This document shows positions 1-38,565 of a stretch of DNA of 38,565 bases, in pieces. Source of the DNA: Ferroacidibacillus organovorans (GTDB lineage: Bacteria > Bacillota > Bacilli > Alicyclobacillales > SLC66); NCBI RefSeq assembly GCF_001642725.1, contig NZ_LSUQ01000024.1:1-38565 (forward strand), read 5' to 3'. A program made the translations under genes and the position numbers. Below the pieces are notes generated by a model, which saw only the letters and a list, made by a program, of their open reading frames with translations, did not search any database and was not told the DNA's origin. Positions within the stretch are counted from its first letter, which is position 1; each line of letters begins with the position of its first letter.

Positions 1-1162
1 CGAGGACTGCATCACCTTGCGCCGCGCCACTGCAGATCGCAGCCACGCCGAGTCCGCCACCGCGTCGCCGAAGTTCATAGAGAAGCGTGAGCAAGATGCG
101 CGCGCCACTCGCACCAATCGGATGTCCGAGCGCGACTGCACCGCCGTTTACGTTCACGCGCTCCAAATCCCACGGCACATGGTGACGGCTCACCAAAGGA
201 ACCGCCGCGAATGCTTCATTGATCTCAAAGAGCGCGATGTCATCCAGTGACCGCCCTGTCTTTTCAAGCAATTTTGCCACAGCTACCCCAGGCGCCGACG
301 CGATGTACTTCGCTTCGAGCGCAACTTCCGCGTGTCCGCGAAGTGTCCCAAGGATCTCCCTTCCTTCGCGGCGCGCCCGCGCCTCACTCATCAAAAGCAG
401 AGCTGCAGCCCCGTCATTGACCCCTGGCGCATTCCCCGCCGTTACGGTGCCATTCAGATCGCCCACTGGGCGCAGTGCGGCCAGTCTCTCAAGCGATGTG
501 TCGCGACGCGGCGCCTCATCCATGTCCACCTTCACTGTACCCGCTTTCACAGAAACGGACACAGGAGTAATCTCCTCAGCAAATTTCCCTTGGTCCATCG
601 CCTCGACCGCGCGCGCGTGAGAGCGATAGGCCCACGCGTCTTGCGCTTCACGCGAAACATGATATTCTTCCGCCACCGTTGATCCGTGCACCACCATCGG
701 AACATGGTCAAACGCGCAGGTCAGTCCGTCATGCTGCATCAGGTCAACAAACGATGCGTCCCCCATCTTCAAACCAAACCGCGCGCCCCGCACAAAATAC
801 GGGGCGTTTGACATGCTCTCCATACCGCCCGCAAGCGCCACATCAAGATCGCCCGCACGCACCATCTGATCCACGAGCGTGATCGACCGCAGCCCTGATG
901 CGCAGACCTTGTTGATCGTTTCTGTGCGCACCGCCCACGGCATCCCTGCCAAACGTAACGCCTGGCGCGAAGGAATCTGTCCGGCGCCCCCTTGCAGCAC
1001 CATCCCCATCACGACTTCCTCTACTTCTTCCGGCGCAACGCCGCCGCGCAAAAGAGCCTCGCGCAACGCAACAGCCCCCAACTCGACGGCAGTAACGCCC
1101 GCGAGCGCACCGCCAAGTTTGCCAAACGGCGTTCGTGCCCCTGAGACAATCACGGTGTTCAT
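1..1162 (-). CDS. Acetyl-CoA C-acetyltransferase (thiolase, MmgA/AtoB-like), 3' end runs off the window
   Basis: Hand translation from ATG 1162 (RBS AGGAGG 1173-1178): [15 protein letters not shown]...INKVCASG...NEAFA...GHPIGASG...AICSG. All thiolase motifs are present and the frame is open to the window edge, so the ORF track missed it. Confidence 0.95.
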
Positions 1163-1184
1163 TCAGGCCGAGCCTCCTAAGCAC

Positions 1185-1202
1185 TGACTGAGCGTTCAGT
1201 CT
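1185..1202. promoter_or_regulatory. TetR/FadR-type operator upstream of the thiolase
   Basis: TGACTGA-GCGT-TCAGTCT with a perfect GACTGA/TCAGTC inverted repeat. The 7-4-7 layout resembles the B. subtilis FadR box TGAATGA-N4-TCATTCA. Confidence 0.6.
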
Positions 1203-1255
1203 TTTTGTTCAGCGTATCACAATTTACTGAGTGAGAGAAGAACCTTTGACAAGGG

Positions 1256-2050
1256 TCACAAAAGCTGTACGCGCTCCGGGTGCGTGTATACGGAAAAAGC
1301 GCCCCTGCGCACAAATCCGACGGTCGTCAACTGCAAATCGTCCGCGATCTGCAGCGCAAGCGCCGTTGGCGCCGATTTGGAGAGCACGATGCCGATCCCC
1401 ATTTTGGCGACTTTCAAGAGCACCTCCGACGAGATACGCCCACTAAACGCGATCACCAGTTTGTCACTCGTCCATTTCTCGCGAATCTGATACCCGTAAA
1501 GCTTGTCGAGCGCGTTGTGACGCCCGATGTCAAAGCGGGACAACAGCACCTGATCCACCGTGCACAGAGACGCGTTGTGCACGCCTCCTGTTGTGCGAAA
1601 AAGATCCGATGCGCGTTGCATCCGCTCGATCAGCGACACAATCTGCCTGGGTGCGATCACCGGAGCCACTTCGACTGGTTTGGCGAGCGCTGCATCCTGA
1701 TAAAAATAGAACGACTGTCGCCCCTTGCCACAACACGAGGCGATGTACCGCTTCCCAAACATCTGCGGGTCGATCGTGACAGGCGTCACGAGCCGGACAT
1801 ACGCCACACCGTCTTCTTCTGACAGCGTGAGACTGCGAATCTCCTCATACGACGTCAACACACCTTCTGACGCGAGAAATCCAATCACTAGATCCTCCAG
1901 ATCCGACGGCGTGCAGACGAGCGTGACAAACTCCTGTCCATCGACAAACACCGTGAGCGCATACTCCGTCACAACTTCGACTTCGCGCTGTTCTGTGACC
2001 CCGTTTTCATAGCGAAGGATTCGACGTTTCACAATCTGCGGCAAATCCAC
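1256..2050 (-). CDS. fdhD: Formate dehydrogenase accessory sulfurtransferase FdhD
   Basis: Motifs SCCG, TGGVHNA, DIGRHNALDKLYG, SGRISSE. Probable GTG start at 2050 behind AAGGAG (ORF track extends to 2122). Confidence 0.93.
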   Translation of the reverse strand: MDLPQIVKRRILRYENGVTEQREVEVVTEYALTVFVDGQEFVTLVCTPSDLEDLVIGFLASEGVLTSYEEIRSLTLSEEDGVAYVRLVTPVTIDPQMFGKRYIASCCGKGRQSFYFYQDAALAKPVEVAPVIAPRQIVSLIERMQRASDLFRTTGGVHNASLCTVDQVLLSRFDIGRHNALDKLYGYQIREKWTSDKLVIAFSGRISSEVLLKVAKMGIGIVLSKSAPTALALQIADDLQLTTVGFVRRGAFSVYTHPERVQLL

Positions 2051-2118
2051 GACAGCACTCCTTTCGACGTGAGGACAAGGCAAGTCACCTCGCCTGGTCT
2101 TCATGCGCGATACACGGT

Positions 2119-4092
2119 TCAAATCGCCATGAATAGCAGTTCCGCGATATCATTTGTATCGATTTCCTCTTCGACACCCTTTGCCTTTGTTCCATCGATC
2201 ATCATCGTCATACAATACGGGCACGCCGTGGCAATGGTGGTGGCGCCAGTCGCAAGCGCCTGTTCGGTGCGCTCCACGTTGATGCGCTTTTCGCCCGTCT
2301 CTTCTTTAAACATCGAGCCGCCACCCGCGCCGCAACACATGCTCTTATTGCGACTGCGCTCCATTTCGAGCACGGTGAGGCCAGGAATGTGTTCAAGAAT
2401 ATAGCGCGGCGCGTCATACTCTCCATTATACCGCCCGAGGTAGCACGGGTCGTGATACGTAACCGTCTTTTCCACGCGCTGCTTCGGAATGATGCGTCCC
2501 TCTTTGAGCAATTCCGCCAAAAACTGTGTGTGATGCAGCACCTCAATGTCCAGTCCGAAATCCTTGTATTCCTTGGAAAACTGATTGAACGCGTGCGGAT
2601 CCGTGGTGATGATTTTTTTTACGCCGTACGCTTTAAAGAGTTCCACATTGCGCTCGACCAACTCCTGATAGAGAAACTCATTGCCGAGACGGCGCGCTGA
2701 ATCTCCATCGCTCTCTTCCTCTTTTCCGAGGATGGCAAAGTCGACATTCGCCTTTTGCAAAAGTTTCACAAAGGACTGCGCGATCTTTTGATTGCGCGGA
2801 TCAAAGGACACAGCCGTTCCAACATAGTATAGGTAGTCCACGGCGCCTTCCACATCTTCCATCGCGCGAATGCCAAGACCCTCCGCCCACTCCGCGCGCG
2901 CGGAACGCGGACGCCCCCACTCGTTGGAGTGACGCTCAAGGTTTGTGAACGTGCGGTTGACTTCTCCCGGCGCGTTGCCCTTGGTCAAGACAAGGTCGCG
3001 ACGAAGATCGACGATCAGACTGACATGCTCATTAAAGACCGGGCACGCCTCCTCACACGCGCGACATGTCGTGCACGCCCAAATCTCATCTTCGGTGTAC
3101 ACTTCGCCCACCAGATCAGGAAGGCTCGCCGTGTAATCCTCGCCGCCTGCGGCCATCTTCAAAAGAGACGGGCCCTGATCGACAAGATGATCCTTCATTT
3201 TCAGGATCAGGTACTTAGGCGAGAGATCCTTCCCCGTGAGCGTGGCGGGGCAGGATACATGACAGCGCCCGCACTCCGTACAGGCGTACCCGTCGAGAAG
3301 TTGCTTCCAACTCAACTGTGTGACTTTGGCGACACCAAACTCTTCCACCGTCTCATCCGACAAGTCAAGCGTTTTCAGCTTGCCGACAGGCCCAAGGTTG
3401 CGATAGTACGTGTTGAAAACGGCGCCAATCATATGCAAGTGTTTTGAGCGTGGTATAAAAACGAGAAAACCAAAGATGGATAGCGTATGGATCCAGAAAA
3501 AAACCTGCGCAAGATTTCCCGCAACGGCTGGCGACATGCCAGAAAACCAATACGCGACCAACGTTGACATCGGCGCGGCTGGCACGCTGCTTGCGCCACT
3601 CGCGACTGCGTCGAGCCCCGTCGTCAAGAAGAGTGTCGCCACGATGATAAAGATGAGTCCGAGAATAAAGCCCGCCTCAAACGTAGGTTCAATCCGCATC
3701 GGTCGCCACACGTAGCGGCGAATCAGCGCAACGATCACAGCCACCATGACAAACGCCGCAAACAACTCCTGGGTATGCGTGAACCACCCCTGCGTAAACC
3801 CTGGAATGTGCCTGCCAAACAGGTCAAAGCCAAAAAAGTCGAGTTCGCCAAACCCGAGGATGATGAATCCCCAGAAGATGAAAAAGTGTCCAATCCCTGA
3901 CGGTTCAGCCAATACCTTACCCTGTCCCAGCACGTATTTAAAAAAGCCTCTCATACGCTCTTCGCTGTGGTCTGAGCGATGCTCAGCCTGTCCGAGCCGC
4001 AAAAAGCGATAGCGTTGGTAGATACCCGAGAAAAAACCGATAAGTGCCGCAATCAACAAGACAGTAAACGCAATGATACGCAGCGGTTGCAT
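2119..4092 (-). CDS. fadF: Membrane-bound Fe-S oxidoreductase, FadF/HdrF family (heterodisulfide-reductase-like, CCG domains)
   Basis: N-terminal TM helices, CTECGRCHVSCP, CTTCRACEEACP, YHDPCYLGR, CCGAGGG, TACPYC. ATG 4092 behind GGGAGG. Confidence 0.88.
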   Translation of the reverse strand: MQPLRIIAFTVLLIAALIGFFSGIYQRYRFLRLGQAEHRSDHSEERMRGFFKYVLGQGKVLAEPSGIGHFFIFWGFIILGFGELDFFGFDLFGRHIPGFTQGWFTHTQELFAAFVMVAVIVALIRRYVWRPMRIEPTFEAGFILGLIFIIVATLFLTTGLDAVASGASSVPAAPMSTLVAYWFSGMSPAVAGNLAQVFFWIHTLSIFGFLVFIPRSKHLHMIGAVFNTYYRNLGPVGKLKTLDLSDETVEEFGVAKVTQLSWKQLLDGYACTECGRCHVSCPATLTGKDLSPKYLILKMKDHLVDQGPSLLKMAAGGEDYTASLPDLVGEVYTEDEIWACTTCRACEEACPVFNEHVSLIVDLRRDLVLTKGNAPGEVNRTFTNLERHSNEWGRPRSARAEWAEGLGIRAMEDVEGAVDYLYYVGTAVSFDPRNQKIAQSFVKLLQKANVDFAILGKEEESDGDSARRLGNEFLYQELVERNVELFKAYGVKKIITTDPHAFNQFSKEYKDFGLDIEVLHHTQFLAELLKEGRIIPKQRVEKTVTYHDPCYLGRYNGEYDAPRYILEHIPGLTVLEMERSRNKSMCCGAGGGSMFKEETGEKRINVERTEQALATGATTIATACPYCMTMMIDGTKAKGVEEEIDTNDIAELLFMAI

Positions 4093-4192
4093 GTTTCTTT
4101 CCTCCCTCACCAGACAGAAACCCTTCTTGATCTTATTAAACCACGATCAGCGAAGAGAACGCGAGGTGTCGTATTTTCCACTCCTCTCAATA

Positions 4193-4212
4193 ATGAGTGA
4201 ATGGCCATTCAT
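4193..4212. promoter_or_regulatory. FadR(YsiA)-like box upstream of fadF
   Basis: ATGAGTGA-ATGG-CCATTCAT differs at two arm positions from TGAATGA-N4-TCATTCA and contains the perfect palindrome TGAATGGCCATTCA (4198-4211). Confidence 0.6.
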
Positions 4213-4318
4213 AGTCAACTGAAAGATGTAGATCTCGCTTCTTTTCGCTTGATACGCGCTTTTGTTATCCGTTTAAGGTTATCATTTACGAATCAGAATA
4301 TCTTTATATTTAACGAGA

Positions 4319-5380
4319 TTGGTGAACCGTTTGTCCTCCTTTACACCGCTTTATTTGGATCATCTCGTGATGAAATCCGAGGTGATCCTCTTGGCTACTA
4401 AGATCAGCGAATTTAAGGGAAAACAAGGCTTATTTCAACGCCAGGTTCCTCAGGTACTTGAAACGTTGCAGCAGAATGCGTTCATTCAAAGCACGGAGTC
4501 GTCCAATCGAATCGAAGGAATCTACGTTTCTTCCAAACGATTGGAGTCAATTGTTTGGAATGCAGCAAATCCCGAGAATCGCCCCGAAGGTGAGATTGCT
4601 GGATATCGCGACGTTTTGAATACCATTCATACACATGCTGAACTCATTCCGCTCGCACCGAGCGTGATTCAGCAATTGCATCGCGATTTAATGAAGTACA
4701 GTGGAACGGGGGGCCGCTGGAAACTGATTGATAATTTTATTGAAGAGAAACTTTCAACCGGTGAGACGCGAATTCGCTTCAAGCCAACCCCCGCGTGGCG
4801 TACGGATGAAGCGATGCGGGAACTTTGTGACGCGTTCAAAAGAGCCAGAGATCGCGGCGATTTACCGGATTACGTCTTGATTGGACTGTTTATCTTAGAT
4901 TTTTTTTGTATCCATCCCTTTTCCGACGGCAATGGGAGAATGGCTCGTCTTTTAACTTTGTTGCTGTTGTATCAGAGCGGCTACGCTGTTGGAAAATACA
5001 TCAGCCTGGAAAATGTCATTGAGGATACAAAAATACAGTATTACAATACCCTTGAAATCTCCTCTCAAAATTGGCATGACAGTGCTCATGATTGCAATCC
5101 TTGGATCAATTACTTCCTCACCATGCTCCTAGAAGCGTATCATCGATTTGATAGTCGTGTAGGGACACTGGAGAGCTCCCAGAAGAGGGGGTGGAAAAAG
5201 GAGCGTATCCTCAACATCGTCGATGGTTTTATCGCCGATTTTACGATCGCTGACGTTGAGGAGTTATGTCCGGGGATAAGCCGGCCTACCATAACGAAAA
5301 CCCTGAATGAGTTGGGCCGAAAAGGCACCATCATGTGTATCGAGCACGGTCGCCACGCAAGGTGGGTGAAAAAGTTGTAG
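4319..5380 (+). CDS. Fic-family AMPylase with N-terminal autoinhibitory motif and C-terminal winged-HTH
   Basis: Canonical HPFSDGNGRMAR; SNRIEG fits (S/T)xxxE(G/N); C-terminal FTIADVEELCPGISRPTITKTLNEL. Exact start uncertain. Confidence 0.92.
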   Translation: MVNRLSSFTPLYLDHLVMKSEVILLATKISEFKGKQGLFQRQVPQVLETLQQNAFIQSTESSNRIEGIYVSSKRLESIVWNAANPENRPEGEIAGYRDVLNTIHTHAELIPLAPSVIQQLHRDLMKYSGTGGRWKLIDNFIEEKLSTGETRIRFKPTPAWRTDEAMRELCDAFKRARDRGDLPDYVLIGLFILDFFCIHPFSDGNGRMARLLTLLLLYQSGYAVGKYISLENVIEDTKIQYYNTLEISSQNWHDSAHDCNPWINYFLTMLLEAYHRFDSRVGTLESSQKRGWKKERILNIVDGFIADFTIADVEELCPGISRPTITKTLNELGRKGTIMCIEHGRHARWVKKL

Positions 5381-5401
5381 AACTTGGAATGGTGAAGGAA
5401 C

Positions 5402-6070
5402 ATGATAAATACAGACATTCCGTTAAGATGGAAACCCATGCGAAAGGTGTGATTATCCATCCAATCCCACATCAACGGCCGCGTTTATTCGTATCTTCGC
5501 ACACCGTACGGGATCTTGCTTGGTTTGTTCCTTGCCATCTCTTTTGGCATAGGCCTCATCACGATGATTCATACGCAATCATTGAACACAACACTTCCAT
5601 CAAATTGGCTATTATACGATCTTCCTTGGCTTGTGACCTCCCTATTCGGGTGGGTTCCCGTCGCGCAAAGCTTACACTACCGACGGACGGACGTGAAACT
5701 CACATTCGATGCGAACGACACCTCATGCTTGGTGGATAGCGGCCCATTTCAAGACTGGTGGCGGATTCACAAAAATTCTCCCCGTTCGATGAAAAAATGG
5801 AGAGTGCTTTGGCTGCTGTTGATTCTCATGATCAGCGGGTTTTCTGTCATCGATACATTAAACCTGTACCACGCGGTCATTTCTCCAGCCAATCGCTTGA
5901 GCGAGGTGTCAAAAATTACTGCCGTTCAAGGTTTATGCGATGCCTTTTTGTTGCTCGGACTCGTGGTATCTCTATGCTCGTTTTGGAACTATCCTTATCT
6001 TATTGCCCTGCGCCAAAATGGTCGGTGGCTGACCATCCAATGTAAGGATGTTAAAAATTTTCCAATCTAA
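5402..6070 (+). pseudogene. Multi-pass membrane protein, probably interrupted by an in-frame TGA at 5450-5452
   Basis: ATG 5402 behind GAAGGA is in frame with the 184-aa hydrophobic ORF 5516-6070. A single TGA at codon 17 separates them. Confidence 0.5.
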
Positions 6071-6089
6071 AAATGTCCGGATTGTTCAT

Positions 6090-6353
6090 TTACCCAATTT
6101 CATCCAAGGAATCGAGTGGATGGACGCGTCCTTTTTGAAGATCTTCGTCCGCTCGTCGCTCGCGTTCTTGCCATTCCTCTGTCCAGTAGTACGCCTGATC
6201 AGGATCCAAAAGCATCATCTTCTTCGGTCGAAGTAAGATACCTTCCTGGCTGTCAATCACATCCACATAATCGCCTTCTTCAAGATGGAGTTTTTCACGA
6301 ATGATTTTTGGGATGGTGATTTGCCCATTTCGAGTGATTTTGCTGAGCGTCAT
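6090..6353 (-). CDS. AbrB/MazE/SpoVT-family DNA-binding protein (antitoxin-like)
   Basis: SKITRNGQITIPKIIREKLHLEEGDYV plus DQAYYWTEEWQ tail. ATG 6353 behind AGGAG. Confidence 0.88.
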   Translation of the reverse strand: MTLSKITRNGQITIPKIIREKLHLEEGDYVDVIDSQEGILLRPKKMMLLDPDQAYYWTEEWQERERRADEDLQKGRVHPLDSLDEIG

Positions 6354-6380
6354 GATTTTCATCTCCTGACTCATGCATTT

Positions 6381-6392
6381 TAGTAATTACTA
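6381..6392. promoter_or_regulatory. Palindromic operator upstream of the AbrB-family gene
   Basis: Perfect palindrome TAGTAATTACTA between a minus-strand TTGACC and TAAAAT. Confidence 0.5.
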
Positions 6393-6583
6393 TAATGTAT
6401 GCGCGGTCAAGGATCAATGTGCAGCGATCTGATCTAAAGGGAATTTTGACTAAGCGATGAGACTGGGTCAGATCCACGCCTATTTTCACAAAAATCCGAT
6501 TACAGAACTCACCATTTTCGAGAATAGCGGATATTTTCCTCACGCGGAGGAAGCCGAAATATTTTCTACAGAAATTTATCTTT

Positions 6584-6829
6584 TTATCGGTTGCTTTCCA
6601 TCTGCGCCGCGATCGCGGCCAGCAACTTCATCCGATCAAAACCCTGAATCCACGTCTCGCCGATGCGAAACACCGGCAACGTTTCCATCTTCTGATCCCG
6701 CAACAGCGCGATGTGTTCAGGCTCTTGGTAAATATCGATCACGTCAAACGGGAGATGCAACGATCCGAGCCAAACCTTGGCTGCCTGACAACGCACTCAG
6801 GTCGCCTGGCTGTACATCTCGATGCGCAT
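6584..6829 (-). CDS. Glutaredoxin/NrdH-like redoxin with UxxC motif (candidate selenoprotein, 81 aa)
   Basis: RBS GAGGAGG (6837-6843), ATG 6829: MRIEMYSQAT-[TGA 6797-6799]-VRC-QAAKVWL...ETLPVF...IQGFD. TGA sits exactly at the first Cys of CxxC. Confidence 0.82.
6752..6799 (-). promoter_or_regulatory. Candidate bacterial SECIS element
   Basis: Upper stem AGCCAA-GGU-UUGGCU (6768-6782) with a G-starting apical loop 20 nt after UGA; lower pairing GUGCG/UGCAU. Confidence 0.65.
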
Positions 6830-6857
6830 AAAAAAACCTCCTCGCGAGTCACTCTCA

Positions 6858-7601
6858 CTATTGTAACCCGCGACGGATCATCTCGTGAACAATAAACGAA
6901 GAAACCTCAGGCGCCAGCGTCCCCGACCCAAAGCCCGCGTCATAACCGAGCTCAAGCGCAAGCTCATGGCCAATGCGCGGCCCCCCACAAATCACAATCA
7001 GCTTTGAGCGCAAGCCTTCCGCTTCCAGCATGTCGACGAGTTCACCGAGGTTTGAGATGTGCACATCCTTTTGCGTCACCACCTGCGAAACCAGGATCGC
7101 ATCCGCGTTTAGCTCGCGCGCCTTGCGCACCAACACTTCATTCTCCACCTGGCTCCCCAGGTTGTACGCGTCAATCTCCGGATACCGCTCAAGCCCATAC
7201 TCTCCCGCGTATCCCTTCATATTCATGATCGCATCAATCCCGACCGTGTGCGCATCCGTCCCCGTGCACGCGCCGATCACCACGATCTTGCGCTTGATCT
7301 TCTCGCGGATGAGCGCGTTGACCTCGACGAACGAGAGCACGGGGCTCTCCACTTTCGGCACGCGAATCGACGTGTAATCCACCTCGGTCACGACCTTGCC
7401 ATACAGCACAAAAAAGCTCATCTGCTCTCCCAAGTCCGCCATGTGCACAACCTGCGGTTCAAGCAGCCCCATGCCCGACGCCACCTGCCGGGCGCACTCG
7501 CGCGCCTCTTCGCCAAAAGGTACCGGGAGCGAAAAGCTCACCTGCACAACACCGTCATGGAGCGTATCGCCATAAGGCTTGACGCGCGTCAAATCATTCA
7601 C
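6858..7601 (-). CDS. kamE: D-lysine (beta-lysine) 5,6-aminomutase beta subunit
   Basis: KPYGDTLHDGVVQVSFSLP; B12 motif DAHTVGIDAIMNMKG; CGGPRI. Confidence 0.95.
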   Translation of the reverse strand: MNDLTRVKPYGDTLHDGVVQVSFSLPVPFGEEARECARQVASGMGLLEPQVVHMADLGEQMSFFVLYGKVVTEVDYTSIRVPKVESPVLSFVEVNALIREKIKRKIVVIGACTGTDAHTVGIDAIMNMKGYAGEYGLERYPEIDAYNLGSQVENEVLVRKARELNADAILVSQVVTQKDVHISNLGELVDMLEAEGLRSKLIVICGGPRIGHELALELGYDAGFGSGTLAPEVSSFIVHEMIRRGLQ

Positions 7602-9211
7602 GCGTTGACCCCCTCACTTTCCCGCGCAACATGGCCGGCGTCTGTCTCATCGAGCTTTAGCGCAGCGCGCAGCGCGTCTTCCAGCGGATTGAAGTAATCC
7701 TGCTCGCGCAGCACCACGCCGCGCAGCCCTTTGCCACTCTCAAGCGTTCGCTTCACATCCGCAAACTCGCCTTCTGCAATGGCCTGAAACAAACCCTTCG
7801 ACCGCACATCGCGTAAAAGATCAAGCGCCTCATCCAGCACCTGGCGCGCGCGCGCCACCATCTTTCCCTCCGGGTGGAACATCAGCTCATCGCCCAAATG
7901 GCGCGCATTGTTGAAAATATAGCGCGCCGCTTCGAGCGCAAGCTGCCGATCGTGAATCAGCGGGGTATGGATCGCCTCGGTCATCATGCCAAGCAGTTGG
8001 ATGCCTTGCCCCGACGCCACGCCAACCAGGTTGAACAACGCGTCTTGCACGTGGCCGCGAAAAATGTTGCCCGTCATGTGCTTCGTCGGGGGCATATACT
8101 TGAGCGGCGCTTCCGGGAAGATTTCGCGCGCCATCAGCGCCTGCGCCCACTCGAGAAGAAGTCCGTCTTCTATCTCCGGGTCCATCTCAAACGCGTGCCC
8201 AAGCCCCAGTTGGCTTGACGGAAGTCCTGAGCGAAACGCCAGTTGCTCATTGATCAACTGTGACGCAAGCACGGTGTGTGCGGATTGCACCGCATCTGCC
8301 GTGGTGAGGTAGTTGTCCTCACCCGTGTTGATGATGATCCCGGCATACGCGTTGATCATACGGCTAAACGATTGGTCGACAAGCGTCCGCTGCATGTTGA
8401 TGTCGCGAAAAAGGATGCCGTACAGCGCGTCATTGAGCATCACGTCAAGCCGCTCAAGCGCCCCCATCGCAGCGATTTCTGGCATGCAAAGCCCCGAGCA
8501 GTAGTTGCACAGGCGGATATAGCGGCCGAGCGATTCACCGATCTCGTCGAGCGCCGCGCGCATGATTTTAAAGTTCTCCTGCGTGGCGTACGTTCCGCCA
8601 AAGCCCTCCGTCGTCGCCCCATACGGCACGTAGTCAAGCAGCGACTGACCTGTGCTGCGGATGACCGCGATGATATCCGCCCCTTGGCTTGCCGCGGCGC
8701 GCGCCTGCACGACATCTTCATAGATATTACCTGTCGCGACAATCACGTAGAGAAGCGGTGACTGCCCGCCTGAGAGACGTGCGAGATACGCCTCGCGCTG
8801 TGTGCGTTGCGCCGCAATCCGCGCAAGCGCCTCGACTGCCAACTGCGCCCCGCGCGCGCGAATCTCCGCTTCTGGCAGCGTTTGAAACGAGAGAATGTCT
8901 GCATCGCCGCGCGCCACATCACTGCACAGCGCCGCCACATCGCCCCCTGTTTGCGCCAAGGCCTGTATGAAGTAGCGAGTAACCCCGCGCGCCAGCTTCC
9001 CCTGCTTTAGCACCTGATCGACCATCAGGTTCGCTACCGGGACGCCTTCCTCATCCACACCGTCGACACCGAGCAACCGCAAGACCGTGCGCTCCACGGC
9101 CACCGTCGAACGCTTGCGAATATAGCGCGTGACATCATCGGCGATGCGCGACGCCTCCGCGCGCGCTTCTTCAATCTTCCCTTCTGCAAGCAACATCTTC
9201 GCAGTCGGCAC
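7598..9211 (-). CDS. kamD: D-lysine 5,6-aminomutase alpha subunit
   Basis: TVAVERTVLRLLG, VIVATGNIYEDV, NYCSGLCMPE, KYMPPTKHMTG. GTG 9211 behind GGAGGGG. Confidence 0.95.
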   Translation of the reverse strand: MPTAKMLLAEGKIEEARAEASRIADDVTRYIRKRSTVAVERTVLRLLGVDGVDEEGVPVANLMVDQVLKQGKLARGVTRYFIQALAQTGGDVAALCSDVARGDADILSFQTLPEAEIRARGAQLAVEALARIAAQRTQREAYLARLSGGQSPLLYVIVATGNIYEDVVQARAAASQGADIIAVIRSTGQSLLDYVPYGATTEGFGGTYATQENFKIMRAALDEIGESLGRYIRLCNYCSGLCMPEIAAMGALERLDVMLNDALYGILFRDINMQRTLVDQSFSRMINAYAGIIINTGEDNYLTTADAVQSAHTVLASQLINEQLAFRSGLPSSQLGLGHAFEMDPEIEDGLLLEWAQALMAREIFPEAPLKYMPPTKHMTGNIFRGHVQDALFNLVGVASGQGIQLLGMMTEAIHTPLIHDRQLALEAARYIFNNARHLGDELMFHPEGKMVARARQVLDEALDLLRDVRSKGLFQAIAEGEFADVKRTLESGKGLRGVVLREQDYFNPLEDALRAALKLDETDAGHVARESEGVNA

Positions 9212-10799
9212 CCTGCATCCCCTCCACGTCTTCACTCTGCCCATCCCCGCGCATAAACCTCGACGCCTCTGCGACAAGCGCCGCGGGAAGCCCAAGCCAG
9301 GCGGCGACTGCGATCCCTTGTCGCAGCTCAGTCCCCGTCGCCTTTGTCAATCGGTAATCCATATGCGTCTTGAGATCTTCCGGCGTGTGACACATCGCAA
9401 GCGCCTCTTTGCTGATCCCGCGCACGGTGAGGTGCGTCGCACCCGGCAAACGCCGCGAAAAGTGCGTCACTGCAAAAGTGACGCCGCTGCGCGCCGTCTG
9501 ACGCTTTTGCAAGATCGCGAAAAGCAGCGCCTCGCCCTCCTGCGGATTCGTCGCGCGCCCCACTTCATCCAGGCACAAAAAGACCTCTTCCTCCGCGAGC
9601 GCTTCCTTGATCGCGAGCACCTCCGCCGCAAACGTGGAGATGCCCGCGTCCAGCGCCTGCTGGTCGCCGCCGATATAGCGCAGCGCCTTGTAGAGCGGCG
9701 CGCGATACGCCGAGGCATACACAGGCGCGCCCCACTGGTGCAGCAGTTGCGCGCTGAGCAGCGTGCGAAGCGCAGCGCTCTTTCCACCCATGTTCATCCC
9801 GGTCAGCAGCGTGACACGCGTTTTGAGCGCGATATCCACAGGTTGAAACGCAGCATAAAAAGGGGGGCGTCCGGCATACAGCTCCGGCGCGTCACCAAGC
9901 TCTGACCACACAAACCCGGCGCGCTGCCTTGCCGCGACACGTCCGAAAAGATCATCCAGCCGCCCGATCTGCACCATCAGCGCGTCCAGCGTCTGCGAAT
10001 CTTTCGCAAGAGTCGCTGAGACGCGCGCGAGCACCTCTGCGCGCAACCGTCGAACGACCCCTTCGCACGCGTCGCGTTGCGCCGTTGCGCGCGTCAGCGC
10101 GGCATCTTCCACCACATCGTACACCCGCTCTTCGCGCGTCGTAAGGCGCAGTCGCAGACGCGGATCACGCAGCATCTCTGCTTCGCGCGCGTCATAAAGC
10201 GGCGCGATCAGCGTGCCGTCGCGGCGCATGGCGCGACCGTACGCTTCGTGAAGCGCGCGACTCACGTTTCGCTTCCCTTGATCAAGCGCCAGGCGCGCGC
10301 GCGCGGATGCATCCGACGCCGCACGGAGCGTAGCGTCCAGCGCATCAAGACAAAAGGCAGGCTCCCCGCCGACAAGCTGAATGAAAGGTGGCGCCGCCGC
10401 ACTGTCCCACCAAGAAAAGCGCAGTGACGCCTGTGCCAACGCGGCGTCAAGAGCGATTGCCAAATGGATTGCGCGATGGAGCGTCGCGAGTTGCGCCTCC
10501 GAGAGTGTGCGTCCTTGCGCAACAGCGGCGCACGCCGCTTCCGTATCGGGAAACAGATCGAGCAACTCTGCCAGACGCTCGTAAAGCGACGCGCGTTCAG
10601 GCGACGAGTAGGAAAACGCTGCATCAAGCGCCCGCGCGTCTGCCTGATCGCACCGCCACGCTTCCTCATCCCCCAGGGAAAACGGCCCACGCGCGCTGCG
10701 ATACGTAGCGCCGCACGCCGTTCGCGTCGGAAACAGCGTCTGCAGCGTTCCCCACGCCACGTAGGCGTCCGTCTCAGCCGTCGTAAAGCGCACCCGCAT
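9171..10799 (-). CDS. kamC: MutS-domain ATPase, lysine 5,6-aminomutase reactivase-type subunit (KamC-like)
   Basis: TGMNMGGKS (Walker A), STFAAE, DEVGRATNPQEG, VTH. Lies between kamB and kamD; ATG 10799 behind GGAGGTGG. Confidence 0.8.
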   Translation of the reverse strand: MRVRFTTAETDAYVAWGTLQTLFPTRTACGATYRSARGPFSLGDEEAWRCDQADARALDAAFSYSSPERASLYERLAELLDLFPDTEAACAAVAQGRTLSEAQLATLHRAIHLAIALDAALAQASLRFSWWDSAAAPPFIQLVGGEPAFCLDALDATLRAASDASARARLALDQGKRNVSRALHEAYGRAMRRDGTLIAPLYDAREAEMLRDPRLRLRLTTREERVYDVVEDAALTRATAQRDACEGVVRRLRAEVLARVSATLAKDSQTLDALMVQIGRLDDLFGRVAARQRAGFVWSELGDAPELYAGRPPFYAAFQPVDIALKTRVTLLTGMNMGGKSAALRTLLSAQLLHQWGAPVYASAYRAPLYKALRYIGGDQQALDAGISTFAAEVLAIKEALAEEEVFLCLDEVGRATNPQEGEALLFAILQKRQTARSGVTFAVTHFSRRLPGATHLTVRGISKEALAMCHTPEDLKTHMDYRLTKATGTELRQGIAVAAWLGLPAALVAEASRFMRGDGQSEDVEGMQGADCEDVACRRED

Positions 10800-11904
10800 C
10801 CACCTCCATCGCGTCGACCACAGGGACATTCACCTCTGCCTTGAGCGCGCGCATCAGCGCGCCGCGTTCAAGGCGTTGCCCGCCGCGCGGCGTCATCGGA
10901 TTGACCGCGACACCAAGCAATGGAACAGACTTCAAGACGCGCAGTCGGTGTCCCCCACGCGCAAACTGCCGCATGGTCTCATCGCTGCAAAAAAGATGGG
11001 CGGCACTGCGCACAATCACCACCTGCGGACGCCTTTGCGCCGCGACGCGCGCAAGCCATGCGTCCGTTACGGCGCCGCCACAATAGAACACACTGTGCGC
11101 ATCCGTTACACGCCCGTCTCGCGCAAAATCGTCTGTGAGCAGACTGCCTTCAGGCAGAAAAAGCGGATCTCCCCAGACCGTCTCACCGTCGCGGTCACAC
11201 GGCAATGCGACAAGGCCATTTACAGATGCGAGTTCCGGCAGTTGCCGCGCGAGTTCCGGCTCTAGTTCGGATAGACGCAGGCGCAAAAGTGCGGATTTTG
11301 CGACCGCAACCGTCTCTTGGAGCGAGCCGCGCACGTTTCCCACCGCGAGAACGACACCATCGGCAAGCTCCGAATCGACCGCAGCCATCCGCGAAAGCGC
11401 TCCATCGATCAGCATGTAAGCCGCTCCTCGCGCAAAAAACTGCGTCTTGAGCGCTAGCAACTGCTCCTTTTGCCGGACGCCTGCCAAAACGACCGAACCG
11501 GGTGTGCGCGTCTGCCCGATCCACACCTCGCCTAAGGGCGAGGTGATCGACGTTGGCGCGTGCCAAGCCATGGCTGCCGACGAATCGGCATTCGCCGTGA
11601 TCACCGTCGCAACCCATGTCCCCTGTCGGCAGACGATCTGCGGCTTTGGCGTACCCAAGATCACGTCAGCCCGCTCGCCATCCACGCCGATGCTCACCAG
11701 CGCAAGCGACGCGCGAGGTGCGCACTGGAGCAGCGCGCCAAGTAGTGTCGTCTTCCCGGCATGCTTGTTCGTGCCGACCACGGCCAGCGCGCGTACGCCT
11801 AATGCCTCAGCCCGCGCCCAGATCTCCGTGATCACGTCGCGCTTCGCGAATACGTCGCGTGCCACGAACACGTCGCGCCGGTTTGGCGTCGCGCGCGACC
11901 GCAC
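10774..11904 (-). CDS. kamB: P-loop protein, lysine aminomutase reactivase-associated (KamB-like)
   Basis: VVGTNKHAGKTT, SIGVDGE, LIDGALSR, GVAVNP; position after kamA. Start ambiguous. Confidence 0.75.
   Translation of the reverse strand: MRSRATPNRRDVFVARDVFAKRDVITEIWARAEALGVRALAVVGTNKHAGKTTLLGALLQCAPRASLALVSIGVDGERADVILGTPKPQIVCRQGTWVATVITANADSSAAMAWHAPTSITSPLGEVWIGQTRTPGSVVLAGVRQKEQLLALKTQFFARGAAYMLIDGALSRMAAVDSELADGVVLAVGNVRGSLQETVAVAKSALLRLRLSELEPELARQLPELASVNGLVALPCDRDGETVWGDPLFLPEGSLLTDDFARDGRVTDAHSVFYCGGAVTDAWLARVAAQRRPQVVIVRSAAHLFCSDETMRQFARGGHRLRVLKSVPLLGVAVNPMTPRGGQRLERGALMRALKAEVNVPVVDAMEVDAGALYDG
11824..11893. repeat. Imperfect tandem repeat (units of 18,18,18 and 16 nt) at the 5' end of kamB
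   Basis: Core (a/g)cgtcgcg at 11834, 11852, 11870, 11886; encodes RDVFVA-RDVFAK-RDVITE. Confidence 0.75.
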
Positions 11905-11923
11905 CCATCACGCACTTCTCCCA

Positions 11924-13276
11924 TTACGCATCGCCATCCCATGTCCCGCCACGCATCGCCTGATTTTGAGGCGCCTGCCGCCCTGCACCCTCACCTTGGT
12001 GCCCCGCCGCGCGGTGCAAGCCCTTCGGCTCAAGGCTCAGTGCCTGATTGTTAAGCAGCTTCGCGACGCCAATCGCCTCTTCTTCGTGGTTGTGCGTGCA
12101 CGTCGGCGGACACCCTTGATCCTCGTAGACCGGCTCGTTGTAAACTGAGATGACCCCTTCAAAATTGCGCAAGATCACTTTGCTGTGCCCTTGCGAGATC
12201 AGGTATTGCGGCATGACCGGAATCTTGCCGCCGCCACCCGGCGCATCGACGACAAAGGTGGGAACAGCGTAGCCAGACGTGTGACCACGCAGTTGCTCCA
12301 TGATTTCGAGCCCTTTGGAGACGGTCGTCCGGAAATGGCTGATGCCCTCTGACAGATCGCACTGATAGATGTAATAAGGACGGACGCGAATTTTGACAAG
12401 GTCGTGCATCAGTTTTTTCATGATGTGCGCGCAATCGTTCACGCCGCGCATCAGCACCGACTGATTGCCCAAGGGCACACCCGCGTCAGCGAGTCGCTCG
12501 CACGCAAGTTTTGCCTCCGGCGTGATCTCATCCGGGTGGTTGAAGTGCGTATTGATCCACACCGGGTGGTACTTGCGCAGGATGTTGCAGAGGTTCTCCG
12601 TGATGCGCTGCGGGAAGACGACAGGCGCGCGCGTTCCGATGCGAATGATCTCGACGTGCGGGATCGCGCGCAGGCTTGAGATGATGTATTCGAGGATCTT
12701 GTCATTGACGAGCAGCCCGTCGCCGCCAGAGAGCAGCACATCGCGAACGGCTGGCGTGCGGCGGATGTAGTCGATCGCCGCGTCGAGTTGCGGCTTTGGC
12801 ACCGCGTGCCCGACAGCGCCTGAAAAGCGGCGGCGCGTGCAGTGACGGCAGTACATCGAGCACTGATTGGTGATTAAAAAGAGAACGCGATCCGGATAGC
12901 GGTGCGTCAAACCGGGCGCGGGAGCATCCTCGTCTTCTGCGAGCGGGTCCTCCATATCCCACGGCGAGCGAGACATCTCATGCGACAGTGGAACCGCTTG
13001 CAAACGAACGGGACAGTTCGGATCATCCGGGTGCATCAGCATCGCGTAATACGGCGTGATGCGCAGCGGAATAGTCTCCTTGACACGCGAGACGCCAATT
13101 TTTTCCTCAGGCGTCAGATTGACCACTTGCGCAAGATCCTCCATGGTATCAATCGTGTGCGTGAGTTGCCACTTCCAGTCGTTCCACTGCTCATCCGTGA
13201 CGTCCTTGTAGAGCGGAATATCGCGAAAGTGTCGCTGTTTTTTTCCGTACAAAATCTCGTGTGGCGCAAGGCTCAT
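11924..13276 (-). CDS. kamA: L-lysine 2,3-aminomutase (radical SAM, PLP)
   Basis: GLTHRYPDRVL, CSMYCRHCTRRR, LSGGD, DAPGGGGKIP. Confidence 0.97.
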   Translation of the reverse strand: MSLAPHEILYGKKQRHFRDIPLYKDVTDEQWNDWKWQLTHTIDTMEDLAQVVNLTPEEKIGVSRVKETIPLRITPYYAMLMHPDDPNCPVRLQAVPLSHEMSRSPWDMEDPLAEDEDAPAPGLTHRYPDRVLFLITNQCSMYCRHCTRRRFSGAVGHAVPKPQLDAAIDYIRRTPAVRDVLLSGGDGLLVNDKILEYIISSLRAIPHVEIIRIGTRAPVVFPQRITENLCNILRKYHPVWINTHFNHPDEITPEAKLACERLADAGVPLGNQSVLMRGVNDCAHIMKKLMHDLVKIRVRPYYIYQCDLSEGISHFRTTVSKGLEIMEQLRGHTSGYAVPTFVVDAPGGGGKIPVMPQYLISQGHSKVILRNFEGVISVYNEPVYEDQGCPPTCTHNHEEEAIGVAKLLNNQALSLEPKGLHRAAGHQGEGAGRQAPQNQAMRGGTWDGDA

Positions 13277-14331
13277 TGTGGTGTTCCTCCCCCGGTTGGT
13301 TGTGCGAGTTTCGCTGCAAAGACAGCCTGCAATTTGGGTTCATTCCGCACGAGTTCAAACGCCAGCTCTGCGTGCCCCTCTGCGTATCCGTTGCCAATCA
13401 GCATGTCGACGTCTTTGCCAACACCCTCCGCCCCGAGCGCGGCCGCTGTGAAGGAGGTCGCCATGCTAAAGAAGTAAACCAGCCCGCGCGTGCGGGTCAC
13501 CAGAATGGAAGCAAGTTCCGTGCCAGGTGCACTTACACAGTTGATGGTGACATCCGCAAGCACCCCGTCTGTCACATTCATCATCGCGTTCAGCGTTTGC
13601 ACAGGGTCACGCGCGTCCGCCAATACCACATGGTCCGCACAACCGAGTTCGCGCAGCGCTTGCGCCGATTTTTCGGCAGTTTCAAACGCGATCAGCCGCC
13701 CCGCTTCGCCGATTTTTCGGCGCGCCTGAACGGCGGACAGCATCCCCGATTTGCCGCCTCCGCCGAAAATCGCCACCGTCTGCCCCGGTTGACAGATGCG
13801 CGCCACCTGCGCTGGCGCCCCGCACACATCACACACAGCGAGCGCGAGCGCTTCAGGTAAATCACTCGGCAGGCGCGCAAGCAGTCCGCTTGAAAAAAGA
13901 ACGGCGGTGCCGCTACAGACGACTTGGCCTGTATCTAGATGAATCGAGTGAATCGCCTCTATGTGCAGCGGTGTGAGCGAGAGTGACACGAGGGTCGCAA
14001 TGCGATCTCCTGGCGCAATGGCCGCTCTATTTTCATAGTTGACGCCGATTTCCCTTACCGTGCCAAGCAGCATGCCGCCGGACCCAGTCACTGGGTTGTG
14101 AAGCTTCCCGCGCTCACGGATGATAGACAGGATGCGCTCGGAAACGGCGTGCTCGTCACGTCCGACATCCGCGATGATTTGCTGAAACGACGCGGCATCT
14201 ACATTGAGCGCCGACACGTCGATCAGCACTTCATCCTCGCTGCACACCGCTGTGGCGTCGAGCCGCCACGCGGGTTGCGGCATTGCACCGCGCGGTTCGA
14301 GCACACGCCTTATGCCGTATGGATCAGACAC
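13273..14331 (-). CDS. kdd: L-erythro-3,5-diaminohexanoate dehydrogenase
   Basis: DPYGIRRVLEP..PQPAWRLD, RGKLHNPVTGSGGML, GGGGKSG, FSMATSFTAAALGAEGVG. GTG 14331 behind AAGGAGG. Confidence 0.93.
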   Translation of the reverse strand: MSDPYGIRRVLEPRGAMPQPAWRLDATAVCSEDEVLIDVSALNVDAASFQQIIADVGRDEHAVSERILSIIRERGKLHNPVTGSGGMLLGTVREIGVNYENRAAIAPGDRIATLVSLSLTPLHIEAIHSIHLDTGQVVCSGTAVLFSSGLLARLPSDLPEALALAVCDVCGAPAQVARICQPGQTVAIFGGGGKSGMLSAVQARRKIGEAGRLIAFETAEKSAQALRELGCADHVVLADARDPVQTLNAMMNVTDGVLADVTINCVSAPGTELASILVTRTRGLVYFFSMATSFTAAALGAEGVGKDVDMLIGNGYAEGHAELAFELVRNEPKLQAVFAAKLAQPTGGGTPQ

Positions 14332-14384
14332 AAAAAATCCTCCTTGCGCCATCGTTTCGTCATCAACGATCTTGCAAGAAGGTA

Positions 14385-14400
14385 AGCAATTTTCATGCCA
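14385..14400 (-). promoter_or_regulatory. Sigma54 (SigL) -24/-12 promoter of the kam operon
   Basis: Minus strand TGGCAT-GAAAA-TTGCT matches TGGCAC-N5-TTGCW, about 55 nt upstream of kdd. Confidence 0.85.
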
Positions 14401-14410
14401 AATAATATCA

Positions 14411-14464
14411 AAAAGGAAACTCTCCCTTCGTCATTTGAAATGACGCTTGAGAAAGTTCCCTTTT
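14411..14464 (-). terminator. Long hairpin/terminator between the small ORF and the sigma54 promoter
   Basis: AAAAGGGAACUUUCUC...GGGAGAGUUUCCUUUUU enclosing CGUCAUU-UCA-AAUGACG. Confidence 0.65.
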
Positions 14465-14480
14465 CCGCAATTGGGCTGAC

Positions 14481-14648
14481 TTAATACTCTTTCCGATTAA
14501 TACCTCGAATCGCTCTCGCGATTTCAACGAGACTATCGGCCAATTCATCCTCAGCTCGCTCGAACTTACGATGCAAAAGAAAGCGTTTCGCTTCTTGCAG
14601 TTCCTTGATGGCTTCATTGATGTCTCGAACAGGATGGTGGTGTGTCAT
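14481..14648 (-). CDS. Small helical hypothetical protein, 55 aa (not in the ORF track)
   Basis: Perfect RBS AAGGAGGTGA, ATG 14648: MTHHHPVRDINEAIKELQEAKRFLLHRKFERAEDELADSLVEIARAIRGINRKEY, followed by a terminator. Confidence 0.75.
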   Translation of the reverse strand: MTHHHPVRDINEAIKELQEAKRFLLHRKFERAEDELADSLVEIARAIRGINRKEY

Positions 14649-14770
14649 AAGATATCACCTCCTTACTATTCGTACATCATACGTCGCTCAGAGAAACTTG
14701 CGTATGCGAGTATCCTAGTCCATCATCACGTTGTTGCAAATTATAATCTGGCAACCACTATGGAGATAGG

Positions 14771-15310
14771 CTAGCGCAGCGCCTTTAACGCGTTTCGCAC
14801 ATCGCCGTAGAGGCGGTAGAAGTCGTCGCGACTGTGCGTCGGAAGCGCGCCAAGAAACGCTTGAACATTCGCTTGGCGGTGCGCGATGACTTCGCGAATC
14901 AACGCCTCTCCCCGCTCTGTCAGCGCAAACCACACGACGCGTCGATCATCGACATCCACGGTGCGCTCCAGCAACTGCTTCTCGACGAGTCCGTGCGTAA
15001 GCGTCGTGACGGGCCCCGACGTGATGCCCATCATCTCGCCGATCTGGCTCGCCGTTGCGCGCGACACCTGGCGAACCTTCCGCAAAAGGATTGTCTGCTT
15101 TGGCGTGATGCCGTGAATCTCTGGCTCTGAGCCGAGCAGTTGCAGTTCAAGGTCTTTCAAAAGATCATAGATCACAATGTCAAGATCCTGAATGCCGTTT
15201 GGCAAAATCCCTTTTCCGCACGGAGTCTGTTGCTCCGTTAAGAGCGAACCCCCATTTTGCGACTCCTCTTCTTGCCGACATGAGCATTCTGGTCGCTGTT
15301 CTTTCATCAC
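14771..15310 (-). CDS. MarR-family transcriptional regulator
   Basis: ITPKQTILL, LVEKQLLER, DDRRVVWFALTERG; Cys-containing N-terminal extension. Confidence 0.9.
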   Translation of the reverse strand: MMKEQRPECSCRQEEESQNGGSLLTEQQTPCGKGILPNGIQDLDIVIYDLLKDLELQLLGSEPEIHGITPKQTILLRKVRQVSRATASQIGEMMGITSGPVTTLTHGLVEKQLLERTVDVDDRRVVWFALTERGEALIREVIAHRQANVQAFLGALPTHSRDDFYRLYGDVRNALKALR

Positions 15311-15861
15311 GCGTCACCTCTCTCATCCCGCATCGGCCACGGATGTTTTACAACTTCCCATGCCAGCGCGCGATACGCTTCGACCTGCTCTTCCAATTTC
15401 ATTCGCACCAAGCCGCTCGTTGCCGGCGCGACAAAATAGCGCGTTTCTTCATCGATTTGAGATTCCACTAGCTGAGACTCCACAAAGCCAAACGCCCGAA
15501 TCGCCTTGCCAAAAAACGCTTGCGCAACCCCTTTTCCGACGAGACAGGCGATCTTTGGTCGATAGGTTTCAACCTTTGCGCGCAATAAGATTGCCCCTTC
15601 GCGATACTCTTCACGCGACAGTTCATCCGCCCTGCGCGTCGGGCGCGCGACAATATTCGTAAACCCATAGCCGTATTCCGGCAAGAGAAGGGGACTCTCC
15701 TGCGGCGTAAAGAGCCGCGTTGTGAGTCCCGAGTGATACAGTATGGTATAAAAGCGGTTGGATCGTCCAGCATAGTTAAAACCAGATTCGTGCGAGCGAA
15801 GAGAAGGGTTGAAACCGATGAAGAGAACGCGCAATCCTGACGCTAAACGCTCCGTTTTCAT
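15307..15861 (-). CDS. mug: Mismatch-specific uracil/thymine DNA glycosylase (MUG/TDG family)
   Basis: LRVLFIGFNPS, YAGRSNRFY, GFTNIVARPT, PATSG. Confidence 0.88.
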   Translation of the reverse strand: MKTERLASGLRVLFIGFNPSLRSHESGFNYAGRSNRFYTILYHSGLTTRLFTPQESPLLLPEYGYGFTNIVARPTRRADELSREEYREGAILLRAKVETYRPKIACLVGKGVAQAFFGKAIRAFGFVESQLVESQIDEETRYFVAPATSGLVRMKLEEQVEAYRALAWEVVKHPWPMRDERGDA

Positions 15862-15894
15862 CCGATTTCGCCCCTTCCTCTCTCAAGCTTTTTC

Positions 15895-18800
15895 TCAGTC
15901 TACCATTAGCGCGCCATCGCGTGCACGCGCGCGGCGCCCGTCCGTCTCATCCCCTGCTTCATCGCGCGTGAAAAACGGCCAGTGGTGTGCGCGACCAATC
16001 ACCGAAACGGCTGACGGAACGAAGAATCCTAGCAAGAGCCCCGTGTAAATAAAAAGCCCTAAAACTACGGAGGAACCAATCTCAAGAAGTGCGGTAACTC
16101 CAGCGACGGTCATCGAACCAAACGTTCCCGCCATGATGATCGCAGCCGCAAAGACGACGCCCCCCATACGCTGCATCGCGAGCCGTATCGCCGCGCGCGG
16201 TGCCAAGCCCTCTTTTAATATCTCATCGAAGCGCGCCATTAAAAAGATGCTGTAATCGACGCCGAGCGCCACCAAGAGAAGCAGGGAGAAAAAGGGCACC
16301 GTCCAGTCGATTCCCGTGTAGTGAAGTATCGAGACAAACACAACCTGCATGACGCCCATCGTCACAAAATAGCTGGCGATCAGCGACACCAGGATGTAGA
16401 GCGGCGCGAGCAGCGATCGCAACATGATGGCGAGCAGGACGAAGATGGCGAGGAAAATGAGAGACACGGTGCGTAAAAAATCGGCGTTTGAGATCTGATT
16501 AAGATCCTGCTGGCCTGCGCTCGTTCCGCCCATATACACCTGACCTGTGTGAAGTGGGCTCATTGCAAGCGCCACTTGCGCGACATTGCGGAGTTTCGCC
16601 ACATCTGAAAGAGCAGCCGCACTGTACGGGTTGACCGTGAGATCGACCGTAAACTGCGCAATATGACCGTTTGGCGAAACGAACGCATTCAGCGCTTTTC
16701 GTAAAGACGCATTGTGCGCCACAACCGACGCCGGGACATAGAATCCTGGATTGCCGTTTTGCGTGGCATTCTGTGATTGATTCAGCGCCTGATTGGCAGA
16801 GCTTAACCCGCTGTGAAGGTGTGTCGCACCGCTCGCCGCTTTGGCGATTCCGTTTTGCAATTGCGAAGTACCTGCCGCAGACTGTGCCACGCCTGACGCC
16901 ACCTGCGCGGCGCCTGTCGCCAATTGTCCTGAGGATGTCGCGAGTCGCGTGGCGCCTGTCGCAAGTTGTTGCGCGCCATTCGCGAGTGCAGTTCCACCCT
17001 GATGGAGTGAAGACGCACCCGCCGTAAGCTTACCAGACGCAGTTGCGAGCGCCTGCATGCCTTGGGATAGCGGGGCCATCCCTGTCGCGAGTTTGACGGT
17101 CGACGCGTGGATTATCGACGCGCCTGACGCCAATTGAGCCGTGCCACTCGCCGTTTGCGAAAGTCCCTGCGCGAGCGCGTCCGACATCCCAAGAATCTGT
17201 TGTAGCGATGCGTCACTCGAACTTGGATGCGCTTTGATCCACGCTGCGAGCGCCTGGTTCATTTGTGCTGACAGTCCTGAGAGTTTAGCGCTTGAAGACT
17301 GGAGACTTTGCAACCCTGTCGCTACTTGCTCTGTACCTGGCGCAAGCTTTGTAAGACCCGCCGATACTTGGGAGAACCCTGCGCCTTCTTGCGTGATCCC
17401 TGATTGCAGTTTGGTCAGGCCTGCGTCAAGCGCCGACGCGCCTGTGGCTAAGGCGTTTGCACCTGTCGCAAGTGCAGGCGTGTGAGAGGAAAACTGTGTA
17501 ACACCTTGGTGGTATTGTGCGAGTCCACGCGAGAGACGCTTTGCGCCCGAGACAAGCTTTGACTGACCAGACACGCCTTGCTGTAGTTTCGAAGCGGTCT
17601 GTGCGAGGCCGTTTGAGAGTTGCCCGAGCCCTGAATTGATTTTCGTGACGCCCTGCGCGATCTGCCCGTTTTGGTGCGCGAGTTCAAACGCGTGAAGCAG
17701 CGTTCCTGTCGGTCTCGTCGCACTGTCCACCTGAGAGACAAGCGGCGCGTGAGCAAGCGCTTGAGAAATCTGCTCAATCGTCGCCAGCCCCTGCGATGTG
17801 CGCAGATTGGAAGGACTCTTCAGGACGACCTGGACTGGCATCACCCGCCCGATGCCAAACGCGTTTGCTACTTCGTTAAATCCTTTGACGGACGGCGCCT
17901 GAGGAATCTCTTCAAGCGAGTTAAACGAACGCAGGTTGGTAAACTGCGCAGCGATTGGCGCGAGCAAGACAATCGAGAGCAAGATCGTCCACCACGGGTG
18001 ACGGGTGGCGATGCGACCAGAGAAACTCCAGATCGCGGAAGGCTTGTGCGCTGCTCCCACGACGGGTCGACGCGGCCAAAAAAGAGTGCGCCCGAAGACC
18101 GCCATGATCGACGGAATCAGTGTCATGCACGCGAGAATCGCAAAAAACACGCCAACGCTTACGCCAACAGCCGAGCGGTAGAGGCCAAAGTTTGCAAAGT
18201 AGAGCACTGCAAATGAGACAAACACGGTCGCCGCGCTAAAGAGAATGGTTTTCGAGACACCGCGCATGGCGGCCGTCATCGCGGCGGGCACATCCGGGTG
18301 ATCTTGCGTCATCTCTTCGCGAAAGCGATTGAGCATCACGATCGAGTAGTCTGTCCCTGCGCCAAACAGGATCGCGATGAGAAAGGTCTGCGTAAATGTA
18401 GAAACCGGAAAACCGTGTAGTGCGAGTTGCGCCACGATCCCTGACGTAATCAGAAAGGATACGCCAATGGTGAGTAGTGTGACAACAGGTGCGATGACCG
18501 AGCGGAACACGAGAAACAGAATGACGAGAATGAGCGCTACCGTGATACCTCCACTTTTGCTCACACCATTCATTGAGATCGTCATGTTATCGACGGTAAT
18601 CGGTGTATCGCCCGTCAAGCTCACATGCGCGCCCTGCGGTGGGTGTGCAAAGAGCGTTTGCATCTTTTGATACCCAGTCTGTGCCGCCTTCGTGGTGTCA
18701 CTCTGTGACATCCCTAGAAAGGCGATCTCTGTCGTTCCGTTTTTACTAAAAAACGATGACTTGGCCTGCGGTGTCTGCGCCGCCGACTGAATGGTGCTCA

Positions 18801-19113
18801 CACCGTATTTCGCTTGATCCTGCTTGAGCAATGCGAGTTGTCCATTTAAATACTGCTTGTCGCTTTGCGTCAATCCGTGCGGATTGACAAGCACCACAAT
18901 TGCAGAAGACTTATAGGGGTGTTTTCCCTGAATGGTACCCGCGAGTCGCGACGCAATCTGCGACTCTGCCGTCGAAGGAAGAAACGGCGTGCTGTGGTGC
19001 GCGACGACCGAATTGAGGTTTGGCAGGAGCTTGACGGAGAGAACTGCACCTACGATCCAAAGAAGAATAATGAGAAAACGCAGTTTATAAATCCACGACG
19101 CGTACGATTTCAC
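15895..19113 (-). CDS. MMPL/RND-family transporter with long heptad-repeat extracellular insert (YdgH-like)
   Basis: FGAGTDYS..RFREE, ALGVDYSIFL, two TM blocks, xxLxxG heptads. Confidence 0.92.
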   Translation of the reverse strand: MKSYASWIYKLRFLIILLWIVGAVLSVKLLPNLNSVVAHHSTPFLPSTAESQIASRLAGTIQGKHPYKSSAIVVLVNPHGLTQSDKQYLNGQLALLKQDQAKYGVSTIQSAAQTPQAKSSFFSKNGTTEIAFLGMSQSDTTKAAQTGYQKMQTLFAHPPQGAHVSLTGDTPITVDNMTISMNGVSKSGGITVALILVILFLVFRSVIAPVVTLLTIGVSFLITSGIVAQLALHGFPVSTFTQTFLIAILFGAGTDYSIVMLNRFREEMTQDHPDVPAAMTAAMRGVSKTILFSAATVFVSFAVLYFANFGLYRSAVGVSVGVFFAILACMTLIPSIMAVFGRTLFWPRRPVVGAAHKPSAIWSFSGRIATRHPWWTILLSIVLLAPIAAQFTNLRSFNSLEEIPQAPSVKGFNEVANAFGIGRVMPVQVVLKSPSNLRTSQGLATIEQISQALAHAPLVSQVDSATRPTGTLLHAFELAHQNGQIAQGVTKINSGLGQLSNGLAQTASKLQQGVSGQSKLVSGAKRLSRGLAQYHQGVTQFSSHTPALATGANALATGASALDAGLTKLQSGITQEGAGFSQVSAGLTKLAPGTEQVATGLQSLQSSSAKLSGLSAQMNQALAAWIKAHPSSSDASLQQILGMSDALAQGLSQTASGTAQLASGASIIHASTVKLATGMAPLSQGMQALATASGKLTAGASSLHQGGTALANGAQQLATGATRLATSSGQLATGAAQVASGVAQSAAGTSQLQNGIAKAASGATHLHSGLSSANQALNQSQNATQNGNPGFYVPASVVAHNASLRKALNAFVSPNGHIAQFTVDLTVNPYSAAALSDVAKLRNVAQVALAMSPLHTGQVYMGGTSAGQQDLNQISNADFLRTVSLIFLAIFVLLAIMLRSLLAPLYILVSLIASYFVTMGVMQVVFVSILHYTGIDWTVPFFSLLLLVALGVDYSIFLMARFDEILKEGLAPRAAIRLAMQRMGGVVFAAAIIMAGTFGSMTVAGVTALLEIGSSVVLGLFIYTGLLLGFFVPSAVSVIGRAHHWPFFTRDEAGDETDGRRARARDGALMVD

Positions 19114-19182
19114 CGTTTTTTTGCCTACCTTTCAGAGACCTTCGCATGCGCACACGCGCTATTTCTACAGGCGAACTTGAAC

Positions 19183-19215
19183 AACCAATTATCTTTAGTA
19201 TAAAGATAATTGGTT
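19183..19215. promoter_or_regulatory. Perfect 15-3-15 inverted repeat, probable MarR operator over the MMPL promoter
   Basis: AACCAATTATCTTTA-GTA-TAAAGATAATTGGTT overlaps the -10 of a minus-strand TTGCCG-N17-TATCTT. Confidence 0.75.
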
Positions 19216-19344
19216 TGTCTCTTTCCGGCAAGGTGTGCGACCAATATTTCATGAGATCGACACGATTCAACCACTTCATGAAAAGCGTACAAGACACGGC
19301 TTATCGTTTCACGATGACCGTAATTTGATACGGGATGCCATCGC

Positions 19345-19551
19345 TCAACATTCGCTCGGTTGACAAACGGTCACTCCATCAACGTTGAAATCCTTCACAT
19401 TAAAGGTGACGATCTGTGCAGGTTTCTTGACTTTTACGTATGCGCAGAGATACGCGTCAACAAAATCGACTTCCTTCTCACGACCAAATCGCTGAAATGC
19501 TTCAACCATGGTGAATCTACGAATTTCACGCACAAAAGGCCCCTTTTTCAC
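19345..19551 (-). pseudogene. Truncated PIN-domain (VapC-like) toxin
   Basis: Only 68 aa; retains DFVDAYL and TFNVKDF but lacks the N-terminal DTN catalytic motif; start overlaps the antitoxin stop. Confidence 0.7.
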
Positions 19552-19835
19552 CGCGTCTCGACCTTTTCTTTCTTTGCCGCGTCAAGGATTTCATTCCAAT
19601 CTCGATTTCTCATCTCCGGCGCAACGCCACTGGCCAAGATACCATAAACTTCGTCAGATGTAGGTAGCTTCTCAATACTTACCACCATCATTTGATCATT
19701 GATAACACGGAATACCATACGATCACCGTTCTCCATGCGTAAAGCATTTCGAATTTCACTCGGTATGACAACTTGCCCTCGACTCGAAAGGATACTCGTT
19801 GCATTCACACCATCCGAAGATTGGAACGCGATCAT
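19548..19835 (-). CDS. AbrB/MazE-family antitoxin (VapB-like)
   Basis: SILSSRGQVVIPSEIRNALRMENGDRMVF. Start uncertain (ATG 19835 or GTG 19808). Confidence 0.85.
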   Translation of the reverse strand: MIAFQSSDGVNATSILSSRGQVVIPSEIRNALRMENGDRMVFRVINDQMMVVSIEKLPTSDEVYGILASGVAPEMRNRDWNEILDAAKKEKVETR

Positions 19836-20055
19836 CTGACCAGCCCGACCTCGTATCACGTTCAACGACCGCAATCAAAATCCTCTTTTTTGATGATGTT
19901 TTAATCGAAAAAAATCTTGGTACTTTACCACAGGCACAAACTCCTATCAATCGACGTCTTATTCTTAGTATATTCCATACTATTTCTCGAAATAAGATAC
20001 ATTTATATCGTCTTTAGAATTTTTTTATTCTTACTGTGTTGCCTCGTTTGCACAC

Positions 20056-20087
20056 AAAAAATCAAAGAGGACCCGAAGGTCCTCTTT
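20056..20087 (-). terminator. Intrinsic terminator with cUUCGg loop
   Basis: AAAGAGGACC-UUCG-GGUCCUCUUU followed by GAUUUUUU on the minus strand. Confidence 0.88.
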
Positions 20088-20282
20088 TGTCGACGGATGA
20101 TTGGCCGTACGTGTTTCCTCGTACTAAGCTGTGAGGCTTGAACCTTCACCGAGGAGATCAAAGACGTGGAAACAACCGTAATTGTCTTTAGCACATCCCT
20201 CCAACTTCTTTAACGAAGTGGAATGACCATCCTACCTTGAGTGAGACGTTACGTTTTCCAACGCAACCACACCCTCTCTTCC
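20056..20282 (-). ncRNA. Unidentified structured RNA candidate downstream of the sigma54 activator
   Basis: Hand-folded: GNRA hairpin, five-way junction with loop-loop complementarity, T-loop-like hairpin, own terminator. G-U pairs and tetraloops favour the minus strand. Confidence 0.55.
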
Positions 20283-20289
20283 ATCGACC

Positions 20290-21768
20290 TTAGTCATTCT
20301 GTCCAGTGCGCGTTGTCTTATTCACCTCTGCAGAGCGCACTCCAGAAGCCGCAATGTTTCGTGAAATACCCCACTTCTTCATCTTGGACTGCAGCGTCTG
20401 CCGCGGAATCTCAAGCATGGCCGCGGCAGCGCTTAAGTTCCATTCGCAAGCGGCGAGCGCATGCACAATCATGTCACGTTCAAGCGCCTCCACACTGGCT
20501 GCAAGCCCCTGCTGCCGCCTGTCTGCAACAGGCTGTAGGCCCTTCGGCGCGTCCGTACCACCGCGCGGCGCGTGATGCTGTGTGAGATATTGCGGCAGGT
20601 GGCTCACATCGATCCACGCATCTTCCACCAGATTCATCGCGGACTCGAGCGCGTGACGCAATTCCCGCACATTCCCAGGCCATGTCGCGTCACGCAACAC
20701 CCGCAAGGCGCCTGGGGTCAGTCCGCGCACCGTCATGCCAAACCGCGCATTACAATCCCCCACAAAGTGATCGATCAGAAGTTCCAGATCCCCTCGTCGT
20801 TGCGCGAGCGCGGGAAGGCGCAAAGAAACCACCTGAATGCGATAAAAGATATCCTCGCGCAACATCTTCTCGCGCACCGCCGCCTCCGGTTCCACATTCA
20901 TCGCCGCCAAGATGCGCACATCAATTGCGCGCGACTTTTGATCCCCCAAGCGGCGAACGTGCTGGTCGTCGAGCACACGCAGGAGTTTTGCCTGAAGGTC
21001 AATCGGAAGCGCGTGGATCTCATCTAAAAAGAGCGTGCCTTCACTCGCCAATTCAAACAGTCCGGCGCGGTTTTCGGCGCCAGTGAAACTCCCCTTCACC
21101 GTGCCAAAAAGTATACCTTCAAGGAGCGGGCCAGGGAGCGCCGCGCAATTTTGCGCGATAAAGGGTCCGTTTGCGCGCGGACTCGCCGCGTGAATGCCCT
21201 GTGCAAAAAGCTCCTTTCCCGTGCCTGTCGGCCCATAGATCAAGACCGGGGACGACGTGCGCGCCGCGCGTTTTGCACGCGCTTTCATCTCAAGCAAAGT
21301 AGGGTCCGCAGTGAGTACGTCATCAAGCGTATAGCGCACCGCCGCCGAGCGCTCCCCTGAGCGTGGCGGACGCGTGGCCGCCTGGAGTTCGACGACGCGT
21401 TCTGCGAGATGCTGCACCTCCGTAATGTCTTGCGCGATCTCCAAGGCGCCATAGAGCCGCCCATCGCGGTACACGGCACGCGTCGCATTCGCGGTGTGCA
21501 CCTCATCCCCGCGAAAGTTCCGATACGATTGCCGGCGCAAGAGCACTGGATCACCTGAGCGCAACACCCGCAGCAGCGAGCTTGTCTCTTCCGTCAACGA
21601 AGGATACACATCGAGCACATGCCGCCCTAGCACCTCCTCGCGCGAAAGGCCGTCAAGCGTTGCCGCCGTTTGATTGTAGAGAATTGTCACTCCACAGTCA
21701 TTGACCGCATGAACGCCAACGCGAACGGATTCGAGCAGCGCGTGAAGCCATACATCCTCATCCTTCAT
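20290..21768 (-). CDS. PAS-domain sigma54-dependent activator, RocR/KamR type
   Basis: PAS, GPTGTGKE, ILFGTVKGSFTGA, LFLDEI, WPGNVREL, C-terminal Fis-type HTH. Confidence 0.92.
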   Translation of the reverse strand: MKDEDVWLHALLESVRVGVHAVNDCGVTILYNQTAATLDGLSREEVLGRHVLDVYPSLTEETSSLLRVLRSGDPVLLRRQSYRNFRGDEVHTANATRAVYRDGRLYGALEIAQDITEVQHLAERVVELQAATRPPRSGERSAAVRYTLDDVLTADPTLLEMKARAKRAARTSSPVLIYGPTGTGKELFAQGIHAASPRANGPFIAQNCAALPGPLLEGILFGTVKGSFTGAENRAGLFELASEGTLFLDEIHALPIDLQAKLLRVLDDQHVRRLGDQKSRAIDVRILAAMNVEPEAAVREKMLREDIFYRIQVVSLRLPALAQRRGDLELLIDHFVGDCNARFGMTVRGLTPGALRVLRDATWPGNVRELRHALESAMNLVEDAWIDVSHLPQYLTQHHAPRGGTDAPKGLQPVADRRQQGLAASVEALERDMIVHALAACEWNLSAAAAMLEIPRQTLQSKMKKWGISRNIAASGVRSAEVNKTTRTGQND

Positions 21769-23098
21769 CTAACCACTCCCTAGGGAAAAGCACGCGCGAT
21801 ACACTGGCGCGACGCGACTTTACCGCCTCGACAATGAACGATTGACGCGCGAGTTCCGTCGCGTTCCCGCTTGCGTCAAACAAATAAATCTGCTCAAACG
21901 TTGGGTCGTGTTCATCCGAACCGAGATACGAATCCTTATATGCCTGACTCCCCGCCTGATCAAAGATGACGTAAGACGCGGCTGGCAACCCCTTCTTTTT
22001 CGCAATGCGTCCCATGCGCGCCAGCCACCTCTCCGCCTCTTCCATCGAGTGAACATCCACGCTGTGAAAGAGATGCCGATTCAAAAGACGCTGCGACAAA
22101 TCAGCCAGCACCGGGTCTTCATGCCGCGTGAACGCACGCAGCGCAGACCACAGGAGGTGATCATCCAGTTCCAAATAATCCGAGATCACAGACCACTCTG
22201 CCGTGGCTGCACTCACGCCATTCACCTCTGCCATGCGCAAATCCCCTCGCAAGAGCGCGCGCATCGCTGGAAAGCCAGGGAGATCCGCGCCGACTTCCGC
22301 CGCGCGCGCAAGCGTGCGCTCGACTTGCACCTCGGCAGAGCGCGTCAAACGATGAAAATAGACATGAAGATACATATAATAGCGACACATGATATAGTCC
22401 TCAGCGATGCTCTGACCGCGCGCCAAGTCAAGTCCAATCTCCGGCTCCCCCTGCACCTCGCCGATGCGCATGACATGAAGGAGCCACTCCACGTCAAACG
22501 TCCCATAACCCGCCCCCGTCATCAGGGCATCGCGCAAGAGATAGTCCGTGCGATCCATATCAAGCTGTGAAGAGAGCAACTTTACAATCGCGCGGCTCTC
22601 CGGAAAATCCTTTTCAATCAGTCGCGCCACCTGTTCGGCGAATCCGCTGGCGTACGCTTCAAGCACCTGATGAACCTCTGTCTTTTTACTGCGGATCATT
22701 GCCGACGTGAATCGTTCGTGGCGAATGCCCGTAACTGCTTCGAGAGCGTGTGAGAATGGCCCGTGACCGATATCGTGAAGCAAAGCCGCCGCTAGCGCGA
22801 GATGGCGATACTCGCGCAGTGCATACGCCCCGCGCGTTTGCTCTCCCGCGCGATCCTCATCGAGAAAGCGGCGCGTGAGATGGGCGACGCCAAGCGAGTG
22901 TACGAAGCGGGAATGCTCGGCGCCTGGGTACACGATGTTGCTGAGTCCCAACTGTCGAATGCGCCGCAAGCGCTGAACTTCCGCCGTATTGATCAGATCG
23001 ATAAGCAATTGGTCATCCTCGCCAAACGCGATGAGATTGTGCACAGGATCGCGAAAACTCTTCACGTCACCCACCCCCTTGAGACGATCTCCGTTCAC
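21758..23098 (-). CDS. HD-domain phosphohydrolase (YwfO/dNTP triphosphohydrolase-like)
   Basis: RDPVH, QRLRRIRQLG, HSRFVHSLG, LLHDIGHGPFSH, DMDRTDYLLRD. Confidence 0.92.
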   Translation of the reverse strand: MNGDRLKGVGDVKSFRDPVHNLIAFGEDDQLLIDLINTAEVQRLRRIRQLGLSNIVYPGAEHSRFVHSLGVAHLTRRFLDEDRAGEQTRGAYALREYRHLALAAALLHDIGHGPFSHALEAVTGIRHERFTSAMIRSKKTEVHQVLEAYASGFAEQVARLIEKDFPESRAIVKLLSSQLDMDRTDYLLRDALMTGAGYGTFDVEWLLHVMRIGEVQGEPEIGLDLARGQSIAEDYIMCRYYMYLHVYFHRLTRSAEVQVERTLARAAEVGADLPGFPAMRALLRGDLRMAEVNGVSAATAEWSVISDYLELDDHLLWSALRAFTRHEDPVLADLSQRLLNRHLFHSVDVHSMEEAERWLARMGRIAKKKGLPAASYVIFDQAGSQAYKDSYLGSDEHDPTFEQIYLFDASGNATELARQSFIVEAVKSRRASVSRVLFPREWLDEG

Positions 23099-23505
23099 GG
23101 TTCAAAATCAAGTTCAATCGCAATCGTCAGCGGATGCTCATCCACGCCATGCATGACCATCGACGCGACGATCTCCGCCTGAATGCCTTGATTGGTCACA
23201 AACACCGCGAGCGTTGACGTGTACACACGCAGTTCGATCTTCCCTTCCGGAAAATCGTAGAAACCGTCTGTTGTCTGCTCCAGTTCAAAATCGTAGGAGG
23301 CGCGAACACCGCCCACCCGCTCCACACGGATGAACGGTCGGCGCGTGAGTGAAAAGGTAACGGTCGTTTCCGTCTGCGCAAAGTTCTCCTCAGGCTCGTG
23401 ATAACTCGCCTGATAAAGCGATCCCCGCATGCGAATGCGCGCGGGCGCCTTCGTATCAAGCTCCCCCGACACAATGCGAATCGTCCCTGCTCGTTCCCGC
23501 TCCAT
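23095..23505 (-). CDS. DUF1934 (YwiB-like) beta-barrel protein
   Basis: 136-aa beta-rich ORF (YHEPE, VERVGGV, YDFPEGKIEL) directly after speB, the usual position for this family. Confidence 0.6.
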   Translation of the reverse strand: MERERAGTIRIVSGELDTKAPARIRMRGSLYQASYHEPEENFAQTETTVTFSLTRRPFIRVERVGGVRASYDFELEQTTDGFYDFPEGKIELRVYTSTLAVFVTNQGIQAEIVASMVMHGVDEHPLTIAIELDFEP

Positions 23506-24383
23506 CAGTCAGCAAACGCCAGCAGTGCTTCACGCACCACTTTGGCCGCGACAATCTGGGTTTGCTCACTCGCGTCAAGCACAGGCGCGACCTCAACGAG
23601 ATCAAATCCGACCACATTGAGCCCCTTCATTGCGTGAATCGCCGCGAGCAACTCTTTCGATGAGATGCCGCCCGCTTCCGCCGTCCCTGTTCCCGGCGCG
23701 TGCGCAGGATCAAGCACATCGATGTCAACCGTGACATAGATCGGTCGCCCCTCTAGCTGCGCCAGGCATCCGCGCAGTGGCTCAAGCACGTCAAACGGGT
23801 GAAAGTTCGTATGCTCCTTTGCCCACGCGAACTCCTCGCGCGTACCTGAGCGAATCCCGAACTGATAGATGTTCACCGGATCGACAAAGCCTGCGATTTT
23901 TTTGATAACCGCCGAGTGGGAGAGCAGTTCACCCTCATACTGATCACGCAAATCGGTGTGCGCATCAACGTGCACAATCACGATTTCCGGGATGCGTTTT
24001 GCCACAGCGCGGACCACCCCGAGCGTTACAAGATGCTCGCCGCCGAGTCCGAGCGGGAATTTCCCGTCATCAAGCCACTGACCGACATACTGCTCGATCA
24101 TAGTGAGGCTGCGCTCTGGGTTGCCGAAAGGCAGCGGGATATCTCCCATGTCAACAAAACTCGCATCCAAAAGGCTGCGGTCGAGATAGGGACTGTACTC
24201 TTCTAGTCCAAGCGATACTTCGCGGATGCGCCGCGGCCCGAGACGCGTACCTGGACGAAACGACGTCGTCCAGTCCATCGGCATGCCATAGATTACAGCG
24301 CGCGCCGCATCGTACCCCTCTTTTGCGCTGATAAACGTCTGCCCTGCGTACGCAGGGTCAAACGGTTCGCGATGCCCTCTCAC
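23505..24383 (-). CDS. speB: Agmatinase
   Basis: [35 protein letters not shown]. Confidence 0.96.
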
Positions 24384-25213
24384 TTTGCGATCAACTCCTT
24401 GGCGAACCGCGGGAGCGCAAACGCTGCGGCGTGCAGATCGGGCGTGTAATACTTTGTCTCAAGCGAATTTGCGCGCGCAGGATCGGCAATCATTTTAGGA
24501 TCATACTGCTTACTGCCAATCGTGAAGCTCCAAAGTCCGCTCGGATACGTCGGAATCGAAGCCAGGTAGAGGTGCGTGTGTGTAAACAGCGATGAGAAAT
24601 CGCCATAGACGCGAGAGATCAGTTCACCATTAAAAAATGGCGACTCCGTCTGCGCGACGACAATGCCATCCGGGCGTAGAGCGCGATGAATTGCTTCATA
24701 AAAATCGCGCGCAAAAAGCCCCACCGCAGGTCCGATCGGATCCGTCGAATCAACGATAATCACATCATACTGGCCTTCACTCTCGTTGACATGTGCAATG
24801 CCGTCAATCACGCGAACCGAAACGCGCGGATCATCAAGCGCACATGCAATCGCCGGCAAATACTTCTTCGAGACATCAATGACGCGCCCGTCAATCTCTG
24901 CGAGCACGGCGTGTGTCACACTCGGATGCTTGATCACTTCGCGAATCACGCCACCATCCCCGCCACCGACGACGAGCACTCTCTGCGGGTTTTTGTGTGC
25001 GCTAAGCGCCACATGCGAGATCATCTCGTGATACACAAACTCGTCGCGATCGGTCGTCATCACACAGCCGTCAAGCACGAGCATGCGTCCCCACTCCAGC
25101 GTATCAATCATCGCGATGTCTTGAAACTCACTCGTCTCTGTGTGAAGAGACTCTTTAATCTTCGCTGTGATGCCGTAATTCGCCGTCTGTTTTTCCGTAT
25201 ACCAAAGTTCCAT
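24380..25213 (-). CDS. speE: Polyamine aminopropyltransferase (spermidine synthase)
   Basis: [36 protein letters not shown] 25213 behind GAGGAG. Confidence 0.96.
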
Positions 25214-25333
25214 CGTGACACTCCTCATTCTCACAATAAACACCTTCGCTAGTATAACAAATCAAGCGATCCCGCGACGACTTCTTTCTTGCGACAGAAT
25301 TTTGCCTGACCACCTTTTGAACTCGCACACACG

Positions 25334-25365
25334 GTGATTTCGCTTCACGAATCTGGGGCATACTG
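25334..25365 (+). promoter_or_regulatory. Possible forespore (SigF/SigG) promoter of the PBP gene
   Basis: GGGCATACTG -10-like element at 25356-25365 with a weak -35 (GTGATT). The B. subtilis counterpart pbpG is forespore-expressed. Confidence 0.35.
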
Positions 25366-25387
25366 GAAACGCAAGGAGGCGATCGCA

Positions 25388-27478
25388 TTGCGCAAATGGA
25401 AACTTCACCCACTCTTACTGACGCCTGCCACACTTTTTCGCATCACCGTCGAATCCCCACGCGCGCCGCGCGCGCGTGAAGCTCGCCGCATGCTGCGCGT
25501 ATTCCACGCAAAACCGTTGATTCTCATCGGTTCAAGTTTGTGCAGTTTCCTTCTATGCACGCTGGGTTACTTAAAATACGCGCCACTTCCTAAGGGGATC
25601 ATCATGGATCCTTCGCGCATTCTCGCATCTGATGGAAAGGGGCTTGCTGATCTTGTATCCGCGGGAGTCACGCGTCAAGTGGTCACTCTCGCCGACATTC
25701 CCCTGAGCCTTCAAGAGGCGACGGTCGCGATCGAAGACCGCCAGTTTTACGCGCATCACGGCGTCAACCTAAAAGGCATTACGCGCGCGCTCTTGGCAAA
25801 CGTCGGCGCGGGCCACGTTGTGCAAGGCGGCTCTACGATCACGCAACAACTCGCCAAAAATCTTTTCTTAACGAGTGATCGCACACTGTCGCGCAAGATG
25901 CGCGAGTTGCTCCTCGCCATGCAACTGGAGTGGCACTATACAAAATCACAAATCCTTAGTGACTACTTGAATGTCATCTACTATGGAGAAGGCGCCACAG
26001 GAATCGGAACCGCCTCCCTCTCCTATTTTGGAAAACCCGTCTCTCACTTGACCCTGGCGGAAAGCGCGATGCTCGCAGGACTTCCCAAGGGCCCTAGTCT
26101 CTATGATCCGCTCACGCATCCAAAAGCGGCAAAGGAGCGACAAACTACGGTGCTCTCCGCCATGGTACACGCAGGTTTCATAACGACGGCGGCGGCGCGC
26201 GCCGCAGAGCGGCAACCGCTCACGTATATCCGGCGCTCCGCGGCGCAAACGGATGCGCCCTATTTTGTCGACGCGGCAACGCGCGACTTAAAACAGCAGT
26301 TTCATCTGACGAGTGACGACCTTTACCGCGGCGGTCTCATGATCCACACGCCCCTTGATGTTACACTTGCGCATCACGTCGATCAGATCATCAAGGCAAA
26401 ATTGCGGCCGTTTCCGGGACTGCAGGCGGCGGTCGTCGTAATGGACCCGCAAAACGGCGATATTTTGGCCTATTCGGGTGGCCGCGACTATCGCACAAGC
26501 CCCTATGATCGCGCGCAAGCCATGCGGCAACCGGGCTCCACCTTTAAGGCGATGGTCTATGCGGCGGCGCTCGATGGTGGAAAGACACCGGCGACCCGCT
26601 ACAAGAGTGCCCCAACTGCATTTTCCCTCTCCCGTGCGTCAGGCTCTGCCTATCTTGTGCACAATTTTGCAGATGACTACGCTTATCACAACCTCGACAT
26701 GCAGCAGGCGATCGCGCGCTCCGACAACGTGTACGCTGTGCACACAGCAATCGACACAGGTCTTCTTCACGTCATCCAGACGGCGCGCGCGCTTGGACTG
26801 CCAGATGACATGAAACCTTATCCGAGTCTCGCGCTCGGCGTGTTTCCTGTCTCAACGCTGCAAATGGCGCGCGCCTACGCGGCGTTTGCAAACGGCGGTC
26901 TGCTCGTTCATCCGCATTTTGTCTCGCGTGTCACCGATTCACAAGGTCACGTGCTGCGCCGCGCGCCAGACGATCGCTTACAAGTGTTGCGCCCAAGCAT
27001 CGCCGCGCAGATGACCCAGATGTTGACGCACGTCATGAAACCGGGCGGAACCGGATATCGCGTCTCCAACATCTTGACTGAGCCTGTCGCCGCAAAGACG
27101 GGAACCACCGACACTGACGCGTGGATGGTCGGCTATACGCCGCGCGCCGTGTGCGCCGTGTGGGTCGGATATGATCAGATGCGCCCGCTCAGTTCACTCG
27201 CCTCACACGTGGCCGCCCCGATTTTTGCCAATGTGATGGAACAAACGATTCTCAAGTACCCAAGTGGCGGCTTTGAGACAACGACTGCAACCGGAATCGA
27301 AAACGTGGCGATCGATCCGGAGACGGGCCAGCGCGCCACTTCGATGTGCCCCGACCGCGATGTCTTACCGTTTCGCGCTGGCACGGCGCCAACTGTCTCG
27401 TGTGTGGCGCACCCAGAGAAAAATGCTCCCGTGTGGGAGCGCGCCTGGAATGCGGTGCGCTCACTTTTCGGTGGATAA
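25388..27478 (+). CDS. Class A penicillin-binding protein (PbpG/YwhE-like)
   Basis: EDRQFYAHHG, GGSTITQQLAKN, RKMRE, STFK, SDN, KTG; divergent from speE. TTG 25388 behind AAGGAGG. Confidence 0.93.
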   Translation: MRKWKLHPLLLTPATLFRITVESPRAPRAREARRMLRVFHAKPLILIGSSLCSFLLCTLGYLKYAPLPKGIIMDPSRILASDGKGLADLVSAGVTRQVVTLADIPLSLQEATVAIEDRQFYAHHGVNLKGITRALLANVGAGHVVQGGSTITQQLAKNLFLTSDRTLSRKMRELLLAMQLEWHYTKSQILSDYLNVIYYGEGATGIGTASLSYFGKPVSHLTLAESAMLAGLPKGPSLYDPLTHPKAAKERQTTVLSAMVHAGFITTAAARAAERQPLTYIRRSAAQTDAPYFVDAATRDLKQQFHLTSDDLYRGGLMIHTPLDVTLAHHVDQIIKAKLRPFPGLQAAVVVMDPQNGDILAYSGGRDYRTSPYDRAQAMRQPGSTFKAMVYAAALDGGKTPATRYKSAPTAFSLSRASGSAYLVHNFADDYAYHNLDMQQAIARSDNVYAVHTAIDTGLLHVIQTARALGLPDDMKPYPSLALGVFPVSTLQMARAYAAFANGGLLVHPHFVSRVTDSQGHVLRRAPDDRLQVLRPSIAAQMTQMLTHVMKPGGTGYRVSNILTEPVAAKTGTTDTDAWMVGYTPRAVCAVWVGYDQMRPLSSLASHVAAPIFANVMEQTILKYPSGGFETTTATGIENVAIDPETGQRATSMCPDRDVLPFRAGTAPTVSCVAHPEKNAPVWERAWNAVRSLFGG

Positions 27479-27550
27479 AGCGTCGCTCCTGCGCTGCGCC
27501 AGTACGGTGTGCATATGCTATACTTTCAGTAAAAAATGAGGAGAACGCAC

Positions 27551-28756
27551 ATGACACACACGCTAGCTCGACGCGCGCAGGCGATCTCTCCGTCGCCCAC
27601 CCTGTCACTGGATACAAAAACCAAGGCGTTGATCGCACAAGGGCATGACGTCGTCAATCTTACGGTGGGCGAACCTGACTTTCCCACGCCGCTCGCCGCT
27701 TCTTACGCGGCGATTCGCGCGATTACCGAAGGCTTTACAAGGTACACGGCGCCCGCCGGGATTGTCGAATTGCGCAAGGCGATCGCCGAGAAACTGGCGC
27801 AGGAAAACGGCCTCTCTTATTCACCCGATGAGATTATTGTAAGCACTGGTGCAAAACAATCTCTTTATAACATCTTCATGACCCTTCTTGATCCGGGCGA
27901 CGAAGTGCTTCTGCCAGCCCCTTATTGGGTGAGCTATCCGGAACAGATTCGCCTTGCAGAAGGTGTCCCTGTCGTTCTTGAGACGGATGAACAGAGCGGT
28001 TTCAAAGTTACCCCGGAACAAGTGTTGCGCGCGATCACGCCGCGCACCAAAGCCATTCTTATCAACTCCCCGAGCAATCCGACAGGGGTCACATACACCC
28101 CCGAAGAGATCGATGCGTTGGCGGAGGCGCTCACTTCAACCTCACTCTATGTGGTGAGTGATGAGATCTACGAACAGCTAACCTATGGCGTGACGCACAA
28201 GAGCATCGCGACCTCGAGCGAGGAACTGCGCAAACGCACCCTCGTCGTAAACGGTTTCTCCAAAACGTTTGGCATGACGGGCTGGCGGGTGGGTTATGTG
28301 GCGGGCGATCGCACATTGATTCAGGCCATGTCAAGCTTTCAATCCCATACGACTGCAAACCCGTCGTCCATCTCTCAACGCGCAGCACTCGGGGCGCTTG
28401 GCACCTTTTCTCCGCAAACGCGCGAGACCATGCGCGAGCGACTGCAGTTTGTCACGCGCGCGCTCGCAGAGCTTCCAGGAATCACGTGCGCACAGCCAAA
28501 CGGCGCGTTCTATGTCTTTCCAAACGCGTCCTCATGGATTACAAAGACCTATACCAAAATGTCGGGCGAGTCGATCGTCATTCGCGACGGCGACCATCTC
28601 GGTGAACTGCTTTTGTCTGAAGCGCTGATCTCCGTCGTTCCCGGTTCAGGTTTTGGCGCGCCAAACAATTTCAGAATTTCTTATGCGACATCCATGCCAA
28701 ACCTAGAGAAAGCGATGGAGCGTTTGCGCGACTTTGCGAAACGCATCGCGCACTAA
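27551..28756 (+). CDS. PLP-dependent class I aminotransferase (aspartate aminotransferase-like)
   Basis: GEPDF, TGAKQ, NSPSNPTG, SDEIY, SKTFGMTGWRVG. Confidence 0.95.
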   Translation: MTHTLARRAQAISPSPTLSLDTKTKALIAQGHDVVNLTVGEPDFPTPLAASYAAIRAITEGFTRYTAPAGIVELRKAIAEKLAQENGLSYSPDEIIVSTGAKQSLYNIFMTLLDPGDEVLLPAPYWVSYPEQIRLAEGVPVVLETDEQSGFKVTPEQVLRAITPRTKAILINSPSNPTGVTYTPEEIDALAEALTSTSLYVVSDEIYEQLTYGVTHKSIATSSEELRKRTLVVNGFSKTFGMTGWRVGYVAGDRTLIQAMSSFQSHTTANPSSISQRAALGALGTFSPQTRETMRERLQFVTRALAELPGITCAQPNGAFYVFPNASSWITKTYTKMSGESIVIRDGDHLGELLLSEALISVVPGSGFGAPNNFRISYATSMPNLEKAMERLRDFAKRIAH

Positions 28757-28805
28757 CGCATACCGCTTTCAATCCCCATTTTTTCACTCGAGGTACGCCA
28801 CGCAT

Positions 28806-28833
28806 CACGCGGCGCGCCTCGTTTTCATATACT
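28806..28833 (+). promoter_or_regulatory. SigK/SigE-like mother-cell promoter
   Basis: CACG-N16-CATATACT upstream of ORF 28870. Confidence 0.5.
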
Positions 28834-28869
28834 GCGCAAAGAAGGCACTGCGCAGGAGTTGACACGAAA

Positions 28870-29526
28870 ATGGCCTCCAAAATTACTACCCAGCAGCGAA
28901 ACGAACGCATCAAAGCGCTGCGTGCGCGTCTACAGCAACTGGACAAGACAGATGAGAATGAAAAAGAGCGCACACGCCTGCGGCGCGAACTCCAACTGAT
29001 TCGCGCGGAAGCGAATGCGCCTGCGAAAAAGACGGTCGATGCGATCCAATCGATCAGCAAAACGCTCACGCCAAAATCGATCGAGGATTCGCTCGGCACG
29101 ATCACTTCTTTGCGCGAGTTTTGTAAGCATTGCATACGCTATGTTCAACAGGCCGATCAGGTCTTGGACACACTGTCAGTCACAACCAACTCCTTGAAGG
29201 ATTCAGGCGTACTCAAAAAACTGATGGAGTCAAAAGGAAAAAACCTTGACACATCCGATTTTACAAACATTCTCATGGCGTTGATGAACTCCCCGCTTGG
29301 TGCGACGGTGTTCAACCGTCTTGGCAATGGGAAAAAGGAAGATGACAAAGCGTCCCCGGTGACCGACCCGCCAAAGCGCACCATAAAGCGTCGCTCGCGT
29401 AGCGTAGCGCGTCGACCCGTAAAGCGCAGCAACGCGAAACGCGGCCGATCCTCGCCACGCGCGCAATCGCCACGCGCGCAATCGCCACGCGCACAATCGC
29501 CACGCGCACAAAAGACAGCCCGCTGA
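28870..29526 (+). CDS. Hypothetical coiled-coil protein with basic Arg/Ser/Pro C-terminal tail
   Basis: 218-aa ORF with RBS AGGAG and a downstream terminator. Confidence 0.75.
   Translation: MASKITTQQRNERIKALRARLQQLDKTDENEKERTRLRRELQLIRAEANAPAKKTVDAIQSISKTLTPKSIEDSLGTITSLREFCKHCIRYVQQADQVLDTLSVTTNSLKDSGVLKKLMESKGKNLDTSDFTNILMALMNSPLGATVFNRLGNGKKEDDKASPVTDPPKRTIKRRSRSVARRPVKRSNAKRGRSSPRAQSPRAQSPRAQSPRAQKTAR
29452..29511 (+). repeat. 15-bp tandem repeat x4 encoding (SPRAQ)4
   Basis: tcgccacgcgc(g/a)caa repeated four times. Confidence 0.95.
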
Positions 29527-29550
29527 CGCATATCAGTCGCCAGCATCTCT

Positions 29551-29586
29551 AAAAGGGGGCATCGCCTTGCGGCGGCGCCCCCTTTT
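29551..29586. terminator. Bidirectional intrinsic terminator
   Basis: AAAAGGGGGC-ATCGCC-TTGC-GGCGGC-GCCCCCTTTT between convergent genes. Confidence 0.85.
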
Positions 29587-29610
29587 CAATCGCGTTACGA
29601 ATCTAAGGCC

Positions 29611-30054
29611 TCATTTAACAAATTTTTTGATTTCCTTGATGGTCTTGTCATCCACCGCATCGCCACCATATTTCTTGGCAATTTCCTCAACGGACACTTT
29701 CGGACCCTTGTCATCTGCGTTTTTCGTCGCATCAGTGAACGCGTTCAAAAAAGCGTTCATCCGCTTTGGATCGACTTTGATTCCGATATCTTGCGCGATA
29801 TTTTGCGTAAGGTCGCGCACTGTGGTAGGATCGCGCCACGCTTCCGGCTTCATGTCCTTCACCCGTTTTAACGCGTCAAACAGATTTCCTTTATCAATGC
29901 GTTTCATGTTTTCCTTCAGTGTGTCAAATGAGCCGCCTGGCGTTCCTTGCGAACGCGTGGCTTCAAGTGGAGCTTGCACGTTTTTTTCAACACGCGCGTC
30001 CGCTTTGCTCGGACGTTTTTTAGCAATCCGTGATTTACCCGTATTTTTTTGCAC
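29611..30054 (-). CDS. SpoVIF-like sporulation protein with basic N-terminal extension
   Basis: WRDPTTVRDLTQNIAQDIGIKVD resembles SpoVIF helices. GTG 30054 behind AGGAGGGG; CATAGCAT -10-like element upstream. Confidence 0.5.
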   Translation of the reverse strand: MQKNTGKSRIAKKRPSKADARVEKNVQAPLEATRSQGTPGGSFDTLKENMKRIDKGNLFDALKRVKDMKPEAWRDPTTVRDLTQNIAQDIGIKVDPKRMNAFLNAFTDATKNADDKGPKVSVEEIAKKYGGDAVDDKTIKEIKKFVK

Positions 30055-30270
30055 GCTTGCCCCTCCTGGATTCCATCGTTTCATCCCTCTCATGCTATGC
30101 AAAAACACGCAGAGCGCCTCTCGCCTTTGCCCATTCTACGAAAAAACGGGCACCCAGCGACTCCGAATGAGCGTTCAAGAGTGACCCGTACTCTTCTAAG
30201 CACGTATCCGTGCAATACGCCCTGTCTCCCTCTGAGCAAATGGCATACGCTTAGAAGAGGAGGGGAGAGG

Positions 30271-30939
30271 ATGAACCAAATCACCGTTTATGGGGATTCC
30301 ATCGCGGCGGGCTACGGTGCCCCACTGTCGCACGGCTTCGTACCTGTGCTCACGCGCCTGTGTTCGCGACAAGTGAATCTTCCGATCGACTATCGCAATT
30401 ATGGTCAATCCGGCATGACATCGTATGCGTTATCATCTGCGCTGCGCTTCAATGATGCCTGGGTGACAGGCGGTCTCACTGCGCGTACCGTATGTATACT
30501 CATCGGCGGTGACGATCTCATTCAAAACGTTCCGATTCTACTTTCCGGACAGCGCGCCGCCGTAGAACGTGCGCTTAAAGCGAGCGCCTTCGCCTATACA
30601 GCATCCCTGCGCCGCATCCGCGCGCTTACTCGACGTCCCCTGGTGGTCGGCACGATCTACAATCCTTATCCCGCCACTAAAGCTGCTGACATTGCTGTGG
30701 CCGTGTACAACGAGCGTGTCATTCTGCCAGCGGCAGAGCACGTCGGTGCAGCAGTCGCACCGATCGCAGAAGCCTTTTCCGGGCGCCAGGCCGAACTCAT
30801 TGATGGGTATGGAACCGGAGTGGCCGGCGCTCCCGGCAGAAATGGCGTCGCCTTTCCGATTCACCCAAACCTGCAAGGTCACGCCGTCATCGCCGAAACC
30901 TTTCTCCCCTTCGTCGCTCCCGCATTTTCACGCGAGTAG
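30271..30939 (+). CDS. SGNH/GDSL hydrolase (spore lipase-like)
   Basis: GDSIAAG, GQSG, IGGDD, YNPY, IHPN. ATG 30271 behind a purine-rich RBS. Confidence 0.85.
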   Translation: MNQITVYGDSIAAGYGAPLSHGFVPVLTRLCSRQVNLPIDYRNYGQSGMTSYALSSALRFNDAWVTGGLTARTVCILIGGDDLIQNVPILLSGQRAAVERALKASAFAYTASLRRIRALTRRPLVVGTIYNPYPATKAADIAVAVYNERVILPAAEHVGAAVAPIAEAFSGRQAELIDGYGTGVAGAPGRNGVAFPIHPNLQGHAVIAETFLPFVAPAFSRE

Positions 30940-30959
30940 CATGCGCTGGCACAAGAAAA

Positions 30960-30985
30960 GGGACAGGGTGCGCGCTCCCTGTCCC
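30960..30985. terminator. Hairpin between convergent GDSL and spoVT genes
   Basis: GGGACAGGG-TGCGCGCT-CCCTGTCCC with a U-rich tail on the minus strand. Confidence 0.7.
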
Positions 30986-31009
30986 GCATGAATGAGGCCG
31001 TAAAATCCG

Positions 31010-31552
31010 CTATTGTTCCATTTGCTTCGAGAGAAATCCAGCCGCCGTCTCTGCCAACTTTGTCTCAAGCTCCCCCATGTGCACTTGCTCGTCCCGCGAA
31101 AAGAGGATGACACTGCCGATTGGATCGCCGTTATAGATAATTGGGGCGATGACGCGCGATGAGATATGTTCGCTTCGATCTTTGACAATCTGCATTTCAC
31201 TGGCGGTTGTGGCGACACTCAACTTCCGGTCTTCCATGGCTTTCTCAACTTCAGGACCGATCGATTTTTCGAGATAGTCTTTCTTCGGTGCACCCGCCGT
31301 GGCGATAACCGCGTCACGATCCGTAATAAGCGTCGGATGTCCAAGCGTCTCATTCAACGACTCCGCATACTCTTTTGCAAAATCGCCCAGCTCGCCAATC
31401 GGTGAATACTTTTTGAGGATCACCTCACCGTCGCGATCCACAAAGATCTCCAGTGGATCCCCTTCGCGAATGCGCAGCGTGCGCCTGATCTCTTTAGGAA
31501 TGACCACCCGTCCTAGATCGTCAATTCTACGTACTATACCTGTTGCCTTCAT
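31010..31552 (-). CDS. spoVT: Stage V sporulation protein T
   Basis: MKATGIVRRIDDLGRVVIPKEIRRTLRIREGDPLEIF plus GAF domain ending FLSKQME. Confidence 0.97.
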   Translation of the reverse strand: MKATGIVRRIDDLGRVVIPKEIRRTLRIREGDPLEIFVDRDGEVILKKYSPIGELGDFAKEYAESLNETLGHPTLITDRDAVIATAGAPKKDYLEKSIGPEVEKAMEDRKLSVATTASEMQIVKDRSEHISSRVIAPIIYNGDPIGSVILFSRDEQVHMGELETKLAETAAGFLSKQMEQ

Positions 31553-31760
31553 GAGATACCTCCTCACTTTCCTTTCGAATCTGCCCATTCATCCTTCTTT
31601 CGCATGAGGTTCATCGCTTGACGTTATCATGTCCTAAATGAACGCAAACTTTCCATATCTTTTTCACCCAATAATTAGGAAAAGCGCCCCGCCTTGCTGG
31701 GACGCCTTTTCGTTCAATCCGGGAAACGCAAAACCTCATCGCGTAGCCACAACAAGGGAT

Positions 31761-32690
31761 CTACGCTTTTGGCAGTGTCACTTTGATGTTTGCCGTTTTC
31801 AGCTTCTGATTATAGAGCGCAAGGAAAGCGCTCTTCTCGTTTTGTTGAACCAGCGCCGACATCACGGAGGACTGTACTTTTGAAAAAGGTTGCGTGGTAC
31901 GCGAAATGACACGCATGACAAACCACCCATACGTTGAGTTAAACGGTTGCCCAACCTGGCCAATCGGCTGTGTCATCGCGTGCTGCGCAAACGGTGCCAC
32001 CCAGTTTGTCGGATTCTGGTTTGTGTAGATTCCACTGTTTTTGGCGGATCCTGGGTCTTGCGAGTACTTAGCGGCGAGCGTCTTCCAACTCGCGCCTGCG
32101 CGCAACTGATTGGCGAGCGATTGCGCCAAGCTCTGTGACTTAACAAGAATCGCCTGTTCCGTAATCGTCGTGTACTGTTCCAGGTTATTTTTATAGTAGA
32201 GCTGCTGTTCCGAAAGCGGAATGGTTTTAACGAGCGTCTGCGCGTAGGAAGACAGCGTCAGTTGCTCCTGAACGTACGTTTCAAGATCCGCCTCAGTCAA
32301 TTTCAGCGACTGCATTTTCTGGTTGAATGTCGTCGAATTGTTGCTGTAAAGCCCACTGATAATATTCTTTTCGAACTGGAGCGTATCCTGGTGAAGCACA
32401 GACGTTTTCATTTTGGGAACCGCCTTCTGCGCAACTGGCAAGAGAAGGCGCGCCAGCACAATATACTGCTTGGCGATATCCGTCTGAATCGTGGCAGACG
32501 GTGTCATCGTCGGGTTTAGAAGCTGCTCGATATGTACCTGTGTCTCAAACTCCGGCTGGGAGAGTGTCCCCCCATTATACGTCGCCACAGTCGCGGCGCT
32601 GACATTCGTACCGCATCCCGCGAGAACGAGCAGAGCACTAACCATGGTCACCGCGAATGTACTTTTATGAAAGCGTGTTTTGTTTGGCAT
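31761..32690 (-). CDS. PrsA-like parvulin peptidyl-prolyl isomerase lipoprotein
   Basis: Lipobox LAGC, LAAKYSQDPGSAKNSG, STYGWFVM; located between mfd and spoVT. Confidence 0.88.
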   Translation of the reverse strand: MPNKTRFHKSTFAVTMVSALLVLAGCGTNVSAATVATYNGGTLSQPEFETQVHIEQLLNPTMTPSATIQTDIAKQYIVLARLLLPVAQKAVPKMKTSVLHQDTLQFEKNIISGLYSNNSTTFNQKMQSLKLTEADLETYVQEQLTLSSYAQTLVKTIPLSEQQLYYKNNLEQYTTITEQAILVKSQSLAQSLANQLRAGASWKTLAAKYSQDPGSAKNSGIYTNQNPTNWVAPFAQHAMTQPIGQVGQPFNSTYGWFVMRVISRTTQPFSKVQSSVMSALVQQNEKSAFLALYNQKLKTANIKVTLPKA

Positions 32691-35600
32691 GAGGCAATTC
32701 CTCCTTATTCTCGTAAACCTTGTCGAGCTGTGACAAGACACGAATCGTCATGTCGAGAATCATGTCGTCTTTCAAACCTCGCCCTTCAAGAATGAGCGTG
32801 TACACATCCCCCGTTGACTTGAGGCGCATCCGTCGCGGATAGAGTTGAGTCAGCTCAAACAAACGCGCGCCCGACATCTTCTCTGTGCGCTCTGACCTGA
32901 AGGTGATATGCATATCATGCCCCTGTTTGACGATGGAAGCCAGATCATGCTCGTGCGCAAAGGCGCGAATTCTTGCAATCATGACCAACTGGTGCACCGG
33001 GTCAGGCAAATTTCCAAAACGATCTTCCAATTCTTCGTACAGATCATCCACATCTTGACGTCGAATCGCCGCGACAATCTTCTTGTACATCTCGATTTTT
33101 TGCATCGGATCGGTGACATAGTCATCCGGCAAATACGCGTCCATCGAGATTTCCACCGTTGGCTCCGGCTTTTCCTGCACGCTATCGCCGCGCAATTCGC
33201 GCACCGCTTCGGCGAGCATCTCCGTGTACATGTCGAATCCAACCGCACTGATAAATCCGTGCTGTTCTGCGCCCAAAATATTGCCCGCACCGCGAATGGA
33301 CAGATCGCGCATGGCAATTTTGAACCCACTGCCAAGCTCCGTGAACTCTTTGATGGCTTGGAGCCTTTTTTCCGCCACTTCCGTGAGCACCTTGTCCTGT
33401 TGATAGGTGAAATACGCATATGCAATGCGATTGGAACGACCTACGCGACCGCGCAATTGATACAATTGTGAAAGTCCCATACGATCCGCATGAAAGACAA
33501 TCAACGTGTTAACGTTCGGAATGTCGAGCCCCGTTTCAATGATTGTCGTCGACACGAGCACATCCGTATCACCCTGAAGAAAATCGAGCATCACCCGTTC
33601 TAACTCATCCTCTGCCATCTGACCGTGCCCAACGGCCACCCGCGCATCCGGAACGAGACGCGCCACCCGCTCTGCAATCGAGTCGATGCCCTTGACCTGA
33701 TTGTAGAGTACGTATACTTGTCCACCTCGGCTGATCTCGCGCTCTATGCTTTCTCGAAGCAATGCATCACTGTATTCTACCACATAGGTCTGGACAGGAA
33801 AACGATTCTCCGGCGGCGTCTCAATCACCGATAGATCGCGAAGGCCTACCATCGACAGGTGGAGGGTGCGCGGAATCGGTGTCGCAGTAAGCGTCAGACA
33901 GTCCACATTGGCGCGCAATTGCTTGAGCCGCTCTTTGTGTGTGACGCCAAATCGCTGTTCTTCATCCACGATAAGAAGACCGAGGTCTTTGAATGCAATC
34001 TGTTTTTGTAGCAAGCGATGCGTCCCGATAACGATGTCGACCGCGCCTGTCTTAAGACCCTGCATCACGCGCGTCGTTTCCGTTTTTGAGCGAAATCGAC
34101 TCAGCACCTCAACCGTGACGGGATAGCCGGAGAAGCGCTCGCGAAACGTCTCATAGTGCTGTTGCGCAAGGATCGTCGTCGGCACGAGCACAGCGACCTG
34201 TTTGCTGTCAAAAACAGCTTTTGACGCCGCGCGAATGGCCACTTCCGTCTTGCCGTACCCCACATCGCCACAGAGCAACCGATCCATGGGGCGCGCCCGC
34301 TCCATGTCACTTTTGATGTCGCGAATGGCGCGCAGTTGATCCGGCGTCTCTTCATATGGGAACATCGTTTCAAAGTCGCGCTGCCAGTCGGTATCCTCCC
34401 GGAACGGGTAGCCGGGTGTCGCCTCGCGCTGCGCGTAGAGTTTGATCAGTTGTTCTGCGATATCCTGCACTGATTTCCTGACCTTGCTCTTTGCCCGGGC
34501 AAAATCCGTTCCGCCGAGATGGTGAACGCGCGGCTCTTTCTCCTCATTGCCAAGATATTTCTGGACGAGATTAATCTGCTCGACAGGGACATACAACTTG
34601 TCATTTCCTGCATAGCGAAGATTGAGATAATCCCTGTGATTGCCTTCAATGACGAGCGTTTCAATTCCGAGATACTTTGCGATGCCGTGCGTGGCGTGCA
34701 CAACATAATCGCCCACCTGGAGATCCTGATAGCTCTTAATCTTTGCGGCTTCCGACGCGTCACTGCGGACGCGACGCGCCCGCTTTTTCGTCGCGAACAC
34801 CTCGTTTTCCGAGATGACCGCAAGGTGAACGCCCGACCATTCAAACCCCGCAGAGAGTGCGCCGATGAGGATCATCGGTTTCTCAAGCGCTGGATCAAAC
34901 GTCTCCACAATGGTTGCCGAGATGGAAAAATCCTCAAGTACGCGAAGGAGTCGCTCTGACCGCTCCCGATCGCTCGCGAGCAACACGACCTTTTCATTCG
35001 CCTTCATCATGCGCGCAATCTCGCTCTTTAAAAGTGGCAACTGTCCGTGAAACTGCTGCATGACGCGCGTGCTCACCGTGAGACTCTCGGTGAGTGCAAT
35101 CCCCGACATATGGCGCGGGAGAAGGCTGACATAGAGATGACGCTGAAGCGGTCTTGTCACAAACAAGCGCGTCGGATCGATCGCCTCCACCAAATTGGGG
35201 AGAATCTCGCCGTGCTCAAGCGCCCCCGCGGTCCACTCGGCCTCTTCGCGGGCGATGCGTTCCATCGTTTCGCGCAAGCGCGTCGGTTCATCAAATAGAA
35301 TGATCGCATCCTGCGGCACGTGATCCAAAAGCTTCGCATCCCGCTGCTCAAGCCACCCTGCATACCGCAACAAGCCGGGAAAATGCACCGCGCTGCGCAT
35401 GCGCTCAAGATCGCGGCCAAGGTGCTCGCGCAGGTGCTCGCGCGTCTCAACCGATGATACGCGCTGAATCTGGTCGTGAAGGCGCGCCTCTACAAGATCT
35501 GCAAGCGCATGCAATTCCTGGGCCGTGGCAATCAACTCGCGCGCGGGCCAGAGGCGAACTTCGTTCATCTTTTCGAGGCTTCGCTGCGTCTCCGGATCAA

Positions 35601-36213
35601 AAAAGCGGATCGAATCAATCTCCAAATCAAACCACTCCACGCGCACCGGTTGCCCGTATAGCGCGTACACATCGAGAATGCCTCCGCGCAGGCTGCACTG
35701 CCCGCGCGCCTCAACCCGCTCGACGCGCTCATAGCCCATGTCGATAAGATGGATCATCACATCTTTTGGATCATGCGTTTCTCCACACACAAGTTTCGTG
35801 GCAGCATTTTGCAGATGTTGAGGTGAAAAGATGCGTTGCGAGAGCGCCCGAATCGTCGTCACGATCACAGGGGTTGCGCGCTCAGACAGGCGCGCGAGTG
35901 TACTCATGCGCAGCGCCGCAAGCTCTGGACTAAAAGCAATCATCTCACTGTGGGAAATTTCCCGCTCCGGGAAAAGGCATACCTCCTCATCTCGCAGCCA
36001 CTCTGTCAAATCTCCCGCAATCACTTCTGCCGCCTGCATGGAGTGCGCTGCGATAACGACTGGGTAGCCGCGTTTACAAACTGTCGCATAGAGCAGATGA
36101 CGCGCGGCTCCGCCAATCCCCGAGAGTGCGACGCTTGCCCCCGGTTTCTCAAGCGCGCGATGGATGCTTTTTACATCAGGAACAGACGCTACATGAAGCA
36201 CCAACTCGCGCAT
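32665..36213 (-). CDS. mfd: Transcription-repair coupling factor
   Basis: GDYVVH, GDVGYGKTEV, DEEQRFG, TATPIPRT, QLRGRVGRS, TRCF domain. Confidence 0.98.
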   Translation of the reverse strand: MRELVLHVASVPDVKSIHRALEKPGASVALSGIGGAARHLLYATVCKRGYPVVIAAHSMQAAEVIAGDLTEWLRDEEVCLFPEREISHSEMIAFSPELAALRMSTLARLSERATPVIVTTIRALSQRIFSPQHLQNAATKLVCGETHDPKDVMIHLIDMGYERVERVEARGQCSLRGGILDVYALYGQPVRVEWFDLEIDSIRFFDPETQRSLEKMNEVRLWPARELIATAQELHALADLVEARLHDQIQRVSSVETREHLREHLGRDLERMRSAVHFPGLLRYAGWLEQRDAKLLDHVPQDAIILFDEPTRLRETMERIAREEAEWTAGALEHGEILPNLVEAIDPTRLFVTRPLQRHLYVSLLPRHMSGIALTESLTVSTRVMQQFHGQLPLLKSEIARMMKANEKVVLLASDRERSERLLRVLEDFSISATIVETFDPALEKPMILIGALSAGFEWSGVHLAVISENEVFATKKRARRVRSDASEAAKIKSYQDLQVGDYVVHATHGIAKYLGIETLVIEGNHRDYLNLRYAGNDKLYVPVEQINLVQKYLGNEEKEPRVHHLGGTDFARAKSKVRKSVQDIAEQLIKLYAQREATPGYPFREDTDWQRDFETMFPYEETPDQLRAIRDIKSDMERARPMDRLLCGDVGYGKTEVAIRAASKAVFDSKQVAVLVPTTILAQQHYETFRERFSGYPVTVEVLSRFRSKTETTRVMQGLKTGAVDIVIGTHRLLQKQIAFKDLGLLIVDEEQRFGVTHKERLKQLRANVDCLTLTATPIPRTLHLSMVGLRDLSVIETPPENRFPVQTYVVEYSDALLRESIEREISRGGQVYVLYNQVKGIDSIAERVARLVPDARVAVGHGQMAEDELERVMLDFLQGDTDVLVSTTIIETGLDIPNVNTLIVFHADRMGLSQLYQLRGRVGRSNRIAYAYFTYQQDKVLTEVAEKRLQAIKEFTELGSGFKIAMRDLSIRGAGNILGAEQHGFISAVGFDMYTEMLAEAVRELRGDSVQEKPEPTVEISMDAYLPDDYVTDPMQKIEMYKKIVAAIRRQDVDDLYEELEDRFGNLPDPVHQLVMIARIRAFAHEHDLASIVKQGHDMHITFRSERTEKMSGARLFELTQLYPRRMRLKSTGDVYTLILEGRGLKDDMILDMTIRVLSQLDKVYENKEELPHAKQNTLS

Positions 36214-36264
36214 ACCTATCTCTCCCATCCCAAGCCCACGAAAGAAGTTCAAATCCTACAACGC

Positions 36265-36295
36265 AAAAAGGCCCATTCCGAATCGGAGAAGGGCA
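36265..36295 (-). terminator. Terminator-like hairpin between fin and mfd
   Basis: GCCC-UUCUCCG-AUU-CGGAAU-GGGC-CUUUUU on the minus strand. Confidence 0.55.
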
Positions 36296-36324
36296 TGTAT
36301 TAGCTATAGCGACCGTTCCAAGCG

Positions 36325-36558
36325 CTATTGAAGCGGCGTTTTTTCAAGCACCAGACTGGGGTGTTTGGCAATCGCCGACTCACAGTACTCGCAGACCGTC
36401 GTAACGTAGAGGTTCTGATCTGTGACATCATAATAAATGATATCCGCTCTCTCTTCCGGAGTCAAAGATGTAAAACCAAGCACGCTTGCAGAGAGCCCAT
36501 CTCCGTCAATTTCACCCACAAGATTTTTGCAATAGCGGCAAGTATACACAATCTTCAC
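36325..36558 (-). CDS. fin: Anti-sigma-F factor Fin (YabK)
   Basis: YTCRYC, LGFTSLTPEER, VCEYC; located between pth and mfd. Confidence 0.92.
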   Translation of the reverse strand: MKIVYTCRYCKNLVGEIDGDGLSASVLGFTSLTPEERADIIYYDVTDQNLYVTTVCEYCESAIAKHPSLVLEKTPLQ

Positions 36559-36630
36559 GATACGCTCTCTCCGATCTTGGTGCACGCCGAGCGCTTTGTC
36601 TTCGGCGGCGTCCAAACGGACACGCTATCA

Positions 36631-37209
36631 TTATTTTACATTTGATGCGGAATTAAACCTATTCATGACAAGTGGGAACGATTCCACACAAAATGCATGC
36701 GCCGCCTCTACGGCGCGCTCGACTGCCGCTTCAACACGGATGCGGTCGTCCCGCGAAAAAGGGTGCAGGACGTGATCGATGACGAGCGTTCCCGGTTCGG
36801 GACGGCCAATCCCTACGCGAATGCGCGGAAACGTTTGTGTGCCTAATTCTTGAATGATCGATTTCATTCCGTTGTGCCCACCAGAACCGCCCTTCTCGCG
36901 AAGTCGCAACGCACCTGCGCTTAGATCCATATCGTCATAAATCACAAGCAAGTCCTGTTCTGGGTCGAGACCCTTCTCTCGCACGGCGCGCGCGATCGAA
37001 AGTCCACTGCGATTCATGAAGGTTTGCGGCCGCATAAGAATGACTGCCTCACCGCGCACATCCGTCTCGGCGATCTGTGCATCCCACTTACCTTTTTCAC
37101 GCACGCCTGGAAGCGTTTTGAGCCACGCCTCAACGCACCAAAACCCGACGTTGTGTCGGGTCTTTGCGTATTCTTTTCCCGGATTCCCAAGACCTACAAT
37201 CAGTTTCAC
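36631..37209 (-). CDS. pth: Peptidyl-tRNA hydrolase
   Basis: KLIVGLGNPG..TRHNVG, GGHNG, RIRVGIGRP. Confidence 0.97.
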   Translation of the reverse strand: MKLIVGLGNPGKEYAKTRHNVGFWCVEAWLKTLPGVREKGKWDAQIAETDVRGEAVILMRPQTFMNRSGLSIARAVREKGLDPEQDLLVIYDDMDLSAGALRLREKGGSGGHNGMKSIIQELGTQTFPRIRVGIGRPEPGTLVIDHVLHPFSRDDRIRVEAAVERAVEAAHAFCVESFPLVMNRFNSASNVK

Positions 37210-37257
37210 GGCTCTGATCAAACTCCCCCATAGCCCCTACGAGAACAAAATCACGCA

Positions 37258-37863
37258 CTATGCGCTTGGCGTTGTCGTCCGTTCTACAGCGTCTGGAGCG
37301 GCGCCTACATCTGCCACAGTCGCCTTTGGCGCGAGCACTGAGATGACGATTTCGCCTGGATCTTCTGCCAGATCCACGCCTGACGGCAATGTCACATCAC
37401 GCATGTGCATGACTTCGCCTACGTTTAGATGGCCGATGTCTAACGCGATCCACTCTGGAATGTCATCGAGTTTCGCGGAGATGGTAACCTCCAACGTCTG
37501 TTGTTGAACGATGCCACCGCGTTTTTCTACTGCTTCGAGTCCTTGTAAGATGAGCGGAACGCTGGCTTCTGTTTTCTCATCGCCCACAACCTCATGAAAC
37601 TCTACGTCTAGGATGTGACGCGAGATCGGATGGCGATGGATTCGCTGAACGATCGACGGATGAACCACCCCGTCACACTCGATTCGTACAACGCGATGAC
37701 CTGCGATGCGCTGGCGCACAACATCCTCCGCGAGCATAATCGAAAGCGGCGCGTGGCCACGACCGTAAATGACTCCCATCACCGTCCCCGCTTTGCGAAG
37801 ACGTTTGCGCGTCCCTTTGTTGGAAGGCGAGCGCATCTGAGCCTCGATTGTCTGTGCCGTCAT
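37258..37863 (-). CDS. rplY: 50S ribosomal protein L25 / general stress protein Ctc
   Basis: KRLRKAG..GVIYG, HPISRHILDVEF, VPLIL.G; between prs and pth. ATG 37863 behind AAGGAGG. Confidence 0.9.
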   Translation of the reverse strand: MTAQTIEAQMRSPSNKGTRKRLRKAGTVMGVIYGRGHAPLSIMLAEDVVRQRIAGHRVVRIECDGVVHPSIVQRIHRHPISRHILDVEFHEVVGDEKTEASVPLILQGLEAVEKRGGIVQQQTLEVTISAKLDDIPEWIALDIGHLNVGEVMHMRDVTLPSGVDLAEDPGEIVISVLAPKATVADVGAAPDAVERTTTPSA

Positions 37864-37971
37864 TCCAAGTTCCTCCTTCGTGTGGCAGGTGCAAGACCTG
37901 CTCCCCCACAGGATTCCCAAAGGATGACGTTTCCAATCGATTCGCTCAGAAGACTCGGCCACCCTCACGGC

Positions 37972-38565
37972 TCAGTCAAACAATTCACTGATGCTGCGCA
38001 TGTCGTTCACACGCATGATTGCTTCAGCGATAATCTCTGCCACGGAGAGCGTCACCAGCTTGTCCATCGTTTGATAATCGCGCCGCGCGATCGTGTTTGT
38101 CACAACGACCTCTTCAATCGGCGCCTGATTCAGTCGGTCGAGCGCCGGCGGAGACAGTACGGCGTGCGTGCAACACGCGTAGATGGACGCCGCACCCTGC
38201 TCGCGAAGCGCCTCAGCGGCGAGCGCAATCGTGCCCCCCGTGTCGATAATGTCATCAATTAAAATCGCGTGACGGCCGCGCACGTCCCCGATAATATTCA
38301 TCACTTCTGAAACATTGGGCTCTGGTCGCCGTTTGTCAATGATCGCAAGCGTTGCCCCGAGGCGCTCGGCCAGCTGCCGCGCGCGCGTGACGCCGCCGAG
38401 ATCCGGCGAGACCACCACCACGTTCTCCATATTCTTATGCTCGAAATAGCGCGCGAGAATCGGCATGCCCACCAAGTGATCCAGCGGAATATTAAAAAAT
38501 CCCTGAATCTGTCCGGCGTGCAGATCCATGCAAATGACACGGCTCGCGCCTGCCGTCTGTATGAG
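37972..38565 (-). CDS. prs: Ribose-phosphate pyrophosphokinase, 5' part outside the window
   Basis: [26 protein letters not shown]. Confidence 0.97.

Follow-up and report, generated by a model that had tools for sequence, protein, structure and literature searches.

NrdH delivers stoichiometric electrons to ribonucleotide reductase, and NrdH-type proteins rely on thioredoxin reductase. Glutaredoxin selenoproteins of the UxxC type have been on record since 2005 (PMC1088965, PMC13188914), and in the available portions of these papers and of PMC9312934 they are listed as a family. Clostridium oremlandii Grx1 is reported in the accessible part of PMC7642778 to be a native selenoprotein, described there as a reductant of selenoprotein MsrA that is recycled by glutathione. 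For lysine 5,6-aminomutase, the available review text terms E2 the 'sulfhydryl protein' that reactivates E1 (PMC9081730), and suicide inactivation produces cob(III)alamin according to an excerpt of PMC3958899.

The window, meaning the whole 38,565-nt stretch of Ferroacidibacillus organovorans contig NZ_LSUQ01000024.1 that was analysed, carries a cluster in the order kdd-kamA-kamB-kamC-kamD-kamE-grx on one strand, with a redoxin gene in last place (Table 1). Taken as a whole, this locus is very probably best explained as a selenoprotein gene at the end of a kam operon whose product may take part in aminomutase upkeep, the individual parts of this explanation being of different strength, as set out below.

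Table 1. Features of the redoxin gene, the kam cluster and the downstream Fe-S oxidoreductase gene in the window
Feature	Position	Strand	Basis or remark
Membrane Fe-S oxidoreductase, ~660 aa	2119-4110		5 TM helices, 4Fe-4S dicluster and CCG domains
Predicted Sec redoxin gene, NrdH/YruB-like glutaredoxin fold	6584..6829	-	translation, PF00462, AF2 model, eight orthologues
SECIS-like hairpin AGCCAA-GGU-UUGGCU	6768..6782	-	nt 18-32 from U of UGA; loop GGU 6776-6774
In-frame TGA, codon 11 of redoxin, predicted to be read as Sec	6797..6799	-	TGA conservation, Cys homologues, Sec machinery
Shine-Dalgarno GAGGAGG of redoxin gene	6837..6843	-	sequence; 7 nt ahead of ATG 6829
kamE, lysine 5,6-aminomutase beta (B12-binding)	6858..7601	-	NF052385, 397.5 vs 280; Pfam OAM_dimer, B12-binding
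kamD, lysine 5,6-aminomutase alpha	7598..9295	-	NF052384, 869 bits vs 600
kamC-like MutS-type ATPase, reactivase component	9171..10829	-	NF052383, 226.9 (best match, cut-off 300); Pfam MutS_V
kamB, reactivase subunit	10774..11904	-	NF052386, 234.2 bits vs 210
kamA, radical-SAM lysine 2,3-aminomutase	11924..13276	-	TIGR03820, 628.6 vs 525.4; Pfam LAM_C, Radical_SAM
kdd, L-erythro-3,5-diaminohexanoate dehydrogenase, opens cluster	13273..14352	-	NF052381, 248.6 bits vs 200

A redoxin frame with a TGA at the catalytic position

The redoxin frame comprises 81 codons, from ATG 6829 on the minus strand to a TAA stop at 6584-6586, and its N-terminus reads MRIEMYSQAT-TGA-VRCQAAK, the TGA being the sole in-frame interruption. 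ATG 6829 is the earliest start codon available in the open frame, and every orthologue has a purine-rich site ahead of its start. The first-pass annotation had picked out this frame for a strong ribosome-binding site ahead of the ATG, a TLPV cis-Pro loop and an IQGFD motif within a clean glutaredoxin/NrdH fold, and a single stop falling on the N-terminal nucleophile of CxxC. These observations hold: the Shine-Dalgarno site and the TGA lie where they had been placed, and both motifs are found in the translation. Residues 3-59 match Pfam PF00462 (Glutaredoxin) at 29.8 bits against a gathering threshold of 22.9, and the AF2 model, with a pLDDT of 94.9, predicts the order beta-alpha-beta-alpha-beta-beta-alpha. 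The loop T50-L-P52 contains a proline, P52, that is invariant in 8/8 orthologues. The product is thus annotated, with high confidence as far as sequence and predicted fold can tell, as an 81-residue NrdH/YruB-like redoxin with Sec11 as nucleophile and Cys14 as resolving residue.

The best structural match is E. coli NrdH (1H75; TM 0.82/0.87, rmsd 1.1 A, 31% identity), and C. oremlandii Grx1 (7C10; E 1.1e-9, TM 0.82/0.90) is the solved structure that matches best by sequence. The redoxin stays below the NrdH cut-offs, however (TIGR02194, 41.5 bits vs 85.75; NF007657, 39.7 vs 131), and nrdI, nrdE and nrdF do not lie beside it, its neighbors being kamE and toxin-antitoxin or Fic genes. The YruB family TIGR02196 is the best NCBIfam match, covering residues 2-73, yet its 46 bits fall short of the cut-off, 88.55, while the Uxx-star selenoprotein family NF041212 matches residues 3-42 only, at 21 bits against a cut-off of 66. 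Closest of all is a sister clade of genes with the signature YSQPT-[U/C]-PPC (L109-L118), which scores 65-82 bits to the redoxin profile and shares its YSQ..[U/C]xxC..AKxWL block. The five Sec members of this clade carry the same AGCCAAGGNUUGGCU hairpin; the clade never adjoins kamE, and within it genera alternate between Sec and Cys forms.

The reading frame at 6829..6584 (-) is almost certainly an intact selenoprotein gene in which UGA codon 11 is decoded as Sec, a judgement based on comparison of sequences. The sequence-based checks suggested in the first-pass annotation all turned out in its favor. The predicted active site is U11-V-R-C14, the TGA occupying the opening position of the UxxC motif. 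TGA stands at the identical codon in 9/9 kam-linked copies, which come from eight genomes in four genera and from metagenome contig L107, with orthologue protein identities ranging from 40 to 94%. Contig L107 was recovered by a metagenome search with the segment past CxxC; a second locus from the same search was spurious. Cysteine takes the place of Sec in P0005 (YSQATCIKC, 114 bits) and likewise in five sister-clade genes (L109, L111, L116-L118), and also stands at the Sec-aligned position in PDB 7C10 and 1H75. A search of genome contigs used a back-translated pattern with Cys codons and was therefore blind to TGA forms; its two short Cys matches were of no use.

A genuine stop at this codon, whether through nonsense mutation, assembly error or a ten-codon leader followed by a 70-residue product from GTG 6796, corresponds to what gene callers have in fact produced. 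A homologue search of protein databases with the redoxin returned a single candidate, the truncated 70-residue call P0003, which has five member sequences and begins after the TGA; a further public entry, P0004, renders the G002 copy with W at the TGA position. The truncation by gene callers that the first-pass annotation had foreseen is therefore on record, and automatic surveys miss this redoxin subfamily because public protein sets carry only fragments or the TGA=W form. The GTG directly behind the TGA would permit such a product here, but it is a start codon in this genome only. In relatives the codon after TGA is GCG, CAG, CTT, CAA, ACG, AGT or CGG, so that a product starting past the TGA cannot be general. 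Moreover, the ten codons ahead of the TGA preserve Y-S-Q through synonymous substitutions, AGC versus TCN for serine among them, which indicates conservation as protein, and contigs of three independent metagenome studies show no difference at 6797-6799. In the structural model, a product lacking strand beta-1 and the nucleophile would be no redoxin. Set against the conservation of the TGA in all nine copies, a true stop is highly improbable.

Selenocysteine machinery and the SECIS-like hairpin

The genome encodes the complete set of Sec components above the respective cut-offs: tRNA-Sec (63.3 bits; reported by ARAGORN as SeC with anticodon tca), selA (567 bits), selB (372 bits) and selD (388 bits). 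The selD gene itself carries one in-frame TGA, and the other Sec genes encode a WUPGC thioredoxin, a TUPYC AhpF-N-like protein and a WUPNC AhpC/TSA protein. No in-frame stop interrupts the FdhA homologues of the genome. A search of the genome for GrdB found none, a weak result because control genomes were equally blank. A de novo scan for TGA codons lying in frame between stretches with coding signal yielded mostly pairs of neighboring genes that share a frame, such as Fpg+CoaE, CbiC+CbiD, YidC+Jag and ThiL+TsaE.

The first-pass annotation had also described a hairpin with a G-first loop 20 nt after the UGA, and this element is present as stated. It spans 15 nt, with a 6-bp stem that starts 14 nt past the UGA. 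The single sequence folds no more stably than chance (z = -0.71; 49/200 shuffles fold at least as well), so that support for the hairpin is comparative. Across homologues, Sec forms retain the hairpin at synonymous positions and Cys forms show its degeneration, with pairing in 94% of cells in 14 Sec forms versus 70% in five Cys forms. Specifically, the Ala wobble base C33 is paired in 14/14 Sec forms versus 1/5 Cys forms. Covariation is weak, consisting of one compensatory pair, and the observed score is reached by 32/500 shuffles. An Rfam scan of 6400-7000 (E up to 10) returned no SECIS family; its sole match there was an sRNA, judged to be a chance hit.

In each of the four other selenoprotein genes of the genome, a stem of 5-7 bp carries a GGN triloop at nt 21-27, so that all five selenoprotein genes share one SECIS design, with the triloop about 20 nt past the UGA. 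By a rule that was set after inspecting these genes, such a stem with its triloop follows 3/705 TGA stops of long frames and 184/118431 TGA triplets. The rule could help to find further Sec genes in related genomes. In the proposed mechanism, SelB and tRNA-Sec would decode UGA codon 11 under the guidance of the 15-nt hairpin with its GGU triloop.

Read-through of the UGA as Trp, Cys or Gly would also restore the frame, and the public entry P0004 indeed gives W for the G002 copy. TGA is nevertheless the commonest ordinary stop of the genome, ending 705/1466 long frames, which argues against a general reassignment. The Sec machinery is complete, the position is that of the catalytic Cys of CxxC in homologues, and the SelB-type hairpin is common to the redoxin, SelD and three other UxxC genes. 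Insertion of a residue other than Sec is accordingly barely credible.

Linkage of the redoxin gene to the kam cluster

Five of the six enzyme genes of the cluster (Kdd, KamA, KamB, KamD and KamE) encode products above their NCBIfam cut-offs, KamC alone being below. The listed kamD ORF shares 125 nt with kamC, so its actual start is probably located further in; in most relatives the HSPs set in near residue 53. The kam gene order is identical in other genomes of the order whose contigs extend far enough. The redoxin gene starts 28 nt past the kamE stop (TAG 6860-6858) on the same strand, and no terminator-like site was found between the two genes, both as the first-pass annotation had read them. 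Judged from this short spacer, the gene's own Shine-Dalgarno site and the lack of a terminator ahead of it, the redoxin gene is probably the last gene of the kam operon, most likely on the same transcript. Spacers between kamE and the redoxin gene measure 16-99 nt in 8/9 copies. A promoter-like sequence, TTCACG-18-TACAAT (6889-6860), lies just upstream of the redoxin gene, such sites numbering 3 versus 3.2 expected in shuffles.

The linkage to kamE is found in 9/9 copies of the redoxin, and it is limited to part of one family. A kam-linked redoxin is present in 8/28 kamE-bearing genomes of the order and, among the matches listed in a phylum sample, near 0/29 further kamE loci, a count that covers these 29 loci with 50 others above cut-off lying outside it; the redoxin is therefore not a regular member of the kam cluster. 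The genomes searched, these and others, yielded no orthologue above 100 bits at any other place. A toxin-antitoxin pair with a PHD-like antitoxin intervenes between kamE and the redoxin gene in G002, and in the window Fic and MazE-like genes lie just downstream of it. KamB lacks a broadly conserved Cys and KamC has one, and none of the alignment columns of Kdd and KamA-E holds a Cys restricted to redoxin-bearing genomes.

These distributions bear on the possibility that the protein is a genuine but general-purpose Sec redoxin, which in a single lineage came to lie at the 3' end of the kam operon and has no aminomutase task. The narrow linkage, the uptake of foreign genes at this site, the separation of the closest clade from kamE and the failure to find Cys co-variation with the Kam proteins all favor it, as does the fact that the other selenoproteins of the genome are all general thiol-redox proteins. 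Against such a general role stand the adjacency to kamE, which is held in every copy across four genera despite identity down to 40-50%, and the confinement of orthologues to this setting in the genomes searched. On balance, it has close to an even chance.

The disulfide chemistry of heterodisulfide reductases is handled by CCG domains, and a membrane Fe-S oxidoreductase with such domains is encoded downstream of the redoxin gene. By analogy with DsrC/DsrK, the redoxin could be the small partner of this oxidoreductase, which follows kam clusters. The oxidoreductase gene lies directly behind the redoxin gene in G004, G012 and G016, and 2.5 kb downstream in the window. It also follows kamE directly in five genomes without the redoxin (G007, G017, G047, G048, G030), however, and is not adjacent in G001, G002, G005 and G013, while opposite-strand genes intervene in the window. 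This partnership is consequently considered improbable.

Possible roles and comparison with known systems

Given the literature on the enzymes, the redoxin could be a selenol/thiol-disulfide oxidoreductase dedicated to keeping the aminomutase system, which is prone to oxidation, in an active state, a tentative reading with rather less than an even chance. Its likeliest target would be either the cob(III)alamin that arises from suicide inactivation or the 'sulfhydryl protein' E2, taken as the reactivase KamB/KamC that serves lysine 5,6-aminomutase; the cysteines of the radical-SAM KamA would be a less likely target. The narrower proposal, in which the Sec redoxin is the physiological thiol or selenol responsible for the reduced state of the KamB/KamC reactivase or for the reduction of cob(III)alamin, is doubtful. 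A dedicated kam role is opposed by the redox-neutral nature of the aminomutase reactions, by the lack of such a gene nearby in 20/28 genomes of the order and at 29/29 further kamE loci examined, by the lack of a redoxin-specific Cys column in Kdd and KamA-E, and by the toxin-antitoxin pair that separates kamE from the redoxin gene in G002.

If the dedicated role is true, anaerobic lysine degradation in this lineage would depend on selenium, and a redoxin would for the first time be assigned to maintaining a B12/radical-SAM isomerase and not to a reductase. If the operon link is functional, the redoxin becomes a candidate for the thiol that the reactivating system of lysine 5,6-aminomutase requires, and selenium would be tied to lysine fermentation. 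Otherwise, the redoxin adds another thiol-redox selenoprotein to a type that is well known.

With respect to earlier work, only the redoxin subfamily and its kam context are new, and survey supplements might already list members. A literature search, conducted mostly on titles and the beginnings of abstracts, found no paper linking selenoproteins to aminomutases or lysine fermentation. In the available text of a selenoproteome review neither 'lysine' nor 'aminomutase' is present, and Table 2 of PMC3091704, in the accessible part of that paper, gives no selenoprotein for lysine fermentation.

Among the described redoxins, C. oremlandii Grx1 resembles the present protein in that Sec opens a U-x-x-C motif after beta-1, its structure 7C10 having been solved as the Sec-to-Cys form. 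It differs in its identity of about 25%, in its UPHC motif versus UVRC and in having no kam context. Sec redox proteins inside operons for anaerobic amino-acid catabolism likewise occur in Clostridium sticklandii, as GrdA/GrdB, PrdB and PrdC (PMC3091704, available portion), although grd- and prd-type operons encode electron-consuming reductases whereas the kam genes encode isomerases. NrdH, in turn, is likewise a small redoxin of ~80 aa whose gene lies in the operon of a radical enzyme, but it has Cys where the redoxin has Sec, with C-V-Q-C in place of U-V-R-C and SGFRP in place of QGFDR, and the aminomutases require no net reductant, unlike the ribonucleotide reductase served by NrdH.

The redoxin gene and its in-frame TGA

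The redoxin gene encodes a selenocysteine (Sec) NrdH-like redoxin attached to the kam operon, and its reading frame begins at the earliest start codon available. A hidden UxxC glutaredoxin selenoprotein gene had been proposed here by the first-pass annotation; Sec machinery, a conserved TGA, Cys homologues and the fold support it as real and correctly read, and its coordinates, re-derived from the window sequence, are all correct (see table). With Cys substituted at the TGA, the product scores 29.8 bits against Pfam Glutaredoxin (threshold 22.9). Contigs of three further metagenome studies (X5, X6 and X7) that cover 6797–6799 carry the TGA without difference; zero differences are listed across 6626–6854, compared with 10 within the 134 bases past the redoxin stop.

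Searching 41 related genomes with the redoxin returned 14 places in 11 genomes, eight of which, in eight genomes of four genera, are orthologues with 40–94% identity. Each orthologue contains a single TGA at the same codon, within Y-S-Q-[A/T]-[T/S/A]-U-x-x-C, and the metagenome contig L107 supplies a ninth kam-linked copy, also with TGA, so that the codon is conserved in 9/9 copies. Residues Y, S and Q ahead of the TGA are invariant despite codon changes (TAC/TAT, AGC/TCT/TCG/TCA and CAG/CAA), and translation must therefore begin upstream of it. A general restart just after the TGA is excluded, since the following codon is GTG only in the window's genome and GCG, CAG, CTT, CAA, ACG, AGT or CGG in relatives. 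Among 1.84 billion representatives searched by profile, P0005 (89 aa, 114 bits) was recovered; it reads YSQATCIKC and, judged by its sequence, is a Cys form of the kam-linked subfamily. This protein and the Cys members of a sister clade, YSQPT-[U/C]-PPC (65–82 bits; 5 Sec and 5 Cys members in a 401-genome class sample), place Cys opposite the TGA.

A second Sec glutaredoxin-like family, VYTTxxU-GKC, accounts for 4 of the 14 places (L032, L034, L035 and L036, in genomes G006, G016, G012 and G033), with its own conserved hairpin, GAAAGA-GUN-UCUUUC, and a context unrelated to the kam-linked redoxin. Cys forms, two among the 14 places, occur at L031 (CSHC) and L033 (CARC), and kamE is adjacent neither to them nor to any VYTTxxU-GKC locus.

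The assembly of the window's genome (98 contigs, 96.8% complete) contains selA (567 bits), selB (372 bits), selD (388 bits) and tRNA-Sec (selC; 63.3 bits against 47, called tRNA-SeC with anticodon tca by ARAGORN), and SelD itself has one in-frame TGA. Among 1466 frames of at least 300 codons, 705 terminate at TGA, which makes it the commonest of the ordinary stops; the genome therefore does not read TGA as sense throughout. Screening the genome for in-frame TGA codons with coding signal both before and after them, and then running Pfam, yielded four further genes whose domain spans the TGA. Because neither of the two FdhA homologues contains an in-frame stop, the selenoproteome looks purely thiol-redox.

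The truncation by gene callers foreseen from the sequence is evident in the databases: the profile search returned P0003 (70 aa), P0007 and P0008, all starting past the TGA, and P0004, the copy of genome G002, with W translated at the TGA. From 5.8 billion proteins, a word-indexed search brought up the 70-aa fragment alone. Public collections carry Sec forms of the redoxin only N-terminally shortened or, once, with Trp at the TGA; gene callers break the kam-linked Sec redoxin.

Features of the redoxin locus and other selenoprotein genes (window positions, except where a genome and contig code precedes them; G000, the window's genome)
Feature	Position	Strand	Remarks
Acetyl-CoA acetyltransferase	2-1162		follows Fe-S oxidoreductase gene, with FdhD
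FdhD	1256-2122		follows Fe-S oxidoreductase gene
Fic	4319-5380	plus	putative insertion block
184-aa ORF	5516-6070	plus	putative insertion block
MazE-like antitoxin	6090-6374	minus	putative insertion block
82-aa ORF	6295-6543	minus	putative insertion block
Redoxin ORF	ATG 6829 to stop 6584-6586	minus	MRIEMYSQAT-TGA-VRCQAAKVWLGSLHLPFDVIDIYQEPEHIALLRDQKMETLPVFRIGETWIQGFDRMKLLAAIAAQMESNR
Hairpin AGCCAA-GGU-UUGGCU	6782-6768	minus	loop G 20 nt past UGA
In-frame TGA	6797-6799	minus	codon 11 of redoxin ORF
Shine-Dalgarno-type GAGGAGG	6843-6837	minus	precedes ATG 6829
kamE stop TAG	6860-6858	minus	28 nt ahead of redoxin ATG
SelD (L163)	G000:C34:8672-9802		GUGCK; Pfam domain spans TGA
Thioredoxin (L155)	G000:C11:33621-33926		WUPGC; Pfam domain spans TGA
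AhpF-N-terminal-like two-domain redoxin (L150)	G000:C76:8341-9021		TUPYC; Pfam domain spans TGA
AhpC/TSA-type redoxin (L164)	G000:C53:13635-14165		WUPNC; Pfam domain spans TGA

The hairpin beyond the UGA

The hairpin seen by the first-pass annotation is kept across Sec forms and does not stand out in the single sequence, where the predicted stability of the 50 nt past the UGA does not exceed that of shuffled sequences (z = −0.71) and no Rfam family matched the region. When the nine kam-linked and five sister-clade Sec forms are taken together (14 sequences), the 6-bp helix pairs in 94% of 84 cells, against only 70% in 5 Cys forms, and two of the Sec sequences replace one A-U pair by G-C. At column 33, an Ala codon third base unconstrained by the protein, a C pairing with the Trp codon is present in 14/14 Sec forms versus 1/5 Cys forms. 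Since formal covariation is weak (its score is reached by 32 of 500 shuffles) and the sequences are related, this comparison supports rather than proves a functional element. Moreover, SelD, L155, L150, L164 and the kam-linked gene each carry a perfect 5–7 bp stem with a GGN triloop, which starts 21–27 nt from the U of the UGA in all five. As background, the same rule holds at 3 of the 705 long-frame TGA stops and, when TGA triplets are counted in every frame, at 184 of 118431; that the rule was framed once the genes were known weakens this figure but does not erase it. Recognition of the E. coli fdhF element goes through G23 and U24 of its loop.

Linkage to the kam operon and possible function

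Upstream of the redoxin gene on the same strand, NCBIfam models identify Kdd, KamA, KamB, KamC (under cut-off), KamD and KamE. Wherever the contig extends far enough, the genes found in other genomes of the order keep the arrangement kdd-kamA-B-C-D-E, with KamC undetected in one genome and five contigs ending early. All nine copies lie downstream of kamE, confirming the expected synteny, with stop-to-start spacers of 28, 28, 16, 46, 40, 39, 99 and 54 nt; the exception is G002 (751 nt), in which a gene for a PHD-like antitoxin and an ORF of 72 aa have been inserted. The 28-nt spacer in the window contains no terminator-like site, as had been stated, and a promoter-like hexamer pair lies at 6889–6860, such pairs being no more frequent than in shuffles.

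KamE occurs in 28/64 genomes of the order, and the redoxin gene follows it on the same strand within 1.5 kb in 8 of these 28; the other 20, including G010 (same genus as the carrier G002) and all three genomes of genus g7, have it neither at kamE nor elsewhere above 54 bits. The redoxin profile found no further kam-linked copy in 401 phylum-sample genomes (12 genomes, E up to 1e-12) or 401 class-sample genomes (15 genomes, E up to 1e-16). KamE exceeds its cut-off in 80 of the 401 phylum-sample genomes, and at the best 29 of these 80 loci, the window's excluded, no glutaredoxin-like domain lies within 1.5 kb (E up to 1; positive control 141 bits). The linkage is a feature of part of one family, in a Bacillota lineage called spore-forming because SpoVT, Mfd and Pth are encoded in the window.

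The structure of the gene, its signals for Sec decoding, the fold, the motif at the active site and the conserved place after kamE are treated as established; any functional connection with the aminomutases is a hypothesis rather than a finding. Sec11 would attack a disulfide or other oxidised centre of a partner, Cys14 would resolve the selenosulfide, and a reductase would then recycle the redoxin, whose role would be upkeep because aminomutases need no net electrons. Classical aminomutase assays, in the Stadtman papers, reportedly needed mercaptan. Two reviews provide a rationale for upkeep: in one, lysine 5,6-aminomutase comprises E1 (KamDE) and an activator, the "sulfhydryl protein E2", to which reactivation is ascribed (PMC9081730); in the other, suicide inactivation yields cob(III)alamin, and isolated E2 showed AdoCbl synthetase activity (PMC3958899). 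Counting against a dedicated role, the redoxin gene is missing from most kam operons, no Cys column in Kdd or KamA–E tracks its presence, and KamB lacks a widely conserved Cys, KamC having one (C419). Dedicated upkeep is a tentative reading that we lean somewhat against, and a general redoxin merely located after kamE is close to an even prospect.

The window also encodes a 663-aa membrane Fe-S oxidoreductase (2119–4110, minus) with 5 predicted TM segments and 4Fe-4S dicluster and CCG domains. In 8 other genomes of the order, the gene immediately after kamE or the redoxin gene encodes a homologue (about 660–746 aa), and the enzyme may take part in electron flow of the lysine pathway. A link between the redoxin and this enzyme is improbable: the oxidoreductase gene comes after the redoxin gene in G004, G012 and G016, but directly follows kamE in five genomes without redoxin.

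Between the redoxin and oxidoreductase genes in the window lies a putative insertion block (4319–6543) of likely mobile or addiction genes, and insertions seem to concentrate at the 3' end of the kam cluster. KamD (7598–9295, minus) carries a C-x-x-C-x-x-x-C triad at residues 263, 266 and 270, present in 28/28, 25/28 and 28/28 genomes of the order, for which we know of no described role. As listed, the ORFs of kamD and kamC share 125 nt (9171–9295, minus); as KamD tblastn matches of most relatives start near residue 53, kamD probably begins further downstream than the TTG given as its start. Elsewhere, genes for a PAS/sigma-54 activator, an HD-domain protein, an arginase-family (agmatinase-like) protein and spermidine synthase lie together (20290–25243, minus), with spoVT, mfd, pth, an L25 gene and prs beyond, an arrangement typical for spore-forming Bacillota.

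Fold, family and known selenoproteins

UxxC glutaredoxin entered the lists of bacterial selenoproteins with the Sargasso Sea survey (10 sequences; PMC1088965), and later reviews class it as experimentally verified (PMC9312934, PMC13188914); the existence of UxxC thioredoxin-fold selenoproteins, asserted at the outset, and the protein type are therefore already known. The available text of the 2026 review (PMC13188914) contains neither "lysine" nor "aminomutase", and literature searches, judged by titles and abstract openings (of the top-ranked hits in the broadest search) plus passages of PMC3091704, turned up no account of a selenoprotein encoded within a lysine aminomutase operon, in agreement with the first-pass annotation. 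What is new is the redoxin subfamily, together with its Cys counterpart and the constant position of its gene behind kamE.

Subfamily members score 126–138 bits among themselves and next-best genomic matches at most 82 bits. The closest NCBIfam models, YruB (46 bits against 88.55) and NrdH (41.5 against 85.75), fall far under their cut-offs, so by profile score the redoxin is a separate subfamily in the NrdH/YruB-like branch of the glutaredoxin fold. The AlphaFold2 model, built from an 8-row alignment with Cys replacing Sec, has a pLDDT of 94.9 and the order beta-alpha-beta-alpha-beta-beta-alpha. Among solved structures it best matches E. coli NrdH-redoxin (1H75; TM 0.82/0.87, rmsd 1.1 Å, 31% identity) and C. 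oremlandii Grx1 (7C10; TM 0.82/0.90), and sequence-profile ranking against solved structures places 7C10 (E 1.1e-9) ahead of 1H75 (4.7e-9). PMC7642778 describes cGrx1 as natively a selenoprotein, its motif being U(or C)PXC, and proposes that it reduces selenoprotein MsrA. The kam-linked redoxin is a known selenoprotein type in a new operon context.

What the first reader, a model, noticed from the sequence alone, without database searches (positions are those of the whole stretch)
20056..20324. Unannotated ~220-nt structured RNA with five-way junction, loop-loop pairing and its own terminator
Seen (minus strand, folded by hand): a 5' hairpin GUUGCGUU-GGAA-AACGUAAC (GNRA loop, 20248-20267) extended by GGGUG/CACUC. 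A closing helix GGAUGGU/AUCAUCC (20226-20232 with 20095-20101) encloses four arms: UCCACUUC/GAAGUUGGA (20200-20222); GGGAU..UAAAGAC/GUCUUUG-AUCUC (20154-20199); GUGAAGG-UUCAAG-CCUCAC (T-loop-like, 20131-20149); GUACG-AGGAAACA-CGUAC (20107-20124). Loop UGUUUCC (20168-20174) is exactly complementary to loop GGAAACA (20112-20118), suggesting a 7-bp kissing interaction. A cUUCGg terminator follows. A SigG/SigF-like TGAATA-N17-CAGAATG (20295-20324) lies in the non-conserved-looking tail of the upstream gene. I cannot match it to a riboswitch, ribozyme, tRNA or 6S RNA. Inference: a novel ncRNA, possibly forespore-expressed, or an orphaned cis-regulatory leader that once controlled genes downstream of the activator.
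Basis: partly seen in the sequence, partly recalled or inferred. Interest (0 to 1): 0.8.

Follow-up and report, generated by a model that had tools for sequence, protein, structure and literature searches.

The report
New forespore-type structured small RNA
This is a real gene for a folded RNA of about 230 bases whose promoter looks like those used only inside developing spores; the window's relatives and many Paenibacillus species share it, no catalogued RNA family matches it, and its job is unknown.

Summary
The minus strand at 20056-20324 holds a conserved non-coding RNA gene. It has a promoter of the sigma-F/sigma-G (forespore) pattern, a helix that pairs the 5' end with the 3' end (P1), conserved hairpins, and an intrinsic terminator.

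- **Fold:** it beats all 200 dinucleotide shuffles (z -4.6 with the terminator, -4.1 without).
- **Known families:** Rfam 15 gives no match. The genome's CsfG-like locus lies on another contig.
- **Relatives:** homologues occur in 12 of 18 other genomes of the window's family. They also occur in 95 of 151 genomes of a second order, which I take to be the Paenibacillus order, some with 2-4 copies.
- **Promoter:** the pattern stands at a fixed distance in 77 of 84 distinct copies (0.5 expected).
- **Structure:** P1 and the 5'-domain helices covary.

Two of its arms exist only in the window's own genus. Its loop-loop pairing overlaps a predicted stem and recurs in 3 of 6 genera only.

Downstream genes are not conserved, so this is a stand-alone RNA and not a leader. 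No RNA-seq data were found and the function is unknown. My best guess, at low confidence, is a stable forespore RNA whose invariant purine-rich tracts bind a partner.

The parts
20319..20324 (-). -35-like element TGAATA. It lies inside the 3' end of the upstream coding region.
   Evidence: Read. The aligned position is GTATA, GAATA or GCATA in relatives. The pattern is counted in 77 of 84 distinct copies.
20295..20304 (-). -10-like element GGACAGAATG, of the forespore sigma-F/sigma-G pattern.
   Evidence: In 72 of the 77 pattern matches the -10 ends 5-6 nt before the first base of the RNA alignment.
20280..20288 (-). P1 5' strand GUCGAUGGA. The predicted transcript start is at or next to 20288.
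   Evidence: MFE. Covariation on 66 sequences.
20267..20279 (-). Near-invariant purine-rich tract AGAGAGGGUGUGG, between P1 and P2.
   Evidence: Invariant columns. It is present as AGAGAGGUGUGG in the Paenibacillus copies.
20239..20274 (-). P2: hairpin GUUGCGUU-GGAA-AACGUAAC (20248-20267), with a doubtful outer part GGGUG/CACUC.
   Evidence: On alignment A5 the GUU/AAC part is 95% paired, the inner part 75% and the outer part 60%.
20200..20222 (-). P3: UCCACUUC / GAAGUUGGA.
   Evidence: All 8 pairs show changes on both sides and 69% of cells pair in A5. The 3' strand AGAAGC(U)GGA is conserved; the 5' strand varies.
20184..20202 (-). Invariant module GGAGGGAUGUGCUAAAGAC.
   Evidence: Invariant in the 66 sequences of A4. 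These were mostly collected by scanning for this very motif. Used as a scan pattern it gave 76 loci.
20162..20198 (-). P4: GGAUGUG (20192-20198) with CACGUCU (20162-20168). It encloses the loop CUAAAG and an inserted hairpin AGACAAU/GUUGUUU (20170-20187).
   Evidence: The outer helix is 82% paired and the inserted hairpin 70% in A5. Many Paenibacillus copies lack the insertion.
20107..20149 (-). Two 3'-domain hairpins, GUGAAGG..CCUCAC and GUACG..CGUAC. They are found only in this genus.
   Evidence: Present in G000 and G001 only, out of 13 family sequences. The 3' domain is variable throughout the family.
20089..20097 (-). P1 3' strand UCCGUCGAC.
20056..20087 (-). Intrinsic terminator AAAGAGGACC-UUCG-GGUCCUCUUU followed by a U tract.
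   Evidence: Terminator scan. The terminator helix covaries in 66 sequences.

Best explanation
The stretch is an independent gene for a structured non-coding RNA of about 230 nt, and it belongs to a family not yet catalogued.

**Shown by sequence and comparison**
- A promoter of the forespore (sigma-F/sigma-G) pattern sits at a fixed distance upstream.
- The transcript would start at the first base of a helix (P1) that pairs its 5' end with its 3' end.
- Inside P1 lie conserved hairpins P2, P3 and P4, two near-invariant purine-rich tracts (AGAGAGG(G)UGUGG and GGAGGGAUGUGCYAAAGAC), and a variable 3' domain.
- An intrinsic terminator follows P1 directly.

**Inferred**
- The RNA is made in the forespore.
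- Its paired ends and terminator hairpin make it stable.
- It acts in trans, because its neighbours are not conserved and some genomes carry 2-4 copies, partly in tandem.

**Guess, about 1 in 4**
The invariant purine-rich tracts, displayed beside hairpins, bind and hold back a partner. The partner could be a pyrimidine-rich RNA (CsfG, or the 3' end of 16S rRNA) or an RNA-binding protein. The RNA would then tune translation or RNA regulation as the spore matures or wakes.
For: **Reality of the fold**
- z is -4.63 and -4.06, with 0 of 200 shuffles folding as well.

**Conservation**
- BLASTN finds it in 12 of the 18 other genomes of family f1 (E 5e-17 or better) and in none of 42 f2 genomes.
- Model R1 gives f1 12/18 and f2 0/45.
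- A 19-mer scan of named genomes gave 76 loci, mostly Paenibacillus or Paenibacillaceae, plus Sulfoacidibacillus thermotolerans. R1 matched 65 of the 77 loci searched.
- Model R2 matched 95 of 151 genomes of the order around G100 at E<=0.001.

**P1**
- 99.6% and 90.7% of cells pair in its two halves.
- Pair types are GC31/AU21/UA1, AU44/GC16/UA3/GU2/UG1, GC53/AU9/GU4 and AU36/GC12/UA3.
- 0 of 500 shuffles reach the observed covariation score.

**5' domain**
- 75% of cells pair, against 30.5-45.9% with slid partners. 22 of 31 pairs change on both sides (the alignment was fitted to the model).

**Promoter**
- 77 of 84 distinct copies match, against 0.49 in shuffles and 5 of 420 random windows.
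- The architecture matches that upstream of a SASP gene and of the CsfG-like locus in the same genome.
- GTATA and a GG-rich -10 are quoted as matching the sigma-F consensus for csfB (PMC4383634, passages read).

**Terminator**
-.

**Not coding**
- Copies differ by 2-nt indels in the 5' tract.

**Stand-alone**
- Downstream genes differ.
- There are 2-4 copies in some genomes, including tandem pairs.

**Modular**
- One distant copy (L275) keeps the promoter, P1 and the terminator but carries three GGAGGGAUGU-plus-hairpin modules.

**Purine tracts**
There are 4.62 sites per RNA against 2.45 in shuffles, and 64 of 66 RNAs exceed their own shuffle mean.
- The sequences are related, so this is one observation and not 64.
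Against: - There is no expression evidence. No listed sequencing run holding the stretch is RNA.
- The sigma factor is assigned from sequence pattern only.
- In all 11 family-f1 loci looked at (G014 and G011 were not examined), the RNA lies directly behind a same-strand gene: a sigma-54 activator, confirmed by Pfam in 6 loci, or an HD-domain protein in 2. Read-through or 3'-UTR processing cannot be excluded there.
- The 3' domain has no resolved consensus.
- The outer part of P2 pairs in only 60% of cells.
- The partner-binding guess has no direct support:
  - Duplexes with each genome's own CsfG-like RNA were no better than shuffles. z ran from +0.66 to -1.96, and 1 to 22 of 30 shuffles did as well, in 7 genomes.
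  - The shared complementary core is only about 6 nt.
  - One genus changes GGAAGAGAG to GGAUGAGAG with no matching change in CsfG.
  - The largest Paenibacillus genus sampled has lost the Shine-Dalgarno-like GGAGG of the second tract.
Confidence: 0.7

Rival explanations
1. It is a cis-acting leader or riboswitch. The P1-closed fold senses a ligand and the terminator behind it controls the gene downstream.
For: The architecture looks like an aptamer: a closing helix, conserved junction nucleotides, and a terminator 1-6 nt behind P1. In several family-f1 loci a gene follows on the same strand.
Against: - No downstream gene family is shared. The window has a MazE/AbrB-like gene, G001 an MMPL gene, G006 a sodium:solute symporter, G003 a 4Fe-4S protein, and one genus (g4) ORFs with no Pfam match.
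- In genus g7 the downstream ORFs lie on the other strand; in G007 they are a GNAT and a metallo-beta-lactamase. In the Paenibacillus loci examined (L264, L266-L268) and in L275 they also lie on the other strand: a mechanosensitive channel and DUF951, with a tRNA in L264, and a GGDEF protein in L275.
- I saw no antiterminator pairing between the P1 3' strand and the terminator. This was by eye only.
- Multiple and tandem copies are unusual for leaders.
Confidence: 0.08
2. It is the structured 3' UTR of the upstream gene, or is processed from it, and has no promoter of its own. The upstream gene is the sigma-54 activator or the HD-domain protein.
For: In all 11 family-f1 loci examined the RNA starts within about 30 nt of the stop codon of a same-strand gene of 440-500 aa. 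In the window the stop codon at 20290-20292 lies between the -10-like element and P1.
Against: The promoter pattern is kept at the same distance in loci with quite different upstream genes or none nearby, such as the rpsF-ssb region and others. Within f1 the promoter-like bases stay conserved while the protein tails around them differ.
Confidence: 0.07
3. It is a diverged paralogue of CsfG, the known forespore small RNA.
For: Both have the same kind of promoter, a similar size class, presence in spore formers, and (AG)n or GGUUUCU-like motifs.
Against: - Rfam ylbH (RF00516, the reverse strand of CsfG) does not match the region even at E<=10.
- All 41 genomes searched, G000 and 40 relatives, have their RF00516 match elsewhere. 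In the own genome it is on contig C37 at 23 bits.
- The conserved tracts here are purine-rich, while those of CsfG are CU-rich.
- The two folds share no helices that I could align.
Confidence: 0.04
4. It encodes a tiny protein: the ORF AUG GAA GAG AGG GUG UGG UUG CGU UGG AAA ACG UAA, which starts inside P1.
For: The frame is open for 11 codons in the window, and a similar 8-codon frame exists in some Paenibacillus copies (sequence).
Against: - Copies differ by 2-nt insertions and deletions inside this stretch (GGUGAAGAGAGG, GGUGAAAAGAGAGG, GGUGAAACGAGAGAGG).
- The frame shifts in the largest Paenibacillus genus.
- No ribosome-binding site can precede a start codon 5 nt from the transcript start.
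- Conservation follows base pairs and not codons.
Confidence: 0.02

Closest known systems
CsfG, the forespore-specific small RNA of endospore formers (reverse strand of Rfam ylbH, RF00516)
   Same: Both are stand-alone small RNA genes with a sigma-F/sigma-G-type promoter and an intrinsic terminator, conserved across spore-forming Bacillota, with unknown targets. CsfG facts come from passages of PMC3574147 and PMC4152353. The original paper was not held.
   Different: - There is no sequence or model match.
- The CsfG-like locus lies elsewhere in every genome searched.
- This RNA is about 230 nt, against a 136-nt Hfq-associated CsfG peak in B. subtilis.
- Its ends are closed by a long-range helix.
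- Its conserved tracts are purine-rich, where those of CsfG are CU-rich.
- It has a narrower and patchy spread: family f1, the order around G100, and one genome of another order.
raiA motif RNA (Rfam RF03072)
   Same: Both are structured, well-conserved, trans-acting RNAs of Bacillota of unknown biochemical function. raiA is tied to sporulation: its deletion lowers spore formation (abstract of PMC10861870).
   Different: - There is no model match.
- raiA sits between raiA and comFC and is made constitutively with a peak at entry into stationary phase.
- This RNA has a forespore-type promoter and other neighbours.
Sponge or decoy RNAs with repeated binding motifs, such as RosA for RoxS in B. 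subtilis or CsrB/RsmZ for CsrA
   Same: Conserved single-strand-like motifs sit beside hairpins and are repeated: two in most copies, three in L275. The gene itself is multi-copy or tandem in some genomes. RosA is known to me from the title and abstract listed for PMC8216469. The CsrB comparison is recalled.
   Different: - No partner was identified.
- The GGA of the CsrA consensus (recalled) is not kept. Variants read GAGGCGAUGUG and GAUGGUUGUGUG.
- Pairing with CsfG was no better than chance.

Membership tests
CsfG / Rfam ylbH (RF00516) | Match to the family covariance model at or above its gathering score (50 bits), on either strand | tested here: not met
   RF00516 is not listed for 19850-20450 even at E<=10. 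The whole window gives 0 matches at gathering scores. The genome's own best RF00516 match is G000:C37:6210-6357, at 23 bits.
CsfG / Rfam ylbH (RF00516) | Forespore (sigma-F/sigma-G) promoter | tested here: met
   This rests on sequence pattern only. TGAATA-N17-CAGAATG resembles the promoters upstream of a SASP gene and of the CsfG-like locus in the same genome. The pattern is kept in 77 of 84 copies. No expression test was possible.
CsfG / Rfam ylbH (RF00516) | Conserved CU-rich stretches in loops and between helices (PMC3574147, passage) | tested here: not met
   The conserved tracts here are purine-rich. The CsfG-like loci of the same genomes carry CCGGUUUCUCCUCUCCC.
raiA motif RNA (RF03072) | Covariance-model match; gene between raiA and comFC | tested here: not met
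   There is no match. The neighbours are a sigma-54 activator, an HD-domain protein, a MazE/AbrB-like protein and an MMPL transporter.
Lysine riboswitch (RF00168), 6S RNA (RF00013), T-box (RF00230), PyrR site (RF00515) | Covariance-model match | tested here: not met
   None is listed at E<=10 for the window region. None is listed at E<=1 for six Paenibacillus-type loci. My resemblances to T-box and PyrR motifs (AGAGAGG) are recalled and have no score.
Cis-regulatory leader / riboswitch (generic) | A conserved class of gene downstream on the same strand | tested here: not met
   Downstream genes differ between genera. They lie on the other strand in genus g7, in the Paenibacillus loci examined (L264, L266-L268) and in L275.
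Stand-alone small RNA gene | Own promoter and own terminator kept together with the RNA in different genomic contexts | tested here: met
   Promoter pattern in 77 of 84 copies. Terminator scan and terminator covariation. Contexts differ.
Sponge / decoy RNA | Repeated motif complementary to, or bound by, an identified partner | tested here: inconclusive
   There are two purine-rich motifs, and three in L275. They are enriched for complementarity to a recalled anti-Shine-Dalgarno motif. No specific pairing with CsfG was found. The assembly did not yield the 16S 3' end.

The most novel reading that the evidence does not exclude
This is a forespore-made decoy RNA. Its invariant Shine-Dalgarno-like purine tracts, held out beside hairpins on a scaffold with paired ends, would mask pyrimidine-rich partners: the anti-Shine-Dalgarno end of 16S rRNA, the CU-rich forespore RNA CsfG, or an (AG)n-binding protein such as Hfq. 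It would help shut down translation in the maturing spore or time its restart. That would be an RNA layer of spore dormancy not described so far.
Probability: 0.15. Interest if true: 0.85.

Novelty: new variant of a known kind. Interest (0 to 1): 0.68.

Why it matters
Few sporulation-specific RNAs are known, and CsfG still has no known target (review passage). In the papers I saw, structured RNAs linked to sporulation, such as raiA, are treated as open problems.

A second RNA with a forespore-type promoter would be a ready handle on post-transcriptional control inside the developing spore. It is larger and more structured than CsfG. It is present in about 60% of sampled genomes of a large order of soil and plant-associated spore formers, and in acid-loving relatives. 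It is testable with ordinary genetics in culturable Paenibacillus strains.

It would also add a family to the RNA catalogues, which would improve genome annotation.

Tried and rejected
1. **Rfam.** At gathering scores the whole window gave nothing. Permissive searches of the region and of six homologous loci gave only chance-level matches and neighbouring tRNAs.
2. **CsfG identity.** Rejected, because the RF00516 match lies elsewhere in all 41 genomes searched.
3. **Pairing with CsfG.** RNAduplex of the RNA with the same genome's CsfG-like RNA was done in 7 of the 12 f1 genomes for which I had both. z ran from +0.66 to -1.96, and 1-22 of 30 mononucleotide shuffles did as well. An earlier run failed on a script bug and one hit the time limit.
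4. **CsrA-type GGA sites (recalled consensus).** Dropped, because GGA is not kept in variants.
5. **Pattern scans of the named genome collection.** One search added only P. koleovorans. A second new locus, a Bacillales MAG, was not matched by model R2 at E<=1. One search returned tandem repeats and CRISPR-like arrays; I looked at 8 loci and none belonged to the family.
6. **Relatives of the three-module variant.** None were found in its family (1 genome) or its order (1 of 17 genomes).
7. **RNAalifold on MAFFT alignments of Paenibacillus copies.**
   - One run gave only P1 and the terminator.
   - Another paired the two invariant tracts with each other (UUCCGUU/AGCGGAG and GGUG/UGCC).
   - That pairing has no both-sided changes. 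By my reading it is not possible in family f1 or in the largest Paenibacillus genus, so I did not adopt it.
8. **Swap test for an inner helix between J2/3 and the bases before the P1 3' strand.** Own pairs averaged -5.65 and swapped pairs -6.33 kcal/mol over 66 sequences. There is no family-wide signal.
Own pairs averaged -5.08 and swapped pairs -4.62. The pair is good only in g1, moderate in g4 and g3.
10. **Sequencing runs.** No RNA holder is listed, and I laid no reads.
11. **Own 16S 3' end.** Not found in the assembly.
12. **Earlier notes of this scan.** Five look-ups gave nothing that bears on this.
13. **Literature.**
    - Word searches for the two motifs, as DNA and as RNA, found only unrelated papers.
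    - Searches for 'Paenibacillus / small RNA / forespore / noncoding' and 'Paenibacillaceae / structured noncoding RNA / motif / covariation' found no description of this RNA.
    - Two Breaker-lab surveys, PMC11109978 and PMC8632094, do not mention Paenibacillus or forespore in their main text. I did not see their supplements, which could list such a motif.
Full report
**What is in the sequence**

The order along the RNA strand is as follows.
- A -35-like TGAATA (20324-20319).
- 17 bases of spacer.
- CAGAATG within GGACAGAATG (20304-20295).
- The stop codon of the upstream gene (20292-20290).
- About 230 bases of RNA.
- A terminator hairpin AAAGAGGACC-UUCG-GGUCCUCUUU (20087-20064) with a U tract. 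The terminator scan finds it.

The stretch folds much better than chance. For 20056-20290 the MFE is -89.7 kcal/mol with z -4.63. For 20089-20288, without the terminator, it is -71.8 with z -4.06. In both cases 0 of 200 dinucleotide-preserving shuffles fold as well.

No tRNA or tmRNA is found in the window.

**It matches no catalogued RNA family**

- Rfam 15 at gathering scores gives nothing for the whole window.
- A permissive search of 19850-20450 lists eight matches with E 0.79 or worse. They are mostly AT-rich snoRNA-like hits and terminator look-alikes.
- Six homologous loci from other genomes give only neighbouring tRNA genes and chance matches.

The known forespore RNA CsfG is the reverse strand of Rfam ylbH (passages of PMC3574147). 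RF00516 matches a different place in every one of the 41 genomes searched. In the window's own genome that place is contig C37:6210-6357, at 23 bits. This RNA is therefore not CsfG.

**It is conserved, and far beyond the window's genus**

Within the window's own order:
- BLASTN of the core finds one copy in the own genome.
- It finds clear matches (E 5e-17 or better, 77-97% identity) in 12 of the 18 other genomes of the same family, f1. It finds none in 42 genomes of the sister family f2.
- A covariance model of the 5' domain (R1) gives the same picture in the order: f1 12 of 18, f2 0 of 45.

In named public genomes:
- I scanned them for the most conserved 19-mer and got 76 loci. Most are Paenibacillus or Paenibacillaceae. 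The rest include Sulfoacidibacillus thermotolerans and several 'Bacillota' MAGs.
- R1 matched 65 of the 77 loci searched.
- Five of the 12 unmatched loci are from non-Bacillota and look like chance. I did not examine the seven unmatched Bacillota loci further.

With a second model from these sequences (R2):
- It matched 16 of 151 genomes sampled from the class at E<=0.01.
- Seven of those 16 are in one family, f17 (7 of its 9 genomes). One is the window's own genome. One is a real variant in another order (L275).
- The other seven lack the promoter pattern and terminator in the flanks I printed, and look like chance matches.
- In the order around G100, R2 matched 95 of 151 genomes at E<=0.001: f51 45/53, f17 30/53, f45 7/12, f54 4/4, f56 4/5. 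I take this to be the Paenibacillus order, by inference from the named loci.
- Several of those genomes have 2-4 copies, some in tandem about 300 bases apart.

**The promoter**

Upstream of the RNA, relatives keep GTATA/GAATA/GCATA, then about 15 bases, then GG-CAT-CTA. I counted the pattern G[TAC]AT[AG]-N16-18-CANNNT[AG] in the 50 bases upstream of 84 distinct copies.
- 77 copies have it.
- Mononucleotide shuffles give 0.49 on average, and random windows of the same loci give 5 of 420.
- In 72 of the 77, the -10 ends 5-6 bases before the first base of P1.

The same genome shows the same architecture before a small acid-soluble spore protein gene (TGTATG-N15-GACATCCTA) and before its CsfG-like locus (GGTATAG-N16-GCCAAACTA). 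For csfB of B. subtilis, GTATA and GGGGAGGCTA are quoted as matching the sigma-F consensus (PMC4383634, passages). The fuller consensus strings I had in mind are recalled.

This is a strong sequence-level case for forespore transcription, but it is not an expression result.

**The fold that the family shares**

P1 pairs GUCGAUGGA (20288-20280) with UCCGUCGAC (20097-20089), that is, the first bases of the predicted transcript with the bases just before the terminator.
- On the MAFFT alignment of 66 full-length copies (A4) its two halves pair in 99.6% and 90.7% of cells.
- Pair types are GC31/AU21/UA1, AU44/GC16/UA3/GU2/UG1, GC53/AU9/GU4 and AU36/GC12/UA3.
- 0 of 500 column shuffles reach the observed covariation score. 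Slid partners pair in 39.8-73.3% of cells, against 90.8%.
- Between G000 and G001 the two differences in the 3' strand both keep pairing.

*Inside P1.* The 13 family sequences give P2, P3 and P4. On a wider alignment fitted to the model (A5: 70 matches, 62 distinct), 75% of cells pair against 30.5-45.9% with slid partners. 22 of 31 pairs change on both sides. That alignment leans towards the structure.
- The GUU/AAC part of P2 pairs in 95% of cells.
- The outer helix of P4 pairs in 82%.
- The outer part of P2 pairs in only 60% and is doubtful.

*P4 in detail.* It closes a loop CYAAAGA. The window's family and some Paenibacillus copies carry an extra hairpin inserted in that loop.

*Conserved tracts.* Two tracts are nearly invariant: AGAGAGG(G)UGUGG between P1 and P2, and (A)GAAGC(U)GGAGGGAUGUGCYAAAGAC across P3 and P4. 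The second varies in more distant copies, to GGAGGUGUGUG, GAGGCGAUGUG and GAUGGUUGUGUG.

*3' domain.* It differs in length and sequence between groups, and I could not derive a consensus for it.

- The 5' hairpin and the arm at 20200-20222 are right.
- The closing helix GGAUGGU/AUCAUCC overlaps P1 by three bases.
  - In the 13 family sequences 67% of its cells pair, and one pair shows GC, UA, AU and CG. However, 284 of 500 shuffles reach the same number of pairs with both-sided changes.
  - A swap test over 66 sequences shows no family-wide signal.
  - It may be an inner helix stacked under a shorter P1 in this family, or a competitor of P1. I leave it open.
- The 'T-loop-like' arm and the GUACG arm occur only in G000 and G001.
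- The loop-loop pair UGUUUCC/GGAAACA overlaps, by five bases, the inserted hairpin stem that both the MFE and the consensus fold predict.
  - A partner is strong in genus g1: -9.4 kcal/mol, with 0 of 11 swapped partners as good.
  - It is moderate in g4 and in g3. In g3 the sequence is changed to UUUACC/GGUGA.
  - It is absent in g5, g6 and g7.

**Neighbours**

In the window the order on the minus strand is DUF1934, an HD-domain protein, a sigma-54 activator (PAS, AAA+, HTH_8), the RNA, a MazE/AbrB-like small protein, and an MMPL transporter.

In all 11 family loci examined, the RNA follows a same-strand gene of 440-500 aa. Pfam shows a sigma-54 activator in 6 loci and the HD-domain gene directly in 2. 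What lies downstream differs in every genus.

In Paenibacillus genomes the gene sits elsewhere, for instance between rpsF-ssb and DUF951 with a mechanosensitive channel gene, and neighbours are on the other strand. This speaks for a stand-alone gene and against a leader.

A conserved reading frame is excluded by 2-base indels in the 5' tract.

**What it may do**

*Shown:* the gene architecture and its conservation.

*Inferred:* forespore expression, stability from the paired ends, and action in trans.

For a mechanism I can only offer a guess. The two invariant tracts are purine-rich and Shine-Dalgarno-like, and each sits beside a hairpin. One distant copy (L275) has kept the promoter, P1 and the terminator but carries three GGAGGGAUGU-plus-hairpin modules. 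Some genomes multiply the whole gene. These are traits of RNAs that hold a partner.

The tracts are the best sites for a recalled anti-Shine-Dalgarno motif: 4.62 sites per RNA against 2.45 in shuffles. The sequences are related, so this is one observation. The assembly did not give me the organism's own 16S end.

Tests for a specific partner were negative.
- Duplexes with the same genome's CsfG-like RNA are no better than shuffles.
- The common complementary core is about six bases.
- One genus changes its tract without a matching change in CsfG.
- The largest Paenibacillus genus has lost the GGAGG of the second tract.

**Limits**

- No RNA run holds the stretch, so nothing here shows a transcript.
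- Genome samples were drawn from larger groups, so 'not found' means not found in those searched.
- The wider structural counts rest on a model-fitted alignment.
- I found no printed description of this RNA in the searches. The supplements of the motif surveys and the original CsfG paper were not seen.

Noticed in passing
G000 contig C37, about 6130-6437 (locus L440), outside the window: The genome's CsfG-like locus (Rfam ylbH, 23 bits) has its own forespore-type promoter. It lies about 1.5 kb from a SASP gene (C37:4580-4759) that also has one.
   Followed up: partly
L275:1501-1730 (G160, another order): This variant of the RNA keeps the forespore-type promoter, the end-pairing helix and the terminator. 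It has three tandem GGAGGGAUGU-plus-hairpin modules and no AGAGAGGUGUGG tract. No relatives of it were found in its family or order.
   Followed up: partly
One search places, e.g. G341:C3:157246-157659, G299:C1:23680-24108, G238:C1:1139725-1140147: Some genomes of the second order carry 2-4 copies of the RNA gene, including tandem pairs about 300 bases apart.
   Followed up: no
G293:C1:458394-458504 and 460086-460224: In one genome a copy of the RNA lies about 1.6 kb from the CsfG-like locus, on the opposite strand (convergent).
   Followed up: no
Alignment A6, Paenibacillus-type copies: The two invariant tracts are complementary to each other (UUCCGUU with AGCGGAG, GGUG with UGCC). That could give an alternative long-range fold. 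There are no both-sided changes, and by my reading of the sequences the pairing is not possible in the window's family.
   Followed up: partly
3' domains of Paenibacillus-type copies and CsfG-like loci: A GGUUUCU-like motif recurs in the 3' domain of many copies and also in the invariant CCGGUUUCUCCUCUCCC of CsfG. It could pair with the conserved AGAAGC of this RNA. I judged this by eye only.
   Followed up: no
window 19548-19874 (-) and 19922-19950 (-): A MazE/AbrB-like 108-aa ORF lies downstream of the RNA, behind an AT-rich spacer that holds the only sigma-70-like promoter match of the region.
   Followed up: no
window 20290-23505 (-) and loci L002-L013: The gene order DUF1934, HD-domain protein, sigma-54 activator is seen in the window. 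In relatives only the last one or two of these genes were seen, and two genera lack the activator, so that the RNA follows the HD gene directly.
   Followed up: partly
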